Shown: one piece after another, positions 1 through 64,000 of the stretch
How the letters are laid out: every line of letters begins with the position of its first letter
How positions within the stretch are numbered: the first letter of the stretch is position 1
Source of the DNA: Burkholderiales bacterium
GTDB lineage: Bacteria; Pseudomonadota; Gammaproteobacteria; Burkholderiales; SG8-39
Length of the DNA stretch: 64,000 nt
Assembly (NCBI GenBank): GCA_049651845.1
Contig: JBASCW010000042.1
Coordinates: 37,235-101,234, forward strand
Direction: 5' to 3'
The notes under the pieces: model-generated
What the model was told of the DNA's origin: nothing
Database searches by the model: none
What the model saw: the letters and a program-made list of their open reading frames with translations, nothing else
Program-made: the position numbers and the translations under genes

Positions 1-169
1 CGGCGTTCAGCAGCGACCAGCAGATGTAGGTGGCGAACATCGCCATCTCGCCTTGCGCGAAGTTCACCACGTCGGTGGCTTCGTAGATCATCACCAGCGC
101 GAGCGCGAGCGCGGCGTAGATGCTGCCGGTGGCCAAGCCCGACACGACCTGCTGAATGAAGACGTCCAT
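1..169 (-). CDS. livH: Branched-chain amino acid ABC transporter permease (LivH-like), N-terminal fragment running off the window
   Basis: Reverse translation from ATG 169-167 gives MDVFIQQVVSGLATGSIYAALALALVMIYEATDVVNFAQGEMAMFATY, a typical LivH/BraD N-terminus; follows livG-livF on the same strand. Confidence 0.8.
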   Translation of the reverse strand, partial: MDVFIQQVVSGLATGSIYAALALALVMIYEATDVVNFAQGEMAMFATYICWSLLNA

Positions 170-172
170 CGT

Positions 173-910
173 CTAATATCCCAGATAGGACTTGCGGATC
201 GAATCGTCCTTGCGCAGCACCTCGGACGGGCCCTCGAGCACCACGCGGCCGGTTTCGAGCAGGAACACGTGATCGGCGAGTTCCAGCGCGAGCGACGCGT
301 TCTGCTCCACCAGCAGGATCGAAACGCCCGAATCCTTGTTGGCCGTGCGCAGGATGCGGAAGATCTCCTTCACGATCAGCGGCGCGAGCCCCAGCGAGGG
401 CTCATCCAGCAGCAGCAGGCGCGGGTTCAGCATCAGCGCGCGCGCGACCGCGAGCATCTGCTGCTCGCCGCCCGAAAGCGTGCCGGCGGGCTGCGCCTTG
501 CGCTCGCGCAGCACCGGGAAGTAGCCGTAGACGCGCTCGAAGTCCGCTTCGACGCCGGCGCGCGCCTTGCGTCCCCAGCAGCCGACGCGCAGGTTCTCCT
601 CCACCGTGAGCGTGGTGAAGGTGCCGCGGCCCTCAGGCGCGTGCGCGACGCCCAGGCGCACCACGTCCTCGGCGGCGATGCCCTCGATCGGCTTGCCGTC
701 GAAGCGGATGCTGCCGCTGGTGCGCACCATGCGCGAGATCGCGCGCAGGGTGGTGGTCTTGCCGGCGCCGTTGGCGCCGAGAATGGTGGTGATGCCGCCG
801 GCGCGAATCGAGAAGCTGACGCCGTGCAAGGCCTTGACGCGACCGTAGTAGGCCTCGAGGTTGGCGACCTCGAGCAGCGCAGCACCAGCGGCCTGTGGCA
901 TCGCGCTCAT
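173..910 (-). CDS. livF: Branched-chain amino acid ABC transporter ATP-binding protein (LivF-like)
   Basis: 245-aa ORF; Walker A GANGAGKTT, signature LSGGEQQ, Walker B LLLLDEPS; 4-nt overlap with livG. Confidence 0.9.
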   Translation of the reverse strand: MSAMPQAAGAALLEVANLEAYYGRVKALHGVSFSIRAGGITTILGANGAGKTTTLRAISRMVRTSGSIRFDGKPIEGIAAEDVVRLGVAHAPEGRGTFTTLTVEENLRVGCWGRKARAGVEADFERVYGYFPVLRERKAQPAGTLSGGEQQMLAVARALMLNPRLLLLDEPSLGLAPLIVKEIFRILRTANKDSGVSILLVEQNASLALELADHVFLLETGRVVLEGPSEVLRKDDSIRKSYLGY

Positions 911-1665
911 GCCGCCTCGCCCAGGTAGGCGCGGATCACTTCCGGGTGGCGCTGCACCTCGGCCGGATTGCCTTCGGCGATCTTGCGGCCGAAGTCGAGT
1001 ACGACGACCTTGTCCGACACGTCCATGACCAGGCCCATGTGATGCTCCACGAGCAGGATCGTGATGGTGTGCTCGTTGCGGACGCGCCGGATCAGCGCGC
1101 CGAGTACCCCGACCTCCTCATGGTTCAGTCCGCCGGCCGGCTCGTCGAGCAGCAGCAGCTTCGGGCGGCTGGCGAGCGCGCGCGCGAGTTCCACGCGCTT
1201 CAGCGTCGCAAACGGCAGGCCCGAGGCGGGGTGGTCGGCGATCGCGGCGAGGTCGAGGAAATCGATCAGTTCCCGTGCGTTCTTGCGTGCAATCGATTCC
1301 TCGCGCTCCACCCAGTTGAGCCACAGGGCGTTGCTCACGAAATCGCTCGAGGTGCGGCAATGCGCGCCGGTCATCACGTTCTGCAGGACCGTGAGCGTGG
1401 GGAACAGCGCGAGGTTCTGGAAGGTGCGGCCGATGCCCAGCCCCGCGATGCGGTGCGCCGGAAAGGCGAGCAGGTCGTTGCCGTCGAACTCGATCTCGCC
1501 CGTCGAGGGCGAATAGAGCCGCGAGAGGCAGTTGAAGAGGGTCGTCTTGCCGGCTCCATTGGGGCCGATCAGTCCTGCAATGGCGCCGGCGGGAACATCG
1601 AAGGAGACATCGTCGAGCGCAACGATGCCGCCAAAGCGCACGCCCACGTTCTGCACGCGCAGCAA
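907..1665 (-). CDS. livG: Branched-chain amino acid ABC transporter ATP-binding protein (LivG-like)
   Basis: 252-aa ORF; Walker A GPNGAGKTT, LLLLDEPAGGLN; TTG at 1665 is the longest start option. Confidence 0.9.
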   Translation of the reverse strand: MLRVQNVGVRFGGIVALDDVSFDVPAGAIAGLIGPNGAGKTTLFNCLSRLYSPSTGEIEFDGNDLLAFPAHRIAGLGIGRTFQNLALFPTLTVLQNVMTGAHCRTSSDFVSNALWLNWVEREESIARKNARELIDFLDLAAIADHPASGLPFATLKRVELARALASRPKLLLLDEPAGGLNHEEVGVLGALIRRVRNEHTITILLVEHHMGLVMDVSDKVVVLDFGRKIAEGNPAEVQRHPEVIRAYLGEAA

Positions 1666-1755
1666 CGCCCCTGCAGCACTCGTTCCGATAGACCCTCCTC
1701 CATCAGAAAACGATTCAGTCCGCGCGGCGCACGAACTGTTGCGTAACGTGTCGGA

Positions 1756-2577
1756 TTGTCGGACGATACATTTTTTCCGTCAAGCGACATTCAGCGAGTG
1801 GTGAGCGTTCCAGAGAAATTCCACCGCATCACCTCGACGCCGGCATACCGCCTCGTCGCGGAGGCGATCGAGCGCCAGATCCTGTCGGGCCGCATCCGGC
1901 CAGGCGAGCCGATCGGGACCGAGGCCGAGCTGGTCAAGCAGTTCGGGGTCAACCGTTCGACCGTGCGCGAGGGCATCCGGCTGCTCGAGCACGACGGCCT
2001 GATCCACCGCGAGTCAAATCGCCGGCTATCGGTCGGGCTGCCGCACTACGAGCGCCTGGCGACGCGCTCGACGCGCGCGCTGATCCTCGGCGAAGTGACG
2101 TTCCGCGAGCTCTACGAGGCCGCGATGGCGCTGCAGATGGCTACCATCGAGGCGGCCGCCGAGCGCGCGACGCCCGCAATGATTGGGGCGATGGAGGAGA
2201 ACCTCTCGCGCACGGCGCTGGTGCTGGGCGACCCGGCCGCGGTCGCCGTGCTCGACACCGAATTCCACGCGCTGATCGGCAAGGCCTCGGGCAACCGGGT
2301 ACTGCAGCTCGCGCGCGAGCCTTCGGACCTGCTGATCTTCCCGACCACGCGGCTGGTGCTCAGCCAAGTGAAGCAGGGGCCGGCGAGGCTGCTGGAGGCA
2401 CACCGCATGATGCTGGATGCGATCACGCGCCGCGACAAGGAGACCGCGCGGCTGTGGGCGCGCCGGCACATCAATGACTGGCGCAAGGGGTTCGAGCGCG
2501 CGGGCAACGATCTGGACCAGCCGATCGACAAGATATACCTTCGCTCCCTGATGAGAGAGGACAGCGCGGCCGGCTGA
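1756..2577 (+). CDS. GntR/FadR-family transcriptional regulator
   Basis: 273-aa ORF; N-terminal winged HTH (AYRLVAEAIERQILSGRIRPGEPIGTEAELVKQFGVNRSTVREGIRLLEHDGLI) plus helical FCD-like C-domain; TTG start uncertain, GTG near 1798 possible. Confidence 0.8.
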   Translation: MSDDTFFPSSDIQRVVSVPEKFHRITSTPAYRLVAEAIERQILSGRIRPGEPIGTEAELVKQFGVNRSTVREGIRLLEHDGLIHRESNRRLSVGLPHYERLATRSTRALILGEVTFRELYEAAMALQMATIEAAAERATPAMIGAMEENLSRTALVLGDPAAVAVLDTEFHALIGKASGNRVLQLAREPSDLLIFPTTRLVLSQVKQGPARLLEAHRMMLDAITRRDKETARLWARRHINDWRKGFERAGNDLDQPIDKIYLRSLMREDSAAG

Positions 2578-2578
2578 C

Positions 2579-4201
2579 ATGATCCGCTCCACGATGCAGC
2601 GCGTAGCGCTGTCGATCAACCCCCTGGTCGAGCGCGCCGGCAAGCTGTTTCCGCAGGTCGAGATCGTCAGCCGCCTGCCGGACAAGTCGCTGCGGCGCCA
2701 CCGTTTCGCGGATTTCCACCGGCGCACGCGCAGGCTGGGGGCGGCGCTGCTCGCTGCGGGCCTGAAGAAGGGCGACCGCGTCGCCACGCTGTGCTGGAAC
2801 CACCACGCGCATCTCGAGTGCTACTTCGGCATCCCGGCCGCGGGCGGAGTGACGCACACGCTGAACCTGCGCCTCGCTCCCGATGAGATCGGCTGGATCG
2901 CGAATCACGCCGAGGACCGGTTCCTCGTCATCGACGACATCCTGCTGCCGCTCTACGAGCAGTTCAAGGCGACGGCGAGCTTCGAGAAGGTGATCGTGGT
3001 GCCGTTCGGCGGGACGAAGATTTCTTCTCCGTTCTTGAACTATGAGGAATTCATTGACAGAGAAGAAGGATCATTCGGCTACGTTCCCCACGAGGAGGAC
3101 GATCCGATCTCGATGTGCTACACCTCCGGCACCACGGGACGGCCGAAAGGGGTGGTGTACTCGCACCGCTCGACCATCCTCCACACGCTGATGGCGAACC
3201 AGCCCGACCACTGGGGCCTCGGCGCCGGCGACAGTGTCTGCCCGGTCACGCCGATGTTCCATGCCAACTGCTGGGGCGTGCCGTACGGCTGCGTGATGAT
3301 GGGCATCAAGCTGGTCTTTCCCGGGCCGCACCTGCACCCGGAAGACCTGCTGACCCTGTTCCAGGCGGAAAAACCCAATTTCGTGCTGGGCGTGCCGACC
3401 ATCTGGCTGGCGATGCTCCAGCTGATCGAGAGCGATCCCGCCAAGTACGCGCTGCCGCCAGGCATGAAGATGCTGGTGGGCGGGGCGGCGGTGCCCGAGG
3501 CGCTGATCCGCGCTTTCGCGAAACACGGCGCGGAGATTCGCCAGGGCTGGGGCATGACCGAGACCAGCCCGGTCGCCTCGATCGCCTACCTGAAGCCGGA
3601 ACTGCGCGGCGTGCCCGAGGACGAGCGCTACCGCCGCTTCGCGTCCGCAGGGGTGCCCGTACCGGTCATGGAGATCCGGGTGCGCGGCGATGACGGCGCG
3701 GACCAGCCCTGGGACGGCAAGGCGGTCGGCGAGCTGCAGCTGCGCGGCCCGTTCATCACCGGCAGCTATCACAACGTGCCGCAGGCGCCCGAGCGCTTCA
3801 CCGACGACGGCTGGCTGCGCACGGGCGACGTCGCCTCGATCGACGCACATGGCTATATCCGCATCAGCGACCGGACCAAGGACCTGATCAAGTCGGGCGG
3901 CGAGTGGATCAGCTCGGTGGACATGGAGAACCTGCTGATGGCGCACCCGGCGGTGCTGGAGGCCGCGGTGATCGCGATCCCCGACCCCAAGTGGAGCGAG
4001 CGGCCGCTCGCCTGCGTGGTGTTCAAGAAGGACCGCAGCGCGACCGCGGAGGAGCTGCGCACGCATCTGTCCTCGGCCTTCGTCAAGTGGCAGCTGCCCG
4101 AGCGCTTCGAGTTTCTCGACGCGATCCCGCGCACCTCGACCGGGAAGTTCTGGAAGGTGAAGTTGCGCGAGCGTTTCCGCCCGGCGGAAGCGAAGGCCTA
4201 G
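2579..4201 (+). CDS. AMP-dependent acyl-CoA synthetase/ligase (long-chain fatty acid-CoA ligase-like)
   Basis: 540-aa ORF; adenylate-forming motifs YTSGTTGRPKGV, GWGMTE, TGDV...DRTKDLIKSGGEWIS. Confidence 0.9.
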   Translation: MIRSTMQRVALSINPLVERAGKLFPQVEIVSRLPDKSLRRHRFADFHRRTRRLGAALLAAGLKKGDRVATLCWNHHAHLECYFGIPAAGGVTHTLNLRLAPDEIGWIANHAEDRFLVIDDILLPLYEQFKATASFEKVIVVPFGGTKISSPFLNYEEFIDREEGSFGYVPHEEDDPISMCYTSGTTGRPKGVVYSHRSTILHTLMANQPDHWGLGAGDSVCPVTPMFHANCWGVPYGCVMMGIKLVFPGPHLHPEDLLTLFQAEKPNFVLGVPTIWLAMLQLIESDPAKYALPPGMKMLVGGAAVPEALIRAFAKHGAEIRQGWGMTETSPVASIAYLKPELRGVPEDERYRRFASAGVPVPVMEIRVRGDDGADQPWDGKAVGELQLRGPFITGSYHNVPQAPERFTDDGWLRTGDVASIDAHGYIRISDRTKDLIKSGGEWISSVDMENLLMAHPAVLEAAVIAIPDPKWSERPLACVVFKKDRSATAEELRTHLSSAFVKWQLPERFEFLDAIPRTSTGKFWKVKLRERFRPAEAKA

Positions 4202-4719
4202 TCGTCGTCGACGGCGTCGGCGCCGGCTGCGCGGCTTTCGGCTTCGAGCGCCTCGGCATGCGCCGCCGCCGAGGTCATGTCGCCCGTCTCGACCGGCCGG
4301 ACCAGGAAAAAGACTTGCCGGTCGGTGCCCGGCACCAGTTCGCGCATCAGCGTGCCCATCAGCCCCTCGAACATTCCGGACAGCAGCAGCTCGCCGCGGG
4401 CGACCGATCCGGGGACCTGGCCCAGCACTTCCAAAACCTTCAGGCGGCGCACGCCGACCAGCGTATAGCGCGCTACCCCCACGGTAATCGTGTTGCCCGC
4501 CGTGGGCGGCCGTGCAGCGGGCGGGAAGGGGCGCAGCAGCGCATACTTGTTCGCGGCCGCCTGCTCGAGCACCACGGGCGCCCCGGATTCATCGTTGAGC
4601 AGGTAGCGGAACGTGGACTGGCCGCTCGTGCCCTCGAGCAGCATCCTGCCCGCGACGCGCATCGGCTTGCCGCGGAACACGACCTGCGCATCGAGCGGGA
4701 AGACCTGGCTGTCGGCCAT
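4198..4719 (-). CDS. Hypothetical protein (173 aa), translationally coupled to the upstream GGDEF gene
   Basis: ATG at 4719-4717 overlaps the GGDEF stop (TGATG); the longer 455-aa track ORF is an Arg/Ala-rich over-extension; acidic C-terminal tail. Confidence 0.55.
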   Translation of the reverse strand: MADSQVFPLDAQVVFRGKPMRVAGRMLLEGTSGQSTFRYLLNDESGAPVVLEQAAANKYALLRPFPPAARPPTAGNTITVGVARYTLVGVRRLKVLEVLGQVPGSVARGELLLSGMFEGLMGTLMRELVPGTDRQVFFLVRPVETGDMTSAAAHAEALEAESRAAGADAVDDD

Positions 4720-5825
4720 CACGCCGCCTCGACGAGCACCGGCTGACCGCTCGCATCGAGTGCGACGACCTGGTCGCGCCCGGCCGCTTTCGCGTAGGAC
4801 AGGCCCGCATCGGCCCTGCCGATCAGCAGCCGCGTGTTCTCGCCCTTGCGGTGCTCGGCTACGCCGAGGGAGCAGCTCAGGTGGCGCCGGCCGTCCACCT
4901 CCGGCATGGCTTCGCGCGCCACCGAGGCGCGCACGCGCTCGGCCGCGACGACGGCGCCCTTCAAATCGGTATCGGGCATGATGGCGAGAAACTCCTTGCC
5001 GCCGTGCCGTCCGAAGACGTCGACGTCGCGCAAGGCGCCGGTCGCCGCTGCGGCAAAGCGCCGCAGCGCCACGTCGCCCGCGATCTGTCCATGCGCCTGG
5101 TTGAGCGCGCCCAGCCAGTCGAGATCGATGCGCGCCACCGACAATGGCTTGCCGATGCGCTCGGCGCGCGCAATCTCGCGCTCCAGCGCCTCGGTGAGGT
5201 GGCGCTGATGGTAGACGCCGGTGAGCGCGTCGCGGCTGGCGCGCTCGTTGGCCTCGCGCTCGAATTCGTGCAGGCGGCTGAGCGCAGCCGCGAGCCGCGC
5301 ACGCAGCCGCTGCACCGTGCCCGCCGCGTAGATCAGCCAGGCGAAGGCGAGCAGGAGCACGCCGAGCTGCAGGCCGGCCTCGGCCAGCGCGGGCCGTCCG
5401 CCCTGATCGATGCGCATGAACAACGCCGTGCCGTGCGTGACCAGCGCGAAGGCGGCGAGCAGGGCGAGGCGCGTGCGGTCGAGCGCCAGCGCGGCGAAGA
5501 CCATCGCCAGCACGTAGAGCAGCGGCATCAACGGTTGCGCGTCCGCTGCGCGGAAGCTGAGCCATGCGAGCAGAAGAAAGCCGGCCGCGATCTGGACCGA
5601 CAGGAAGCCCGCATCGGACCAGCGATCGCTCAGGCCGGATTCGATCGCCGAGTAGCCGAGCGCGGCGAGCAGCGCAAGCGCCAGCCAGCCGTCGATGGCG
5701 ACGCTGGCTGGCGCCAGTCCGAGGCCGGCCGCGAGCGCGAGCGCGAGCGCGGCGACTGCGAGCGCGCCAAGCGCGTTCCTGGATCGGCGCCGATTGCGCG
5801 TACGCGGACTCGGATGCTCAGGCAC
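4719..5825 (-). CDS. Membrane-anchored GGDEF-domain protein with degenerate active site (GGKEF) and intact RxxD I-site
   Basis: 368-aa ORF; N-terminal hydrophobic helices, then RDALTGVYHQRH...RDVDVFGRHGGKEFLAIMP. Confidence 0.85.
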   Translation of the reverse strand: MPEHPSPRTRNRRRSRNALGALAVAALALALAAGLGLAPASVAIDGWLALALLAALGYSAIESGLSDRWSDAGFLSVQIAAGFLLLAWLSFRAADAQPLMPLLYVLAMVFAALALDRTRLALLAAFALVTHGTALFMRIDQGGRPALAEAGLQLGVLLLAFAWLIYAAGTVQRLRARLAAALSRLHEFEREANERASRDALTGVYHQRHLTEALEREIARAERIGKPLSVARIDLDWLGALNQAHGQIAGDVALRRFAAAATGALRDVDVFGRHGGKEFLAIMPDTDLKGAVVAAERVRASVAREAMPEVDGRRHLSCSLGVAEHRKGENTRLLIGRADAGLSYAKAAGRDQVVALDASGQPVLVEAA

Positions 5826-5846
5826 GCGCGTCGAGCCCGGCGGCGC

Positions 5847-6023
5847 TCAGCTCGGCTTGTTGCCCGAAAGCGACTCGAGCAGGTCGCCCATGGTCTGGTC
5901 GGCCCAGTAGTTCGGATCCTTGTCGATCACGGCCTCGCCCTTGGCGATCAGGTCGGCGCTGATCTTGCGGCGCTGGCAGAAGCCGCGCCAGAACTGCTTG
6001 ACTTCCTCGGCGCTCATTTCCAT
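5847..6023 (-). CDS. Small hypothetical protein (58 aa)
   Basis: Start MEMSAEEVKQFWRGF... at 6023; the longer 89-aa track ORF would run through the tRNA gene. Confidence 0.45.
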   Translation of the reverse strand: MEMSAEEVKQFWRGFCQRRKISADLIAKGEAVIDKDPNYWADQTMGDLLESLSGNKPS

Positions 6024-6055
6024 GGCCGGCGTCCTCCCGTCAGGGGGTGGCTGAG

Positions 6056-6131
6056 TGGCTCCTCGACCTGGACTCGAACCAGGGACCTGCGGATTAACAG
6101 TCCGACGCTCTACCAACTGAGCTATCGAGGA
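6056..6131 (-). tRNA. tRNA-Asn (anticodon GTT)
   Basis: Reverse complement TCCTCGATAGCTCAGTTGGTAGAGCGTCGGACTGTTAATCCGCAGGTCCCTGGTTCGAGTCCAGGTCGAGGAGCCA folds as a cloverleaf; 7-bp acceptor stem, TTCGAGT T-loop, encoded CCA. Confidence 0.95.
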
Positions 6132-6202
6132 ATCGTTCGAAGGGCCGGAATTGTAGCGATTTTGCCGCGCCCCAGCAATGGCAACAGGGGCGGAAAACCG
6201 TT

Positions 6203-7420
6203 CTACTTGATGACCTTGGCGATGGCGTCGGCCACGTAGTCGATGTTCTTCGTGGTCAGCGCGGCGACGCAGATCCGCCCGGTCTCGATGGTGTAGATCG
6301 AGTACTCCGAGCGCAGGCGCAGCACCTGCTCCCGGGTCAGTCCGGAATAGGAGAACATGCCGCGCTGCCTCAGCACGAATGAGAAGTCCGCGCCCGGCAC
6401 GCGCTTCTGGACGCCTTCGACCAGCGCCTTGCGCATCGCCTTGATGCGGTCGCGCATCGCGCCGAGTTCCCGGTCCCAGAGCGCGCGCAGTTCGGGATCG
6501 GCAAGCACGCGCGCGACGATATCGCTGCCGTGCGTCGGCGGGTTGGAATAGTTGGCGCGCACGATCCGCTTGAGGTTCGAGAGCGCGCGGGCCGCCTCAT
6601 CGGCGCTGCCGGCGACGAGGCTGAAAGCACCCACGCGCTCGCCGTAGAGCGAGAACGACTTGGAGAACGAGCTCGACAGGAACACCGGCTGCGTCGCCTC
6701 CGCGAACAGGCGCGGCGCGTAGGCGTCCGCATCGGCGTCGTCGGCGAAGCCCTGGTAGGCAAGGTCGAGGAACGGCACCAGGCCGCGCGCCTTCACCACC
6801 TCGAGCACCTCGCGCCACTGCGCCTGGGTGAGGTCCACGCCGGTCGGGTTGTGGCAGCAGGAGTGCAGCACCACGATCGAGCCCGCCGGCATTGCCTGCA
6901 GCGCGGCCTTCATGGCGGCGAAATTCAGGCCGTGCGTCTTCGGGTCGTAATACGGGTATGCCTTGACCGTGAAACCGGCGCCTTCGAACAGGGCGCGATG
7001 GTTCTCCCAACTCGGTTCGCTGATCCAGACCGTGGCGGTGGGGCTGATCTGCTTGAGGAAGTCGGCGCCGATCTTGAGCCCGCCCGTGCCGCCCAGGGCC
7101 TGAAGCGTCACGACGCGCCGTTCTTTCAATGGGCTTGATTCTTTCGAAAAAACCAATTCCTGAACGGCTTTGTCATAAGCAGCGATGCCGTCGATCGGCA
7201 GGTAGGACTTGGGCGTGCCGCTCTTGACGCGCGCTTCCTCGGCGCGCCGCACGCACTCGAGCAGCGGCACCTTGCCGTTGTCATCGGTGTACACGCCCAC
7301 CCCGAGGTTGACCTTCTTCGGATTCTGGTCGGCAACATAGGTCTCGGTGACACCGAGGATCGGATCCTTGGGCGCCATCTCGACCGCGGCGAGCGGGGAG
7401 GGAGAGTGCGGAGCGTTCAT
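6203..7420 (-). CDS. tyrB: Aromatic/aspartate aminotransferase (class I, TyrB/AspC-like)
   Basis: 405-aa ORF; HNPTG and pyridoxal-lysine motif SFSKSFSLYGERVG; start could be 7420 or the internal Met near 7378. Confidence 0.9.
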   Translation of the reverse strand: MNAPHSPSPLAAVEMAPKDPILGVTETYVADQNPKKVNLGVGVYTDDNGKVPLLECVRRAEEARVKSGTPKSYLPIDGIAAYDKAVQELVFSKESSPLKERRVVTLQALGGTGGLKIGADFLKQISPTATVWISEPSWENHRALFEGAGFTVKAYPYYDPKTHGLNFAAMKAALQAMPAGSIVVLHSCCHNPTGVDLTQAQWREVLEVVKARGLVPFLDLAYQGFADDADADAYAPRLFAEATQPVFLSSSFSKSFSLYGERVGAFSLVAGSADEAARALSNLKRIVRANYSNPPTHGSDIVARVLADPELRALWDRELGAMRDRIKAMRKALVEGVQKRVPGADFSFVLRQRGMFSYSGLTREQVLRLRSEYSIYTIETGRICVAALTTKNIDYVADAIAKVIK

Positions 7421-7443
7421 CTGATAGACTGGAATGTTGATTT

Positions 7444-9495
<2,052 letters not shown>

Positions 9496-9501
9496 CGGTA
9501 C

Positions 9502-9927
9502 TCAGCGTTGCGCGAGTTGCGCCTGGCGCACGTCAATCGCGCGGCGCTCTGCCTGCCCGACTTCGCGGTCCAATCTTTCCTGGCGGCGCAAGTAGCGGGC
9601 GTTGACGACGATGCCGCCGGGCACCCTGTCGCTCTCGCCAGCCAGCGGCGCCATGGCCTTGCTGCGTTTCTGCTGGGCCTGCGCGAGCCTGCGCTCCGCC
9701 TCGAGTACGTTGACAGCGGCGGAGAGCCGCGCGGGAACGAGAGACCGTCTGCCGCGCGCCTTGGGCGCGTCGGAGTCCGCGGCAGCCTTCGGAACAGCTT
9801 CCGGAATTGTGTCGGCGCGATCGCTGAACGTCTTGTGGCCGTCGAGGCTGACCGTCGTGTAGATCGCCTGGGCCGATGCCGTTGTGGCGACAAGCGCGAG
9901 CGCGGCAGCGAGCAAGGTGGATTTCAT
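9502..9927 (-). CDS. DUF4124-like secreted protein
   Basis: Start MKSTLLAAALALVATTASAQA (signal peptide) at 9927, then IYTTVSLDGHKTFSDRAD typical of DUF4124; box 33 nt upstream. Confidence 0.7.
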   Translation of the reverse strand: MKSTLLAAALALVATTASAQAIYTTVSLDGHKTFSDRADTIPEAVPKAAADSDAPKARGRRSLVPARLSAAVNVLEAERRLAQAQQKRSKAMAPLAGESDRVPGGIVVNARYLRRQERLDREVGQAERRAIDVRQAQLAQR

Positions 9928-9960
9928 TTCCAGACTATCCACGCAACGCGAGCGACGGTC

Positions 9961-9976
9961 TGTGTGCTGCCCTACA
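9961..9976 (-). promoter_or_regulatory. Island box o (TGTAGGGCAGCACACA toward 9927)
   Basis: 9/12 defined consensus positions; exactly 33 nt from ATG 9927; GATAGT at +22..27. Confidence 0.5.
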
Positions 9977-10014
9977 TACTCACTCCGCGGTTTGCCGAGT
10001 GCCAAGGCGTCGCG

Positions 10015-10048
10015 AAAAGGCCCGGAGCGAAAATGCCGCTGCCGGGCC
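10015..10048 (-). terminator. Rho-independent terminator after the collagen-like gene
   Basis: Minus strand GGCCCGGCAGCGG-CATTTT-CGCTCCGGGCC followed by TTTT. Confidence 0.5.
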
Positions 10049-10074
10049 CGGACCTGCTTGCTGGAACAAAATGC

Positions 10075-10986
10075 TTAGAGGCTGCTCACCAGCACCTGGA
10101 CCTGGCGGTCACGTTGCAGCTTGGGATCACCGAAGCTGCCATATTGGATCTTATACGCCGGCACGCCCGCCTGCAGCAGCGCGTTACGCACGCTGGCGGC
10201 GCGGTCGCTGGTTCCGTCAAGGGCGACGGTGGCGTTCGGGTTCTGGTTCAGGTAGTTCACGATATCGGACACTTTGCTGTATTCCGAAGCACGCAGTTCC
10301 GACCTGTTGGCATCGAACCAGATGTCGCGGTACGGCGACCAGCGGCCGGGAGCGCCGGCAATGCCGCCCGGGCCTTGCTGACCCGTCGCGCCGATCGCGC
10401 CTTGCGGGCCGGTTGCGCCAGTCGCGCCTGTCGGGCCGGCTACGCCCAGCATCTCGGTGTTGCCCCGCGCTCCCGTGAATCCGGTTGCGCCTTGCGCGCC
10501 GGTGGCTCCCGTCGCGCCAACCGGGCCGGTCGGACCTTCGCGGGTCGGGCCTTGCGCGCCCGTGCTGCCGGCCACGCCTCGCAAGCCCGTAGCGCCCGTC
10601 GCACCCGTCGGACCGGCAGGCCCGGCGATGCTGGAGCCTTGCGCGCCCGTGGCGCCCATCGCGCCTTGCGCGCCCGTCGCGCCGGTAGCACCGGTCGCGC
10701 CCGCGCGGCCGACCACCATCTTGCCCTCGCTGCCCGTCGCGCCGACCGGACCTTGCATGCCTTGCGCGCCCGTGGCGCCCGTCGCGCCTGTCGGTCCGGC
10801 CATCGCCGAACCGGCCGCGCCTGTGGCGCCGGTGTAGCCTTGTGCGCCGGTCGCGCCGGTCGCGCCGGTCGGGCCGGCTGGGCCGACGTAGCTCACCGGC
10901 TCATTGGCGGGCTGCGTCGTTGCGCAACCTGCGGCGAACGCGGCGATCACGGCGAGTGACAGCGCGCTTTTCATTGCTGTTTTCAT
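10075..10986 (-). CDS. Collagen-like (G-X-Y repeat) lipoprotein with degenerate OmpA-like C-terminal domain
   Basis: 303-aa ORF; lipobox AAFAAGC (Cys21); aa 35-216 are G-X-Y triplets; C-terminus [10 protein letters not shown]...[34 protein letters not shown] resembles an OmpA C-like domain. Confidence 0.85.
10339..10884 (-). repeat. Collagen-type GXY coding repeat (five 29-codon units plus a longer terminal block)
   Basis: Five blocks of exactly 9 GXY triplets separated by 2-residue breaks (MA, VV, IA, RE), then EML and 12 more triplets; GATGATGAQ recurs. Confidence 0.85.
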
Positions 10987-11103
10987 GGCAAATCCTTTTG
11001 ATGACCAATGTTAGGTGCGCACGCCATCGAATTCGTTCGTAGCGGAATCGTGGGTGCGCACTACGATTCGTAAGTCAACTTACGCGGTCCGATCGTCTCA
11101 TTC

Positions 11104-11119
11104 CGTTCGTTGGCACACA
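11104..11119 (-). promoter_or_regulatory. Island box n (TGTGTGCCAACGAACG toward the collagen-like gene)
   Basis: 9/12 positions; followed by GAA and TAAGTT at +22..27; about 90-nt structured leader. Confidence 0.4.
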
Positions 11120-11140
11120 GAGCGGCGCATTTCACTCGAG

Positions 11141-12274
11141 CTAGCGCCCGAGCAGTTCGCCCGCGGGCTTGAGCGCCTCGACGCGATCGCAGACAACCTT
11201 GGTGATGGCCATGATCGGCGCGCCCAGCAGCAGACCCCACAGGCCCCACAGCCAGCCGAAGAACAGCAACGCGATGAACAGCACCGCGGCGTTCACGCGC
11301 GCGAAGCGGCTCTGCAGCCAGGTCATGAAGGCGAAGCCGAGCAGTCCCGCGATCAGCAGCGACGCGCCGGCGACCGCAAGCGCATGGAACAGCGAGCCGA
11401 ACTGCATGAAAGCCGCGATGCCGCTGCCGAGCGCGATCAGCGCAGGACCGAGGTAGGGGATGAAATGAAAGATCCCGGCCGCGGCGCCCCAGACGCCGGC
11501 CTGGTCCAGGCCGAGCGCCAGGAATGCGAGCCAGGTTGCGACGGCGAGCAGCGCGTTCGCGCCGAGCGTGGCGAGCAGGTAGCGCTGCACCTGGACTTCG
11601 ACCTCCTCGAGGATGCGCACCGCATCCTTCTTGCGCGCCATCGACGGCCCGACCAGCTGCACCAGCTTGCGCCGGAAGTGCTCGCCCGAGGCAAGCAGGA
11701 AATAGGTCAGCAGCAGCACGATCGGCGCCTGCGCGGCGACGGTGGCGAGCAGTGCGGACTGCGCCAGCGTGTAATCGCGCAACCAGGTCGGCGCGAGTGG
11801 CGTAGGTGCAACCGCGCGGGCCTTCGGCTTGTCGCCTGCGTCGGCCGCCGCGCCCTGGAGCTCGCTGGCGGCTTCCTGCATGTTCTGCAGCGCGGTCGGG
11901 GCGCCCGAACGCGCGCTGCTCAGGTCCCTGCGCAGTTTGCGCGCGGCTTCGGGCATCTTCTCGATCACCGCAACGGCGTCGTCGCTGAGCGAGAAGCCGA
12001 TCCAGCAGAAGCTCCCGACCACCAGCGACAGAACCAGCGCCGCCCCGACGCTGCGCGGAACGCGCCAGGCCTGCAATCCGTCCACCAGCGGGTGCAGCGT
12101 GTAGCTGGCGAGGATGCCGATCAGCACCGGGACGAAGAAGCCGCGCGCCAGGTACAGGGCAGCGACCAGTGCCAGCAGCGCCAGCATTCCGGTCGCCAGG
12201 TGAAGGGCCGAACGGCCGGAGGCAGGCGCCTCGACCGCCGCGGAATCTGCGGCCGCGGTGCTTGCCTGGTTCAC
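11141..12274 (-). CDS. AI-2E family transporter (PerM/YhhT, UPF0118)
   Basis: 377-aa polytopic membrane ORF with C-terminal GLWGLLLGAPIMAITKVV motif; 1 nt after the BON gene stop (operon). Confidence 0.85.
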   Translation of the reverse strand: MNQASTAAADSAAVEAPASGRSALHLATGMLALLALVAALYLARGFFVPVLIGILASYTLHPLVDGLQAWRVPRSVGAALVLSLVVGSFCWIGFSLSDDAVAVIEKMPEAARKLRRDLSSARSGAPTALQNMQEAASELQGAAADAGDKPKARAVAPTPLAPTWLRDYTLAQSALLATVAAQAPIVLLLTYFLLASGEHFRRKLVQLVGPSMARKKDAVRILEEVEVQVQRYLLATLGANALLAVATWLAFLALGLDQAGVWGAAAGIFHFIPYLGPALIALGSGIAAFMQFGSLFHALAVAGASLLIAGLLGFAFMTWLQSRFARVNAAVLFIALLFFGWLWGLWGLLLGAPIMAITKVVCDRVEALKPAGELLGR

Positions 12275-12275
12275 G

Positions 12276-12839
12276 TTACTTCTTGATGCTCATTTCGTTG
12301 CCGATACCCGTCACGCCGTCCACTTTGCGGGTGATCGCGACGGCCTGGTCGATCTGCGCCTGGCTGTCGACGAAGCCGCTGAGCTGAACTTCGCCCTTGC
12401 GGGTGACGACGGCGATGTCGAAACTCTTGACGCCTGGATCGGCAAGCAATGCCGATTTCACCCTGGTGGTGATGATGCCGTCATCGACCTGGCTGCCCGC
12501 CGTGGTGTTCCCGGTTTTCAGGCTGACGTTGCTCTCGATGCCCTTGACGCCCTCGACGCCTGCCGTCGCCTCGAGTGCGCGGTCGATCTGCGCCTGGCTG
12601 TCGACGAAGCCGCTGAGTTGGACCACGCCCTTGCGCGTTTCGACTTTCAGATCGAAGCTCTTGATGTCAGCGTCGGCGAGCAGCGCCGATTTCACTTTCG
12701 TCGTGATCACGGTGTCGTCGATCTGCGTGCCTACCGTGGTGCTCGCGGCAGCCGACGGAGCCGGGTCCTGCCAGATACCGCAGCCTGCGGCAAGGACGCT
12801 GACCGCGCCCAGGATGAGGAGTTTGCGTTCGATGTACAT
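12276..12839 (-). CDS. BON-domain lipoprotein (OsmY-like, two BON domains)
   Basis: 187-aa ORF; lipobox LAAGC; two repeats of IDDxxITTKVKSALLAD...VxTRKGxVQLSGFVDSQAQID. Confidence 0.85.
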   Translation of the reverse strand: MYIERKLLILGAVSVLAAGCGIWQDPAPSAAASTTVGTQIDDTVITTKVKSALLADADIKSFDLKVETRKGVVQLSGFVDSQAQIDRALEATAGVEGVKGIESNVSLKTGNTTAGSQVDDGIITTRVKSALLADPGVKSFDIAVVTRKGEVQLSGFVDSQAQIDQAVAITRKVDGVTGIGNEMSIKK

Positions 12840-12902
12840 GAGGGTGGAATCCGGGGAAGAAGAAGGAGGAGGACGATCTTCGGCTCACTGCCGCGCACGG
12901 TC

Positions 12903-12918
12903 TGTACGCTGGCGAGCA
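12903..12918 (-). promoter_or_regulatory. Island box a (TGCTCGCCAGCGTACA toward BON/AI-2E operon)
   Basis: 11/12 positions; followed by GAC and GAAGAT at +22..27. Confidence 0.55.
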
Positions 12919-12974
12919 TAGGCGGCGCGCGCTGGCGTCCGCGCAGGAGTCCGTCGTTCCGGAAATGGGGCTTC

Positions 12975-12990
12975 TGTACGCTGGCGTACA
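12975..12990 (+). promoter_or_regulatory. Island box b (TGTACGCTGGCGTACA toward Crp paralog 1), perfect palindrome
   Basis: 12/12 positions; 33 nt from ATG 13024; CTACAT/TACATT at +22..28. Confidence 0.6.
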
Positions 12991-13023
12991 TACGCTGGCG
13001 GCGATGGGTGACTACATTCGGCG

Positions 13024-13719
13024 ATGCTGGAAAACAGTCTGCTGGCCGCGATGCCCCGCCAGGCGAGCCGGCGCATGCTCTCGGGGCTCGAGCCAGTCAC
13101 GCTGGCCTTCGGTGACGTGCTCTACGAGCCCGGACAAGCCATCCGGGATGTCTACTTTCCCGGCGCTTCCCTGGTGTCCTTGCTGACGCTGGCGGACGGG
13201 CATCTGGCGCTCGAAGTCGGGCTGATCGGCCGGGAAGGCATGGTCGGCATACCGCTGATCCTGGGACACAGCCTGTCGCCGGTGCGCGCGCTGGTCCAGG
13301 GCAGCGGGTCGGCGCTGCGCATGGCGGCGGCACCCTTCCGCAAGGAACTGCGGCGCAACCCGGCGCTGCAGCGAGAGCTTTACCGCTACACCTACACGTT
13401 GATGGCGCAGATCTCGCAGACCGCGGCCTGCAACCGCTTTCACGTGGTCGATCAGCGCCTCGCGCGCTGGCTGCTGATGACCCACGATCGCATGAAGTCG
13501 GACCGGTTCCATATGACGCACGAGTTCCTCGGACACATGCTGGGCGTACGTCGGGTCGGCGTCACCAAGGCGGCCCAAACGCTGCAGGCGCGCGACCTGA
13601 TCAGCTACAGCCGCGGCGACATCACGGTACTCGACCGCAAGGGTCTCGAGGCCGCTGCCTGCCAGTGCTATGAGGTCGTCAAGGACATGCACGACGGCAG
13701 GCAGGCTGGCAGCGCATAG
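13024..13719 (+). CDS. Crp/Fnr-family transcriptional regulator (paralog 1)
   Basis: 231-aa ORF; cNMP-binding-like beta-barrel then HTH MLGVRRVGVTKAAQTLQARDLISYSRG; paralogous to 15769..16536 and 34838..35647. Confidence 0.85.
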   Translation: MLENSLLAAMPRQASRRMLSGLEPVTLAFGDVLYEPGQAIRDVYFPGASLVSLLTLADGHLALEVGLIGREGMVGIPLILGHSLSPVRALVQGSGSALRMAAAPFRKELRRNPALQRELYRYTYTLMAQISQTAACNRFHVVDQRLARWLLMTHDRMKSDRFHMTHEFLGHMLGVRRVGVTKAAQTLQARDLISYSRGDITVLDRKGLEAAACQCYEVVKDMHDGRQAGSA

Positions 13720-13798
13720 AAAAAGGCCCGGAACGGGGTTGCCGTTTCGGGCCTAGTGTTGCAGGTGTTCGTCTAAGGGAGGAGAAGGGCGAACACCC
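13720..13798 (-). ncRNA. Candidate box-driven small RNA with CU-rich (anti-SD) loop and intrinsic terminator
   Basis: Box c, CATGAT -10, predicted +1 at 13798; GGTGTTCG/CGAACACC stem with loop CCCTTCTCCTCCCTTAGA; terminator GGCCCGAAACGG-CAAC-CCCGTTCCGGGCC plus TTTTT; no conserved ORF. Confidence 0.45.
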
Positions 13799-13831
13799 GT
13801 GAACATCATGTCCCGGCACACAGACTATTTC

Positions 13832-13847
13832 CGTGCGCTGGCGAACG
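13832..13847 (-). promoter_or_regulatory. Island box c (CGTTCGCCAGCGCACG toward sRNA candidate)
   Basis: 10/12 positions; lies in a 21-nt stretch identical to 34751-34771; CATGAT at +22..27. Confidence 0.5.
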
Positions 13848-13854
13848 CAAGCGA

Positions 13855-14076
13855 CTACTTGTCCTTGCCCACCTGATTGCCGATCAGGCCGCCGACGGCG
13901 GCGCCGCCGACCGTACCGACCGCGCTGCCCCCCGTGAGGACCGCGCCAGTGACCGCCCCTGCCGCCGCGCCGCCCGCGGTGTAATTATCGCGAGTCGACA
14001 TGCCGCTGCATCCGCCCAGGCCGAACAGCGCCGCGGCGGCAACCGTACTGACTGCAATGTTCCGGATCGTTTTCAT
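13855..14076 (-). CDS. OsmB-like glycine-zipper lipoprotein
   Basis: 73-aa ORF; lipobox GLGGC; Gly/Ala zipper GGAAAGAVTGAVLTGGSAVGTVGGAAVGGLIG. Confidence 0.8.
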   Translation of the reverse strand: MKTIRNIAVSTVAAAALFGLGGCSGMSTRDNYTAGGAAAGAVTGAVLTGGSAVGTVGGAAVGGLIGNQVGKDK

Positions 14077-14128
14077 TGGATCGCCTTTTCTAGGACTGCA
14101 TTGACCTGCATTTCCTGACCTGTACCCG

Positions 14129-14689
14129 TCAGGCGTTCGATTGAATGATGCCGTTGACGACCCTCACCTTGTCGCCCGCGCGCCAACTCGGCGCGTTCGC
14201 CTCGGTGATCACGCGGCTGTTGCCGTCGTCGAAGCGCACGGTGACTTCGTAGCTCTTGGCCGTCTTGACGCGTTTCTCGATCTCGTTGCCGGCGACCGCG
14301 CCGACCGCGGTCATGACTTTGTTGGTATTGCCGCTGCCGACCTGATGGCCGAGCACCCCGCCGACCACTGCGCCGCCGGCTGCGCCGAGTCCGGAGCCTT
14401 CACCCTTGCTTTCGACCTCGTGCACCGACTGAACGACGCCGCACTCCACGCACTTTGCCGCCGCGACGGGCGGAGCTTGCACGGGCGCCGGATGCGCTTT
14501 CGCGGTGGCCGGATGCGTCGCGACCACGGCCGGCTTGTAGATCTGCGCGACAGGGGAGTCGTCGGGCTTGCCCATCGAGGTCGGGATCCAGCCCATCAGG
14601 GCCGCGAAGCCGGCGCCGCAGAACACGATCAGTGCGATCGCGGCGACCCATACCAGGGGGTGAAGGGGCTTGCTTGCTTGTACTTCCAT
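14129..14689 (-). CDS. Glycine-zipper 2TM (SlyB/17-kDa antigen-like) protein with CxxC motif and N-terminal TM anchor
   Basis: Start MEVQASKPLHPLVWVAAIALIVF at 14689; CVECGVV...GAAGGAVVGGVLGHQVG...GNEIEKR...RVVNG; paralogous to the C-terminus of 29287..30402. Confidence 0.75.
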   Translation of the reverse strand: MEVQASKPLHPLVWVAAIALIVFCGAGFAALMGWIPTSMGKPDDSPVAQIYKPAVVATHPATAKAHPAPVQAPPVAAAKCVECGVVQSVHEVESKGEGSGLGAAGGAVVGGVLGHQVGSGNTNKVMTAVGAVAGNEIEKRVKTAKSYEVTVRFDDGNSRVITEANAPSWRAGDKVRVVNGIIQSNA

Positions 14690-14713
14690 GATCGTTTCCC
14701 TGGTTGTGCGGTC

Positions 14714-14740
14714 AAAAAAAAGCCCCGCGTCGGCAGGGCC
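14714..14740 (-). terminator. Rho-independent terminator after the OmpA-like gene
   Basis: Minus strand GCCCTGCCGACGCGGGGC followed by TTTTTTTT. Confidence 0.5.
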
Positions 14741-14768
14741 TTTCTCTCGTTGCCGGGCTGCGGCTTGA

Positions 14769-15449
14769 CTACTGCTTGAGCCTCGATCCGGAGATCTCGA
14801 CCGACACGTGACGGTCGGGCTGCAGGCAGGCGATATTTCTCGCGTTGGGAGTGGCGCCTTTGCATTCGCCGGCAGCGGTGGTCGGCTGCGACTCACCCTT
14901 GGCGGAGCTGTGCACGCCCCATCTCGGCTCGATGCCCTTGGCCACGAGGTAGGCTTTTACCGTCGCCACGCGGCGCTCGGAAAGGGCCTGGTTGTAGCCG
15001 TCGGTGCCGAAGCGATCGGCGAAACCGACTGCCGAGATTTCCGCGGCGTTGATGTTCTGCAGATTCGCGACGAAAGCGTCCAGCGTGTCGCGGCCTTCCG
15101 GGCGCAGCACGGACTTGTCGAAGTCGAACAGCACGTTCGCGTCCAAGGTCACCTTCTCGTACACCGGCTGCGGCGGAGCCGCGGCGACGATGACCGGGGC
15201 AGGGGCGGGCGCGACGTACTGCGCGACCGGCGCCGGATTGCATTCGTTGTGGCCCCGGGGCGGTCCGAAGGCGCTGTGCCAGCATTCGCCGAAGCCGTTT
15301 TTCCACACCTGCGTGGGAGCGGCGGTCCAAAGTTGCCTCGTATCGTTGGGTCCGATATCGCGCGCCTGCGCGGCGCTCGCCGTGACGCCCAGAGCCAGGG
15401 CACAAGCCGCGGCTAGGGTGATTTGCTTCCTGCTGAATGATGTGTTCAT
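14769..15449 (-). CDS. OmpA-family (OmpA/MotB C-like domain) secreted protein
   Basis: Start MNTSFSRKQITLAAACALALGVTASAAQA at 15449; C-terminal LFDFDKSVLRPEG...AVGFADRFGTDGYNQALSERRVATVKAYLVAKG. Confidence 0.85.
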   Translation of the reverse strand: MNTSFSRKQITLAAACALALGVTASAAQARDIGPNDTRQLWTAAPTQVWKNGFGECWHSAFGPPRGHNECNPAPVAQYVAPAPAPVIVAAAPPQPVYEKVTLDANVLFDFDKSVLRPEGRDTLDAFVANLQNINAAEISAVGFADRFGTDGYNQALSERRVATVKAYLVAKGIEPRWGVHSSAKGESQPTTAAGECKGATPNARNIACLQPDRHVSVEISGSRLKQ

Positions 15450-15511
15450 GGTTTCTTCCGGTGATTTGGGGGGTGTCGAACGGCAGCATGCGCCGCGGCG
15501 GCGCGCCAATC

Positions 15512-15527
15512 TGCGTGGCAGCACACA
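15512..15527 (-). promoter_or_regulatory. Island box p (TGTGTGCTGCCACGCA toward OmpA-like gene), weakest copy
   Basis: 8/12 positions but first 11 nt identical to box o; GAT then CATGCT at +22..27. Confidence 0.35.
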
Positions 15528-15556
15528 TACGGGGAAATTAAAAATAGCGCCTGCTA

Positions 15557-15572
15557 TGTAGGCCGGCGCACG
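15557..15572 (+). promoter_or_regulatory. Island box m (TGTAGGCCGGCGCACG toward lmo0937-type gene)
   Basis: 10/12 positions; GAA then GATGAT at +22..27; SD AAGGAGA before ATG 15627. Confidence 0.5.
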
Positions 15573-15626
15573 GAACAGCCCGGGGAGTGGCTGGATGATG
15601 CGTGCCATCAACCAAGGAGATCCAGC

Positions 15627-15776
15627 ATGCTTTACATCATCGCCGTCGTTCTTCTCGTCCTCTGGGCACTGGGGTTGGTTTCGGCCTACACCATGGGCGG
15701 ATTCATCCACGTTCTGCTGGTGATCGCAGTCGTGGTCGTCCTGCTCAGACTGATCAGCGGGCGCAGCCCTATCTGA
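15627..15776 (+). CDS. lmo0937-family small membrane protein (49 aa), absent from the ORF track
   Basis: AAGGAGA SD 8 nt upstream; MLYIIAVVLLVLWALGLVSAYTMGGFIHVLLVIAVVVVLLRLISGRSPI matches this family's pattern. Confidence 0.7.
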   Translation: MLYIIAVVLLVLWALGLVSAYTMGGFIHVLLVIAVVVVLLRLISGRSPI

Positions 15777-16536
15777 CGGCGACCGGGATGCTCTGCCGGT
15801 GCCGCACGTCGGAAAGCAGGCGGCCCAGCTCCTTCTTCACCACGCCGTAGCACTCGCAGGCGAGCGTTTCCAGCCCGGAGCGCTCGAGCACCGAAATGTG
15901 GCCGCGCCGGTAGCGGATGTAGCCGGCCTGCTGCAGCTTGCCGGCCGCCTGCGTGATGCCTTCGCGGCGCACACCGAGCATGCTGGCCACCAGTTCCTGC
16001 GTCATCACCAGCTCGCGCGAGGGTATCCGGTCCAGCGTCAGCAGCAGCCAGCGGCACAGCTGCTGCTCTACCGAATGGTGGCGATTGCAGGCGGCGGTCT
16101 GGAACATCTGCGTGATCAGCGCCTGCGTGTAGCGCAACAGCAGGCTGCGCATCAGGCCGGCACGGCTGAATTCGCGCTTCAGCACGTTGCTCGCCAGCCG
16201 GTAGGCGTGGCCCGCGGTCTGCACGACCGCGGAGCTCGGCGTCGTGTCGCCGCCCATGAACAACGAAATTCCGACCACGCCTTCGTTACCCACGCCCGCA
16301 GTCTCCGCAGAAGCGCCGGTCTCCATGACGTAATGAAGCGACACGATGGAGGTGGTGGGGAAGTAGGCATGCTGCATTTGTCCGCCGGGCTCGTAGAGGA
16401 TCATCCCCAGTGGCATTGCAAACAGCTCCAGGTCGGGCGCCAGACGCTCGAACTCGGCGCCGGGCAGCGCGGCAAGCAGGTGATTCTGGTCCGGACTGTG
16501 AGGCGCGGCCACCGCGGGCTGATGGAAGCGCTTCAC
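15769..16536 (-). CDS. Crp/Fnr-family transcriptional regulator (paralog 2), last gene of HK-RR-Crp operon
   Basis: 255-aa ORF; GTG start shares one nt with the upstream stop (TAGTG); HTH MLGVRREGITQAAGKLQQAGYIRYRRG; close paralog of 34838..35647. Confidence 0.85.
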   Translation of the reverse strand: MKRFHQPAVAAPHSPDQNHLLAALPGAEFERLAPDLELFAMPLGMILYEPGGQMQHAYFPTTSIVSLHYVMETGASAETAGVGNEGVVGISLFMGGDTTPSSAVVQTAGHAYRLASNVLKREFSRAGLMRSLLLRYTQALITQMFQTAACNRHHSVEQQLCRWLLLTLDRIPSRELVMTQELVASMLGVRREGITQAAGKLQQAGYIRYRRGHISVLERSGLETLACECYGVVKKELGRLLSDVRHRQSIPVAVR

Positions 16537-17357
16537 TAGCGTTTCGCGCTGACTTCCACGCCGATGCCGCGGTAGCCGATGAAGCGGCTGGAGCGGTTGA
16601 ACATCGGCTCGCCGCTCACCCGGAACTGCTGCTGCGTTCCGTCGGGTTCGACGCGGCTGAAAAGGAAATCCAGGAACGGCTGCCGCGCCGCGATCGTCGC
16701 CTGCAGCTCCTCGCGCTGCGCCTCGTTCCAGCCCGTCATCAGGGCGCCGTTCGAATCGCCCGCGAGAGAGCCGACGCGCAGGCCGAGCATTTCCAGCACC
16801 GGGCCGGAAACCTTGGTGAAATTCCCTGCTTCGTCCTGCTCCCAGTACCAGTCGGAGGCGAGTTCGGTCAGGCTGCGGTAGCGCGCTTCGCTCTCGCGCA
16901 GTTCGGCGGTTCGTTCCAGAACCGTCTGCTCGAGTGCCTTGCTGTAGTTTTCGAGCTTCCGGTAGAGCAGCCGCACTTCGAGCATGTTGCGGATGCGCGT
17001 CCTGACCTCCACCAGGTCGAAAGGCTTGCTGATGAAGTCCTTCGCGCCGGCCTGCAGCGCGCGCAGCTTGTGGCCGGGTTGCGCGGTGAGAACCAGGACC
17101 GGCAGGTAGGCATCGGCGTCGTTGGTCTTGAGCGCTTCGATCACCTGGAATCCGTCCATGCCGGGCATCTGCAGGTCGAGCAGGATCAGGTCGTAGCAGT
17201 TCCGGCGGTGCAACACGCAGACTTCCAGCGGGTCTATGGTCGAGCTGACGCTGGTGTAGCCGGCCTCGCGCAGCATCTGCCCCAGCAGGCTGATGTTCAC
17301 TTCCTGGTCGTCGACGATCAGGATGCGGGCGTTCAGGATCTCGGATTCGGCAATCAT
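16536..17357 (-). CDS. Response regulator: receiver domain + coiled linker + PAS domain (no DNA-binding output)
   Basis: 273-aa ORF; ILIVDDQ...DLILLDLQMPGMDG...KPF receiver motifs, then SEARYRSLTELASDWYWEQDEAGNFT PAS-like; ATGA overlap with the HK stop. Confidence 0.85.
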   Translation of the reverse strand: MIAESEILNARILIVDDQEVNISLLGQMLREAGYTSVSSTIDPLEVCVLHRRNCYDLILLDLQMPGMDGFQVIEALKTNDADAYLPVLVLTAQPGHKLRALQAGAKDFISKPFDLVEVRTRIRNMLEVRLLYRKLENYSKALEQTVLERTAELRESEARYRSLTELASDWYWEQDEAGNFTKVSGPVLEMLGLRVGSLAGDSNGALMTGWNEAQREELQATIAARQPFLDFLFSRVEPDGTQQQFRVSGEPMFNRSSRFIGYRGIGVEVSAKR

Positions 17358-19030
17358 TGTGCTTGTGCCCCTGCCGCCGCGGCGCTTGATGCGGTTTTCG
17401 AGCCGCTGAGTGCTCTGTCCAGCGCGTTCATGAACTCGTCGACCTTGATCGGCTTGGTGAGATAGTCGAAGAATCCGGCCTCGAGCGCGCGTGCGATGTC
17501 GCGCGGGACCGCGTTGGCGCTGAGTGCGATGATCGGGATATGCATCGTGGCGGGGTCCGCGCGCAGGATTTTCATGGCTTCGATCCCGCTGATGCCGGGC
17601 AGGTTGATGTCCATCAGGATCACCTTCGGCTGGCAGGCGCGCGCAAACTCGATTCCGAGGCTGCCGTCCGCGGCGCTGAGCATGCGCAGGTCAGGCCGGC
17701 GTGCGACCAGCTGCTCGACCAGCTCCAGGTTGGCTGGATTGTCCTCGACGTAGAGCACGGTGCGCAGCGGCGTGCCGTCCGGCACCTGCGCTCGCTCTAC
17801 AGCCGCCCCGGCCGCTTGCAGGACCGCGAGCTGAGGCGCCGGCGCCAGGGCCAGCTCGAACCAGAACACGCTGCCTTCGCCAACCACGCTGTCGACGCCG
17901 ATCGCGCCGCCCATGAGACCCACCAGCCGCTTGCTCACCACCAGGCCGATGCCCGTGCCTTCCTCGGTGCTCGCTTCCTTGCCGAGGCGGTTGAAGGGCT
18001 GGAACAGCTGCGCCACCTGTTCCGGCGACAGGCCCGCGCCGGAGTCGCGGATGCCGATGCGGATCGTGCCCGGGGGCTTGTGGGCGCATTCCACGGCCAC
18101 CGCGCCGCCCGGCTTGTTGTACTTGATCGCGTTGAACAGCAGATTGATCAGCACCTGCTTGACCCGGGTGCGGTCCGCCTTGACGAAGTTGGGCGTGTCG
18201 AAGCGCGGAAACGTCATGCCGATGTCGCGCTTCTGCGCTTGCGGCTCGATCATCGCCCGGCACTCGAGCATGACCTCTGCCAGCGAGACCGGCTCGCTCG
18301 ACAGGGTCAGCTTGCCCGACTCGATCAGCGCCAGATCGAGGATCTCGTTGATCAGCTCCAGCAGGTACCAGCCGGCCTTGAGGATCTGGTCGAGGTTGCG
18401 CTTCTGCGAGAGCGTCGGCGCGGGCGTACCGGTCGCCATCAACTGGGCGAAGCCGAGGATCGCGTTCAGCGGCGTGCGCAGCTCATGGCTCATGCCGGAG
18501 AGGAAATCGGACTTCGCCCGGCTGGCCGTCTCGGCCGCCGCCATGGCCTCGTTCAGCTTGGACTCGACGCGTTTGCGCACCGAGTTGTCGCTGCCGATCA
18601 GCAGATAGCCGATGATCTTGCCGAATTCGTCGCGCAGACCCGTGATCGACACGATCGCAGGAAAGCGGCTGCCATCCTTGCAGACATAAGTCAACTCATA
18701 GGTGTCTGCGATGCCGCGCGATGCCTTGTAGGCGAGCGCCTCGAATCCCGGCGCGATCGGGGTGCCGAGCTCCAGGCTCAGGGCCTGGGCACGCGCCGCA
18801 ACTTCCAGCGGGTCGTGCATGTCGCTCGGGCTGATCCGGTCCACGACCTCGGCGGCGGCGTAGCCGAGCATGCGTTCGGCGCCGACGTTGAACAGCTGGA
18901 TGATGCCCTTCTCGTCGGTCGCGATGATCGAAAAATTGGCGCTGGTGAGGATCGCGTACTGCAGGGCGCCCGTCTTCAGCAGCGCCCGCTGGCGCCTCGC
19001 CTCTGTAGCGCCGATTTCCGGTGTGGCCAT
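17354..19030 (-). CDS. Hybrid sensor histidine kinase (PAS-HisKA-HATPase-REC)
   Basis: 558-aa ORF; H-box SHELRTPLNAILGF, N/G boxes (NAIKYNKPGG, DSGAGL, GTGIGL), C-terminal receiver VLYVEDNPANL...ILMDINLPGISG. Confidence 0.9.
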   Translation of the reverse strand: MATPEIGATEARRQRALLKTGALQYAILTSANFSIIATDEKGIIQLFNVGAERMLGYAAAEVVDRISPSDMHDPLEVAARAQALSLELGTPIAPGFEALAYKASRGIADTYELTYVCKDGSRFPAIVSITGLRDEFGKIIGYLLIGSDNSVRKRVESKLNEAMAAAETASRAKSDFLSGMSHELRTPLNAILGFAQLMATGTPAPTLSQKRNLDQILKAGWYLLELINEILDLALIESGKLTLSSEPVSLAEVMLECRAMIEPQAQKRDIGMTFPRFDTPNFVKADRTRVKQVLINLLFNAIKYNKPGGAVAVECAHKPPGTIRIGIRDSGAGLSPEQVAQLFQPFNRLGKEASTEEGTGIGLVVSKRLVGLMGGAIGVDSVVGEGSVFWFELALAPAPQLAVLQAAGAAVERAQVPDGTPLRTVLYVEDNPANLELVEQLVARRPDLRMLSAADGSLGIEFARACQPKVILMDINLPGISGIEAMKILRADPATMHIPIIALSANAVPRDIARALEAGFFDYLTKPIKVDEFMNALDRALSGSKTASSAAAAGAQAQ

Positions 19031-19057
19031 GAAGATTGCTGCCTTGCGAAGTCGAGC

Positions 19058-19081
19058 AAAAGCCGCGCCTCACGCGAGGCG
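19058..19081 (-). terminator. Hairpin + TTTT between SOD locus and HK operon (SOD terminator and/or 5' stem-loop of the HK mRNA)
   Basis: Minus strand GCCTCGC-GTGAG-GCGCGGC then TTTTG; starts at the +1 predicted from box i. Confidence 0.35.
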
Positions 19082-19115
19082 ACCTTGCACCATGGCGCTT
19101 TGCCTGGCCGGCGTC

Positions 19116-19131
19116 TGTGCGGCTGCGCACA
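19116..19131 (-). promoter_or_regulatory. Island box i (TGTGCGCAGCCGCACA toward HK-RR-Crp operon)
   Basis: 11/12 positions, 6-4-6 palindrome; GAC then CATGGT at +22..27. Confidence 0.55.
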
Positions 19132-19144
19132 TAGCGGGCCGGAT

Positions 19145-19983
19145 TCAGGGCGACGGGCAGGGCGCCTCGAAGCGGCGCGCCGCGTCGGACCAGTCGACGA
19201 CGGTCCACCACTGCTTCAGGTAGTCGCCGCGGCGGTTCTCGTAATTCAGGTAGTAGGCGTGTTCCCAGACGTCGTTCACGAGCAGCGGGTACTGGCCCTG
19301 CACGAGGGGATTGCCGTGCCCGAAGGTGGTCAGGATCTCGAGCCTGCCGTCGTTGTGCTGCGACCGGGTCAGCCAAATCCAGCCCGAGCCGAAGTAGTTC
19401 GCGCCCGCATCCTAGAATTGCGACTTGAACCGCTCGAAGCTGCCGAATTCGTCGTTGATCGCAGCGGCCAGCGCACCCGTGGGCGCGCCGCCCCCGTCGG
19501 GTGACATGGCGCGCCAGAACAGGCTGTGATTGACGTAGCCGCCGGCATTGTTGCGGATCGCCGCCTGCGCGGCATCAGGGATGCGGATGAGATTGAGCAG
19601 CAGCCAGGCCGCCGAACGCTGGTGCGGATCCGGATACTGCTCGATCGCCGAGTTCAGCTTCTTCACGTACGACGCGTGATGCTTGCCGTGATGCAGCTGC
19701 ATGGTGCGCGCGTCGATGTGCGGCTCCAGCGCGTCGTGCGCGTAGGGCAGGGCCGGGAGCAGGTGCTTCGCGCAAGGTTCCACTAGATCGTCCATCTGGG
19801 CGCCGATGCGGGCGGGCTGGCGTAGTGCTCGGTCGGCGCAGGCGACGGCATGGGCTTGCGCTTGTCGGGCACCGCGCCGCCCGCAGCGCCACGCGCAGGC
19901 GGCACATAGGCCGACTGATGGATCGCCGCCGCGGTGGCGGCGGGTACCAGCAGGAGCAGCGCAAGGATGACCGCGTGTTTCAT
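19145..19983 (-). pseudogene. Fe/Mn superoxide dismutase, disrupted (in-frame TAG at 19412-19414; signal-peptide ORF in a different frame)
   Basis: LPALPYAHDALEPHIDARTMQLHHGKHH...FKSQF*DAGANYFGSGWIWL...DVWEHAYYLNYENRRGDY; the 66-aa MKHAVILALLLLVPAATAAA ORF (19783-19983) overlaps the SOD ATG (19795) out of frame. Confidence 0.6.
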
Positions 19984-20016
19984 GCCGCGATTGTCGTTTC
20001 GCCAGCCGGGCGTTTC

Positions 20017-20032
20017 TGTGCGTTGTCGAACA
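20017..20032. promoter_or_regulatory. Island box j (TGTGCGTTGTCGAACA), equidistant from two divergent ATGs
   Basis: 10/12 positions; 33 nt to ATG 19983 (-) and 33 nt to ATG 20066 (+); GACAAT and TAAATA at +22..27. Confidence 0.55.
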
Positions 20033-20065
20033 GAACTGCGCGTCGTTCTGGCGTAAATACGCAGT

Positions 20066-20293
20066 ATGAAATCCTTCCTCGTCGCCGGAATCGTCATGAT
20101 CGTGCTGGGCGGAATCTCGCTCGGCTACAACTACACCTACACGACCAAGGAGACGGTGCTCCAGGTCGGGCCGCTCAAGGCCGTTGCCGAGGAGTCGCAT
20201 ACCGTGGCGGTGCCGGCGATCCTGGGGTGGGTGCTCGTCGTCGGCGGCATCTGCGTGGTCGCCTTCGGCGCCCTATCCAAGAAGAGTTCGTAA
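20066..20293 (+). CDS. Small two-TM membrane protein (75 aa)
   Basis: MKSFLVAGIVMIVLGGISLG...ILGWVLVVGGICVVAFGAL; two hydrophobic helices; box 33 nt upstream. Confidence 0.6.
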   Translation: MKSFLVAGIVMIVLGGISLGYNYTYTTKETVLQVGPLKAVAEESHTVAVPAILGWVLVVGGICVVAFGALSKKSS

Positions 20294-20366
20294 GGCAAGA
20301 AGATGAACATCACACTGGGGCTTGCACCGCTGGTTTCACTGCTCGCGGGCAATTTCCGCTTCTGAC

Positions 20367-20477
20367 ATGGCCAAAGGTCAGCTCAGAAGCAACCGCGAGA
20401 AGAAGAAGCCCAAGCAGGCCAAGAAGCCCGTGATCCCGCCTTCGCCGTTCAGGCTGCCGGCGCCAAAAGCTCGATAG
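20367..20477 (+). CDS. Possible small basic protein (36 aa), low confidence
   Basis: MAKGQLRSNREKKKPKQAKKPVIPPSPFRLPAPKAR; not in the track; overlaps the 3' end of the convergent glucan synthase gene by 29 nt. Confidence 0.3.
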   Translation: MAKGQLRSNREKKKPKQAKKPVIPPSPFRLPAPKAR

Positions 20478-23400
20478 GCTGCCGGCGCAGCGTCACCTCG
20501 ACCTGGTGTTCGGCCCGGTCGTCGACGAGCGCTATCGTCGAGTCCGCCTGCAGGACGCCGTCCACGCTCACTGTCATTGCGGCGTCGCCGCCGGTGGCCT
20601 GGCGCAAGGCGATGCGGTACATGGTTTCCTTGTGGCGGTAGCGCAGTTCGAGCCCCTGCCAGTCGGCGGGCAAGCACGGTGCGAAATGCAGCTTGTCCGC
20701 GGCCAGCCTCAGACCCAACAGCGATTCAAGGATCAGCCTGTACATCCAGCCGGCCGAGCCGGTGTACCAGGTCCAGCCGCCGCGCCCGGTATGAGGCGGA
20801 ACCGCATAGACGTCGGCGGCGACGACATAGGGCTCCACTTTGTAGACGGCGATCCCCTCGGGCGTGTCGCCGTGGTGCAGGGGGTTGATCATGTCGAGCA
20901 GTTCCCAGGCCCGCACCGCATCGCCCTGCGCGGCAAATGCCATCGACGCCCAGATCGCCGCATGCGTGTACTGCCCGCCGTTCTCCCGCACGCCGGGCAC
21001 ATAGCCGCGGATGTAGCCTGGATCCAGCTCGGAGCGATCGAACGGCGGATCGAGCAGCTGCACGAGCGCGTGGTCGCGGCGCACCAGCCGCTGATCCAGC
21101 GCGTTCATCGCCAGCTTGGAGCGCTCGGGGGTACCCGCGCCGGACAGCACGGACCAGCTTTGCGCGATGGAATCGATCTGGCATTCGGCGTTGGCCGCGG
21201 ATCCCAGCGGCGTGCCGACATCGAAATAGGCGCGGCGATACCAGCCGCCGTCCCAGGCGTGCGCTTCGATGTTCCTGCGCAGGCGGACGGCTTCGCTCTC
21301 GCAGCGCTCGGCGAATGGTGCGTCGTTCTCGCCGCGCGCGAGCACGGCGAACTGCGTGAGCACCTGATACAGAAAGAAGCCGAGCCAGACGCTCTCGCCC
21401 CTGCCCTGCGCGCCCACCAGGTTCATGCCGTCGTTCCAGTCGCCCGAGCCCATCAGCGGCAGGCCGTGGAATCCCATGCGCAGGCCGTTCTCGATGGCCC
21501 GTACGCAATGCTGATACAGGCTCGCCGCTTGCAGCGAGCGCAGCGGCAGGTCGTAATACGAATCCTCGTCGGCATTCACGGGGCGACCGTCGAGAAACTG
21601 GATCTGCTCCTTCAGGACTGCGCTGTCCCCGGTGCAGGAAACGTAGCGGCAGGTCGCCAGCGGCAGCCACAGATAATCGTCGGAGCAACGCGTGCGCACG
21701 CCGCGCCCGGAAGGCGGGTGCCACCAGTGCTGGACATCGCCCTCGAGGAACTGGCGGGATGCGCACAGCAGCAAATGCTCGCGCACCAGCTGCGGAGACG
21801 CATGAACCAGGGCCATGACGTCCTGCAGCTGATCGCGGAATCCGAACGCGCCACCCGACTGGTAATGGCCGCTGCGCCCCCACAGGCGGGACGCCATCGT
21901 CTGGTAGAGCAGCCAGCCGTTGCAGAGCACGTCGAGCGACGGATCGGGCGTCTCGATCTGTACGACGCCTAGCGTGGTCTTCCAGTACTGCCGGACCGCT
22001 TCCAGCGCCACGCTCGCGGTGCTGGACTTGCGCAGGCGCTGCACCAGGCGGCTCGCGTCGTCGGTGCCGCGCCCGACGCCCAGGCGGAAGATGATCTCGC
22101 GCGACGATCCGTCGGCGAGGTCGAATGGGACCTGGATCGCGGCGCAGGGGTCCATGGCGGCGCCCACCCTGCCGGAAAGCCGTGCGCGCTCGAGGGCGGC
22201 CGGATTGCGCAACGTGCCATTGCGCCCGATGAACTCGGTGCGATCGCCGCTGAGGGTGCGCGTCACGTCGTCCACGTCGAAGAATGCAACCTGCTCCCCG
22301 AACTCCGGGTTGTAGGCGTTGCGCGCGAGCAGCGCGCCGCTGTTGGGATCGATCTCGGTGACCACGTGCATGCTCGATTTCGATCGCAATGCGCCCAATA
22401 CCCACTCGACATAGCCGGTTGCGGAGAGCCGGCGCGGCCGGCCCGAGCCGTTGCGCACCTTGAGGACCGCGAATTTGACCGGCGAATCGAGGTCCACGTA
22501 CACCGTCAGCTCGGTGGCGATGCCGCCCTCGCTGTGCTCGAAGACGCTGTAGCCGAAGCCGTGCCGGCTGACGTAGTTGCCCGTTCCGGGGCAGGGCAGC
22601 GCGGTCGGCGACCAGACCTGCCCGGTCTCTTCATCGCGCAGGTAATAGGCTTCGCCGCTGGCATCCCCGACCGAATCGTTGTGCCAGGGGCTGAGGCGGA
22701 ACTCGTGCGCGTTCTCATGCCAGGTGTAGGCCGCGCCGCTTTCGGAGATCACGCAGCCGAAATGCGGATTGGCCAGTACGTTGACCCAGGGTGCCGGGGT
22801 CGCCTGCGCAGTCGTCGTCGTGATCACGTATTCGCGCCCGTCGGGCGTGAAACCGCCCAGTCCGTTGGCGAGGGCCAGCTCGCGAGGCGGCACGGCGGCC
22901 TCGTCCGCAGCGGCGGCACCGCGCGCCGTTTCAGCTGCGCGCAGGCGGCTGGCGGCAAAGGGTGCCATGGCGGCTTCGACCTCGGGGCGCTGCTTGACCT
23001 GCTCCTTGAGGGTCCCCTGGCTGTCGGTGAACACGGCGCGGGCGACCGACTGCAACAGGATGCGGTCCTCGTTCGAGATCTGTTCGGCGGATCGCACGAA
23101 GATTCCGCCCGGCCGGTCGATGACGTGCGCTTCCACCCCGGCGGCGATCAGCCCCATGATCTGGTCGTGCAGCAGCTGGCGGTAGCCGCCCCGCTCCTCG
23201 TTCCAGATCACCAGGTCCACGGCCAGTCCCTTCAGACGCCAGTAGGCGTGGGCCTGCACCAGCTGGCGTACCAGCTCGATGTTGGCGGGGTCCCTCAACT
23301 GCACCAGCACGATGGGCAGGTCCCCCGAGATCGCGTAGCCCCACAAGCCGGACTGCCCGCGGCGGTTCTTGGCGATGACGCTCGCTTCGGCGCGCAACGA

Positions 23401-26400
23401 GGCATTGGCGTAGATGATCGAGCTGGCCAGGCGCCCGTAGAGCTGCGCTTCGGCCTCGGTGACGTTGATCTGTCGTAGCGCGACCTGGCTGTGCGTCCAT
23501 GCCATTTCGAATGCGCGGTCGGCGAGGCGCCGATCCTGGTATTTCTCCACCAGCTGGAGGCAGCCCGCGCGGCTGTCGCCGACGCCGATGACCAGGTCCA
23601 GCGTGGCCGTCTGCGCCGGCTCGAGGGTGACGCGCTGCCGGATGGCGACGATCGGGTCAAGCACCGAGCCCTCGCTGCCCGAGAGCGGAGCGGGATCGCG
23701 CAGCGCCTGCGGCGCGGCGACGCTGTTGCCGCGGCCGACGAAGCGAGCGCGGTCCGTCTCGTAGGAAACGGCCTCCACTTCTGCGCCATGCACCGCCATC
23801 AGGTGCAGCATCCACGGTGTCGTCTCGCCGCGCGAGCGCGGCCGGCGCGTGCACAGGATCGCCTGGCGCGCGGCAATGATCTCGGTCTGCACGAACAGGC
23901 TGCTGAACGCCGGATGGAGCGCGTCGGCGGAGGGGGAGGCGAGCACCACCTCCGCATAGCTGGTCACTTCGATCGTGCGGCGCGATCGCGAACGGTTGGT
24001 GACGCGTACCCGGCGCAGCTCGATATCATCCTCCGGCGACACCACGATCTCGGTATGCGTGTCGAAGTTCGCGTCGTGGCGGCGGAATTCCACGCGCTGC
24101 TCGGTGAAGATCGCCTCGTAGGATTCGGTACGCTTGAGCGCAGGCTGAAGCGCGCAAGACCAGACCTGGCCGCTCGCGGTGTCGCGCAGGTAGCAGAACG
24201 AGCCCCAGTTGTCGGCGGTGCTGTCCTCGTGCCAGCGCGTGACGGCGAGGTCCTTCCAGCGGCTGTAGCCGCCGCCGGCGTTCGTGATCATCACGTTGTA
24301 GCGGCCATTGGAGAGCAGTTGCACGCCCGGGATCCTCGTATCCGGCGTGCTGAAGACGCGCATCGGCATCTCGGGAATCTCCGCGACAGCGCGAAAATCG
24401 ATCCATTCGGGAATCGTCGAGTACGACGCCGTGGCCCTCGGCACCCGCTCCTGCAGCAGCAGCAGGGTCGCCTGGAAGAGCGGATCCGAGACGAAGCGCC
24501 GCTGCATCGGCCGGTCGAGCAGGACGTGGGACAGGGCGAGGAAGCTCATGCCCTGGTGGTGGGCCATGAACGAACGCACGACCGCGCTGGTCTCCGCGCG
24601 GCGCAGGCGCGCGGGCGTGTAGTCGATCGCCTCGTAGAAGCCGAATTTGCCTAGCAGGCCGTCGGCCGCGAGCCGCTTCAGGTTGGCGCACGCCGCCTCG
24701 GGCGCGACCATCAGTGCGAGCGCCGTGGCATACGGCGCGATCACCAGGTCCTCGCTCAGGCCGCGCTTGAGGCCGAGGCCCGGAACGCCGAAAGCACGGT
24801 ACTGGTAATTGAGCGCTGCATCGACCGTGTTGTACCCGCACTCCGACATGCCCCACGGCACGCCGCGTTGCGCGCCATAGTCGATCTGGCGCCGGACCGC
24901 TGCGCGGCAGCTCTCATCGATCAGCGTGTTCTCATAGCTGGGCATCACCAGCAGCGGCATCAGGTACTCGAACATCGAGCCGCTCCAGGACAGCAGCGTC
25001 GCTCCGCTGCCCGCGTTGGTGAGCAGCCGTCCGAGCGCAAACCAGCTCTGCTGCGGCAGCTGCCCCTGGGCGATGGCGACGAAACTGGTCAGGCGCGCTT
25101 CCGATGCGAGCAGGTCGTAGTAGCTGGCATCGCGCCTGCGCTCGGTCGCGTGGTGTCCGCGCCTGCGCTCGGTGACGTTGTGCCCGATCATCAGCAGATG
25201 CCGCACGTCGTCGTACAGGAAGTTGTAATCCATGCGTGCCATTTCGCCCGCCTGCAGGGCGAGTTGCGCGATTTCCTCCATGCGTGCGCGCGCGGCGGAA
25301 ACGCCTCGCGCAGCCAGCTCGCGCAGCGTGGGTATGCCGTGCTCGCCCGGCATCGCGGAGGGCGGCGCCAGCAGGCGCAGTTCGCCCAGGGCATCCCGGC
25401 ACTGGCGATCGAGCGCGCGTACCCAGGCGGCGTGCTCTGAATCCGATTTCTCTCCCAGCTCTGCCAGCACCAGTGCGGCGTCCTTCGCCAGCGCATCGAG
25501 CATCCGTCGCGAGGCAGCGAGCGTGGCTGGGCGGTCCGCCAGCGCCGATTCGAGCTGATGCCGGAAACTGCGCAGCGCATTCGTGGACGCCGCTGGCGCG
25601 CAAGCGTGTAGCGCGTGAAGGGTGTCTTCCAGGCCTTCCCGCCAGCGCGCCGCGAGGATGGGCTGATCGGCCAGCGCGGCGATGCCCGGCCGCAGCGTCA
25701 GCAGGTGGCCCGCCAGGTTGCCGCTGTCGACCGTGGAAACGTACATCGGCAGCAGCGGCAGCAGCGAGGCGGTATCGTACCAGTTGTAGAAGTGGCCGCG
25801 GTAGCGTTCCAGCTTGTGCATTGTCGCGAACGCATTGCGCGTACGCTCGATGAGCGTGCCTGCGGACACATAGCCGAAATCGTACGCCGAGAGGTTCGCG
25901 AGCAAAGACAGCCCCATATTCGTGGGGGAGGTGCGGCGGGCGAGCGCCGTGGCTGGACTCTCCTGGTAGTTGTCCGGCGGCAGCCAGTGGTCTTCCGGCC
26001 CTACGAAGGTCTCGAAGAAAGCCCAGGTCTTGCGGGAAACCAGGCGCAGGAACGAGATCTGCTCCGGGGAGAGTACCGCCTGCGGTCGCTCAAGCGGCCG
26101 GCCCAGCCACCAAGCGAGCAGCGGAGACGCGAGCCACAGGAGCAGGATCGGAACGGCCACCGCCAACGCTCCGGGGCGCACCTGCAAGAGGTACACCGCC
26201 GTGCTGATCGCCACGATCGGCGCGATCCACATCTGGCGTAGGGAATCCGTAAAGCGGCCGCCGGGATCGAGCTCGCTCGAGGCCGTCCACTCGAGTAGGT
26301 GCCGGCGCGTGATGAGGACGCGCACCGAGGTGCGCAGGATCGCGTCCAGGCTGGTGCTGGCCTCAAAGGGCAGGCAGGCGAACGTGAACACCGTCTGCGC

Positions 26401-29130
26401 GAGGCGCGTTCCCGCAGCGCGCATGGCCCCGACCAGATGCTGGCGCAGCGAGGCATCGTCCGGCTTGCGAAACAGCTCCACCATCCAGGCGCACGCCGCG
26501 GGAATCAGCAGCACCGCCAGCACGGCCGCGGTCCAGAGCCAGGCGGGCGACAGGAGCGCCCAGCCAAGCAGCAGCAGCAGGGTGAGGGCCGGGGCGACCA
26601 GGCTGCGGCGCAGGTTGTCGAGGATCTTCCACTGCGACAGGCCGGAGAGAGGATTCTTCTGCGTGCCGCCATCGCCCGCGGCAACGCGCCGGCGCAGCCA
26701 GCCGAGCAGCTGCCAGTCGCCGCGCATCCAGCGGTGCCGCCGGGCCACATCGGCGCTGTAGCGGGCCGGATACTGCTCGTAGAGTTGCACGTCGCTCGCC
26801 AGGCCGGAGCGCGCATAGCATCCTTCCAGCAGATCGTGGCTGAGGATGCGGTTGTCCGGGAAACGACCCTTCAGCGCCCGCTCGAATGCTTCGACGTCGT
26901 AGATGCCCTTGCCGATGAACGAGCCTTCGCCGAACAGATCCTGGTAGACATCGGAAACCATGCGTGTGTACGGATCGATGCCGGCTTCCTCGCCGTGCAG
27001 CTGGGCATAGCGCGTGCGGTTGCTGTCCGCCACGCTCACCGCCACGCGCGGCTGCAGTATTCCGTAGCCTTGCGTCACGCGTCCGCTCGCCTCGTCGTAC
27101 CGCGCGCGATTGAGCGGATGCGCCATCGTGGCCGCGAGCAGGCGCGCCGAGTCGCGCGGCAGCTGCGTGTCGCTGTCCAGCGTGATCACGTATCGCACGC
27201 CGGACAGGACGGCGGTGCGGCCGACCACGCGCGAGAATGCGCCAGGCGCGCCGCCGCGCAGCAGCGCATTCAGATCGCCCAGCTTGCCGCGCTTGCGCTC
27301 GCGGCCCATCCAGACGCCCTCGCGCGGGTTCCAGAGGCGCGGACGATGGAGCAGGAAGAAGACATCGCCGTCCCCCGCGCCTGCGTCGCTGCGGTATTTG
27401 TCATTCAACGCCGCGATGCGCTGCGCCGCCAACTGCAGCAGCGGCTCGTCCTGGGGCAGCGTTTCAGCGTGCGCATCGGCAAAATCCGTGAGCAGGCAGA
27501 ACCGAAGGTGCTCGTCGCGGTTGCCGAGGAAGCGGACCTCGAGCGACTCGACCAGATCCTCGACGTTCTGCGTGCTGTGGATGAGCGTCGGCACCACGAC
27601 CAGCGTCTGCGCGTCCGGCGCTATGCCCTTGGCGAAATCCAAGCGCGGCAGCACCTTCGGCGCCACCAGCAGCGTTGCCAGCCAGTTCACCAGGGCCACT
27701 GCGAGTTGGCTGGTGGCGAGCAACGCCAGCATCCCGCAAAGCACCAGGAACCAGCCCCGCGCCCCGCCGGCATGGGCCTGCGCAAGCAAGGCCCCGGTGA
27801 AGGCCGCCGTGATCAGCAGGATCGGGCCGAGATAGAGGTAGCGGCGGCGGACGCGCCGCAAGCGAAGGGAAAGGGGAACCCGCATCCGGGTCGCCTCTTC
27901 CAGCTGCCGCAGCCCTGTGTCGAAGAGGTAGAAACCGACATGTCTTGCCCGCTCGTCGCCGTCGCTGCGCGCCGCGGCTTCCTGCGCGAGCTGAACGCAG
28001 CGGCGCGCCGCCTGTTCCTCGGCGAGTCCGCTGCGCCTGGCGATCTTCTCCAGCACGTGGCGATAGTGGTCGCGGGTGGCGAAGTCCATGCGGCCGTACA
28101 CGCCGCCGGGGTCCTCGCGCAGAATGCTCTCGACGACGCTCATCGACTCGACGAAGGCATGCCAGTCGGTCGCGGCCAGCAGGCGCAGGCTGCCGATACT
28201 GTTGCTGATCGACACCTGGTCGGCCGCCTGCTGCTGGTTCTCCGCCTGCACCAGCTGCTCGATGGAAAGGCCCAGTTCCGAGAGCCGCTGCTCGATCCAG
28301 TTGAGCGGCATGGCCAGCGCCGCGCTCTGTCCTTGCAAGCGGCGCGCAAGTTCCGCCACGAATGGACCGCTCATGGGCGGGTTGGAACGCGCCATGTCCG
28401 CGACCACCAGGATCAGGCTCTTGGGGTCGTTCTGGGTGGTCTCCATCATCTCGCCCGCCCAGAAATCGGCCAGGTCCCGGCCTCTGCGGTGAGCGATGAT
28501 GCGGGTTGCGACGCGGCGCAGGTTCTCGATCAGCGCCAGGCGCAGCATGATCGGCACGGCCCACAGTTCGCCGAGGGTCAGATGGGTGACGGTCTGGTAG
28601 GCGCTGATGAAGCGGCCGAAGCTGTCGGGATCCATCTGCCCGTCGCCATGGGAAATGGTCTCCAGGGCGATGTCATAGACGCGCGGCAGTCCGGCCGACG
28701 GCCCATTGTCCAGGCGCGGCAGCTCCCGGCTGTAATCCCTGGGCAGGTGCCGCCTCGCGGTGCGGATCTGCTCCTCGATCAGGTGGAAGTTGTCCAGCAG
28801 CCATTCGCCGGCGGGCGTGCTTGCGCGTCCGTCCTTGATCGCCGCTGTGAGCAGGTCGCAGGCTTCGAGCAGCACGCCCTGGTTTTCCGCAAGGCGCGCG
28901 AGCAGCAGGTCGCGGGTGCGCCTTGCCCCCAGCGCGTGCGAGGCCGCCAGCGCCTTGCCGTACTGCTCCATCTGGTCGGCGCTGAACAGCTCGGAGCGCA
29001 GCGGCGGCTCTTCGACGGGGTGATCCGCGGTCCAGCCGCCGCGCCGGAACAGCGTCAGTGACTGGAGCAGGATTCGCGCAAGGAAGTTGCCGCTGCTTTT
29101 CAGTGGTCCTGCCTCATGCGATGCCGGCAA
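20449..29130 (-). CDS. ndvB: Cyclic beta-1,2-glucan synthase (NdvB/ChvB/Cgs type: GT84 glycosyltransferase + TM region + GH94 phosphorylase)
   Basis: 2893-aa ORF, the size and architecture of this family; N-terminal PLRSELFSADQMEQYGKALAASH, DSDTQLPRD and RHRWMRGDWQLL GT motifs, TM helices, long C-terminal GH94-like region; TTG start, no SD. Confidence 0.9.
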   Translation of the reverse strand: MPASHEAGPLKSSGNFLARILLQSLTLFRRGGWTADHPVEEPPLRSELFSADQMEQYGKALAASHALGARRTRDLLLARLAENQGVLLEACDLLTAAIKDGRASTPAGEWLLDNFHLIEEQIRTARRHLPRDYSRELPRLDNGPSAGLPRVYDIALETISHGDGQMDPDSFGRFISAYQTVTHLTLGELWAVPIMLRLALIENLRRVATRIIAHRRGRDLADFWAGEMMETTQNDPKSLILVVADMARSNPPMSGPFVAELARRLQGQSAALAMPLNWIEQRLSELGLSIEQLVQAENQQQAADQVSISNSIGSLRLLAATDWHAFVESMSVVESILREDPGGVYGRMDFATRDHYRHVLEKIARRSGLAEEQAARRCVQLAQEAAARSDGDERARHVGFYLFDTGLRQLEEATRMRVPLSLRLRRVRRRYLYLGPILLITAAFTGALLAQAHAGGARGWFLVLCGMLALLATSQLAVALVNWLATLLVAPKVLPRLDFAKGIAPDAQTLVVVPTLIHSTQNVEDLVESLEVRFLGNRDEHLRFCLLTDFADAHAETLPQDEPLLQLAAQRIAALNDKYRSDAGAGDGDVFFLLHRPRLWNPREGVWMGRERKRGKLGDLNALLRGGAPGAFSRVVGRTAVLSGVRYVITLDSDTQLPRDSARLLAATMAHPLNRARYDEASGRVTQGYGILQPRVAVSVADSNRTRYAQLHGEEAGIDPYTRMVSDVYQDLFGEGSFIGKGIYDVEAFERALKGRFPDNRILSHDLLEGCYARSGLASDVQLYEQYPARYSADVARRHRWMRGDWQLLGWLRRRVAAGDGGTQKNPLSGLSQWKILDNLRRSLVAPALTLLLLLGWALLSPAWLWTAAVLAVLLIPAACAWMVELFRKPDDASLRQHLVGAMRAAGTRLAQTVFTFACLPFEASTSLDAILRTSVRVLITRRHLLEWTASSELDPGGRFTDSLRQMWIAPIVAISTAVYLLQVRPGALAVAVPILLLWLASPLLAWWLGRPLERPQAVLSPEQISFLRLVSRKTWAFFETFVGPEDHWLPPDNYQESPATALARRTSPTNMGLSLLANLSAYDFGYVSAGTLIERTRNAFATMHKLERYRGHFYNWYDTASLLPLLPMYVSTVDSGNLAGHLLTLRPGIAALADQPILAARWREGLEDTLHALHACAPAASTNALRSFRHQLESALADRPATLAASRRMLDALAKDAALVLAELGEKSDSEHAAWVRALDRQCRDALGELRLLAPPSAMPGEHGIPTLRELAARGVSAARARMEEIAQLALQAGEMARMDYNFLYDDVRHLLMIGHNVTERRRGHHATERRRDASYYDLLASEARLTSFVAIAQGQLPQQSWFALGRLLTNAGSGATLLSWSGSMFEYLMPLLVMPSYENTLIDESCRAAVRRQIDYGAQRGVPWGMSECGYNTVDAALNYQYRAFGVPGLGLKRGLSEDLVIAPYATALALMVAPEAACANLKRLAADGLLGKFGFYEAIDYTPARLRRAETSAVVRSFMAHHQGMSFLALSHVLLDRPMQRRFVSDPLFQATLLLLQERVPRATASYSTIPEWIDFRAVAEIPEMPMRVFSTPDTRIPGVQLLSNGRYNVMITNAGGGYSRWKDLAVTRWHEDSTADNWGSFCYLRDTASGQVWSCALQPALKRTESYEAIFTEQRVEFRRHDANFDTHTEIVVSPEDDIELRRVRVTNRSRSRRTIEVTSYAEVVLASPSADALHPAFSSLFVQTEIIAARQAILCTRRPRSRGETTPWMLHLMAVHGAEVEAVSYETDRARFVGRGNSVAAPQALRDPAPLSGSEGSVLDPIVAIRQRVTLEPAQTATLDLVIGVGDSRAGCLQLVEKYQDRRLADRAFEMAWTHSQVALRQINVTEAEAQLYGRLASSIIYANASLRAEASVIAKNRRGQSGLWGYAISGDLPIVLVQLRDPANIELVRQLVQAHAYWRLKGLAVDLVIWNEERGGYRQLLHDQIMGLIAAGVEAHVIDRPGGIFVRSAEQISNEDRILLQSVARAVFTDSQGTLKEQVKQRPEVEAAMAPFAASRLRAAETARGAAAADEAAVPPRELALANGLGGFTPDGREYVITTTTAQATPAPWVNVLANPHFGCVISESGAAYTWHENAHEFRLSPWHNDSVGDASGEAYYLRDEETGQVWSPTALPCPGTGNYVSRHGFGYSVFEHSEGGIATELTVYVDLDSPVKFAVLKVRNGSGRPRRLSATGYVEWVLGALRSKSSMHVVTEIDPNSGALLARNAYNPEFGEQVAFFDVDDVTRTLSGDRTEFIGRNGTLRNPAALERARLSGRVGAAMDPCAAIQVPFDLADGSSREIIFRLGVGRGTDDASRLVQRLRKSSTASVALEAVRQYWKTTLGVVQIETPDPSLDVLCNGWLLYQTMASRLWGRSGHYQSGGAFGFRDQLQDVMALVHASPQLVREHLLLCASRQFLEGDVQHWWHPPSGRGVRTRCSDDYLWLPLATCRYVSCTGDSAVLKEQIQFLDGRPVNADEDSYYDLPLRSLQAASLYQHCVRAIENGLRMGFHGLPLMGSGDWNDGMNLVGAQGRGESVWLGFFLYQVLTQFAVLARGENDAPFAERCESEAVRLRRNIEAHAWDGGWYRRAYFDVGTPLGSAANAECQIDSIAQSWSVLSGAGTPERSKLAMNALDQRLVRRDHALVQLLDPPFDRSELDPGYIRGYVPGVRENGGQYTHAAIWASMAFAAQGDAVRAWELLDMINPLHHGDTPEGIAVYKVEPYVVAADVYAVPPHTGRGGWTWYTGSAGWMYRLILESLLGLRLAADKLHFAPCLPADWQGLELRYRHKETMYRIALRQATGGDAAMTVSVDGVLQADSTIALVDDRAEHQVEVTLRRQPIELLAPAA

Positions 29131-29231
29131 AAATGGAAGAGGCCCGGAACGGGATCGCCGTCGCCGAGCCTCGGTGCGTCAGGTGTCCACCAGTAGGAGC
29201 GCCCGTCAGGGGGAGACGAGCCAGAACACCT
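29131..29231 (-). promoter_or_regulatory. Leader of the glucan synthase gene: sRNA-like 5' element with C-rich loops and terminator-like hairpin
   Basis: Predicted +1 at 29231 from box d; 5' AGGTGTTC and 3' CCCGTTCCGGGCCT shared with the 13720-13798 RNA; hairpin then TCTTCCATTTTT running into the TTG start. Confidence 0.4.
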
Positions 29232-29264
29232 ACCTAAATGATGCGTCGCGCCTGCGGAGCTGTC

Positions 29265-29280
29265 TGTACGCTAGCGCACA
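29265..29280 (-). promoter_or_regulatory. Island box d (TGTGCGCTAGCGTACA toward glucan synthase leader)
   Basis: 12/12 positions; GAC then CATCAT at +22..27; 6 nt after the upstream gene's stop codon. Confidence 0.6.
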
Positions 29281-29286
29281 GAAGCG

Positions 29287-30402
29287 CTAGATGGCAACGA
29301 GTGCGCCGTTTTCAATCCTGACCCGGCTGCCGACGCTGAATGCGGGCTGTGCGGGGTAGGAAACCGTTTGCGAGCCGCCGTTCTCCAGGCGCACCACCAA
29401 GTCGAAGTGCTTGGTGGATTTCATCTTTTTCTCGATTTCATTGCCGGCCCAGGCACCGCCCGCGGCGCCGGCGATCTGGGCCACGGTGGTGCCCGTGCCA
29501 TGGCCGACCTGGCTGCCGAGCAGCGCGCCGACCACGCCGCCGCCGATCATGCCGATATAGCTGCCGTCGCCCTTGACCTCGACCACGTTGATCGCCTCGA
29601 CCACGCCGCAATTGGGACAGATCTGGCGCGCGGCGGGCGCCGGTGCCGCCGCCTGGCGGCCAGTCGTGCGCTGCCGTGCGGATGAGCTGTCGACCAGCGG
29701 CTTGCCAAGGACCTTGCTGTGCTCCTGCTGGCCGATGCGCAGGTTCCCCGTGACGACCGCATTGGTTGCGATCCTGTCGCGATTCCTGATGGTGTACGCA
29801 CCCTCGTAGGCGCCGGCCCTGACTTCCTCCAGGTTGATCTTGCCGCGGACGCCGTTGATCCTGACGCTGGCGTTGCCGCTTGGGCTGCCCTCGAGAGCGA
29901 AAACGAGTTCCGAGCCCGGCGTGAGGCTGCGCGGCGGATCCACGTTGAAGAGGTTGATTTCCGGGACGCTGTTCGCGGCCGCCGAACCGCCCGGCCAGCG
30001 GAAGCCGGAGCCCTTCACCAGCGATTCGTCGAGAACGCTGCTGGCCACCTGATTGCCCCGGCGCAGATTGGCCGTGGCGGTGCTGTCCTCGGTGATCTGG
30101 TCGCGCCGGGTGATGGTGTAGATGCCTTCGTAGACGCCGGCTTCGATTTCTTCCAGGATCAGGCTCCCGGTCGCTCCGCCGATGCGCACGGTCGCGGTAC
30201 CAGCGGGGCTGCCGTAAAGCGTGAACACGAGCTCGCTGCCGGCGACCGGCTTCGCGGTGGGTACGACATCGAAGCCATCGATTCTGGGAGCCGCGTTCTG
30301 CGACGCGGACTGCTGCGCCAGCACGGTGTTCGAAGGGAGCGCCAGTGGCAGGAACGCTGCCAGTGCGAGGAGGGTTGCGCCGAGTCCGTGGTTTAGGTTC
30401 AT
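29287..30402 (-). CDS. Secreted protein: two tandem ~90-aa beta-rich repeats + CxxC/glycine-zipper 2TM module
   Basis: 371-aa ORF; signal peptide; repeats aa 39-127 and 147-236 (GSELVFxLxGSPxGxAxVRIxG...EEhxAGxYEGxYTI); C-terminus CPNCGVV...GGGVVGALLGSQVG...GNEIEKK. Confidence 0.75.
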   Translation of the reverse strand: MNLNHGLGATLLALAAFLPLALPSNTVLAQQSASQNAAPRIDGFDVVPTAKPVAGSELVFTLYGSPAGTATVRIGGATGSLILEEIEAGVYEGIYTITRRDQITEDSTATANLRRGNQVASSVLDESLVKGSGFRWPGGSAAANSVPEINLFNVDPPRSLTPGSELVFALEGSPSGNASVRINGVRGKINLEEVRAGAYEGAYTIRNRDRIATNAVVTGNLRIGQQEHSKVLGKPLVDSSSARQRTTGRQAAAPAPAARQICPNCGVVEAINVVEVKGDGSYIGMIGGGVVGALLGSQVGHGTGTTVAQIAGAAGGAWAGNEIEKKMKSTKHFDLVVRLENGGSQTVSYPAQPAFSVGSRVRIENGALVAI

Positions 30403-30435
30403 CGGCGCATCTTTGCGCTTCGCTGTCCGGCCGTC

Positions 30436-30451
30436 CGTACGCTATCGCACC
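30436..30451 (-). promoter_or_regulatory. Island box e (GGTGCGATAGCGTACG toward 30402)
   Basis: 9/12 positions; 33 nt from ATG 30402; GAC then AAAGAT at +22..27. Confidence 0.5.
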
Positions 30452-30574
30452 GATCGCTCTGCGACCGGCTCAATGGAAAACCCGTGCAAAGGCGCGCTCG
30501 CTCAGCAACTCGCGTGCTTCAGGTTGTTCGTCAGTGAGACAGCGCGCAACTTGGCCCGATGAACCGGCAGTTTC

Positions 30575-30590
30575 TGTTGGCAAGCGCACA
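30575..30590 (+). promoter_or_regulatory. Island box k (TGTTGGCAAGCGCACA toward 30645)
   Basis: 11/12 positions; CAAAGT at +22..27; SD AAGGAGA before ATG 30645. Confidence 0.45.
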
Positions 30591-30644
30591 GAGCGAGTCC
30601 GGCAAGAGGGGCAAAGTGGCAATCAGCAAACAAGGAGAACGGAA

Positions 30645-31154
30645 ATGACCGACGTACTGACGAGGAAAGTCGTAGCGAACGAGGAGGATCTGAACCGCGA
30701 TCCCATCACGGGAACGCCAGGCGCGCATCCGCTGGGCACGGGCGCCGGCGCAGCATCCGGCGCAGTCGCCGGAGGTGTTGCCGGACTGGCGGTGGGCGGG
30801 CCGGTAGGCGGCCTGATCGGCGTCGCGGTAGGCGCAATGGCAGGTGGTCTGGCCGGCAAGAGCGCGGCCGAGGCGTTCAACCCCACCGCCGAGGAAGTGT
30901 TCTGGCGGGAGACCTACCTGCGCGAACCCTACTACGTACAGGGCAGGAACTTCGAGTACTACGCGCCGGGCTTTCGCGCCGGCTGGGAAGGCCGCGTGAG
31001 GCACAGCGGCCTCAGTTTCGAGGAGGCGGAGCCCGAGCTGAGGGCGAACTACGACCGCGGCAAGGGCGAGCTCGACCCTGTCTGGATGGATGTGAAGCCG
31101 GCCGCGCGTGCTGCATGGAGTCGCGTCGAACAGAAATGGCGACGCAGCCCGTAG
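30645..31154 (+). CDS. Glycine-zipper stress protein (169 aa)
   Basis: ATG 30645 with AAGGAGA SD; GAGAASGAVAGGVAGLAVGGPVGGLIGVAVGAMAGGLAG zipper then an aromatic-rich C-domain; the longer track ORF is over-extended. Confidence 0.7.
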   Translation: MTDVLTRKVVANEEDLNRDPITGTPGAHPLGTGAGAASGAVAGGVAGLAVGGPVGGLIGVAVGAMAGGLAGKSAAEAFNPTAEEVFWRETYLREPYYVQGRNFEYYAPGFRAGWEGRVRHSGLSFEEAEPELRANYDRGKGELDPVWMDVKPAARAAWSRVEQKWRRSP

Positions 31155-31226
31155 CGCTCCAGAAAGGCACAAGCATGGCGTGTGTGTCAGGCAGTCCGGA
31201 TCCAACTCAAACTGAAGGAACTGAAA

Positions 31227-31439
31227 ATGAACTGGGATCGCATCGAAGGCAACTGGAAGCAATTCAAGGGCAACGTGAAGGAGCAGTGGGGCAAGCTCAC
31301 CGACGATCAGCTCGACGTGATCGCCGGCAAGCGTGACAACCTGGCCGGGAAGATCCAGGAGGCGTACGGGATTTCCAAGGATCAGTCGGAGAAGCAGATC
31401 GCCGACTGGCACAAGCGCATGGAGCAGAAATATCCATAG
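31227..31439 (+). CDS. CsbD-family stress protein
   Basis: MNWDRIEGNWKQFKGNVKEQWGKLTDDQLDVIAGKRDNLAGKIQEAYG is the canonical CsbD pattern. Confidence 0.85.
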   Translation: MNWDRIEGNWKQFKGNVKEQWGKLTDDQLDVIAGKRDNLAGKIQEAYGISKDQSEKQIADWHKRMEQKYP

Positions 31440-31476
31440 AGCGGCACCGGCAAGTCGTCAAACCGCGCGCTGGTTG

Positions 31477-31492
31477 TGTACGGTGGCGTACG
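31477..31492 (+). promoter_or_regulatory. Island box f (TGTACGGTGGCGTACG toward entericidin-like gene)
   Basis: 10/12 positions; GAC then TATCGT at +22..27. Confidence 0.5.
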
Positions 31493-31544
31493 GACCGGCA
31501 GCGCTGCGCCCACTATCGTGGCACTTCACGACAGGAGATCGACC

Positions 31545-31697
31545 ATGACCAAACGAATTCTCGCGCCGCTGCTGGCGGCACTCTTCATTTCCGGTCTTTT
31601 CGGCACGCTCGCGGGATGCAACACCGTGGAGGGCGCCGGCAAGGACATCGAGCAGGGCGGCAGGGCGATCAAGAACGAGGCGCGAGAACAGCGCTGA
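31545..31697 (+). CDS. Entericidin EcnA/B-family lipoprotein (50 aa)
   Basis: MTKRILAPLLAALFISGLFGTLAGCNTVEGAGKDIEQGGRAIKNEA; lipobox LAGC plus NTxxGxGKDI motif; SD AGGAGA. Confidence 0.8.
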   Translation: MTKRILAPLLAALFISGLFGTLAGCNTVEGAGKDIEQGGRAIKNEAREQR

Positions 31698-31735
31698 GCC
31701 GGCTGCCGGCGTCCAATACCGCGCGCTGATCCGCC

Positions 31736-32848
31736 GTGCGCGTGGCGCCTGCCCTGCTGCGCGAATGGCCGCTGGTTGCGGTCGTCGCGACCACCATCCT
31801 GTTTCTGGCCTTCGGGCGGCGACTGCGCGCCGACCTGGCGCATCCGGTCCAGTTCGCTTTCATCCTGGTCTGGCTGGTAGCCGCGATCCTCGCGGCCGTA
31901 TTCGCGGTGGTGCGGCATGCCGAGGGGCTCGCCGCACGCCTGGGCGAGCCCCTGGGCACCCTGGTATTGACGCTGTCGATCACCGGGATCGAGGTGATGA
32001 TCATCGTCGCCGCGATGTCCACGGGGCACGGCAGCCCCACGCTGGCGCGCGATGCGATGTTCGCGGTGATCATGATCGTCCTGAACGGCATGGTCGGACT
32101 GACGCTGCTCGTCGGCGGGCTGAAGTACCGCGAGCAGGACTACAACCTGCAGGGCGCGAATGCCTTCCTGGCGGTGATCCTGCCGCTGGCCATCGTCGGC
32201 CTGGTGCTGCCGAACTACACCATCTCATCGCCCGACAAGACGTTTTCGCCCGGCCAGGCGGCGTTCCTCACGCTCGTGTTCCTAGCGCTGTACGGCGTGT
32301 TCCTGACCATCCAGAACATCCATTACCGGGCCTACTTCCGGTCGACCGTCGAGGCGAACAAGGCCAAACCGCCGCCGCGCGGGAGCAAGGAGTGGCACTC
32401 CATTCCCTACCATGTGCTCCTGCTGCTGGCGTACTTGGGGCCGTTGACGGTGCTCGCGGAACAGCTCGCAGTGCCGATCGACCACACCATCCGCGTGCTG
32501 GGCGCACCGGTCGCGCTGGCGGGTTTCCTCGTCGCAGCGATCGTGCTCGCGCCCGAATCGGTCGTCGCGGTGCGCGCTGCGGCGAGCAACGACCTGCAAA
32601 GGGCCGTCAATGTCCTGCTCGGGTCGGTGCTTGCTAGCATCGGCTTGAGCATTCCCGCCATCCTCATCTACGGGCTGCTGGCCGGCGTGCCGATCGTCCT
32701 CGGCCTGGACCAGGTGGGCATCACGCTGCTGGCGCTGACTCTGGTCCTGTGCATGATGACCTTCTCGAGCAGCCGTACCCATGTGCTGCTCGGGGCGGTG
32801 CACCTGGTGGTGTTCCTCGCGTACGCAATGCTGGTGTTTCACACCTAG
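31736..32848 (+). CDS. Ca2+/H+ antiporter (CaCA/ChaA-like)
   Basis: 370-aa polytopic ORF with two internal alpha-repeat regions (GTLVLTLSITGIEVMIIV / APESVVAVRAAASNDLQRAVNVLLGS); GTG start. Confidence 0.75.
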   Translation: MRVAPALLREWPLVAVVATTILFLAFGRRLRADLAHPVQFAFILVWLVAAILAAVFAVVRHAEGLAARLGEPLGTLVLTLSITGIEVMIIVAAMSTGHGSPTLARDAMFAVIMIVLNGMVGLTLLVGGLKYREQDYNLQGANAFLAVILPLAIVGLVLPNYTISSPDKTFSPGQAAFLTLVFLALYGVFLTIQNIHYRAYFRSTVEANKAKPPPRGSKEWHSIPYHVLLLLAYLGPLTVLAEQLAVPIDHTIRVLGAPVALAGFLVAAIVLAPESVVAVRAAASNDLQRAVNVLLGSVLASIGLSIPAILIYGLLAGVPIVLGLDQVGITLLALTLVLCMMTFSSSRTHVLLGAVHLVVFLAYAMLVFHT

Positions 32849-32918
32849 GCACCGCGTTCCGCCAGCCCTGCCAGTCCCGCATGCGGTCGAGCCGCGACGG
32901 CCGGCCGCTTCGCTCAGC

Positions 32919-33437
32919 CTAGCTGCGGCCCAGATCCTGGATCGCGTCGACCACCATGCCAGTACCGATCGCGATCATGAGGATGTCGGACGCGACTCGT
33001 ACGTAGCGGTAGCCGGACGGCGGCTGGCCGATCTGCAGCACCAGCGGCTGCGGCACCGAGTAAAAGACCACGTCGCGCGGCAGTTGCTGGCCCATATGCC
33101 ACTTCCTGGCCTGGCCCGGCGGCATGCAGCCGTTGTGCTTCTTGGCCAGTCCCGGGGGACAGCGCCCGCCGTGATTGTGCTCGTCGTAGTAATCGCGCAC
33201 CGCGACGCGATGGCGGTCCTCGAAATGCTCGCGCCTGTCGCTGTCGTGCGACCGCTTCCCGCCGGCATCACGATGCTCGTTCTTGTCAGAGCGCTGATGC
33301 TTGCCCGAGTGCTCGCTCCTGTCGGAGTTGCCCTTGCCGGCCGAGGCAGGCTTGTCCGCCATCGCCGGGCCGACCGCCAGGATTCCGGCGAACGCCAGGG
33401 CCAGGGTGCTTTTCAGTATCAGCGTGGTTGGTTTCAT
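32919..33437 (-). CDS. CigR/RcnB-like periplasmic protein
   Basis: Start MKPTTLILKSTLALAFAGILAVGPAMA at 33437; His/Asp/Arg-rich region then PPGLAKKHNGCMPPGQARKW...PPSGYRYVRVASDILMIAIGTGMVVD. Confidence 0.7.
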   Translation of the reverse strand: MKPTTLILKSTLALAFAGILAVGPAMADKPASAGKGNSDRSEHSGKHQRSDKNEHRDAGGKRSHDSDRREHFEDRHRVAVRDYYDEHNHGGRCPPGLAKKHNGCMPPGQARKWHMGQQLPRDVVFYSVPQPLVLQIGQPPSGYRYVRVASDILMIAIGTGMVVDAIQDLGRS

Positions 33438-33470
33438 CAGGCCAGTATTCCTTCCGGCGGGCAGGCGGTC

Positions 33471-33486
33471 TGTGCGCCAACACACA
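33471..33486 (-). promoter_or_regulatory. Island box l (TGTGTGTTGGCGCACA toward 33437)
   Basis: 10/12 positions; 33 nt from ATG 33437; GAC then AATACT at +22..27. Confidence 0.5.
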
Positions 33487-33502
33487 GCGCTCGCCAGTCG
33501 TG

Positions 33503-34195
33503 CTAGCGATTCCACCCATGCAGGACGACGCCCGGGTACATCGGCATGACTTCGGCGTCCTCGAACCGGCTGGTGCGCAGGCGGGCTTCGCCGGCGAGGT
33601 TCTTGTCGGACAGCGACCGGATTAGTCCGTCCACGCCGCGCTCACGGACGATGCCCGCAAAGGTCTCCCGATAGGTCGTTACCAGGCTCACGCCTTCGAT
33701 CTTGATGTCGTAGACCTTCCATCCGGTCGCGAGGTGCTCCATGTCGTAATCTATCGTCAGCGGCGCCGTTCCGGGCTGCCGGATGGCGGACTTGACGGTG
33801 ACTTCGGTATCGCCGGGCGCCGCGCGCAGCGGCTTGAACTCGACGACCTGGTCGCGATAGCTCGACAGCGCGGTGGAGTAGGTGCGCACCAGCAGGGTCT
33901 TGAATTCCGCGGTGAGCGCCGCCTGCTGGGCGGGCGTGGCCAAGGGCCAGCTGCGCGCTGCGGCGATCTGCGTCATGCGGTGAAAATTGAAGTGCGGCAG
34001 GATCCGCGCCTCGACCAGGTTGGCGACCTTCGCCGGGTTGCCGGCCTGTATCTCCATGTCCTGCCGAATGAGTGCAAGCACTTCCGCGGTGACCGTCTTC
34101 AGGAGCACATCCGGTGCGATGTCCTGGGCGGGGTAGCCGGGCGGCGCGACAGACGATGCAAGCGCGAAAACCAGAGACAGTACGGCTCTGTTCAT
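33503..34195 (-). CDS. MlaC/Ttg2D-family phospholipid-binding periplasmic protein
   Basis: 230-aa ORF; signal peptide; ILPHFNFHRMTQIAAARSW...FKTLLVRTYSTALSSY...GWKVYDIKIEGVSLVTTYR. Confidence 0.8.
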   Translation of the reverse strand: MNRAVLSLVFALASSVAPPGYPAQDIAPDVLLKTVTAEVLALIRQDMEIQAGNPAKVANLVEARILPHFNFHRMTQIAAARSWPLATPAQQAALTAEFKTLLVRTYSTALSSYRDQVVEFKPLRAAPGDTEVTVKSAIRQPGTAPLTIDYDMEHLATGWKVYDIKIEGVSLVTTYRETFAGIVRERGVDGLIRSLSDKNLAGEARLRTSRFEDAEVMPMYPGVVLHGWNR

Positions 34196-34204
34196 GCGTG
34201 GCCC

Positions 34205-34684
34205 TTACAGGTCGACCAATACGAGCTCGATTCCGTTACGTACGAGCTTCTTGCCGTCGGGCAGCGTCAGGTAAGGCGCCGCCTGTTCGGCGGTGAGGCC
34301 ATAAGCGAAGGACATCGGACCGCGGCTGAAGCTGCCGGAGCCGTGGCCGTTGAAAAGCGTCAGGCGCTTGAACCAGAAGCGTGCCGTGGTGCCGTCGCTG
34401 CAACGGAGCTGTCCCGAGCCACCTAGCGCTGCGCTTGACGTGAAATCGCCGGCGCATGCGAGCGCGGGGTCCTTCTGCGAATGAATGGCGATGGTCCCGG
34501 CGCCGCTGAGGTGGCCTTCGGCCTCGCCGACGAAGAGCTCGCCGCCGAGGATTGCGATCACCGGGCCGGTGGACGACAGGAATCCCGCGCCCGCCCCGGT
34601 TGCCGCAGCCATACCCATGCCCACGGCGGCGATCGCAATCAGCATGCGTCGTATCCGGTTGCCGTCAATCTGAAGCAAGTTCAT
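34205..34684 (-). CDS. Hypothetical secreted/membrane-anchored protein (159 aa)
   Basis: Start MNLLQIDGNRIRRMLIAIAAVGMGMAAATG at 34684 with AAGGAAA SD; 9 nt upstream of the MlaC-like gene. Confidence 0.55.
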   Translation of the reverse strand: MNLLQIDGNRIRRMLIAIAAVGMGMAAATGAGAGFLSSTGPVIAILGGELFVGEAEGHLSGAGTIAIHSQKDPALACAGDFTSSAALGGSGQLRCSDGTTARFWFKRLTLFNGHGSGSFSRGPMSFAYGLTAEQAAPYLTLPDGKKLVRNGIELVLVDL

Positions 34685-34752
34685 CTTGTTTCCTTGCCGT
34701 GAAGCACTGGTGCGCGCTGCAGTCGAATCTACGCAACGCGGCGGGCGCAGTC

Positions 34753-34768
34753 CGTGCGCTGGCGAACG
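34753..34768 (-). promoter_or_regulatory. Island box g (CGTTCGCCAGCGCACG toward 34684/MlaC-like operon)
   Basis: Identical to box c; GAC then TAGATT at +22..27. Confidence 0.5.
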
Positions 34769-34796
34769 CAAAAGACGATGACGGCGCTGCGGGCTA

Positions 34797-34812
34797 TGTG
34801 CGATAGCGCACA
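34797..34812 (+). promoter_or_regulatory. Island box h (TGTGCGATAGCGCACA toward Crp paralog 3)
   Basis: 11/12 positions, perfect 5-6-5 palindrome; TAGAAT at +21..26. Confidence 0.55.
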
Positions 34813-34837
34813 GTTGCCTTCGGGAGGCGGGGTAGAA

Positions 34838-35647
34838 TTGTCACGGCTGAATATCGGTTCCGCACATCGCCTGAAAGGTGAGTTTCAGACTTTGCCTGCT
34901 CCCCATACTCCGCAGCAGAACCACCTCCTCGCCGCTCTGCCACCGGGCGATCTGGAGCGCCTGTCGCCCCATCTCGAGCTGGTGCCGATGCCGCTCGGCG
35001 AAGCCCTCTACGAATCCGGCGGGCGCTTGCAGCACGTCTACTTCCCGACCACCTCCATCGTGTCGCTGCTCTACGTGATGGAGGACGGCGCCTCGGCCGA
35101 GATCGCGGTGGTGGGCAACGAAGGCATCCTCGGTATCTCGCTGTTCATGGGCGGCGAAACCACGCCGAGCCGGGCCGTGGTGCAGAGCGCGGGCTACGGC
35201 TACCGGATGAAGGCGCAGGTCCTGAAGCAGGAATTCAACCGCGCCGGGCCGGTGATGCACCTGCTGCTGCGCTATACCCAGGCGCTGATCACGCAGATGG
35301 CGCAAACCGCCGTATGTAACCGCCACCACTCGGTGGAGCAGCAGCTGTGCCGCTGGCTGCTGTTAAGCCTGGACCGCCTGACCACCGACGAGCTGAGCAT
35401 GACCCAGGAGCTGATAGCCAACATGCTCGGCGTGCGGCGCGAAGGCGTCACCGAAGCCGCCGGCAAGCTGCAGCGCGCCGGATTGATCCGCTATAGCCGC
35501 GGCCGCATCACGGTGCTCGACCGTCCGGGACTGGAAAGGGAAGTCTGCGAGTGCTACGCGGTGGTCAAGAAGGAATTCGACCGGTTGCTTTCCGAGATTC
35601 CCGGCGGCAGCCCTTTCCAGATGGTCGGACACTCGCGCGCGAGCTAG
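34838..35647 (+). CDS. Crp/Fnr-family transcriptional regulator (paralog 3); start codon uncertain
   Basis: Close paralog of 15769..16536. The track start 34754 would bury boxes g and h in the CDS. TTG 34838 has a GGGAGG SD but overlaps the TAGAAT -10; TTG at 34892 (MPAPHTPQQNHLL) is an alternative. Confidence 0.8.
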   Translation: MSRLNIGSAHRLKGEFQTLPAPHTPQQNHLLAALPPGDLERLSPHLELVPMPLGEALYESGGRLQHVYFPTTSIVSLLYVMEDGASAEIAVVGNEGILGISLFMGGETTPSRAVVQSAGYGYRMKAQVLKQEFNRAGPVMHLLLRYTQALITQMAQTAVCNRHHSVEQQLCRWLLLSLDRLTTDELSMTQELIANMLGVRREGVTEAAGKLQRAGLIRYSRGRITVLDRPGLEREVCECYAVVKKEFDRLLSEIPGGSPFQMVGHSRAS

Positions 35648-35657
35648 CGATCCAGGC

Positions 35658-35888
35658 TTACCGCCTCTTGAGGCTTGATTGCCAGTCGATGAGCTGCCTC
35701 TCGGTGTCTTCGTTGGAGAGGCCGTAGAGTTCCTTGATGCGCGCGGCGAGCAGCGCCCGCCGGCCGCCGATCGCGTGCAGCTGCTGTTCGCCGATGCGAT
35801 CCCAGCGGCGCTTCGCATCCGCCTTGAACTGGTTCCAGTCGCCCTGAATGGCGCCCCAATCCAGTTCTTGCCAAGGAGTCGTGGGCAT
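35658..35888 (-). CDS. CsbD-like stress protein (76 aa)
   Basis: WGAIQGDWNQFKADAKRRWDRIGEQQLHAIGGRRALLAARIKELYG follows the CsbD pattern; starts 6 nt after the rne stop. Confidence 0.7.
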   Translation of the reverse strand: MPTTPWQELDWGAIQGDWNQFKADAKRRWDRIGEQQLHAIGGRRALLAARIKELYGLSNEDTERQLIDWQSSLKRR

Positions 35889-35894
35889 CTCTAT

Positions 35895-38657
35895 CTATTT
35901 GTTGCGCGTCTCGACCTGAACCAGCTCTTCTGACTGCGCCGGTGCCGGTGCCGGCGCCGGGCGCTCGCGGCGCGGGCGGCCAAGCTGAGCCGGCTCGGGC
36001 TCGGGCAGCGGTGCGCGGGCCTTGGACGAATCGGTCTCGACCATCTGCAGGCCGGCGGAGGACAGCAGCTCCTTCGGATTGACGCGCGGCGCTTCGAAAC
36101 GAGGTGCTTCGGCGCGCGGCGCCTCGGCGATGCGCGGCGCTTCTTCGCGAACTGGCTGTGCGCGCACCGGCTCTTCGACTCGGGGCGCCGGCGCTGGCGC
36201 CGCTTGCTGTTGCACGACGGTTTCCGCTTCATGCGCCATCTCGGCTTCGCGCTGCTGTTTCAGGCGATGCTCCTCGAGCTGCTGCGCGTAAACCGACTGG
36301 TCGGGACGCTGGGCGTGCTCCGGCCGGCGCTCGCCGCGTTCGTCTTGCGGGCGTTCGCCGCGATCCGGACGATCGCCCCGGTCCCCGCCGCCGCCGCGAC
36401 CGCGACGTCCGCGGCGTCCGCGGCGCTGCTGTTCCTCGCCCTCCTGCAGCGGCGGGCGCTGGCCGTTCTGCTCGCCCTGAGGGCCGCGTTGCTGCTGCGG
36501 GCGCGGCGGGCGCTGATCCGGCCGGCGCTCGCCTTGCGGCAGGGTGCCGTTAGCGCGCTCCGCCTGCGAAAGCTCGCCCTGCTGCGGCATCTCGGCCTGC
36601 TGGCGTTCGCCTCGCGGGCGATCCTGGCGGGGCTGTTGCTGCTGTTGGGGACGTCCGTCGCGGCGCTGCTGCTGGTCGCCACGCTGCTGCGGGCGCCCGT
36701 CGCGCTGTTGATCGCGCCGGCCGTCGCCGCGGCCATCACGCTGGTGGTCGCGTCGGCCATCGCCGCGACCCCCGCGTCCGCCGCGCTCCCCGCGGCGATG
36801 CTCGTGCCGATCCCGGTACTCGTCGCGCGTGCGCTCCGGACGCTGCGGCTGCTGCTGCCGGGCAGGACGCATCGCGGCTTCGTTGGCTGCCGGAGGCTGC
36901 TCGGCCGGCTTTTCGGTCTTGAGCCAGCCGAACAGGCGGCCGAGGAAACCCGAGCGCGCCGGTTCCTGCGGTTGCGGCGCAGGGGCGGCGGGGACCGGGG
37001 CCGCTGCTCGCGGCGCTTCGGCCCTGGGCGCCGGCTCCGGAACGACCGGCGCCGGCTGGTCGGGCACGATGCCCTGGACCATCGCCTGCTGACGCTCTTT
37101 CTTCGCTTCGGCTTCCTTGCCCGGCGCCTGCGGCTCCTCGGGCGGCTCGACCAGCTCGTAGCTGGTGGGCACGTGCTCCATCGCGTTCAATTCGTCATGC
37201 TTCAAGCGCTGCACCTTGTAGTGCGGCGTCTCGAGGTGCGAATTCGGCACCAGTACGATATTGACCTTGATGCGCGCCTCCAGCTTCTGGATTTCGCCGC
37301 GCTTCTCGTTGAGCAGGAACGAGGCGACATCGACCGGCACCTGCGCGTGCACCGCGCCGGTGTTCTCCTTCATCGCCTCCTCCTGGATGATGCGCAGCAC
37401 GTGTAGCGCCGTGGACTCGACGCCGCGGATGAAGCCGGTGCCGCCGCAGCGCGGGCAGCTGATGTGCGCGGTCTCCTCGAGCGAGGGCTGCAGGCGCTGG
37501 CGCGACAGTTCCATCAGGCCGAAGCGTGAGATCTTGCCGACCTGCACGCGCGCGCGGTCGTGCCGCAGCGCGTCGCGGAAGCGGTTCTCCACCTCGCGCT
37601 GGTTCTTCTGCGACTCCATGTCGATGAAGTCGACCACGATCAGGCCGCCCAGGTCGCGCAGGCGCAGCTGGCGCGCGACTTCCTCGGCCGCCTCCAGATT
37701 GGTGCGGAACGCGGTCTCCTCGATGTCGTGGCCCTTGGTGGCGCGCGCCGAGTTGACGTCGATCGCGGTGAGCGCCTCGGTATGGTCGATCACCACCGCG
37801 CCGCCAGAGGGCAGGTTGACGTGCCGGCCGTAGGCGCTCTCGATCTGGTGCTCGATCTGGAAGCGCGAGAACAGCGGAACGTCGTCGCGGTAGAGCTTGA
37901 CCTTGGCGACGTTCGCGGGCATCACGGTCTGCATGAACGCCACCGCCTGGTCGTAGATTTCCTGGGTGTCGATCAGGATCTCGCCGATGTCGGGCTGGAA
38001 ATAGTCGCGGATCGCGCGGATCACGAGGCTCGACTCGAGGTAGATCAGGAACGGCTTCTTTTCGGTGTCCTTGGCGGCGCTGTCGACGGCGCTCCACAGC
38101 TGCAGCAGGTAGTTCAGGTCCCACTGCAATTCTTCCACCGTGCGGCCGATCGCGGCGGTGCGTGCGATCACGCTCATGCCCTCGGGGACCACCAGCTGGT
38201 CGATGGTGTCGCGCAACTCGTTGCGGTCCTCGCCCTCGACGCGGCGCGAAACCCCGCCGCCGCGCGGGTTGTTCGGCATCAGCACCAGGTAGCGGCCCGC
38301 GAGGCTGATGAAGGTGGTGAGGGCGGCGCCCTTGTTGCCGCGCTCGTCCTTCTCGACCTGGACGATCAGGTCCTGGCCTTCCTTGAGCGCATCCTGGATG
38401 CGCGCGTGGCTCGCGTTCTCGCGGAAGTAGCTCTTGGAGACTTCCTTGAAAGGCAGGAACCCGTGCCGCTCCTCGCCGTAGTCGATGAAGGCGGCCTCGA
38501 GGCTGGGCTCGATGCGGGTGATGATTCCCTTGTAGATGTTGCTCTTGCGCTGTTCCCGGGAGGCCGACTCGATGTCGAGGTCGACCAGTTTCTGTCCTTC
38601 CACGATCGCGACGCGCAGTTCTTCCTGCTGGGTCGCGTTAAACAACATGCGTTTCAC
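35895..38657 (-). CDS. rne: Ribonuclease E
   Basis: 920-aa ORF; N-terminus (M)[24 protein letters not shown]1 and catalytic domains, long Arg/Pro/Glu-rich C-terminal scaffold; GTG start. Confidence 0.95.
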
Positions 38658-38665
38658 TTATTGTT

Positions 38666-38683
38666 CTCCTGCGCGCGCAGGAG
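38666..38683 (-). promoter_or_regulatory. SD-sequestering palindrome in the rne 5' leader
   Basis: CTCCTGCGCGCGCAGGAG is a perfect 18-nt palindrome whose 3' arm is the AGGAG Shine-Dalgarno 8 nt before the GTG start. Confidence 0.4.
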
Positions 38684-38922
38684 CGCTGTCTTTAGCCGGT
38701 CTGCATCCCCAAAGTAAGGAAAGGCTTGCGAAGAAAAGAGGCGTCTGCGCGCGTTGCTGCTGCAATCGCTGCTTACGGTGAGCGAGATTAACCCCTGGTT
38801 CGGGCCCGGCGCGCGGCCGGACAGGAGGCGGGTTGCAGGGACCGGCGCAAGGCTCCTCGGCCTGTGCGTCTTGTGGTCCCTGTGCCTCGCAACTCGAGGC
38901 CAGACCGCGGATAATAATAAAA

Positions 38923-39864
38923 ATGAAGGACTTAAGCAAGCCACAGGTGACCTGGCTTGAAGTAGGCGAGGAAAGCGACGCCCAGCGCATCGACAACTTC
39001 CTGCTGCGGCAGCTGAAGGGCGTGCCGAAAAGCCATGTGTACCGGGTGCTGCGCAGCGGCGAGGTCCGGGTCAACAGCGGACGGGTCAAGCCGGAATACC
39101 GCCTGCAGATTGGGGACAAGGTTCGGGTCCCGCCTGTCAGGGTTTCCGCTTCTAGTTCAAAACCACCGTTAAAGCCGATCAAGTTCCCTATCGTTCATGA
39201 AGATCCCTCGCTCCTCGTGATCGACAAGCCTTCCGGTACCGCCGTCCACGGCGGCAGCGGCGTGAGCCACGGGGTGATCGAATCGCTGCGTGCTGCGCGC
39301 CCGCAGGCGAAGATGCTGGAGCTCGCGCACCGCCTCGACCGCGACACCTCGGGCCTGCTCGTGGTGGCGAAAAAGCGCAGCGCGCTGCTCGAGCTGCACC
39401 GCATGCTGCGCGAGGGGGAAGTGGAGAAGATCTACGTGGCGGTCGTCAAGGGCGTGCCGGCGAAGAAAGTCTTCGACATTCGCGAGCCGCTGCACAAGTA
39501 CGTCACGGCGAAAGGCGAGCGGCGCGTCGCGGTGAAGGAGGGAGGCATGTCCGCCGTTACGAAGATAAAACTCCTGCAGAAAAGCAAGGACTTCAGCCTC
39601 GTGGAATTGCGTCTGATGACCGGCCGCACGCACCAGATTCGCGTACATCTCGCGCACGCCGGCCACCCGGTGCTGGGCGACGACAAATACGGTGACTTCG
39701 AGCTCAACCGCGCGCTCGCGCGCCAGGGCGTGAAGCGCCTGTTCCTGCACGCGCGGCGCCTCGCGTTCGCGCATCCGGCGAGCCGGGAGAAGCTGCGGCT
39801 GGAAGCGCCGCTGCCCGGGGATATGCTTGCGTTTTGCCGAGCCAACTTCAGCGCCCTTGAATAG
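38923..39864 (+). CDS. rluC: 23S rRNA pseudouridine synthase RluC
   Basis: S4 domain (RIDNFLLRQLKGVPKSHVYRVLRSGEVRVN), catalytic HRLDRDTSGLLV; divergent from rne as in E. coli. Confidence 0.9.
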   Translation: MKDLSKPQVTWLEVGEESDAQRIDNFLLRQLKGVPKSHVYRVLRSGEVRVNSGRVKPEYRLQIGDKVRVPPVRVSASSSKPPLKPIKFPIVHEDPSLLVIDKPSGTAVHGGSGVSHGVIESLRAARPQAKMLELAHRLDRDTSGLLVVAKKRSALLELHRMLREGEVEKIYVAVVKGVPAKKVFDIREPLHKYVTAKGERRVAVKEGGMSAVTKIKLLQKSKDFSLVELRLMTGRTHQIRVHLAHAGHPVLGDDKYGDFELNRALARQGVKRLFLHARRLAFAHPASREKLRLEAPLPGDMLAFCRANFSALE

Positions 39865-40513
39865 GAACTACAGCCTCATCGTCTTCGACTGGGACGGCAC
39901 GCTCATGGACTCGACGGTCGGCATCACGGTCGCGATCCAGGAGGCAGCGCGCGACCTCGGGCTGCCGGTGCCGGACCGCGAGCGCGCGAGCCACGTGATC
40001 GGGCTGGGCCTGCAGGATGCGCTGCGCATGGCGGTGCCGGACCTGCCGCAGCAGAAGTACGCGGAATTCGTGGAGGCCTACCGCAGGCATTTCCTCGTAC
40101 GCCAGGACGAGATGGCGCCGTTTCCCGGCGTGCGCGAGATGCTCGAGGAGCTGGTCGCGCGCGGCCACCGGCTCGCGGTGGCCACCGGCAAGAGCCGGCG
40201 CGGGCTGGACCACCAGTTCGGGCTGACAGGACTGCGCGAGCTGTTCGCGGCGTCGCGCTGCGCGGACGAGACCCGGCCAAAGCCGCATCCGGCGATGCTG
40301 CTGGAGCTGATGGAAGAGCTGGCGACGGCGCGGCGCGAACTGCTCATGATCGGCGACACCTCGCACGATCTCGGCATGGCGCAGAGCGCGGGCGTGGACG
40401 CGGTCGCGGTCGGCTACGGCGCGCATCCGCTCGAGTCGCTGAGCGCCTGGAACCCGCGCGCGAGCGTGCGCAGCGTCGAGGAGCTGCGGCAATGGCTGAC
40501 GGCGAACGCCTGA
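39827..40513 (+). CDS. HAD-superfamily hydrolase (phosphoglycolate phosphatase-like)
   Basis: 228-aa ORF; motif I FDWDGTLMDS, motif IV GDTSHD; TTG start uncertain. Confidence 0.8.
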   Translation: MRFAEPTSAPLNRNYSLIVFDWDGTLMDSTVGITVAIQEAARDLGLPVPDRERASHVIGLGLQDALRMAVPDLPQQKYAEFVEAYRRHFLVRQDEMAPFPGVREMLEELVARGHRLAVATGKSRRGLDHQFGLTGLRELFAASRCADETRPKPHPAMLLELMEELATARRELLMIGDTSHDLGMAQSAGVDAVAVGYGAHPLESLSAWNPRASVRSVEELRQWLTANA

Positions 40514-40848
40514 TCTGCGCATCGCAGGCCCTGCTGGATTCCAGCAAGGCAGTGCGCTTCGAGGTGGAGTATTTCGGCGAGCGCGCGCCCGCGTTCGTGC
40601 TGCGCTTCCGCGGGCGCGTCCACGGCTACCTGAACCGCTGCGGGCACATGCCGATGGAGCTCGACTGGCGCGAGGGCGAGGTCTTCGACGCCGAAGGCCG
40701 TGATCTAATATGCTCGACGCATGGCGCCACCTATGCCGCGGACAGCGGCAAATGCCTGGGCGGACCCTGCGGCAGCACGCCGCTCGTACCCCTGCAGGTC
40801 GAGGAGAGGGACGGCAAGGTCTACTTCAAAGGAATCAACGATGGCTGA
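40492..40848 (+). CDS. Rieske (2Fe-2S) domain protein
   Basis: 118-aa ORF; CGH...CSTHGATY Rieske ligand motifs. Confidence 0.8.
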   Translation: MADGERLICASQALLDSSKAVRFEVEYFGERAPAFVLRFRGRVHGYLNRCGHMPMELDWREGEVFDAEGRDLICSTHGATYAADSGKCLGGPCGSTPLVPLQVEERDGKVYFKGINDG

Positions 40849-41785
40849 CAACGACGGTCAATGGGAGCGCGGGCTCATCGAGAAGCTCGCCACCGCGGCG
40901 CTCAAGGAGCAGCGGCGCGCGCGGCTCTGGGGGATTTTCTGGAAGCTGCTCACCTTCGCCTACATCACGGTGATCATCGTGCTCGCCTTCGACTGGAAGA
41001 CGAGCAAGGAGCTGAAGGGCGACAAGCACACGGCGCTCGTCGAGGTGCAGGGCGTGATCGCGCCGGGCACGGAGTCGAGCGCGGAGAAGGTCGTGCTGGC
41101 GCTGCAATCCGCCTTCAAGGACAAGAACACCCAGGGCGTGGTCATGCGCATCAACTCGCCGGGCGGCAGCCCGGTGCAAGCGCAGGGCATCTTCGACGAG
41201 ATGAAGCGGCTGCGCCAGAAGCATCCCGAGATCCCGCTCTACGCGGTGGTCGAGGACCTGTGCGCCTCGGGCGGCTACTACGTGGCGGCCGCCGCGGACA
41301 AGATCTACGTCGCCAAGGGCAGCATCGTCGGCTCGATCGGCGTGCGCATGGACAACTTCGGCGTGGTCGGGCTCATGGAGAAGCTCGGCGTCGAGCGGCG
41401 CCTGATCACCGCCGGCAAGAACAAGGCGCTGCTCGATCCGTTCCTCCCGGAAGATCCCGCGCACAAGCAGATCGCGGTGGACCTGATCACGGAAATCCAC
41501 AACCAGTTCATCGCCGCCGTGCGCGAGGGCCGTGGCAAGCGCCTCAAGGAGACGCCGGACATGTTTTCCGGGCTGATCTGGAGCGGCGCGAAGAGCATCG
41601 AGCTCGGGCTCGCCGACGGCCTGGGCGGCCTCGACTACGTAGCGCGCGAGGTGGTCAAGGCCGAGGACATCGTCGACTTCACGCAGAAGGAGAACCTGGC
41701 CGAGAAGTTCGCGCGCCGCTTTGGCGCCGGCGCGATGGCGGCACTGCTCGACTTCTCGGTGCGCAGCGGCCTGACTATGCGCTGA
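40841..41785 (+). CDS. sppA: Signal peptide peptidase SppA (S49, 36K type)
   Basis: Start MADNDGQWERG at 40841 (ATGGCTGA overlap with the Rieske stop); INSPGGSPVQ and CASGGYYVA motifs. Confidence 0.85.
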   Translation: MADNDGQWERGLIEKLATAALKEQRRARLWGIFWKLLTFAYITVIIVLAFDWKTSKELKGDKHTALVEVQGVIAPGTESSAEKVVLALQSAFKDKNTQGVVMRINSPGGSPVQAQGIFDEMKRLRQKHPEIPLYAVVEDLCASGGYYVAAAADKIYVAKGSIVGSIGVRMDNFGVVGLMEKLGVERRLITAGKNKALLDPFLPEDPAHKQIAVDLITEIHNQFIAAVREGRGKRLKETPDMFSGLIWSGAKSIELGLADGLGGLDYVAREVVKAEDIVDFTQKENLAEKFARRFGAGAMAALLDFSVRSGLTMR

Positions 41786-42464
41786 GCAGCAGGAACACCG
41801 TAGGCCGCTTGCCGATGGGCTCGCGCTGCCTGCGCCAGTCTGCAATGGATCTGGTCCTGACGGTTTCGCTCCTCATCGTCAGATCGGTCGCGACACAGAG
41901 TTTCGTTGCCGGGCTGCAGCTCTCCAGCAGCGCGCCGAGCAAGGCATCGTTGCGGTAGGGCGTCTCGATGAAAATCTGCGTCTCGCGCTCGCGCCGCGAG
42001 CGCGCCTCGAGCTCGCGAATTCGCCTGCGGCGCTGTTCCGCCTCGCGCGGCAGGTAGCCGCAGAAGGCGAAGCGCTGGCCTTCCAGGCCCGAGGCCATGA
42101 GCGCGAGCACGATCGAGGAAGGCCCCACGAGCGGCACCACGCGAACGCCGGCCGCGTGCGCGGCCTCTACCAGCCTTGCGCCGGGGTCGGCGATCGCCGG
42201 GCAGCCGGCTTCCGAGAGCAAGCCGACGGACTCGCCTGCCTTGAGTCTTTCCATCTCATGAGAAAAGTCCGAATCAACGGTCGAAATGCTGAGCTCCTGC
42301 ATCGGGCATGGCATTTCAATTTCCTTCAGGAACGCGCGCGCCGTCTTCGCATTCTCTACGACGAAATGCCGTAGCGTCCTGACCGTCTCGAGGGCCAAGG
42401 CCGGCAAGGCGTCGGCCGCGGCGCCGCCGAGCGGCGTGGGGATCGCGTAAAGGACGCCGGGCAT
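41775..42464 (-). CDS. SAM-dependent methyltransferase, tetrapyrrole-methylase (RsmI-like) fold
   Basis: Start MPGVLYAIPTPLGG at 42464; SEAGCPAIADPG and PLVGPSSIVLALMASG motifs; TGATG coupling with maf. Confidence 0.75.
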   Translation of the reverse strand: MPGVLYAIPTPLGGAAADALPALALETVRTLRHFVVENAKTARAFLKEIEMPCPMQELSISTVDSDFSHEMERLKAGESVGLLSEAGCPAIADPGARLVEAAHAAGVRVVPLVGPSSIVLALMASGLEGQRFAFCGYLPREAEQRRRRIRELEARSRRERETQIFIETPYRNDALLGALLESCSPATKLCVATDLTMRSETVRTRSIADWRRQREPIGKRPTVFLLLSA

Positions 42465-43054
42465 CAGCCCAGCACGTCGAAGCCGGACTCGCGCAGCAGC
42501 TCGCCCAGCGCGATCAGCGGCAGGCCGATCAGCGAGGTCGGATCTTCCGTGTCGATGCGCGCGATCAGGCTGATGCCGAGGCCCTCGGCCTTCGCGCTGC
42601 CGGCGCAGTCGTAGGGCTTCTCGAGCTGCAGGTAGCGTTCGATGCGCGCCACGTCCAGCGGCCGGAACGTGACGCGGCAAGGCACCACGCGCGCGCGTAG
42701 CGCCCCGGATTTCGTGTCCAGAACCGCCACCGCGGTATCGAACAGCGCGGTCCTGCCGCTCACCAGCGCCAGCTGCCGTACCGCGTTCTCGTGGTTGCCC
42801 GGCTTGTCGAGCCGCTCGCCGCCGCAGGAAGCCACCTGGTCCGATCCGATCACCAGCGCATCGGGATAGCGGATCGCGACCGCGCGGGCTTTCGCTTCGG
42901 CCAGGCGCGCGGCGGTGGCCGCCGGCGCCTCGTCGCCGCGCGGCACCTCGTCGATCTGGGGATTGGCGCATTCGAAGGGCATGCCGAGGCGCTCCAGCAG
43001 CCCGCGCCGGTACCTGGATGTCGAGGCGAGCACAACCCGCCGGGAAGATGGCAT
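42464..43054 (-). CDS. maf: Maf-family nucleoside triphosphate pyrophosphatase (YceF-like)
   Basis: Start MPSSRRVVLASTSRYRRGLLERLG at 43054; GSDQV...KP, YDCAGSAKAEGLG; divergent from yceD as in E. coli. Confidence 0.85.
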   Translation of the reverse strand: MPSSRRVVLASTSRYRRGLLERLGMPFECANPQIDEVPRGDEAPAATAARLAEAKARAVAIRYPDALVIGSDQVASCGGERLDKPGNHENAVRQLALVSGRTALFDTAVAVLDTKSGALRARVVPCRVTFRPLDVARIERYLQLEKPYDCAGSAKAEGLGISLIARIDTEDPTSLIGLPLIALGELLRESGFDVLG

Positions 43055-43102
43055 AGCTTTGTTTTGACAGAGATTTTTCAGGATGATACCATTCGCCCCC
43101 GT

Positions 43103-43612
43103 ATGTCGCATCAGCCGGTCATCGACGGCCTCGAATTCGCGAAGGCCGCATCGAGGCTGCAGGGGGCATGGCCGGTCGCCGAGTTCCTGCGTTTGCACGA
43201 TGCGCTGCGCTCGACGCCGGGGATGCTGCACTACGAAATGCAGGGGATCCCCGAGGAACAGGGACGGCCGGCGCTGCACCTGCAGGTGCGCGGCGAGCTG
43301 CACCTGACCTGCCAGCGCTGCCTGGGTGCGCTCGAATTCCCGCTGCGGATCGAGACCTCGCTGCGGCTGGCGGCGACGCAGGAAGAAGTCGATGCCGAGC
43401 CGCTGGGCGCGGGCGGGCCCGAGAGCATCGTCGCTGGCAAGGAAATGCGGGTGCAGGCGCTGGTGGAGGACGAAGTGTTGCTGGCGATACCGATCGCGCC
43501 GCGGCACGAAGACTGCACCGGCACTGCAAAGGACGCCGCGAGCGATGCGGCGGGCGCAAGACAAATGCCGTTCGCGGGTCTTCGCGGCCTGATGGGCGGG
43601 ACGAAACGCTGA
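43103..43612 (+). CDS. yceD: YceD/DUF177 family protein
   Basis: 169 aa; CQRCL...EDEVLLAIPIAPRH pattern; immediately upstream of rpmF. Confidence 0.8.
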   Translation: MSHQPVIDGLEFAKAASRLQGAWPVAEFLRLHDALRSTPGMLHYEMQGIPEEQGRPALHLQVRGELHLTCQRCLGALEFPLRIETSLRLAATQEEVDAEPLGAGGPESIVAGKEMRVQALVEDEVLLAIPIAPRHEDCTGTAKDAASDAAGARQMPFAGLRGLMGGTKR

Positions 43613-43644
43613 CGCAGTCATAAACTAGGAACGAGGAGCAACAC

Positions 43645-43824
43645 ATGGCAGTCCAGCAGAACAAGAAGTCGCCGTCCAAGCGCGGCATGCACCGTTCGCA
43701 CGATTTCCTCGGCGCGCCGGCGCTGGCGGTCGAGCCGACCAGCGGCGAGGCGCACCTGCGCCACCACATCAGCCCGAGCGGCTACTACCGCGGCAAGAAG
43801 GTCACCAAGGGCAAGGGCGACTGA
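43645..43824 (+). CDS. rpmF: 50S ribosomal protein L32
   Basis: [20 protein letters not shown]...; 59 aa; below the track length cutoff. Confidence 0.9.
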
Positions 43825-43847
43825 CGATCACCGTCGCCGTTGACTGC

Positions 43848-44831
43848 ATGGGGGGCGATCACGGCCCCCATGTGACGGTGCCGGCCGCCCTCGACTTCCG
43901 GCGCGCAAACGCGGACGTGGAGCTCGTCCTCGTCGGGTTGCGCGACGCCATCGAAGCCGAGCTGGCGAAGCAGGGCACCGCGCCCGGCACCGGGCTGCGC
44001 GTGCGGCACGCCGGGCAGGCGGTGGCGATGGACGAGCCCCCGGTGCAGGCCCTGCGCTTGAAGAAGGATTCCTCGATGCGCGTCGCGGTCAACCTGGTCA
44101 AGAGCGGCGAGGCGCACGCCTGCGTGAGCGCGGGCAACACCGGCGCGCTGATGGCGATCTCGCGCTTTGTGCTCAAGACGCTGCCGGCGATCGACCGGCC
44201 GGCGATCGCCACGGGCGTGCCGAACGCCAAGGGCGGCTTCACCTACATCCTCGACCTCGGCGCGAACGTGGACAGCACGCCCGAGCAGCTGATGCAGTTC
44301 GGCGTCATGGGCGCGATGCTGGTGTCGGCGGTCGAGCAGCGCGAGCGCCCGAGCGTGGGGCTGCTCAACATCGGCATCGAGGACATCAAGGGCAACGAGA
44401 CGGTGAAGCAGGCCGGCGAGCTGCTGCGCGCGAGCGGCCTCAATTTCCACGGTAACGTCGAGGCCGACGACATCTACAAGGGCACGGTGGACGTGGTCGT
44501 CTGCGACGGCTTCGTCGGCAATTCGGTGCTGAAGGCGTCCGAGGGCGTCGCCAAGATGATCGTCGGCTTCCTGCGCCAGGAGTTCTCGCGCAACCCGCTG
44601 CGCAAGCTCTCGGCGCTGTTCGCGATGCCGGTCCTCAAGGCGATGCGCGCGCGCATGGACCCGGGCAACTACAACGGCGCGAGCCTGCTCGGCCTCAAGG
44701 GCATCGTCATCAAGAGCCACGGCTCGGCCGACCGCTACGCGTTCGGCCAGGCGCTGCGGCGCGCCGCCGAGGAGGTGCGCAACGACGTCGTGCGCCGGAT
44801 TACCGACAGCATGGCCAGGGCGCACGCGTGA
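43848..44831 (+). CDS. plsX: Phosphate acyltransferase PlsX
   Basis: 327-aa ORF from the first ATG; the conserved N-terminus ([14 protein letters not shown]) extends upstream, so the true start is probably non-canonical near 43821-43827. Confidence 0.9.
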
Positions 44832-45787
44832 TTTTTTCGCGCATCGTCGGCACCGGCAGCTACCTGCCGCCCACGGTCCTCACCAACGACGAGCTCTCCA
44901 GGCGCGTGGACACGAGCGACGCCTGGATCCAGGAGCGCACCGGGATCCGCCAGCGGCACATCGCCGACAAGTCGCAGGCTTCGAGCGACCTCGCGCTCGA
45001 AGCGAGCCGGCGCGCGCTCGAAGCGGCCGGCGTCACGGCTGCCGGGATCGACCTCATCATCGTCGCCACGTCGACGCCGGACTACATCTTTCCCAGCACT
45101 GCCTGCTTGCTGCAAGCGAAACTGGGCGTGAAAGGCTGTGCGGCTTTCGACATGCAGGCGGTCTGCAGCGGATTCGTATACGCGCTCGCGACCGCCGATA
45201 GTTTGATGAAGAATGGAATTTATAGCAAAGCGCTCGTTGTCGGCGCCGAAGTGTTTTCGCGCATACTGGACTGGAACGACCGCGCCACCTGCGTGCTGTT
45301 CGGCGACGGCGCGGGCGCGGTGGTGCTCGCGGCCGGCGACAAGCCCGGCCTGCACGCCTCGGCGCTGCATGCCGACGGCAGCCTGGCCGGCATCCTCTCG
45401 GTGCCCGGCAACGTCTGCGGCGGCAGCATCATGGGCTCGCCGTTCCTGCAAATGCAGGGCAACCAGGTGTTCAAGGTCGCGGTGAAGGTGCTCGACGAAT
45501 GCGCGCGCGAGGTCGTCGCGGCGGCCGGCATGACGCTGGCGGACGTGGACTGGCTGATACCGCACCAGGCGAACGTGCGCATCCTCGAGGCGACTGCGAA
45601 GCGGCTCGGCCTGCCACGCGAGAAGCTCGTGGTCACGGTCGGCCATCATGCGAACACGTCGGCCGCCTCGGTGCCGCTCGCGCTCGACGAGTACCTGCGG
45701 GCGGGCAGGATCAAGGCCGGCCAGAAGGTGATGCTGCAGGGCGTGGGCGGCGGCTTTACGTGGGGCGCGTCCCTGGTCACGATATGA
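44828..45787 (+). CDS. fabH: 3-oxoacyl-ACP synthase III
   Basis: 319-aa ORF; active-site [17 protein letters not shown]. Confidence 0.95.
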
Positions 45788-45809
45788 ATGCGAAGAAGGC
45801 AAGAGGCGC

Positions 45810-46745
45810 ATGAAACTCGCGATGGTCTTCCCCGGGCAGGGCTCGCAATCGGTCGGCATGCTGAAGGGCTACGCTGGGCTTGCCGGTGTCGATGGCGTAC
45901 GCGCGGCGGCAAGCGCTGCGCTGGGCGCGGATTTTCTCAAGCTGCTAGACGAGGGGCCGGCGGAGCAGCTCAACCTCACCGTGAACACGCAGCCGGCGAT
46001 GGTGACCGCGGCGATCACGGCGTACCGCGCCTGGCTCGCCGCCGGCGGTCCGGCGCCATCGCTCGTCGCCGGGCACAGCCTCGGCGAGTATTCGGCGCTC
46101 GTCGCCGCGGGCGCGCTCACGCTCGAGGCGGCGCTGCCGCTGGTGCGCTTCCGCGCGCAGTCGATGCAGGCAGCGGTGCCCGAGGGCCAGGGCGCGATGG
46201 CGGCGATCCTCGGCCTCGACGACGACGGCGCGCGCGCCGCCTGCGCGGAAAGCGCGCAGGGCGAGGTCGTGCAGGCGGTCAACTTCAACGCGCCTGGCCA
46301 GGTCGTCCTGGCAGGCCACAAGGCCGCGGTGGCGCGCGCCATCGAAGCCTGCAAGGCGCGCGGCGCGAAGCGCGCGATGCCGCTGCCGGTGAGCGCGCCC
46401 TTTCATTCGAGTTTGATGAAACCGGCTGGGGAGAAGCTGCGGATTTATTTTGAAAAGCTTTCTTTTCAGGATCCGAAAGTTCCGGTCATCAACAACGTCG
46501 ACGTCGCGATCGAATCCGATGCATGCAAGATCAAGGACGCACTTGTGCGCCAGGCGGCATCGCCGGTGCGCTGGGCGGAGACGATCCGCGCGATGGCCGC
46601 GCAGGGCGTGACGCACGTGGTCGAATGCGGGCCGGGCAAGGTGCTCGCGGGGCTGGTGAAGCGCATCGAGCCGAAGCTGCAGGGCTTCGCGGCGGCCGAC
46701 CGCGCCTCGCTCGAGCAGTCGCTCACCGCGGTGCAGGGAGGCTGA
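45810..46745 (+). CDS. fabD: Malonyl CoA-ACP transacylase
   Basis: 311-aa ORF; FPGQGSQ and GHSLGEYSAL motifs. Confidence 0.95.
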   Translation: MKLAMVFPGQGSQSVGMLKGYAGLAGVDGVRAAASAALGADFLKLLDEGPAEQLNLTVNTQPAMVTAAITAYRAWLAAGGPAPSLVAGHSLGEYSALVAAGALTLEAALPLVRFRAQSMQAAVPEGQGAMAAILGLDDDGARAACAESAQGEVVQAVNFNAPGQVVLAGHKAAVARAIEACKARGAKRAMPLPVSAPFHSSLMKPAGEKLRIYFEKLSFQDPKVPVINNVDVAIESDACKIKDALVRQAASPVRWAETIRAMAAQGVTHVVECGPGKVLAGLVKRIEPKLQGFAAADRASLEQSLTAVQGG

Positions 46746-46746
46746 G

Positions 46747-47469
46747 ATGTTCGACGGCAAGCTTGCACTGGTTACCGGCGCGTCGCGCGGCATCGGTCAC
46801 GCGATCGCGCTCGAACTCGCGAAGCAGGGCGCGAAGGTCGTCGGCACCGCGACCGGCGAGGCTGGCGTGAAGGCGATTGCCGACGCGGGCCTGATCGCCA
46901 AGGTCATGAACGTGCGCGATGCGGCGCATACCGATGCCGTGCTCGCCGAAATACAGAAGGAGGCCGGCGACATCGCGGTGCTCGTGAACAACGCGGGCAT
47001 CACGCGCGACAACCTCGCGCTGCGCATGAAGGACGCCGACTGGGACGAGGTCATCGAGACCAATCTGAAGTCGGTGTTCCGTCTGTCGCGCGCGGTGATG
47101 CGCGGCATGATGAAGGCGCGCTGGGGACGCATCATCAACATCACCTCGGTGGTCGGCGCCTCGGGCAACCCGGGCCAGGCGAACTACGCGGCCGCGAAGG
47201 CGGGCATCGTCGGCATGTCGAAGTCGCTCGCGCAGGAGCTCGGCAGCCGCAACATCACGGTCAACTGCGTCGCGCCGGGCTTCATCGACACCGACATGAC
47301 GCGCGCGCTGCCGGAAGCGCAGAGGAACGCGCTGCTCGAGCGCATCCCGCTCGGGCGCCTCGGCCAGGCGCAGGACATCGCCGCGGCGGTCGCGTATCTC
47401 GCGTCCCCCGCCGCAGGCTACGTCACGGGCGCGGTGCTACACGTCAACGGCGGAATGTATCTCGCCTGA
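46747..47469 (+). CDS. fabG: 3-oxoacyl-ACP reductase
   Basis: 240-aa SDR; [20 protein letters not shown]. Confidence 0.95.
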
Positions 47470-47509
47470 TTCCGGTAAAATATCGATTGCGAACTGTGAA
47501 GGGGAAGGC

Positions 47510-47749
47510 ATGGACAACATCGAACAGCGGGTCAAGAAGATCATTGCCGAGCAGCTCGGCGTGAACGAGGCCGAGATCAAGACCGAGTCGTCGTTCGTCG
47601 ACGACCTGGGCGCCGATTCGCTCGACACTGTCGAGCTGGTGATGGCCCTCGAGGAGGAATTCGAGACCGAGATCCCCGACGAGGACGCCGAGAAGATCAC
47701 CACCGTGCAGCAGGCGATCGACTACGTGAAGGCGCACTCCAAGGCCTGA
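47510..47749 (+). CDS. acpP: Acyl carrier protein
   Basis: 79 aa; [20 protein letters not shown] phosphopantetheine site. Confidence 0.97.
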
Positions 47750-47772
47750 CGGGCGAGCGAACCCCCGCCACA

Positions 47773-49011
<1,239 letters not shown>

Positions 49012-49020
49012 GACGGCGCC

Positions 49021-49479
49021 GTGAACAGCGCCCGGCCTGTCCGGCTCGCGCTTTCTCCTGCCCCGGGGTTCGCCCTCCTGATCATCGTCGCGCACGGGAT
49101 CGCCGCGGCCTGTTTCCTGACGGTTTCGACAGGTTGGCTCGCCGCAAGCGCGGCAGTGTTCGTCCTTGCGCTCGGCGCGGCCGCCGCCTGGCACCGCGCG
49201 CTGCTGCGCAGCAGCCGCTCGCCGCGGGCGATCGAGATCTCGCCCTCGGGCGACGCTTGCTGCCTCTTCGCCGATGGCAGTTCCTGCGCGATCGCGGCGC
49301 GCCCGGGCGCCGGGGTCAACCGCCACTGGGTCTCGCTTCGCCTGCAATCCCGTTGGAGCCGCTCCCTGCTGGTGGTTGCGGGCATGCTGTCGCAGGACGG
49401 CTTCCGCGTGCTGCGACTCTGGGCGCTCTGGGGCCGGCTGCCCGGCGTAGCGCGCCGGCAACTTGCAGGATTGCCATAA
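49021..49479 (+). CDS. Hypothetical two-TM membrane protein between fabF and rpoE
   Basis: 152-aa ORF, GTG start; two hydrophobic helices then an Arg/Trp-rich domain; no recognisable motif. Confidence 0.45.
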   Translation: MNSARPVRLALSPAPGFALLIIVAHGIAAACFLTVSTGWLAASAAVFVLALGAAAAWHRALLRSSRSPRAIEISPSGDACCLFADGSSCAIAARPGAGVNRHWVSLRLQSRWSRSLLVVAGMLSQDGFRVLRLWALWGRLPGVARRQLAGLP

Positions 49480-49494
49480 GGCAACGAATGCAAC

Positions 49495-49521
49495 GAACTA
49501 TTTTCAAAGGCCCTTGTCTGT
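49495..49521 (+). promoter_or_regulatory. Candidate sigma-E/AlgU-type autoregulated promoter of rpoE
   Basis: GAACTA-N16-TCTGT resembles the AlgU/RpoE consensus GAACTT-N16/17-TCTGA; about 36 nt upstream of ATG 49558. Confidence 0.45.
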
Positions 49522-49557
49522 GGCACATAGGCAAGGCGGGCGGGGGGCCTGGCAGCC

Positions 49558-50157
49558 ATGTCTGAGCGCCAGATCGACCAGCAGTTGGTCGAGCGCGCGC
49601 AGCGCGGCGACAAGCGGGCCTTCGAGCTGCTGGTGGAGAAGTACGAGCGCAAGCTCGCGCGGCTGCTGTCGCGCCTGATCCGCGACCCGGGCGAGGTCGA
49701 GGACGTGACGCAGGAAGCGTTCATCAAGGCGTACCGTGCGCTGCCCTCCTTCCGTGGCGACAGTGCGTTTTACACGTGGCTGTACAGGATCGGCATCAAC
49801 ACCGCCAAGAATTACCTGGTGGCGATGGGCAGGCGGGCGCCAACCTCGACCGACGTGGAGGCCGAGGAGGCGGAAGGGCAGGAAGGCGGCGAGTTGCTGC
49901 GCGACATCAGCACGCCGGAGAGCCTGCTGCTGACGAAGGAGATCGGCGACACGGTGAACGCGGCGATCGAGTCGCTGCCGGAAGAGCTGCGCAGCGCGAT
50001 TCAGCTGCGCGAGCTCGAGGGCATGAGTTACGAGGAGATCGCGAAGCTGATGGATTGCCCGATCGGCACCGTGCGCTCCCGGATCTTCCGGGCGCGCGAA
50101 GCGATCGCCGAGCGCCTGAAGCCGCTGCTGGACGGGGCGAAGGACAAGAGGTGGTAG
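49558..50157 (+). CDS. rpoE: ECF sigma factor RpoE/AlgU (sigma-24)
   Basis: 199-aa ORF; QLVERAQRGDKRAFELLVEKY, region 4 ELEGMSYEEIAKLMDCPIGTVRSRIFRARE. Confidence 0.95.
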   Translation: MSERQIDQQLVERAQRGDKRAFELLVEKYERKLARLLSRLIRDPGEVEDVTQEAFIKAYRALPSFRGDSAFYTWLYRIGINTAKNYLVAMGRRAPTSTDVEAEEAEGQEGGELLRDISTPESLLLTKEIGDTVNAAIESLPEELRSAIQLRELEGMSYEEIAKLMDCPIGTVRSRIFRAREAIAERLKPLLDGAKDKRW

Positions 50158-50161
50158 CACG

Positions 50162-50683
50162 ATGAAAGCGAAGATTTCGGCATTGATGGACGGCGAGCTC
50201 GACGGCCGCGAGGCCGCGGGCGCGCTCGAGGCCTTGCGGGCGGAGGGCGAGGTGCGCGAGTCCTGGCGCACTTACCACCTGATCAGCGACGCGATGCGCG
50301 ACACGCACCCGCTTTCGGCGGGGTTCTCGGCGCGCGTGGCCACGCGCCTCGCCGGCGAGCCTACGGTGCTCGCACCGAAGTGGGGCTTCAATTCGCGCCC
50401 GCTCCTGGAGCAGCGGCGCTGGCAGGTCCTGTCGGCCGCGGCGAGCGTCGCGGCGATCGGCTTCGTGTCGCTGTCGTTCTTCTCGCAGGAGCCGTCGGTG
50501 CCTGCGCAGCCGCTTGCGGCCGGCGCGGCCGCGCCGCAGGCCGAGTCCGCGCAGGTCGCGCCCCCGGCGGCGGCCAACGACTACCTGCTCGCGCACCAGG
50601 CCTATTCCCCGCGCATCTCGCTGCAGGGTGTTGCGCCCTACGTGCGCACGGTGTCGAGCGAGCGCCGCGGATCGCGGCAGTGA
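50162..50683 (+). CDS. rseA: Anti-sigma-E factor (RseA/MucA-like)
   Basis: 173 aa; N-terminal ISALMDGELD...WRTYHLISDAMR RseA_N pattern. Confidence 0.85.
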   Translation: MKAKISALMDGELDGREAAGALEALRAEGEVRESWRTYHLISDAMRDTHPLSAGFSARVATRLAGEPTVLAPKWGFNSRPLLEQRRWQVLSAAASVAAIGFVSLSFFSQEPSVPAQPLAAGAAAPQAESAQVAPPAAANDYLLAHQAYSPRISLQGVAPYVRTVSSERRGSRQ

Positions 50684-51660
50684 TGCTGCGCATCCTGGGA
50701 CTCGCGCTGGCGTTCTGCGGCGCATGGCAGGCGCAGGCGCAGTCGCCCGTGCCGGCGCAGGCGCCCGCCGACGCGATGTCGCTGCTGCGCCGGATCTACG
50801 AGGCGACCGAGAACCTGTCGTATTCGGGCACCTTCGTCTACCACCAGGGCGAGCGCACCGAGACCTCGCGCATCGACCGCATCGCCGGGCCCGGCGGCAA
50901 CGTCGAGCGCCTGGAGATTCTGGACGGCATGCCGCGCGAGATCGTGCGCACGCGCGACACGGTGCGCTGCTACCTGCCCGAGAGCCAGACCGTGAAGGTC
51001 GAGCGCCGCATCGACGCGCGCGCTTTCCCGGGCATGCTGCCGGAGCACATCTCGGAGCTCGCCCGCAACTACAGTATTTCGCGCGGCGAGCGCCTGCGCA
51101 TCGCCGGCTACGACTGCGACGCGGTGGTGCTGACGCCGAAGGACGACCTGCGCTACGGCTACAAGCTCTGGGCCGACGTCAACAGCGGCATGCTGCTCAA
51201 GGCCCGCACCTTCAACCGCAAGGGCGAGGTCGTCGAGCAGTTCACGTTCGCGCAGCTGACGATCGGCAAAGTGCCGCGCGAGCGGGTGCGCACGAAGCAC
51301 GCGGCGCAGAACTGGCGCGTCGAGGACGCCGCGGTGGCGCCCGCCAACCTGGCGCGCGCCGGCTGGTCGATCGGCGCCGAGCTGCCGGGTTTCCGCAAGG
51401 TGACCGAGGTCACGCGCAGGCTGGGCGAAGCGCGGCCCGTCGGACAGATGGTCTATTCGGACGGCATGGTGGCCGTGTCGGTGTTCATCGAGCCGCTGAC
51501 CGGGCGCAGCGAGGCGGTGCGCCCGGGACTGTCGAGCCTTGGGGCGTTCCACATCTACACCCGCGAGGTGGCGAACCACGTCGTCACCGTGGTGGGCGAG
51601 GCGCCGGCGGCGAGCGTGCAGCGCCTGGCCAATCAGGTGGAGTACCGCCGGCCGCAATAG
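50683..51660 (+). CDS. rseB: Sigma-E regulatory protein RseB/MucB
   Basis: Start MLRILGLALAFCGAWQAQA at 50683 (TGATG coupling); LSYSGTFVYHQG and YKLWADVNSGMLLK motifs; the track ORF from 50380 is over-extended. Confidence 0.85.
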   Translation: MLRILGLALAFCGAWQAQAQSPVPAQAPADAMSLLRRIYEATENLSYSGTFVYHQGERTETSRIDRIAGPGGNVERLEILDGMPREIVRTRDTVRCYLPESQTVKVERRIDARAFPGMLPEHISELARNYSISRGERLRIAGYDCDAVVLTPKDDLRYGYKLWADVNSGMLLKARTFNRKGEVVEQFTFAQLTIGKVPRERVRTKHAAQNWRVEDAAVAPANLARAGWSIGAELPGFRKVTEVTRRLGEARPVGQMVYSDGMVAVSVFIEPLTGRSEAVRPGLSSLGAFHIYTREVANHVVTVVGEAPAASVQRLANQVEYRRPQ

Positions 51661-51684
51661 GCCGGCAACAACAGGAGAGCAAGC

Positions 51685-53106
51685 ATGAGCTGGTCCCGTT
51701 TTTCGATCGTCTTTCTGACGCTGTCCTGGCTGGCGCCCGCGACCGCGCAACTACGCGAGCTGCCGGACTTCACGCGCCTCGTCGACGAGCACGGCGCGGC
51801 GGTGGTCAACATCAGCACCACGCAGGCGCGCCGCACGCAGGGCCTGGCGCAGATCCCGGGCATCGAGAGCGAGGAAGGCCAGGAGTTCTTCCGCCGCTTC
51901 GTGCCGCAGCGCCCGCAGCCGGGGCCGCGCCAGGAGAGCCGCTCGCTGGGCTCGGGCTTCATCATCAGCAAGGACGGCTACATCTTGACCAACGAGCACG
52001 TCGTCGAAGGCGCCGACGAGATCACCGTCAAGCTCACCGACAAGCGCGAGTTCAAGGCCAAGGTGATCGGCACCGACAAGCGCACCGACATCGCGCTCAT
52101 CAAGATCGAGCCGACCGGCGCGCTGCCGGCGGTCAAGTTCGGCGATCCGTCGAAGCTGAAGGTCGGCGAATGGGTGATCGCGATCGGCTCGCCGTTCGGC
52201 TTCGAGAGCACGGTCACCGCCGGCATCGTCTCTGGCAAGGGGCGCATCATGCAGGACGCGAACCTGGTGCCGTTCATCCAGACCGACGTGGCGATCAACG
52301 TCGGCAACTCGGGGGGACCGCTGTTCAACATGCGCGGCGAGGTGGTCGGCATCAACTCGCGGCTGTTCAGCCCCACCGGCACCTATCTCGGCATCGCCTT
52401 CGCGATCCCGATCGACGTCGCGCTCGACGTGCAGACGCAGCTGCAGGCCAAGGGCCGCGTCTCGCGCGGCAAGATCGGCGTGGCGATCCAGGAGGTGTCC
52501 AAGGACCTGGCGACCTCGTTCGGCCTGGACCGGCCGCGCGGCGCGCTGGTGGTGTCGGTGGAGAAGGGCAGCCCGGCCGAGCGCGCTGGCGTCGAGTCGA
52601 GCGACATCATCACGCGCTTCGACGGCAAGCAGGTCGACGCGCAGAGCGACCTGCCGCGCTTCGTCGCGGCCATGCGCCCGGGCGCCAAAGCCGAACTCGA
52701 GGTGTGGCGCAAGGGCGCGGCGCGCTCGCTCAGCATCACGGTCGGCGAATGGGAGGAAGACCGCCTCGCGAGCCGCGAGCCGGCACGGCCGCAGCGCCAG
52801 GCGGCCGCCGCGGCCAACCGGCTCGGCGTCATGGTGAGCGACCTGAACGCCAAGCAGAAGGAGGAGCTCAAGCTCTCTGCCGGCGTGCTGGTCACCGAGG
52901 TGCGCGCCGATGCGCGCGCCGACGTGCGGCGCGGCGACATCCTGCTCAGCGTCGTGCACAAGGGGCAGCACACCGAGATCCGCTCGGTCGAGCAGCTCAA
53001 CAAGCTGCTCGCCGGACTCGACAAGAGCGCGGTGATCACGCTGCAGGTACGCCGCGGCGAGTCGATGGCCTTCGTGACGGTGAACGGGCTCTCGGACAAG
53101 GGGTAA
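51685..53106 (+). CDS. mucD: Periplasmic serine endoprotease DegP/MucD family (trypsin domain + 2 PDZ)
   Basis: 473-aa ORF; signal peptide; catalytic triad context TNEHVV, DIALIK, GNSGGPL; two PDZ-like segments. Confidence 0.9.
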   Translation: MSWSRFSIVFLTLSWLAPATAQLRELPDFTRLVDEHGAAVVNISTTQARRTQGLAQIPGIESEEGQEFFRRFVPQRPQPGPRQESRSLGSGFIISKDGYILTNEHVVEGADEITVKLTDKREFKAKVIGTDKRTDIALIKIEPTGALPAVKFGDPSKLKVGEWVIAIGSPFGFESTVTAGIVSGKGRIMQDANLVPFIQTDVAINVGNSGGPLFNMRGEVVGINSRLFSPTGTYLGIAFAIPIDVALDVQTQLQAKGRVSRGKIGVAIQEVSKDLATSFGLDRPRGALVVSVEKGSPAERAGVESSDIITRFDGKQVDAQSDLPRFVAAMRPGAKAELEVWRKGAARSLSITVGEWEEDRLASREPARPQRQAAAAANRLGVMVSDLNAKQKEELKLSAGVLVTEVRADARADVRRGDILLSVVHKGQHTEIRSVEQLNKLLAGLDKSAVITLQVRRGESMAFVTVNGLSDKG

Positions 53107-53176
53107 GCGCGGAGCGCTGCGCTGCGTTGCGGTAAAATAGCGGGACTTGGAGGGTGCTTCGGCACCCTCTTTGCTT

Positions 53177-54976
<1,800 letters not shown>

Positions 54977-54985
54977 GGAAAACCC

Positions 54986-55774
54986 ATGAGTTTCGCGCTC
55001 TTTCTGTTCCTGTTGCTGGCTGTCACCGGTGTGGTCTGGCTTCTGGACAAGTATTTCCTGAGAGCCAGGAGAGCCAAAGAGGCGAAACAACCGTGGTGGG
55101 TCGAGTATTCGATCAGCTTCTTCCCGGTGATTTTGATCGTGTTCCTGCTGCGCTCGTTCCTCGTCGAGCCGTTCAAGATCCCCTCGGGCTCGATGATCCC
55201 GACGCTGCAGATCGGCGACTTCATCCTGGTCAACAAGTACACCTACGGCATCCGGCTGCCGGTGGTGAACGTGAAGGTGGTCGAGCTCGGCAGCCCGAAG
55301 CGCGGCGAGGTCATGGTGTTCCGCTACCCGGCAGACCCGTCGCTGGACTACATCAAGCGCGTGGTGGGCGTGCCTGGCGACCGCATCGAGTACCGCGACA
55401 AGGTCCTGTCCCTGAACGGCAAGCCGGTGCCGCGCCGCGCGCTGGCGGACTACGAGGCGCGCGAGCGCCTGCAGTTCTACCCGCGCTACCTGGAGAGCTT
55501 CGAAGGCGCCGAGCACGAAATCATCCTCGAGAAGGACGTGCCCGGGTTCGTCAACCGGATCATGGAGTTCAAGCATTCCGGCAACTGCGACTACAATAGC
55601 GGAAGCTTGGCGTGCACGGTGCCGCCGGGCAATTATTTCGTGATGGGCGACAACAGGGACAATTCGAGCGACAGCCGCGTCTGGGGCTTCGTCCCGGACG
55701 AGAACATCGTCGGCAAGGCGTTCTTCATCTGGCTCAACCTGAGCGAGCTGGGGCGCTTCGGCTCGTTCCGTTGA
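54986..55774 (+). CDS. lepB: Signal peptidase I
   Basis: 262-aa ORF; SGSMIPTL, KRVVGVPGD, GDNRDNSSDSR boxes. Confidence 0.95.
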   Translation: MSFALFLFLLLAVTGVVWLLDKYFLRARRAKEAKQPWWVEYSISFFPVILIVFLLRSFLVEPFKIPSGSMIPTLQIGDFILVNKYTYGIRLPVVNVKVVELGSPKRGEVMVFRYPADPSLDYIKRVVGVPGDRIEYRDKVLSLNGKPVPRRALADYEARERLQFYPRYLESFEGAEHEIILEKDVPGFVNRIMEFKHSGNCDYNSGSLACTVPPGNYFVMGDNRDNSSDSRVWGFVPDENIVGKAFFIWLNLSELGRFGSFR

Positions 55775-55809
55775 AGGGCCCGCGAACAGGCAAACAGGGA
55801 GACTTGGAC

Positions 55810-56166
55810 ATGCGCAGAAAACAGCTCGGCGTCAGCCTCGGCGGACTGATGGCCGGCGCGGTGGTGCTGGTCGCGCTGGCGATGATCGGCATGAAGCTCG
55901 CGCCGTCGTACCTCGAGTTCTTCGCCGTCAAGAAGGCGGTCAACGCGCTCGCGCAGGAATCGCGCGGCGGCGCCTCGGTCGCCGAGGTCCGCAAGGGCTT
56001 CGACCAGCGCGCTGCCATCGACGCCATCGAATCGGTCAGGGGCTCCGACCTCGATGTCACCAAGGAGGGCGGCGCGATCGTCGTCGGCGTCTCCTACCGC
56101 AAGGAGATCCCGCTTGCCGGCAACATCGGCGTGTACATCGACTTCAGGGCGAGCTCGAGGGAATAG
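55810..56166 (+). CDS. DUF4845-like membrane-anchored protein
   Basis: 118 aa; N-terminal TM (LGGLMAGAVVLVALAMIGMKLAPSYLEF); conserved position between lepB and rnc. Confidence 0.65.
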   Translation: MRRKQLGVSLGGLMAGAVVLVALAMIGMKLAPSYLEFFAVKKAVNALAQESRGGASVAEVRKGFDQRAAIDAIESVRGSDLDVTKEGGAIVVGVSYRKEIPLAGNIGVYIDFRASSRE

Positions 56167-56182
56167 CCGCCCGGCCGCGCAG

Positions 56183-56854
56183 GTGCCCCGCCACCCGGCA
56201 TTCGAGCGGCGCATCGGCCACCGCTTCAAGGAGCCTGCGCTGCTCGCGCAGGCGCTCACCCACCGCAGCTTCGGCGCGCCGCACAACGAGCGGCTGGAAT
56301 TCCTCGGCGACGGCGTGGTCGACTGCGTGATCGCCGAGGAGCTCTACGCGCGCTTTCCGGCGCTCGCCGAGGGCGAGCTGTCGCGGCTGCGCGCGAGCCT
56401 GGTGCGCGAGGAAGCCCTCGCGGCAGTGGCGCGCTCGATCGGGCTGTCCGACTTCATGCGCCTGGGCGAGGGCGAGGTGGCGAGCGGGGGCGCGGATCGC
56501 TCCTCGATCCTCGCCGACGCGCTCGAGGCGACCTATGGCGCGGTGTTCCTGGACGGCGGCTACGAGGCGGCGCGCGCCGTGGTGCGGCGCACCTTCGGGG
56601 AGGCGCTGGAGAAGCTCGACCCGCGCCAGCCTGCCAAGGACGCCAAGACCAGCCTGCAGGAACTGCTGCAGGGCCGGCGGCTCAAGCTGCCCGAGTACCG
56701 GGTCATCGCGACCGCCGGCGCCGCGCACCGGCAGGTCTTCGAGGTGGAATGCGTCGCCGCGGGCCTCGGCCTGCGCGCCACGGGCAGCGGCAGCACCCGT
56801 CGCCTGGCCGAGCAGCAGGCCGCGGAAAACCTGCTGAAGCAGATCGCGCCGTGA
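56183..56854 (+). CDS. rnc: Ribonuclease III
   Basis: GTG 56183; signature NERLEFLGD, dsRBD at the C-terminus; the track ORF from 56054 overlaps the previous gene. Confidence 0.95.
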   Translation: MPRHPAFERRIGHRFKEPALLAQALTHRSFGAPHNERLEFLGDGVVDCVIAEELYARFPALAEGELSRLRASLVREEALAAVARSIGLSDFMRLGEGEVASGGADRSSILADALEATYGAVFLDGGYEAARAVVRRTFGEALEKLDPRQPAKDAKTSLQELLQGRRLKLPEYRVIATAGAAHRQVFEVECVAAGLGLRATGSGSTRRLAEQQAAENLLKQIAP

Positions 56855-56858
56855 GCGC

Positions 56859-57743
56859 ATGAGCGCGTTCCGTTGCGGCACCGTGGCCATCGCGGGGCGG
56901 CCGAACACCGGCAAGTCGAGCCTGCTCAACAAGCTGGTGGGCCAGAAGATCGCGATCGTCTCGCCGAAGGCGCAGACCACGCGCCGCACGCTGGCCGGCA
57001 TCCTCACCACGCCGGGCCGCCAGTACGTGTTCGTGGACCTGCCCGGCTACCAGACGCGGCACGTCAACGTGCTCAACCGCGCGCTCAATCGCCAGGCGAC
57101 GGACGGGGCGCAGGACTGCGACGTGGTGGCTTTCGTGGTCGAAGCGGGGCGCTTTACGCAAGACGACCGCGCGGTGCTGGCGCGCATCCCTCCGCAGCAG
57201 CTCGTGGTCGCGGTGGTGAACAAGATCGACCGCCTGAAGCGCCCGGCCGAGCTGCTGCCCTTTGTCGACCGGCTGCAAGCGGAGCGCGCCTTCGAGGCCA
57301 TCGTTCCGGTCTCGGCGCGCACCGGGCGCAACCTGCCGGAGCTGCTGCGCGTGCTCGAAGGCCTGCTGCCGGAAGGCCCCGCGGCTTACCCGGCCGACCA
57401 GCTCACCGACAAGGACGAGCGCTTCTTCGCCGCGGAGATCCTGCGCGAGAAGCTGTTCCAGCTGCTCGGCGAGGAGCTGCCCTACCGCTGCGAGGTGGCG
57501 GTGGAAAGCTTCAAGGAAGAAGGCCGGCTGCGCCGCATCGAGGCGACGATCTGGGTGGAGAAGGAGAGCCAGAAGGCCATCGTGATCGGCGCCCGCGGCG
57601 AGCAGCTCAAGCGCATCTCGAGCGCCGCGCGCCGGGACATGGAGCGCCTGTACGACGGCAAGGTCTACCTGGGCGTCTGGGTCAAGGTGCGGCGCGACTG
57701 GTCGGGCGACGCGCGCCTGCTCAAGCAGCTGGGCTACGGCTGA
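56859..57743 (+). CDS. era: GTPase Era
   Basis: 294-aa ORF; G1 GRPNTGKSS, G4 NKID, KH domain. Confidence 0.95.
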   Translation: MSAFRCGTVAIAGRPNTGKSSLLNKLVGQKIAIVSPKAQTTRRTLAGILTTPGRQYVFVDLPGYQTRHVNVLNRALNRQATDGAQDCDVVAFVVEAGRFTQDDRAVLARIPPQQLVVAVVNKIDRLKRPAELLPFVDRLQAERAFEAIVPVSARTGRNLPELLRVLEGLLPEGPAAYPADQLTDKDERFFAAEILREKLFQLLGEELPYRCEVAVESFKEEGRLRRIEATIWVEKESQKAIVIGARGEQLKRISSAARRDMERLYDGKVYLGVWVKVRRDWSGDARLLKQLGYG

Positions 57744-57750
57744 TCCGGCC

Positions 57751-58464
57751 ATGAAGCGCCGCGCGCAGCTCGAGCCGGGGTATGTCCTGCATTCCTACCC
57801 GTACAAGGAGACCAGCCTCATCGTCGAGGCGTTCACGCGGCGCTTCGGCCGCGTGAGCCTGCTCGCGCGCGGCGCGCGCCGGCCGCGCTCGGCGATGCGC
57901 GGCGTGCTGCTCGCGTTCCACCCGCTGCGGCTGACCTGGAGCGCTTCGGCCGAGCTGGGCACGCTGATCGCCGCGGAGTGGAGCGGCGGGCAGAAGTCGC
58001 TCGCCGGCGCGGGCCTGATGTGCGGCTTCTACCTGAACGAGCTGCTGCTGAGGCTGCTGCCGCGCGAGGACGCGCACGAAAATCTGTTTGACGCCTACGC
58101 TGCGGCACTTGAAAGTCTTTCTCTTGGAAAGGTCGAAGCCCCTGTGCTTCGCAGTTTCGAGCGAAGGCTGCTCGTCGAACTCGGGTATGCTCCCGTGCTC
58201 GACCGCGACGCGGCGAGCGGAGCCGCGATCGAGCCGGACAAGCGCTACGCCTACGAGGCGGAACGCGGTCCGGTCGAGACCCGGCGGTCCAACGGAGAAT
58301 CGGTGGTGAGCGGCAGGACGCTACTCGACATGGCGGCGGACGACTACGGCGACGCACGCACGCGCGAGGAGGCGCGGCGTCTGATGCGCGCGCTGATCGC
58401 CGACCGCCTCGGCGGCAAGGCGCTGCACACGCGCGCCGTGCTCTCGGAGCTGCAGGACCTGTGA
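57751..58464 (+). CDS. recO: DNA repair protein RecO
   Basis: 237-aa ORF; YVLHSYPYKETSLIVEAFT OB-fold N-terminus; conserved era-recO-pdxJ order. Confidence 0.9.
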   Translation: MKRRAQLEPGYVLHSYPYKETSLIVEAFTRRFGRVSLLARGARRPRSAMRGVLLAFHPLRLTWSASAELGTLIAAEWSGGQKSLAGAGLMCGFYLNELLLRLLPREDAHENLFDAYAAALESLSLGKVEAPVLRSFERRLLVELGYAPVLDRDAASGAAIEPDKRYAYEAERGPVETRRSNGESVVSGRTLLDMAADDYGDARTREEARRLMRALIADRLGGKALHTRAVLSELQDL

Positions 58465-59207
58465 TCGAGCTCGGCGTCAACGTCGACCACGTCGCGACCG
58501 TGCGACAGGCGCGGCGCACCTACGAGCCCGACCCGGTCTGGGCGGCGGTCGAGGCGCACCTGGGCGGGGCCGACGGCATCACCGTGCACCTGCGCGAGGA
58601 CCGGCGCCACATCCAGGACCAGGACGTCGCGCGCCTGCGCGAGCTCACGCACATCAAGCTGAACCTCGAGATGGCGGCGACCGCCGAGATGGTGGCGATC
58701 GCGCGCCGCATCAAGCCGGAAATGGCGATGCTGGTCCCGGAAGGCAGGCGGGAAGTGACCACCGAGGGCGGATTGAACGTGCTTGCGCAGGAAAAATCCC
58801 TGAAAAGCAAAGTCGCCAGCCTTCACGATGCCGGCATCGTCGTCTCCGTCTTCATCGACGCGGACCTGCGGCAGGTCGAGGCGGCGAAGCGCATCGGCGC
58901 GTCGGTGTGCGAGGTGCACACCGGACCGTATGCGCACGCCTTCCACGCCAAAGGCCGCGACGCCGAAAGCCCGGCAGTCCTTCTTCAATTGAACAAAATA
59001 AGAAAAGCCGGCGAGAAGATCCGCGCGCTCGGCATGCGCTTCAACGCAGGCCACGCGCTCAACTATTTCAACGTGCAGCCGGTGGCGCGCCTGCCCGGCG
59101 TGCGCGAGCTGCACATCGGCCACGCCATCGTCTCTCGTGCGTTGTTCGTAGGCCTGCGCGAGGCGGTGCGCGAGATGAAGCGCCTGATGACCGAGGCCGC
59201 GAGATGA
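58461..59207 (+). CDS. pdxJ: Pyridoxine 5'-phosphate synthase
   Basis: 248-aa ORF; LGVNVDHVATVRQAR, HLREDRRHI motifs. Confidence 0.95.
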   Translation: MIELGVNVDHVATVRQARRTYEPDPVWAAVEAHLGGADGITVHLREDRRHIQDQDVARLRELTHIKLNLEMAATAEMVAIARRIKPEMAMLVPEGRREVTTEGGLNVLAQEKSLKSKVASLHDAGIVVSVFIDADLRQVEAAKRIGASVCEVHTGPYAHAFHAKGRDAESPAVLLQLNKIRKAGEKIRALGMRFNAGHALNYFNVQPVARLPGVRELHIGHAIVSRALFVGLREAVREMKRLMTEAAR

Positions 59208-59587
59208 TCTACGGGGTTGGAACGGATTTGATTGAAGTAAAGAGAATCGAAAGGGTCTTGCGTCGCTTTGGCGACCGATTCGCCCAGCGCATCCTCTGCG
59301 AGCCGGAACTGAAGCGTTTCCGCGCACACAAGCAGCCGGTGCACTACCTCGCCAAGCGCTTCGCCGCCAAGGAAGCCTTCACCAAGGCGCTCGGCACCGG
59401 CATCCACGCGCCCGCCAACTGGCATGGGGTTTGGGTGATCAATCTGAAATCCGGCAAGCCGCAGCTCGAATTCTCCGATGAACTTCAGAAGCTTTTGAAG
59501 CAAAAGCAAATCCGCAGCAGCCACCTTTCGCTGACTGACGAGCGGGAGATCGCCTCTGCGACCGTCATCCTGGAATGCGACGACTGA
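59204..59587 (+). CDS. acpS: Holo-ACP synthase
   Basis: ATGA overlap with pdxJ; MIYGVGTDLIEVKRIE and FAAKEAFTKALGTG. Confidence 0.9.
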   Translation: MIYGVGTDLIEVKRIERVLRRFGDRFAQRILCEPELKRFRAHKQPVHYLAKRFAAKEAFTKALGTGIHAPANWHGVWVINLKSGKPQLEFSDELQKLLKQKQIRSSHLSLTDEREIASATVILECDD

Positions 59588-60600
59588 AGCTTCCGCTCGG
59601 CCCGGTCGTCCTCGACCCGGCCGGCCTCGCGCTCGGCGACGACGACCGCAGGCGCCTGCGGCACCCGGCTGCGGGCGGCGTGATCCTGTTCGCGCACAAC
59701 TTCGAGAGTCCGGAGCAGCTGCTCGCGCTCACCGACGAAATTTCGCGGCTGCGCGACCCGGAGCTGCCGATCTGCGTGGACCACGAGGGCGGCCGCGTGC
59801 AGCGCTTCGCACAGGGCTTCACGACCATCCCGCCGATGCGCCGCTTGGGCGTGCTCTGGGACCGCGACAGGGAAAGAGCAAGGCGGTCGGCGCGCGCCGT
59901 GGGCACGATCGTCGCGGCCGAGCTGGGGGCGCACGGCGTGGATTTCAGCTTCACGCCGGTGCTCGACCTGGACTACGGCTCGAGCGCGGTGATCGGGCAC
60001 CGCGCCTTCCACTACGACCCGACCGCAGTGGGCGCGCTCGCCGTGCAGCTGATCGAGGGCCTGGCGGGCGGCGGCATGGCCGCGGTCGGCAAGCACTTTC
60101 CCGGGCACGGCTTCGTCGCCGTCGACTCGCACCACGCCGTGCCGCGCGACGAGCGCCCGCTCAAGGACCTGCTGCGCAAGGACGTGCTGCCTTACCAGGC
60201 GGCGATCAAGGCCGGGCTCGCCGCGGTGATGCCGGCGCACGTCATCTACCCCCATGCGGACCCGGAGCCGGCGGGTTACTCGCGCTACTGGCTGCAGGAG
60301 GTCCTGCGCGGCAAGCTCGGCTTCGAGGGCCTGATTTTTAGCGACGACCTGTCGATGGAGGGCGCGAGCACCGCGGGCGGCGTCGTCGAGCGCGCGCACG
60401 CCGCGCTGGCCGCGGGCTGCGACCAGGTGCTGCTGTGCCAGAAGCCCGAGGAGCAGGAACGCCTGCTGGAAGCGCTGGCATCGATTCCTGTTTCTTTTCC
60501 AGAGAGAATTGAAAGACTGCGGCGCCGCGGCGGGCGTGATTTCAGGAAGAGCGTCGCGTATCGTGAGGCGCTTGAAGCGATCCAGGACATCCCTCAATAG
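59575..60600 (+). CDS. nagZ: Beta-N-acetylhexosaminidase NagZ
   Basis: 341-aa ORF; GH3 motifs [27 protein letters not shown]. Confidence 0.9.
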
Positions 60601-60611
60601 GAGAGACGCGC

Positions 60612-62048
60612 ATGGCCTATCCCAAAGTGCAACTGCTCATCGACGGCCAGTGGTGCGACGCCGCCTCCGGCAAGACCCTGCCGGTGTTGAATCCCGCCAC
60701 CGGCGAGACCATCGGCACGGTGGCGCATGCCGAGAAGGCCGACCTCGACCGCGCGCTCGACGCGGCGAAGAAAGGCTTCGAAGTCTGGCGTAAGACCGGC
60801 GCTTTCGCCCGCTACCAGATGATGCGCAAGGCCGCCGACTTCTTGCGCGCACGCGCGGACAGCATAGCTCCATTGATGACGATGGAGCAGGGCAAGCCGC
60901 TGGCCGAAGCCAAGATGGAGGTGCTGGCCGGCGCCGACGTGATCGACTGGTTCGCCGAGGAAGGGCGCCGCGCCTACGGCCGCATCATTCCTGCGCGCGC
61001 TCCCGGCATCTACCAGCTCGCGATCAAGGAACCGGTCGGACCGGTGGCCGCGTTCACGCCCTGGAACTTCCCGATCAACCAGATCGTGCGCAAGCTCTCG
61101 GCGGCGGTGACCACGGGCTGCTCGATCGTCGTCAAGGCGCCCGAGGAGACGCCGGCCTCGCCGGCCGAGCTGCTGCGCGCCTTCCATGACGCCGGCGCGC
61201 CGGCGGGGGTGATCGGCCTGGTGTTCGGCGTGCCGGCCGAGATCTCGGAGTACCTGATTCCGAGCCCGGCGATCCGCAAAGTCACCTTCACGGGCTCGAC
61301 CGTGGTGGGCAAGCAGCTCGCCGCGCTCGCGGGCAAGCACATGAAGCGCGTGACGATGGAGCTGGGCGGACACGCGCCGGTGATCGTGTTCGACGACGCC
61401 GACGTGGACGCCGCGGCGAAGCTGCTCGCCTTCGGCAAGTTCCGCAACGCCGGGCAGGTCTGCGTGTCGCCGACCCGCTTCCTGGTGCAGGAAAAGGTCT
61501 ACACGAGCTTCGTGGACAAGTTCACCGAGCATGCGAAGGCGCTCAAAGTGGGCAACGGCCTGGAGCAGGGCGTGACCATGGGCGCGCTCGCCAATCCGCG
61601 CCGCACGGCGGCCATCGGCGCGCATGTCGAAGACGCGAAAAAGGCCGGCGGCAGGATTCGCACGGGTGGCCATCGCATCGGCGACAGGGGCAATTTCTTC
61701 GAGCCCACCGTGGTCACCGAGGTGCCGAACACAGCCAGGCCCATGAACGAGGAGCCCTTCGGGCCGCTCGCGGTCATCAACCCGTTCAAGAACTTCGACG
61801 ACGCGGTGCGCGAGGCGAACCGGCTGCCGTTCGGCCTGGCGTCCTACGCGTTCACCAAGTCGGCGAAGACCGCGAACGCGATCGCGACGGAGGTGGAGGC
61901 CGGCATGATGAGCATCAACCACCTCGGCCTGGCGCTGCCCGAGGTGCCCTTCGGCGGCATCAAGGACTCGGGCTACGGCACCGAAGGCGGCGCCGATGCG
62001 ATCGAGGCCTACCTGAACACCAAGTTCGTCTCACAGGCCGGCGTGTGA
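60612..62048 (+). CDS. NAD(P)-dependent aldehyde dehydrogenase (succinate-semialdehyde dehydrogenase-like)
   Basis: 478-aa ORF; [16 protein letters not shown], catalytic Cys in [11 protein letters not shown]. Confidence 0.9.
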
Positions 62049-62095
62049 ATGGATCGCCGGCGAATGGCCACATCCGGCCCCTGAAGGAGATTTCC

Positions 62096-62497
62096 GTGCC
62101 ACTGGTCAAGACGATCGAGTACGCCGAAGCGAGCCCGTCCGTGAGGGCGGTCTATGACGACATCATGAAGACGCGCGGCGTCGACTGGATCAACAACTTC
62201 TGGAAGGTGCTGGCCAACGACCCGGCGCAGCTGGCGCGCGTGTGGGCGCAGGTGAAGCAGGTGATGGCGCCGGGCGCGCTCGACCCGCTCGTGAAGGAGA
62301 TGATCTACGTCGCGGTGAGCGCCACCAACGGCTGCGAGTACTGCACCTTTTCGCACACTGCTGCCGCGCGCAACAAAGGGATGACGGACGCGATGTTCCT
62401 CGAGCTGATGGCGGTGGTGGGGCTCGCCAACGAGACCAACCGGCTCGCGAACGGCCTGCGCCCGCCGGTCGACCAGCCCCTTATTCCCGCGGAGTGA
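62096..62497 (+). CDS. Carboxymuconolactone decarboxylase/AhpD-like family protein
   Basis: GTG 62096 with AAGGAGA SD; CEYCTFSH (CxxC..H) motif. Confidence 0.75.
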   Translation: MPLVKTIEYAEASPSVRAVYDDIMKTRGVDWINNFWKVLANDPAQLARVWAQVKQVMAPGALDPLVKEMIYVAVSATNGCEYCTFSHTAAARNKGMTDAMFLELMAVVGLANETNRLANGLRPPVDQPLIPAE

Positions 62498-62518
62498 TTC
62501 GAGGCAAGAAGCGGGGGG

Positions 62519-63085
62519 TCAGGCGCGCTCCATATAGGAGCCGTCGTTGGTCGAGACCTTGATCTTCTCGCCCTGGTTGATGAAAGGCGGGACCTGAACG
62601 ATCAGGCCCGTCTCCGTGGTGGCGGGCTTGAAGGTATTGGTGGCAGTCGCGTTCTTGATGCCGGGCTCGGTGTCGGTGACGGTGAGCACGACCGAGGCCG
62701 GCAGCTCGATGCCGATCGGGCGGCTGTTGTAGAGGTTGACCTGCACGTCCGCATTGGGCAGCAGGTAGCCCGCCTGGCCTTCGAGGAAGTCGGCCGACAG
62801 GCGCAGCTCCTCGTAGTTCTCCTTGTCCATGAACACATAGCTGTCGCCGTCCTGGTAGGAGAACGTCATCTCGCGCGGATCGACGAACGCGCGCTCGACC
62901 TTGTCCTCGGTGCGGAAGCGCTGGTTGGTCTTGGTGCCGGACTCGATGTCCTTCATTTCCACCTGCATGAAGGCGCCGCCGCGGCCGCCGACGTGGACGT
63001 GGTAGCACTTGAGGACGCGCCAGACGCGCTTGTCCCATTCGAGAAGATTGCCGACGCGAAGTTCGACTGCCGATACTTTTGCCAT
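62519..63085 (-). CDS. efp: Elongation factor P
   Basis: 188-aa ORF; the conserved loop here is HVGGRGGAFMQ, then the OB domains. Confidence 0.95.
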   Translation of the reverse strand: MAKVSAVELRVGNLLEWDKRVWRVLKCYHVHVGGRGGAFMQVEMKDIESGTKTNQRFRTEDKVERAFVDPREMTFSYQDGDSYVFMDKENYEELRLSADFLEGQAGYLLPNADVQVNLYNSRPIGIELPASVVLTVTDTEPGIKNATATNTFKPATTETGLIVQVPPFINQGEKIKVSTNDGSYMERA

Positions 63086-63128
63086 GACCTAAGCCCCTGA
63101 AAAGGGGGCGAATTATAATCCAAAGGCC

Positions 63129-64000
63129 GTGTTCGAACCCAAGTCCTTCGTCGCCGGATTGCCGAATCTTCCGGGCGTGTACCGGATGCTCGGCGCCGCG
63201 GGCGAGGTGCTCTACGTCGGCAAGGCGGGCGACCTGAAAAAGCGCGTGTCCTCGTACTTCCAGAAGCAAGGGCTCAGCCCCCGCATCCAGATGATGGTCT
63301 CGCAGGTGGCCTCGATCGAGGTCACCGCGACGCGCTCGGAGCCCGAAGCGCTGCTGCTCGAGAACAACCTCATCAAGAGCCTCGCGCCGCGCTACAACAT
63401 CCTGTTCCGTGACGACAAGTCCTATCCCTACCTGATGATCACGGGGCATGCGTTCCCGCGCCTGGGCTTTCACCGCGGCGCGAAGGACCGCCAGCACCGG
63501 TATTTCGGGCCGTTCCCGCACGCGCACGCCGTGCGCGAGAGCATCCAGCTGCTGCAGCGCGTGTTCCGGCTGCGCACCTGCGAGGACTCGGTATACCAGA
63601 ACCGCTCGCGTCCCTGCCTGCTGCACCAGATCCAGCGCTGCACCGCGCCCTGCACTGGCGAGATCAGCGCCGAGCGCTACGCCGAGGACGTGCACAGCGC
63701 CGAGCTGTTCCTGCAAGGGCGCGAGGACGACGTCACGCGCCGGCTCACCGAGCGCATGGACGCGGCTTCGGCCGCGCAGCGGTACGAGGAGGCGGCGCTC
63801 TACCGCGACCAGATCCGCGCGCTCGCGCGCGTGCAGGCCCGGCAGTACGTCGAATCGGACCGCGGCGTGGACGCCGACGTGGTCGCCTGCGTGGTGGACG
63901 CGGGCGCCGCCTGCGTCAACCTGACCATGATTCGCGCCGGGCGCCACGTGGGCGACCGCAGCTTGTTCCCGCAGAACGCGGCCGGCGCGACCGAGCCCGA
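63129..64000 (+). CDS. uvrC: Excinuclease ABC subunit C, N-terminal part (runs off the window)
   Basis: GTG 63129; GIY-YIG domain [30 protein letters not shown], then the Cys cluster and UVR domain. Confidence 0.9.

Follow-up and report, generated by a model that had tools for sequence, protein, structure and literature searches.

The window analyzed here, a 64,000-nucleotide stretch from a Burkholderiales bacterium, encodes a histidine kinase, a response regulator ending in a predicted PAS domain (REC-PAS) and a Crp/Fnr-family protein side by side. This arrangement raises the question of how a two-component system might be connected to a Crp-family activator. The elements of the locus are as follows:

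17354-19030, minus strand: soluble hybrid histidine kinase, 558 aa, with PAS, HisKA, HATPase_c and Response_reg (REC) domains
16536-17357, minus strand: REC-PAS response regulator, 273 aa, with REC, a coiled-coil helix of ~50 residues and, at the C-terminus, a predicted PAS domain
15769-16536, minus strand: Crp/Fnr-family regulator of the two-component-system-linked clade C; ORF from GTG 16536, 255 aa; from GTG 16512 as in orthologs, 247 aa
19114-19133, minus strand: box upstream of the operon, core TGTGCGCAGCCGCACA at 19131-19116 (minus-strand reading) within an extended palindrome
19089-19094, minus strand: predicted -10 hexamer CATGGT of the operon, predicted start near 19081, box centre at about -41.5

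Organization and conservation of the gene triplet

The three genes are read from the minus strand in the order kinase, REC-PAS, Crp. In the initial annotation both junctions were described as overlapping stop and start codons. Direct reading of the sequence confirmed this for the kinase stop and the REC-PAS start, which share ATGA at 17357-17354. TAGTG is likewise present at 16538-16534, where REC-PAS ends and the Crp ORF begins, but the Crp start codons of ~40 orthologous junctions align with GTG 16512-16510. Because the ortholog starts favour this codon, the TAGTG overlap is probably unused as a junction. A start at GTG 16512 leaves a spacer of 23 nt between REC-PAS and Crp; most orthologs have 20 to 30 nt, and a few have a real overlap. 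Even with the 23-nt spacer, the packing of the three genes stays tight.

Relatives of REC-PAS are encoded at 592 or more genome loci. For the linkage analysis 80 loci were retained, 61 of them with a full-length REC-PAS. Among these 61, the Crp gene directly follows REC-PAS in ~37 and directly precedes the kinase gene in ~9, while one has the order REC-PAS, Crp, kinase; at ~13 no Crp gene was present within the flanks. The kinase gene directly precedes REC-PAS in 74 of the 85 loci with room for it. Conservation of the triplet had been set beforehand as a refuting test, and the profile obtained was that of a unit which is kept: REC-PAS lies immediately upstream of the orthologous Crp gene at 73 of the 74 metagenome loci that were informative, and linkage persists through three gene orders. 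The kinase, REC-PAS and Crp genes are one operon that has been kept together across Beta- and Gammaproteobacteria.

This linkage bears on a reading in which the components are co-regulated but mechanistically separate. Crp would sense a signal of its own, either at a metal or redox site or by binding a small ligand within the beta-barrel, and would autoregulate the operon that carries the two-component system, while REC-PAS would act elsewhere, for instance by feeding back on the kinase or by addressing another partner. The lack of an adjacent Crp gene at ~13 of the 61 loci is in agreement with such a separation. On the other hand, the tie of the Crp clade to REC-PAS and its persistence through three gene orders would be unusual for a mere regulon member, and altogether we consider this reading unlikely.

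The kinase and the REC-PAS response regulator

The kinase matched the Pfam models HisKA (66.8 bits) and HATPase_c (85.4 bits) and contains the H-box SHELRTPLN and a receiver aspartate within VILMDINLPG. Its orthologs share 50-78% identity and have between one and four PAS domains of this type, or else CHASE3; the fused REC domain is absent from four of them. An H-box histidine, an ATPase domain, a receiver pocket and adjacent genes together mark the kinase and REC-PAS as a predicted two-component system. The phosphorelay proposed initially could not be upheld in the strict His-Asp-His-Asp sense, as Pfam analysis revealed no HPt domain in the 558-aa kinase, elsewhere in the operon, or among the genes within ~10 kb at the three annotated loci L002, L083 and L085. 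Since no HPt domain was seen and four orthologous kinases lack the REC domain, a direct His-to-Asp transfer from the kinase to REC-PAS appears more likely.

Within the PAS domain of the kinase, the N-terminal portion showed a weak resemblance to FixL (E about 0.05, 38 residues). Together with the similar cast of PAS kinase, response regulator and Crp-family protein, and with the stress proteins in the regulon of the Burkholderia FixLJ-FixK/lxa system (PMC6127331), this resemblance is in line with an oxygen cascade of the FixLJ-FixK type, in which a haem-PAS kinase phosphorylates a regulator that induces transcription of a ligand-free Crp/Fnr protein. We regard such a cascade as highly improbable here: the FixL similarity stops short of the haem-binding region, the response regulator lacks a domain for DNA binding, the Crp gene shares its transcript with the system instead of being induced by it, and the box differs from that of FixK and Fnr.

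The REC-PAS protein matched Response_reg with 91.7 bits, and residues D16, D17, D61, T91 and K111 were invariant in 29 homologs. Its C-terminus scored just below the Pfam cut-off for PAS (22.0 versus 22.6 bits) and below that for PAS_9 (21.8 versus 27). The AlphaFold model consists of the REC domain, a single helix (residues 115-166) and a five-stranded PAS-like fold (strands 168-174, 180-184, 229-236, 242-253 and 259-268), with pLDDT values below 50 at residues 161-167 and 189-208. Neither Pfam nor the model revealed a DNA-binding domain, in agreement with the initial description of a response regulator with PAS in place of a DNA-binding output. The closest receiver was that of PleD (E = 7e-32). 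The same REC/coiled-coil module is joined elsewhere to enzymatic outputs (GGDEF, HD-GYP, cyclase and PP2C), suggesting that the kinase family is a general input device. No enzymatic activity is known for a PAS-only output, which would therefore need a protein partner; this speaks against a Crp protein that works separately from the two-component system. The target of REC-PAS could be something other than Crp.

The Crp-family regulator, its paralogs and their box

The clade C Crp protein is a member of the Crp/Fnr superfamily. It scored 47.4 bits for HTH_Crp_2 (Pfam cut-off 27) and 25.1 for cNMP_binding, under the cut-off of 27.5. Its AlphaFold model (pLDDT 79) contains a beta-barrel, a helix at residues 128-151 and a helix-turn-helix at 180-203, and Foldseek matched it with probability 1.0 to GlxR, FNR, CRP, NtcA and Clr at 13-22% identity. 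Two paralogs are encoded separately in the window:

13024-13719, plus strand: stand-alone Crp paralog, clade A, 44% identical, recognition helix RRVGVTKAA
34892-35647, plus strand: stand-alone Crp paralog, clade B, 67% identical, RREGVTEAA, likely start TTG 34892

Both had been noted in the initial annotation with these recognition helices, but its start at 34838 for clade B was not retained. A predicted TAGAAT -10 hexamer occupies 34833-34838 and overlaps that position, so that the more likely start is TTG 34892, which follows the ribosome-binding sequence AAAGGTGAG. The recognition and dimerization helices are nearly identical between clades B and C. In every gene order the linked Crp copies form a clade of their own, apart from the two stand-alone clades.

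In CRP, the Glu and the Arg-Ser/Thr of the phosphate-binding cassette stand at canonical spacing, and the box is TGTGA-N6-TCACA. The clade C protein is not CRP proper: at the phosphate-binding cassette it has PSSA (Ser), whereas the paralogs have PSRA (Arg), the Glu-to-Arg spacing is 17 residues versus 10 in CRP, making the cassette non-canonical, and its box is TGTNCG-N4-CGNACA. FNR binds a [4Fe-4S] cluster through four cysteines, three close to the N-terminus and one in the barrel. This cysteine cluster is absent from the clade C protein, whose N-terminus MKRFHQPAVAAPHSPDQNHLL contains no cysteine and whose conserved cysteines are at positions 150, 227 and 229, and identity with FNR was rejected. 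FixK was likewise rejected, given that the adjacent response regulator lacks a DNA-binding domain and that the box differs from the FixK/Fnr box TTGAT-N4-ATCAA. The missing FNR cluster, the serine in place of the cassette arginine and the sub-threshold cNMP_binding score support the initial proposal that the input is other than the classical cNMP, O2 or NO one for this family. C150, H154, C227 and C229 are near-invariant, and the resulting Cys-x3-His...Cys-x-Cys signature marks the Crp subfamily, including all three paralogs; this site may add a metal or redox input. The signature offers an independent input for a Crp that acts separately from the two-component system, and the two stand-alone paralogs, which have the same fold and signature without a neighbouring kinase, are also in line with such a separation. 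Members of this Crp subfamily also occur in natural fusions, their partner being a coiled coil plus PAS, PAS-kinase or PAS-GGDEF; up to 66 contigs carry one of these forms. Such fusions argue in the opposite direction.

The same features bear on a second-messenger route, in which sibling REC-GGDEF or REC-cyclase regulators of the same kinase family produce c-di-GMP or a cyclic mononucleotide as ligand of the Crp proteins, comparable to Clp or Bcam1349, and REC-PAS is a competing phosphate acceptor. Several loci have the order kinase, REC-GGDEF, REC-PAS, Crp, siblings of the REC-cyclase and REC-HD-GYP types exist, a GGDEF gene immediately precedes that of the kinase in L083, Crp-PAS-GGDEF fusions occur, and clade B retains Arg at the aligned cassette position. 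This route nevertheless appears improbable, as the operon in the window contains no cyclase, most loci lack the GGDEF sibling, the cNMP_binding score is sub-threshold and the cassette has non-canonical spacing, with Ser instead of Arg in clade C.

A box had been proposed to precede the operon, and the perfect palindrome TGTGCGGCTGCGCACA was indeed found at 19116-19131, 14 nt past the stop codon of the superoxide dismutase gene; its centre precedes the kinase ATG by 93 nt. The extended 20-bp palindrome has the form T-N-TGTNCG-N4-CGNACA-N-A. TGTRCG-N4-CGYACA occurs four times exactly in the window and seven times with at most one mismatch, compared to 0.02 and 0.82 copies expected from first-order Markov simulations, and all copies in the window are intergenic, between 12.9 and 34.8 kb. 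The window and the related loci (1.37 Mb) together contain 73 exact copies (rough expectation, ~1.5), and at orthologous loci a box with at most one mismatch precedes the kinase gene in 15 of 40. The placement at the operon is also what a separately acting Crp would lead one to expect, since autoregulation alone could favour co-transcription. Further boxes and the genes they face are listed below:

12975-12990, plus strand: box TGTACGCTGGCGTACA before the clade A Crp paralog, predicted TACATT -10 at 13013-13018
15557-15572: degenerate box of the DUF5670 gene, GATGAT hexamer at class II distance
15627-15776, plus strand: DUF5670 small membrane protein gene, convergent with the Crp gene
19145 to about 19825, minus strand: Fe/Mn superoxide dismutase gene
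20017-20032, minus strand: box TGTGCGTTGTCGAACA facing the superoxide dismutase gene, GACAAT hexamer at class II distance
29265-29280, minus strand: box TGTACGCTAGCGCACA facing a 2893-aa GT2+GH94 cyclic-glucan-synthase-like gene (20449-29130)
30436-30590: region with two less certain, weaker boxes of 2 mismatches each, at 30436 facing a glycine-zipper gene (29287-30402, minus strand) and at 30575 facing a glycine-rich gene (30645-31154, plus strand)
31477-31492, plus strand: box TGTACGGTGGCGTACG before an entericidin-family lipoprotein gene (31548-31697)
33471-33486, minus strand: box facing an RcnB/DUF1236-like gene, likely start ATG 33437
34797-34812, plus strand: perfect box TGTGCGATAGCGCACA before the clade B Crp paralog, predicted TAGAAT -10 at 34833-34838

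The same box was found before each of the three Crp genes. Given the position of the predicted -10 hexamer, the clade A transcript may lack a leader. Another, weaker box, at 12903, faces a BON-domain gene. The genes behind the box are linked to the envelope and stress: BON/OsmY-like, CsbD, entericidin, glycine-zipper, OmpA-like, DUF5670, superoxide dismutase and cyclic-glucan synthase.

A -10-like NANNNT hexamer was present at offset 37, 29.5 nt from the box centre, in 61 of the 73 boxes, compared to ~5 at other offsets. This fixed spacing suggests a class II activator geometry with the box at about -41.5. No -35 consensus was seen in the box promoters, and the predicted site centred near -41.5 would replace the -35 element, as in class II Crp/Fnr-dependent promoters. 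Taken alone, the conserved operon, the box and the promoter geometry can be accepted with high confidence.

Proposed mechanism and comparison with known systems

We favour, by a small degree, the view that the module controls a conserved stress regulon through a complete chain from a kinase cue to Crp-driven boxes. The cytoplasmic PAS domain of the kinase would sense an intracellular cue, and Asp61 of REC-PAS would be phosphorylated directly by the kinase, whose own fused receiver would be a competing or modulating site rather than a relay step. Phosphorylation would shift the long coiled coil to another register and thereby rearrange the PAS dimer, and the PAS domain would then bind or release the Crp dimer and thereby set its activity. 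Active Crp would bind the boxes and recruit RNA polymerase. Expression of the operon itself would rise by positive feedback and that of the two paralogs by feed-forward, together with that of the stress genes, and the Cys-x3-His...Cys-x-Cys site of all three paralogs may contribute its metal or redox input. The contact between REC-PAS and Crp, suggested by genetic linkage and the natural Crp-PAS fusions, is plausible but falls somewhat short of an even chance. More tentatively still, phosphorylated REC-PAS might be a protein co-activator or anti-activator of a Crp bearing a Cys3His metal/redox site. In soil Beta- and Gammaproteobacteria, this Crp and its two paralogs would then make up a master switch with three tiers over a general stress regulon. 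If true, the two-component system would be connected directly, at the post-translational level, to a Crp/Fnr protein.

No published description of the kinase/REC-PAS/Crp unit was found in the literature, and the DNA box was likewise previously undescribed. The FixLJ-FixK systems of rhizobia and Burkholderia similarly combine a PAS kinase, a response regulator and a Crp/Fnr activator without classical ligand in one pathway. FixJ, however, binds DNA and induces fixK transcription, whereas here the response regulator ends in PAS, Crp is encoded in the same operon and the box is TGTNCG-N4-CGNACA. In the cyanobacterial NtcA-PipX-PII system a Crp-family activator is also set by a small protein partner, PipX, which alternates between two partners. 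PipX is not a response regulator and has no histidine kinase, and NtcA binds 2-oxoglutarate; although the structures 2xko and 9guk were among the Foldseek matches of the clade C protein, the relationship is limited to the Crp fold, at about 20% identity.

SdrP of Thermus thermophilus (PDB 2zcw) is an effector-independent Crp/Fnr regulator of stationary-phase and oxidative-stress genes. It differs in having neither an associated two-component system nor the Cys3His signature, and its sequence similarity to the Crp protein is very low (E = 0.004, HTH only). In PhyR-NepR-EcfG of Alphaproteobacteria and RssB-RpoS of Enterobacteria a non-DNA-binding response regulator governs a general-stress master regulator via protein contacts, and the regulon content (CsbD, BON/OsmY, entericidin, glycine-zipper) is similar. 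That master regulator is a sigma factor, in contrast to the Crp-family activator at predicted class II promoters here, and the output domains are sigma-like or PP2C-like rather than PAS. The REC/coiled-coil/output proteins WspR, PleD and DgcR provide a parallel for REC-PAS itself: in the model, the long alpha-5 helix leading into the output appears to match the WspR/DgcR layout, with the difference that the output here is a PAS domain predicted to be without catalytic activity.

Organization and conservation of the kinase, REC-PAS, and Crp genes

Three consecutive ORFs were found on the minus strand of the window:

17354..19030, minus strand: kinase, 558 aa, with Pfam matches to PAS, HisKA, HATPase_c, and Response_reg
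16536..17357, minus strand: REC-PAS, 273 aa, a response regulator with a strong Pfam receiver domain and a PAS match slightly below threshold
15769..16536, minus strand: Crp, 255 aa as an ORF, with a Crp-type helix-turn-helix and a sub-threshold cNMP-binding-like domain

The domain composition of the kinase is that of a soluble hybrid histidine kinase. Comparison of its PAS domain with that of REC-PAS revealed no similarity, and a haem or FixL-like PAS domain was not assigned, as only 38 N-terminal residues aligned (E about 0.05), which is too little to call. The AlphaFold model of REC-PAS (pLDDT 77) comprised a receiver, a single helix (residues 115-166), and a five-stranded PAS-like fold. 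PleD was the closest relative of the receiver, and the overall layout is akin to that of WspR and DgcR. Residues D16, D17, D61 (the predicted phosphorylation site), T91, and K111 were unchanged across 29 homologs. The Crp model matched the structures of Crp, FNR, NtcA, GlxR, and Clr with a probability of 1.0 at an identity of only 13-22%, and a PDB sequence search with the operon Crp gave only remote matches (E >= 1e-4). None of the three Crp paralogs of the window had a specific NCBIfam model, and the kinase and the response regulator matched only generic families, far under the cut-offs.

The initial annotation described the three ORFs as joined by overlapping stop and start codons. Both overlaps, ATGA at 17357-17354 and TAGTG at 16538-16534, are present, but the latter is probably not the true start of Crp. 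The Crp start codons of about 40 orthologous loci line up with GTG 16512, and the spacer between the REC-PAS stop codon and the Crp start is usually 20-30 nt long, with overlaps in a few loci. From this alignment, the operon Crp is probably a 247-aa protein whose gene follows REC-PAS after a 23-nt spacer. The observation as a whole was confirmed, with start codons corrected in two places.

A scan of 185,579 species genomes, one per species, detected REC-PAS relatives in at least 592. Most of the REC-PAS loci listed belong to Betaproteobacteria (Burkholderiales, Rhodocyclales, Nitrosomonadales, Hydrogenophilales) and some to Gammaproteobacteria (Steroidobacteraceae, Lysobacterales, Methylobacter, Chromatiaceae). 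Crp and REC-PAS each formed more than 8000 protein clusters at 90% identity, and Crp identity across orders was 65-89%. Among 61 retained loci with full-length REC-PAS, Crp was located directly downstream of REC-PAS in about 37 and directly upstream of the kinase in about 9; the order REC-PAS, Crp, kinase occurred once. Cultured carriers in which Crp precedes the kinase and REC-PAS are Rugamonas rubra ATCC 43154, Undibacterium umbellatum, Sulfuriferula multivorans TTN, and Duganella sp. CF517. Where Crp was missing, the genes downstream of REC-PAS were unrelated and mostly convergent, with no alternative transcription factor among them. Linkage was also analyzed from the Crp side with 80 metagenome loci containing a close relative of the operon Crp, 74 of which were informative. 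REC-PAS was immediately upstream of Crp in 73 of these, and in the other one the kinase was downstream. The proposal that the triplet is conserved as a unit was thus borne out from both sides.

In a neighbour-joining tree, 64 Crp sequences fell into three clades: A (the type of the paralog at 13024), B (the type of the paralog at 34838), and C, which holds every kinase-linked Crp regardless of gene order. A palindromic box, described below, precedes the kinase gene in 15 of 40 orthologous loci when one mismatch is tolerated, and others have TGTTCG/CGAACA variants. Three annotated contigs from other genomes (L002, L083, L085) had DUF883, YqjK, BON, CsbD, glycine zipper, DUF3096, superoxide dismutase, AI-2E transporter, and giant GH94 proteins as common neighbours. 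The three genes form a genuine, conserved unit that is connected with a new box and a stress regulon.

Possible signal flow from the kinase to Crp

The earlier interpretation of the module was supported in part, but its reading as a strict phosphorelay was not. The kinase has no HPt domain, and none was found over a range of about 10 kb in the three annotated contigs; four orthologous kinases stop right after the ATPase domain and lack the receiver. Together, these findings favour a HisKA histidine that passes its phosphate straight to REC-PAS over a four-step relay. The same receiver and coiled coil (60-70% identical) is elsewhere fused to GGDEF, HD-GYP, sigma-54 AAA+, adenylate/guanylate cyclase, PP2C, or kinase domains (loci L006, L017, L032, L036, L043, L045, L054, and L061-L082), and these genes sit downstream of the same PAS-kinase family, which gives the kinase a modular family of outputs. 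In some loci the gene order was kinase, REC-GGDEF, REC-PAS, Crp. As an output made of PAS alone is not catalytic, REC-PAS would need a partner, and the clade C Crp is the candidate picked out by gene linkage. It is reasonable to infer that the kinase may be linked to Crp via REC-PAS.

When all 1.84 billion representatives were searched, 3864 matched the Crp subfamily at E <= 1e-30, each representing a 50%-identity cluster. In some of these, the Crp subfamily was fused to a coiled coil with PAS domains, to a PAS-histidine kinase, or to PAS-GGDEF. The 676-aa form with three PAS domains, Crp-PAS3, was present on many contigs of Rhodocyclales and other Betaproteobacteria; a gene-calling artefact as its source was rejected in view of a cluster of 10 members, occurrence on up to 66 contigs, and NCBI records. 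Its last PAS domain with the preceding helix aligned weakly with the PAS region of REC-PAS (23% identity, pairwise E = 5e-6). The fusions provide support of the Rosetta-stone type for a joint action of Crp and PAS domains, short of proving contact between REC-PAS and Crp. One further natural fusion type joins the Crp subfamily to a CheB methylesterase; the fusion proteins of all these types are P0387, P0316, P0247, P0289, P0284, and P0360.

The box, its promoters, and the Crp subfamily

The box of the operon, TGTGCGGCTGCGCACA at 19116-19131, is a perfect palindrome located 14 nt past the superoxide dismutase stop codon and 93 nt ahead of the kinase ATG. The window contained 4 exact copies of TGTRCG-N4-CGYACA compared to 0.02 in simulated sequence, and 7 compared to 0.82 when up to one mismatch was allowed. 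All copies lie between genes, within 12.9-34.8 kb, and face the three Crp genes and genes for BON-domain, OmpA-like, DUF5670, superoxide dismutase, 2893-aa GT2+GH94 cyclic-glucan-synthase-like, glycine-zipper, entericidin-family, and RcnB-like proteins.

For a promoter survey, the window and 165 related loci were pooled (1.37 Mb). This sample contained 73 distinct exact copies of TGTNCG-N4-CGNACA, with about 1.5 expected by chance as a rough estimate. A NANNNT hexamer was found to begin exactly 37 nt past the first box base in 61 of the 73 copies, compared to about 5 at other offsets. This offset places the box centre at about -41.5, which is the class II arrangement of Crp/Fnr activators, with the hexamers as predicted -10 elements. 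In the aligned sites the palindrome extends to T-N-TGTNCG-N4-CGNACA-N-A, and no -35 element was found. The base before the hexamer (-13) was C in 32 of the 61 oriented promoters, reminiscent of sigma-S-dependent promoters, and 48 had a G directly after the box, towards the promoter. The following -10 elements are predicted for the Crp genes of the window:

19094-19089, minus strand: CATGGT, operon, at the fixed spacing to the box
13013-13018, plus strand: TACATT, clade A paralog (13024-13719), ending 5 nt ahead of the ATG
34833-34838, plus strand: TAGAAT, clade B paralog

Because of the position of TACATT, the mRNA of the clade A paralog may be leaderless. Given the position of TAGAAT, the clade B paralog likely starts not at 34838 but at TTG 34892, a codon preceded by a good ribosome-binding site. 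A leader hairpin or terminator between the operon box and the kinase ATG (about 19063-19085) was rejected, as the fold energy was no better than that of shuffled sequences (z = -0.45) and the pattern scan showed no excess. An Rfam scan of the window from 12 to 36 kb gave no matches.

Several neighbouring genes showed features of their own. The Fe/Mn superoxide dismutase gene (19145-about 19825, minus strand) carries an in-frame TAG at 19412-19414, between the N- and C-terminal domains; the intact 232-aa ortholog of L085 has GAG (Glu) there, and the TAG is either a nonsense mutation or an assembly consensus error. The 2893-aa protein (20449-29130, minus strand), with GT2, glucoamylase-like, and GH94 parts of the cyclic beta-1,2-glucan synthase type, is encoded directly behind a strict box; in L085, too, it is linked to the module. 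The 49-aa DUF5670 gene (15627-15776, plus strand) overlaps the 3' end of the Crp gene (15769-15771, minus strand) convergently by 8 bp, a pairing also present in L085 and another related locus, L001. A 303-aa protein with collagen triple-helix repeats and an OmpA-like domain is encoded at 10075-10986 (minus strand), and collagen-repeat proteins also occur near the module in L085.

FNR-type N-terminal cysteines are absent from the Crp subfamily, and the spacing of its phosphate-binding cassette differs from that of CRP; at the aligned position, clade B keeps Arg (PSRA) and clade C has Ser (PSSA). Clades B and C share the recognition helix RREG(I/V)T(E/Q)AAG, and the corresponding motif of clade A is RRVGVT. 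Clades B and C also have almost identical dimerisation helices, which makes common boxes and even mixed dimers conceivable. Four residues were near-invariant across 150 distant representatives of clusters at 50% identity or less: C150 (147/151), H154 (149/151), C227 (140/145), and C229 (135/144). The resulting Cys-x3-His...Cys-x-Cys signature is common to all three paralogs of the window (15769-16536, 13024-13719, and 34892-35647). In the Crp model, the dimerisation helix ends with C150, the hinge contains H154, and an extra C-terminal helix begins with C227 and C229. Judged from their sequence positions, the four residues may be close to each other, and the signature looks like a candidate metal or redox site in the hinge that joins the dimerisation helix to the DNA-binding domain.

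Implications and comparison with known systems

If the proposed coupling is true, it would be a new control of a Crp/Fnr protein, with a response regulator as protein partner, and would identify what regulates a set of general-stress genes (OsmY-like, CsbD, entericidin, glycine-zipper, superoxide dismutase, cyclic glucan) in bacteria that are abundant in soil and freshwater. With its fixed promoter geometry, the box makes the regulon predictable by sequence alone, and the Cys-x3-His...Cys-x-Cys signature is a clear target for biochemistry. Despite the high Crp identity across orders, full-text literature searches, which extended to the betaproteobacterial general stress response, gave no description of the proteins, the box, or the triplet. 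A Cupriavidus two-component preprint, which deals with a LuxR-type regulator, is unrelated, and work on lxa/FixK in Burkholderia is an analogue only.

Control of a general stress regulator by response regulators without DNA-binding domains is known from PhyR-NepR-EcfG and RssB-RpoS, and SdrP is a ligand-free stress regulator of the Crp family. Neither these systems nor FixLJ-FixK and NtcA-PipX-PII unite a two-component system, a REC-PAS protein, and a co-transcribed Crp. FixLJ-FixK has the same cast, but its response regulator binds DNA and induces fixK. NtcA-PipX-PII offers a precedent for a Crp-family protein that is controlled by a protein partner which itself swaps.

Follow-up and report, generated by a model that had tools for sequence, protein, structure and literature searches.

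Cyclic beta-1,2-glucans have roles in osmoadaptation and host interactions, and to our knowledge little is known about how the level of the 300-kDa cyclic beta-1,2-glucan synthase is controlled. In the window analyzed here, a 64,000-nucleotide stretch of DNA from a bacterium of the order Burkholderiales, the gene for this synthase (ndvB) lies behind what resembles a complete small-RNA (sRNA) gene, raising the question of how its mRNA is made. The arrangement points, with moderate confidence, to one promoter that would yield both a terminated sRNA and a read-through ndvB mRNA. The host organism is uncultured.

The ndvB leader belongs to a small-RNA family

The synthase gene occupies positions 20449 to 29103 of the minus strand (2,884 amino acids when read from CTG) and has Pfam matches to the GH94 supersandwich and catalytic domains, a glucoamylase-like domain, and GT2, as well as a PDB match to NdvB (8rf0, E = 0). 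Upstream on the same strand, a glycine-zipper gene ends with a TAG stop at 29289-29287. What the original prediction stated about the sequence of the intervening leader was verified throughout on the minus strand. The Crp/Fnr-type palindromic box TGTGCGCTAGCGTACA (29265 to 29280, "box d") follows the glycine-zipper stop after 6 nt (CGCTTC), and its extended 18-mer form (29263-29280, ending at 29263) has one mismatch to TGTGCGCnnGCGCACAGA. The -10-like hexamer CATCAT (29238 to 29243; family consensus, GATGAT/CATGAT) lies at +22 to +27 past the 16-mer, as had been reported, and the predicted transcription start is an A at 29231, 31 nt after the 18-mer and 41.5 nt downstream of the box center. 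This start position follows from the box-to-start spacing of the family and is supported by six open reading frames (ORFs) in the window whose ATG falls exactly 31 nt after a box.

The leader begins with AGGUGUUC, which pairs with GGACACCU as the outer helix of stem-loop 1 (29181 to 29231, minus strand), a helix supported both by folding and by covariation within the family. The minimum-free-energy fold recovers the C-rich loops that had been described, in the form of a hairpin, CUCGUC-UCCCCCU-GACGGG, whose loop UCCCCCU lies at 29214-29208 (minus strand), and a further C-rich stretch, GCUCCUAC, at 29200-29193 (minus strand). This is a long variant of stem-loop 1 with an inner branch, and it is common to the relatives L003, L099, and L131 (both copies, L131A and L131B), which together with the window give the long-type consensus.

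By sequence criteria, the interval 29132-29232 (minus strand) genuinely belongs to a widespread small-RNA family for which Rfam has no entry. A covariance model (R2) of 24 metagenome members, from which the window sequences and all long-type sequences were excluded, scores the leader at 52.4 bits (E of about 8e-10) and the free-standing short-type RNA at 13716-13799 (minus strand; the 13.7k RNA) at 80.1 bits. These scores, together with the shared promoter architecture and terminator, uphold the claim that the two RNAs are paralogs; their alignment has a mean column identity of 75%, shared promoter boxes included. The 13.7k RNA has the loop CUUCUCCUCCCUUAG, a box at 13832-13847, and a -10 element at 13805-13810, all on the minus strand.

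Family members consist of four parts: a Crp/Fnr-type palindrome centered at -41.5, a CATCAT-like -10 element, a hairpin with C-rich loops, and the terminator ACGGCnnnCCCGTTCCGGGCC. This box lies ahead of every member, and the box-to-start spacing and the position of the -10 element are constant in about 40 distinct members; the leader follows this promoter rule (box TGTGCGCnnGCGCACAGA, 31 nt to the start, and a -10 element of the form (G/C)ATNAT). Its outer helix likewise conforms to the family's 5' hairpin, GGGUGUU.../...AACACC around a C-rich loop, in which double changes occur at 6 of 19 outer-helix pairs across the family. Long-type copies also stand alone, in L131A and in L099, where ndvB has been deleted, which speaks for an independent function of the RNA. 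The C-rich motifs of the window leader (UCCCCCU and CUCCUAC) are degenerate and weaker than CCUCCUCCC, the form present in L099 and in the short type, making trans activity of the window copy uncertain.

Promoter and regulators

The box occurs nine times in the window, counting both strands, against an expectation of 0.64, and the window contains three genes of the Crp/Fnr family. These regulators matched no named NCBIfam subfamily, and their genes are adjacent and have boxes of their own. Crp/Fnr homologues also adjoin ndvB at nine other loci, Pseudomonas contigs included, and the box is found 5' of ndvB in L002, in L082, and in Pseudomonas, Massilia, and Oxalobacteraceae loci. At both the leader and the 13.7k RNA, the box is centered at -41.5, which is class II geometry; with cognate regulators present, binding is predicted. 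As at class II CRP/FNR-dependent promoters, a 16-bp palindrome at -41.5 overlaps the -35 region. The consensus sequences are TGTGA-N6-TCACA for CRP and TTGAT-N4-ATCAA for FNR, and the half-sites in the window, TGTGCGC-N2-GCGCACA, fit neither. The six ATG codons placed exactly 31 nt after a box imply that several mRNAs of the window are leaderless.

Every transcription unit near ndvB has its own box, and that of the leader is the only one upstream of ndvB. A search of positions 28800-29600 for a sigma-70-like promoter returned none. Because the leader box is the only one upstream and no other promoter is recognizable, transcription of ndvB apparently has to cross the hairpin that follows, in agreement with the original prediction.

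Terminator hairpin and proposed read-through

The leader ends in the hairpin GAGGCUCGGCGACGG-CGAUC-CCGUUCCGGGCCUC (29139 to 29172, minus strand; 34 nt; -22.4 kcal/mol), with a stem of 14 bp, followed by the interrupted U tract UUCCAUUUUUG (29128 to 29138, minus strand). The terminator arm CCCGTTCCGGGCC is indeed common to the leader and the 13.7k RNA, its only exact copies lying at 29141-29153 and 13725-13737. Whereas the leader hairpin matches the family exactly, its tail reads UUCCAUUUUU in place of the uninterrupted run of five to eight U residues present in most members: U occupies five of the first eight tail positions, and only two are contiguous with the stem. The bulged stem and the interrupted U tract account for the failure of a simple consensus terminator scan to flag this hairpin. 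Across the long-type copies, the terminator hairpins range from -22 to -26 kcal/mol, and the tails differ. The U tracts of the window and L099 are weakened, as opposed to an uninterrupted U7 in L003 and L131B, so termination strength may be tuned. The canonical U7 of L003 and L131B should terminate efficiently, which counts against sufficient read-through into ndvB in those lineages.

These features suggest a portable cassette, of which the leader is one copy, comprising a Crp/Fnr box, a promoter, an sRNA with C-rich loops, and an intrinsic terminator. An activator of the Crp/Fnr family, positioned at -41.5, would start transcription at about 29231, and the majority of transcripts would end at the hairpin and U tail, at about 29139-29129, releasing an sRNA of about 100 nt related to the 13.7k RNA as its long-type sibling. 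Transcripts that pass the terminator would become ndvB mRNA, whose translation would start some 27 nt beyond the tail, at a weak codon conserved in position (CTG here, TTG in relatives) and preceded by GAGG. The terminator would thus act as a valve, either fixed or modulated by a factor, that keeps the 8.7-kb synthase gene low and places both outputs under one signal. Activator binding, termination, release of the sRNA, read-through, and trans activity of the C-rich loops are the steps that we infer.

The hairpin had been proposed to form an attenuator or riboregulator. On such a conditional reading, passage through the hairpin would be switched by a signal such as osmolarity, by a protein such as Hfq, or by a sibling sRNA, or else the C-rich loops would mask the ndvB Shine-Dalgarno (SD) sequence in cis. 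The hairpin does lie obligatorily in the path of ndvB transcription, the C-rich loops resemble anti-SD sequences and are near a GAGG SD, and the differing U tracts hint at tuning. Against this, a mutually exclusive structure is absent from every long-type copy: when the five copies were folded with the 3' arm left out, no antiterminator pairing arose, and the 5' arm had no stable or conserved alternative partner. The leader matched no riboswitch or leader family in Rfam and encodes no leader peptide, the loops do not pair with the SD in extended folds, and the same type of RNA exists in L099 and L131A with nothing to attenuate. The lack of a competing fold indicates that this is not a classical attenuator; a riboswitch-type mechanism is unsupported, and we regard conditional attenuation in any of these forms as improbable.

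Translation start of ndvB

The original prediction placed the ndvB start at an SD-less TTG within the U tract (29130-29128, minus strand). This TTG is, as stated, the sole in-frame ATG, GTG, or TTG codon upstream of the conserved PLRSELFS region, and it lacks an SD; L131 likewise has an in-frame TTG at the equivalent place. The codon is nevertheless only the last UU of the tail plus a G, falls out of frame in L003, and lies 8 nt past a 34-nt hairpin. Conservation in the alignment begins at GAGGCnGGACGATTG rather than at this TTG. About 32 of 47 relatives have their start codon, mostly TTG, 29 codons ahead of the conserved core, and in L005, L013, L018, L028, and L035, in-frame stops directly precede that position. 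The window has CTG there (29101 to 29103, minus strand), in alignment with the TTG or ATG at which relatives start, and an SD-like GAGG (29112 to 29115, minus strand) lies 8 nt upstream, kept as GAGG or AAGG in L002, L003, L004, and L082. Moreover, G or C occupies the third position in only four of the nine codons upstream of the CTG, compared to 87% for the gene, and only 0.14% of the 9-codon windows of ndvB have a value that low. The true start is therefore probably CTG 29103, 27 bases downstream of TTG 29130, and initiation from inside the U tract is unlikely.

CTG is an unusual start codon. A window-specific upstream ORF of five codons, AUG AGG CAG GAC CAC UGA (29100 to 29117, minus strand), has a stop that overlaps it (CUGA), and the AUG of this ORF is absent from relatives.

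Distribution of the cassette-ndvB arrangement

Two other lineages, L003 and L131 (copy L131B), also have the cassette directly before ndvB. In both, the next upstream gene points in the opposite direction, leaving no codirectional upstream gene. The element is not generally conserved upstream of ndvB orthologues, and its occurrence there is patchy: of the 83 sources to which a second family model, R1, was applied, only the window and L003 had the RNA in this place, with L131 added from a metagenome scan. It is missing upstream of ndvB in L001/L081, the closest ndvB relative of the window, and in L002, L004, and L082; in L002 and L082, the box and promoter are retained but the RNA body is not.

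This patchiness bears on the possibility that the abutment is incidental, the leader being an autonomous sRNA gene that also serves as the terminator of the glycine-zipper gene, with ndvB either transcribed from an unrecognized promoter or barely expressed and being lost. L099, which is collinear with the window, has lost ndvB while retaining both the glycine-zipper gene and the sRNA, L131A stands alone, and sister lineages have ndvB without the RNA; in the window itself, the start codon has mutated from TTG to CTG, and the ndvB branch is 1.6 times as long as that of the sister L001. That branch length is, however, within the range of the relatives, and the ORF is intact across 2,884 codons with a GC3 of 87%. 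The fusion recurs in three lineages (protein identities of 100%, 85%, and 77%) with a tail-to-start distance of 20-27 nt in each, the gap from tail to SD is only about 12 nt, and the promoter search described above gave ndvB no separate sigma-70-like start. Incidental abutment is a minority possibility, and a shared promoter with leaky termination is the reading that we favor.

Comparison with known systems

PrrF1-PrrF2/PrrH in Pseudomonas is a case of read-through at an sRNA terminator. Read-through also occurs at the Hfq-type sRNA genes SgrS and RyhB (PMC4509938; reviewed in PMC6582626). The window would share with these three a leaky sRNA terminator and read-through products that extend downstream, but here read-through would supply the only evident mRNA of an 8.7-kb enzyme gene, not a side product or an extended sRNA. 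The layout is also compatible with the class of sRNAs derived from 5' untranslated regions (UTRs), such as RhlS, which arises by premature intrinsic termination in the rhlI leader of P. aeruginosa (PMC6786874), and the 5' UTR RNAs of E. coli mapped by 3'-end sequencing (PMC7815308). In that class, a single promoter gives a short terminated RNA, which may act in trans, and a read-through mRNA. Unlike those RNAs, the window leader is paralogous to a free-standing, multicopy sRNA family and bears the family's own promoter box, and RNAs of this family also occur without a downstream gene.

Loops resembling CCUCCUCCC, of the anti-SD type, are shared by the window family, the cuckoo RNAs/alpha-r14 (RF02344; NfeR1), and the Betaproteobacteria toxic sRNA (RF02278). 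The definition of the cuckoo family calls for two to four adjacent hairpins with the CCUCCUCCC motif in each (PMC4615179), whereas the window family has one motif hairpin and a conserved terminator without the motif. Neither Rfam model identified the window RNAs: for RF02344, the leader had no match at an E value of ≤10 and the 13.7k RNA scored 27.9 bits (gathering threshold, 58.8), and for RF02278, the leader had no match and the 13.7k RNA scored 12.9 bits (gathering threshold, 50).

Implications

The analysis uncovers an sRNA family, abundant in soil metagenomes, that Rfam does not include, and a Crp/Fnr-type regulon, several genes of which are apparently leaderless. The box also lies upstream of ndvB in culturable Pseudomonas and Massilia, relatives in which both the family and the regulon are testable. 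A broader and speculative reading, which we consider a long shot, is that of a stress regulon of soil Betaproteobacteria and partly of Pseudomonas, in which a Crp/Fnr-like activator would drive two coordinated outputs, largely leaderless protein genes and multicopy anti-SD sRNAs that damp SD-dependent translation, the cassette would be a portable promoter-plus-valve, and a trans factor (Hfq or sibling sRNAs) would set read-through into ndvB. If so, a single transcript start would decide between a regulator RNA and a cyclic-glucan synthase. The locus itself suggests a simple design, in which a gene placed behind a complete sRNA gene would obtain, from one activator-dependent promoter, both a regulatory RNA and an mRNA made by leakage. 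Such a design would provide little mRNA for a costly synthase, through a leaky terminator and with a weak start codon besides.

Structure of the leader upstream of ndvB

The leader, a predicted sRNA-like terminated RNA (29132-29232, minus strand) ahead of the cyclic beta-1,2-glucan synthase gene ndvB of an uncultured bacterium, follows a glycine-zipper gene on the same strand (29287-30402; Pfam Rick_17kDa_Anti; stop TAG at 29289-29287). Six bases past this stop lies the Crp/Fnr-type palindrome TGTGCGCTAGCGTACA (29280-29265, minus), hereafter the box, followed on that strand by CATCAT (29243-29238) and a predicted +1 at an A (29231). The RNA starting at 29231 has a two-part predicted fold (-45.5 kcal/mol, z = -2.7), consisting of a branched stem-loop and a 34-nt hairpin, the putative terminator (29172-29139, minus; -22.4 kcal/mol). 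The outer helix of the stem-loop is AGGUGUUC/GGACACCU, UCCCCCU forms its inner hairpin loop, and GCUCCUAC is a second C-rich stretch. Directly after the terminator hairpin comes UUCCAUUUUUG, which ends with the TTG at 29130, and the tail, UUCCAUUUUU, has just two U residues proximal to the stem. There are only two exact occurrences of CCCGTTCCGGGCC, one in this terminator and one at 13725-13737. All of the minus-strand features were as originally described; a terminator scan of 28800-29600 did not flag the leader's bulged terminator.

The leader belongs to a multicopy sRNA family

The paralogy originally predicted between the leader and the free-standing short-type RNA at 13716-13799 (minus strand; the 13.7k RNA) is borne out by both alignment and covariance modeling. 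The two loci align across promoter, 5' helix, linker, and terminator, and a covariance model (R2) trained on 24 short-type metagenome members and nothing else scores 80.1 bits on the 13.7k RNA and 52.4 bits (E about 8e-10) on the leader. A metagenome scan by terminator pattern yielded >120 matches, of which ~40 distinct ones share a common architecture: the box TATGTGCGCnnGCGCACAGA, 31 nt that include GATGAT or CATGAT, GGGUGUU...C-rich loop...AACACC, a short linker, GGCCCGGnACGGCnnnCCCGUUCCGGGCC, and a U run. The 5' helix of the family covaries, with double changes at 6 of its 19 pairs. The leader is of a long subtype, distinguished by its inner branch and by a terminator extended by GAGGCC/GGCCUC, whose remaining copies are in the related loci L003, L099, and L131 (two copies).

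Rfam searches of the window, both loci, and eight related loci (gathering thresholds and E<=10) returned no relevant match and none at threshold, the top match being that of the 13.7k RNA to ar14 (27.9 bits versus a gathering score of 58.8). Cuckoo (alpha-r14) RNAs are defined by 2-4 motif hairpins (PMC4615179); the leader family resembles them in motif but falls outside this definition and below the Rfam thresholds. Distant-mode searches of PLSDB plasmids with both RNAs gave no match, and literature searches turned up nothing relevant on the box sequence or on leaders or sRNAs of ndvB. A 31-bit covariance-model match at 10010-10098 (minus) was rejected as a look-alike terminator, GGCCCGGCAGCGGCAUUUUCGCUCCGGGCCUUUUCG, after the gene at 10075-10986. 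Tandem sRNA cassettes occur in five contigs (L098, L123, L151, L168, and L197; e.g., L123 430-648), where the U tract of the first copy abuts the TATGTGCGC box of the second, and this second unit frequently shows its GGGUGU 5' end in duplicate and carries a CU-rich loop in place of a CCUCC loop.

Promoter geometry and a putative stress regulon

In the leader and 13.7k copies alike, the 16-mer is centered 41.5 nt before the predicted +1, as in class II Crp/Fnr promoters. A sigma-70 consensus scan of 28800-29600 found no promoter. The leader's box is the sole box upstream of ndvB, and the next downstream gene has its own (20015-20032).

Box matches number 9 in the window versus 0.64 expected, and the stretch from 9.9 to 35 kb has numerous additional copies. 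Those of the form TGTGCGCnnGCGCACAGA in 9900-35700 are at 9959, 11102, 12901, 12973, 13830, 15510/15555, 19114, 20015, 29263, 30434, 30573, 31477, 33469, 34751, and 34795. This dense island surrounds three Crp/Fnr-family genes (13024-13719, plus; 34916-35647, plus; and a paralog at ~15832-16488, minus) and looks like one stress regulon. The island also holds genes for BON-domain, glycine-zipper, MlaC-like, and SOD-like proteins.

In six window open reading frames (ORFs), an ATG lies exactly 31 nt past the 18-mer box (13024, plus; 30402, minus; 33437, minus; 9927, minus; 19983, minus; and 20066, plus), among them a regulator gene (13024) and the glycine-zipper gene (30402). These ATGs independently support the +1 assignment and, because they coincide with the predicted +1, imply leaderless mRNAs, so that several genes of the putative regulon, including a regulator gene, appear to be leaderless. 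The predicted 5' untranslated region (UTR) of the BON-domain gene (12276-12839), CCUCCUUCUUCUUCCCCGGAUUCCACCCUC (12840-12869, minus), is C/U rich and anti-Shine-Dalgarno (SD)-like and has no SD. At 19050-19083 (minus), UCGCCUCGCGUGAGGCGCGGCUUUUGCUC, a small hairpin and then a U run, begins 31 nt past a 1-mismatch box (19114-19131) ahead of the gene at 17354-19030; it may represent a further short RNA or an attenuator.

The start codon of ndvB

Domain content (GH94, glucoamylase-like, and GT2) and a match to the NdvB structure PDB 8rf0 (E = 0) identify the window ORF as a genuine cyclic beta-1,2-glucan synthase. Pseudogenization is not supported, given an intact reading frame and a branch length of 0.117 (0.072-0.187 in relatives). 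Exact-sequence look-ups returned no record of either this NdvB or the glycine-zipper protein.

Translation had been proposed to start at the SD-less TTG 29130, but comparison with relatives points elsewhere. In about 32 of 47 relatives, a start codon, mostly TTG and in five cases ATG, stands exactly 29 (or 28) codons ahead of the core xEEPPLRSELFS, and in five loci (L005, L013, L018, L028, and L035) an in-frame stop immediately upstream fixes it there. Conservation among the four closest genomes sets in at GAGGCnGGACGA-TTG-AAA-ATC-AGC, and the same site in the window reads GAGGCAGGACCA-CTG-AAA-AGC-AGC. The codon at the conserved position is thus CTG 29103-29101, 8 nt after GAGG (29115-29112). 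Over the nine codons from TTG 29130 to this CTG, GC3 is 4/9, versus 87% gene-wide (binomial P of 0.003; equally low values in 0.14% of the gene's 9-codon windows). The TTG at codon -38 consists of the terminator tail plus a G, and shares the ORF's frame in L131 but not in L003. There is accordingly only a slim chance that TTG 29130 is the true start; the "SD-less TTG" is most likely an artifact of ORF extension and CTG, an unusual near-cognate codon, most likely the start.

A 5-codon upstream ORF found in the window only (29117-29100, minus; AUG AGG CAG GAC CAC UGA) has a stop that overlaps this CTG (CUGA), its ATG being missing in relatives; it could act as a termination-reinitiation device offsetting the TTG-to-CTG change. 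Across most of the ndvB clade (L001-L044), a weak TTG start is kept at a fixed position, with ATG in few members, which suggests that a low rate of synthase translation is selected for.

Upstream regions of ndvB in relatives

Absence of the element from ndvB orthologs had been named as evidence against an attenuator or riboregulator, and relatives divide on this point. In L003 (ndvB identity of 85%), box, promoter, long-type RNA, hairpin, U7, 20 nt, and TTG follow one another, with a Crp-like gene divergent upstream. L131 (77%) has the same layout, with U7 and 27 nt to TTG; its two upstream genes are on the opposite strand, and another long-type copy stands alone at a distance of 850 nt. L002 and L082 (84% and 81%) retain box and promoter with a UTR of only about 42 nt and no RNA body, and L001/L081 (88%/86%) and L004 (84%) have neither box nor RNA. 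Among 83 sources scanned with a second family model (R1), comprising 80 genome-derived ndvB loci, two metagenome contigs, and the window, only the window and L003 showed the element before ndvB, L131 having come from the metagenome scan. Since the ndvB tree groups the window with L001 and L003 with L004, apart from L002, the arrangement is evolutionarily labile, and by these comparisons ndvB genes do not generally have it.

The metagenome contig L099 follows window 9630-31691 collinearly save for a jump from 20477 to 29135 (L099 10479-10495), missing the entire ndvB ORF but for its 3' ~28 nt. It retains the glycine-zipper gene and the long-type RNA, the latter with a perfect CCUCCUCCC; at 3936-4004, the short 13.7k-type RNA body is missing and the terminator alone is left. 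In L082, ndvB is broken after 397 amino acids (1583-2776/2801-5776) by a frameshift, stop, or assembly error, and a degenerate long-type remnant (760-827; 30 bits) lies 750 nt upstream, matching the position of the stand-alone L131 copy. A MAFFT-suggested homology of the L002/L082 promoter-UTR to the terminator region was too weak to interpret.

Predicted termination and read-through

The leader had been viewed as a possible attenuator or riboregulator, and the predicted structures do not support a classical attenuator or riboswitch. When the 3' terminator arm was withheld in truncated and constrained folding of five long-type RNAs, no helix competed for the 5' arm. Longer folds computed for the window, L003, and L131 do not predict that the C-rich loops pair in cis with the ndvB SD and show nothing besides a weak local hairpin (UUUGCC/GGCAGG), and the leader has no leader peptide and no Rfam aptamer match. 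We regard conditional antitermination by a factor, or masking in cis, as improbable.

To judge from sequence, the leader remains a complete sRNA gene whose terminator separates ndvB from its only evident promoter. Termination, and hence RNA release, appears to be under selection, as suggested by stand-alone long-type RNAs (L131 and L099) and the canonical U7 of L003 and of the L131 copy before ndvB. Intrinsic terminators whose tails have few stem-proximal U residues are expected to leak, from which we infer that the window tail is leakier than a canonical one. Three lineages with this layout keep an intact ndvB, and a degree of read-through must therefore be enough. Adjacency could also be incidental, with ndvB expression weak or decaying, a reading that we consider rather doubtful. 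Somewhat favored is a dual-output unit, in which one activator-dependent promoter would drive leader transcription, most transcripts would end as terminated sRNA, and a minority reading through would form ndvB mRNA, translated from a weak start.

By mechanism, the leader resembles 5' UTR-derived sRNAs produced by premature termination (RhlS, PMC6786874; E. coli, PMC7815308) and read-through at sRNA terminators (PMC4509938, PMC6582626). Its anatomy with ndvB is clear and in part conserved; new is its paralogy to a free-standing, multicopy sRNA family absent from Rfam and associated with a Crp/Fnr-type box. Loci of Pseudomonas, Massilia, and Oxalobacteraceae likewise have the box before ndvB, several with an adjoining Crp-like gene (e.g., L064 and L073). 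It lies 96-169 nt upstream in Pseudomonas L050, L055 (perfect, TGTGCGCCAGCGCACA), L064, L066, L067, L073, and L080, Massilia L068 and L074, and L058, loci whose -10 region looks different (CCACAC). These loci place the box before ndvB in cultured genera, which offer experimentally tractable hosts.
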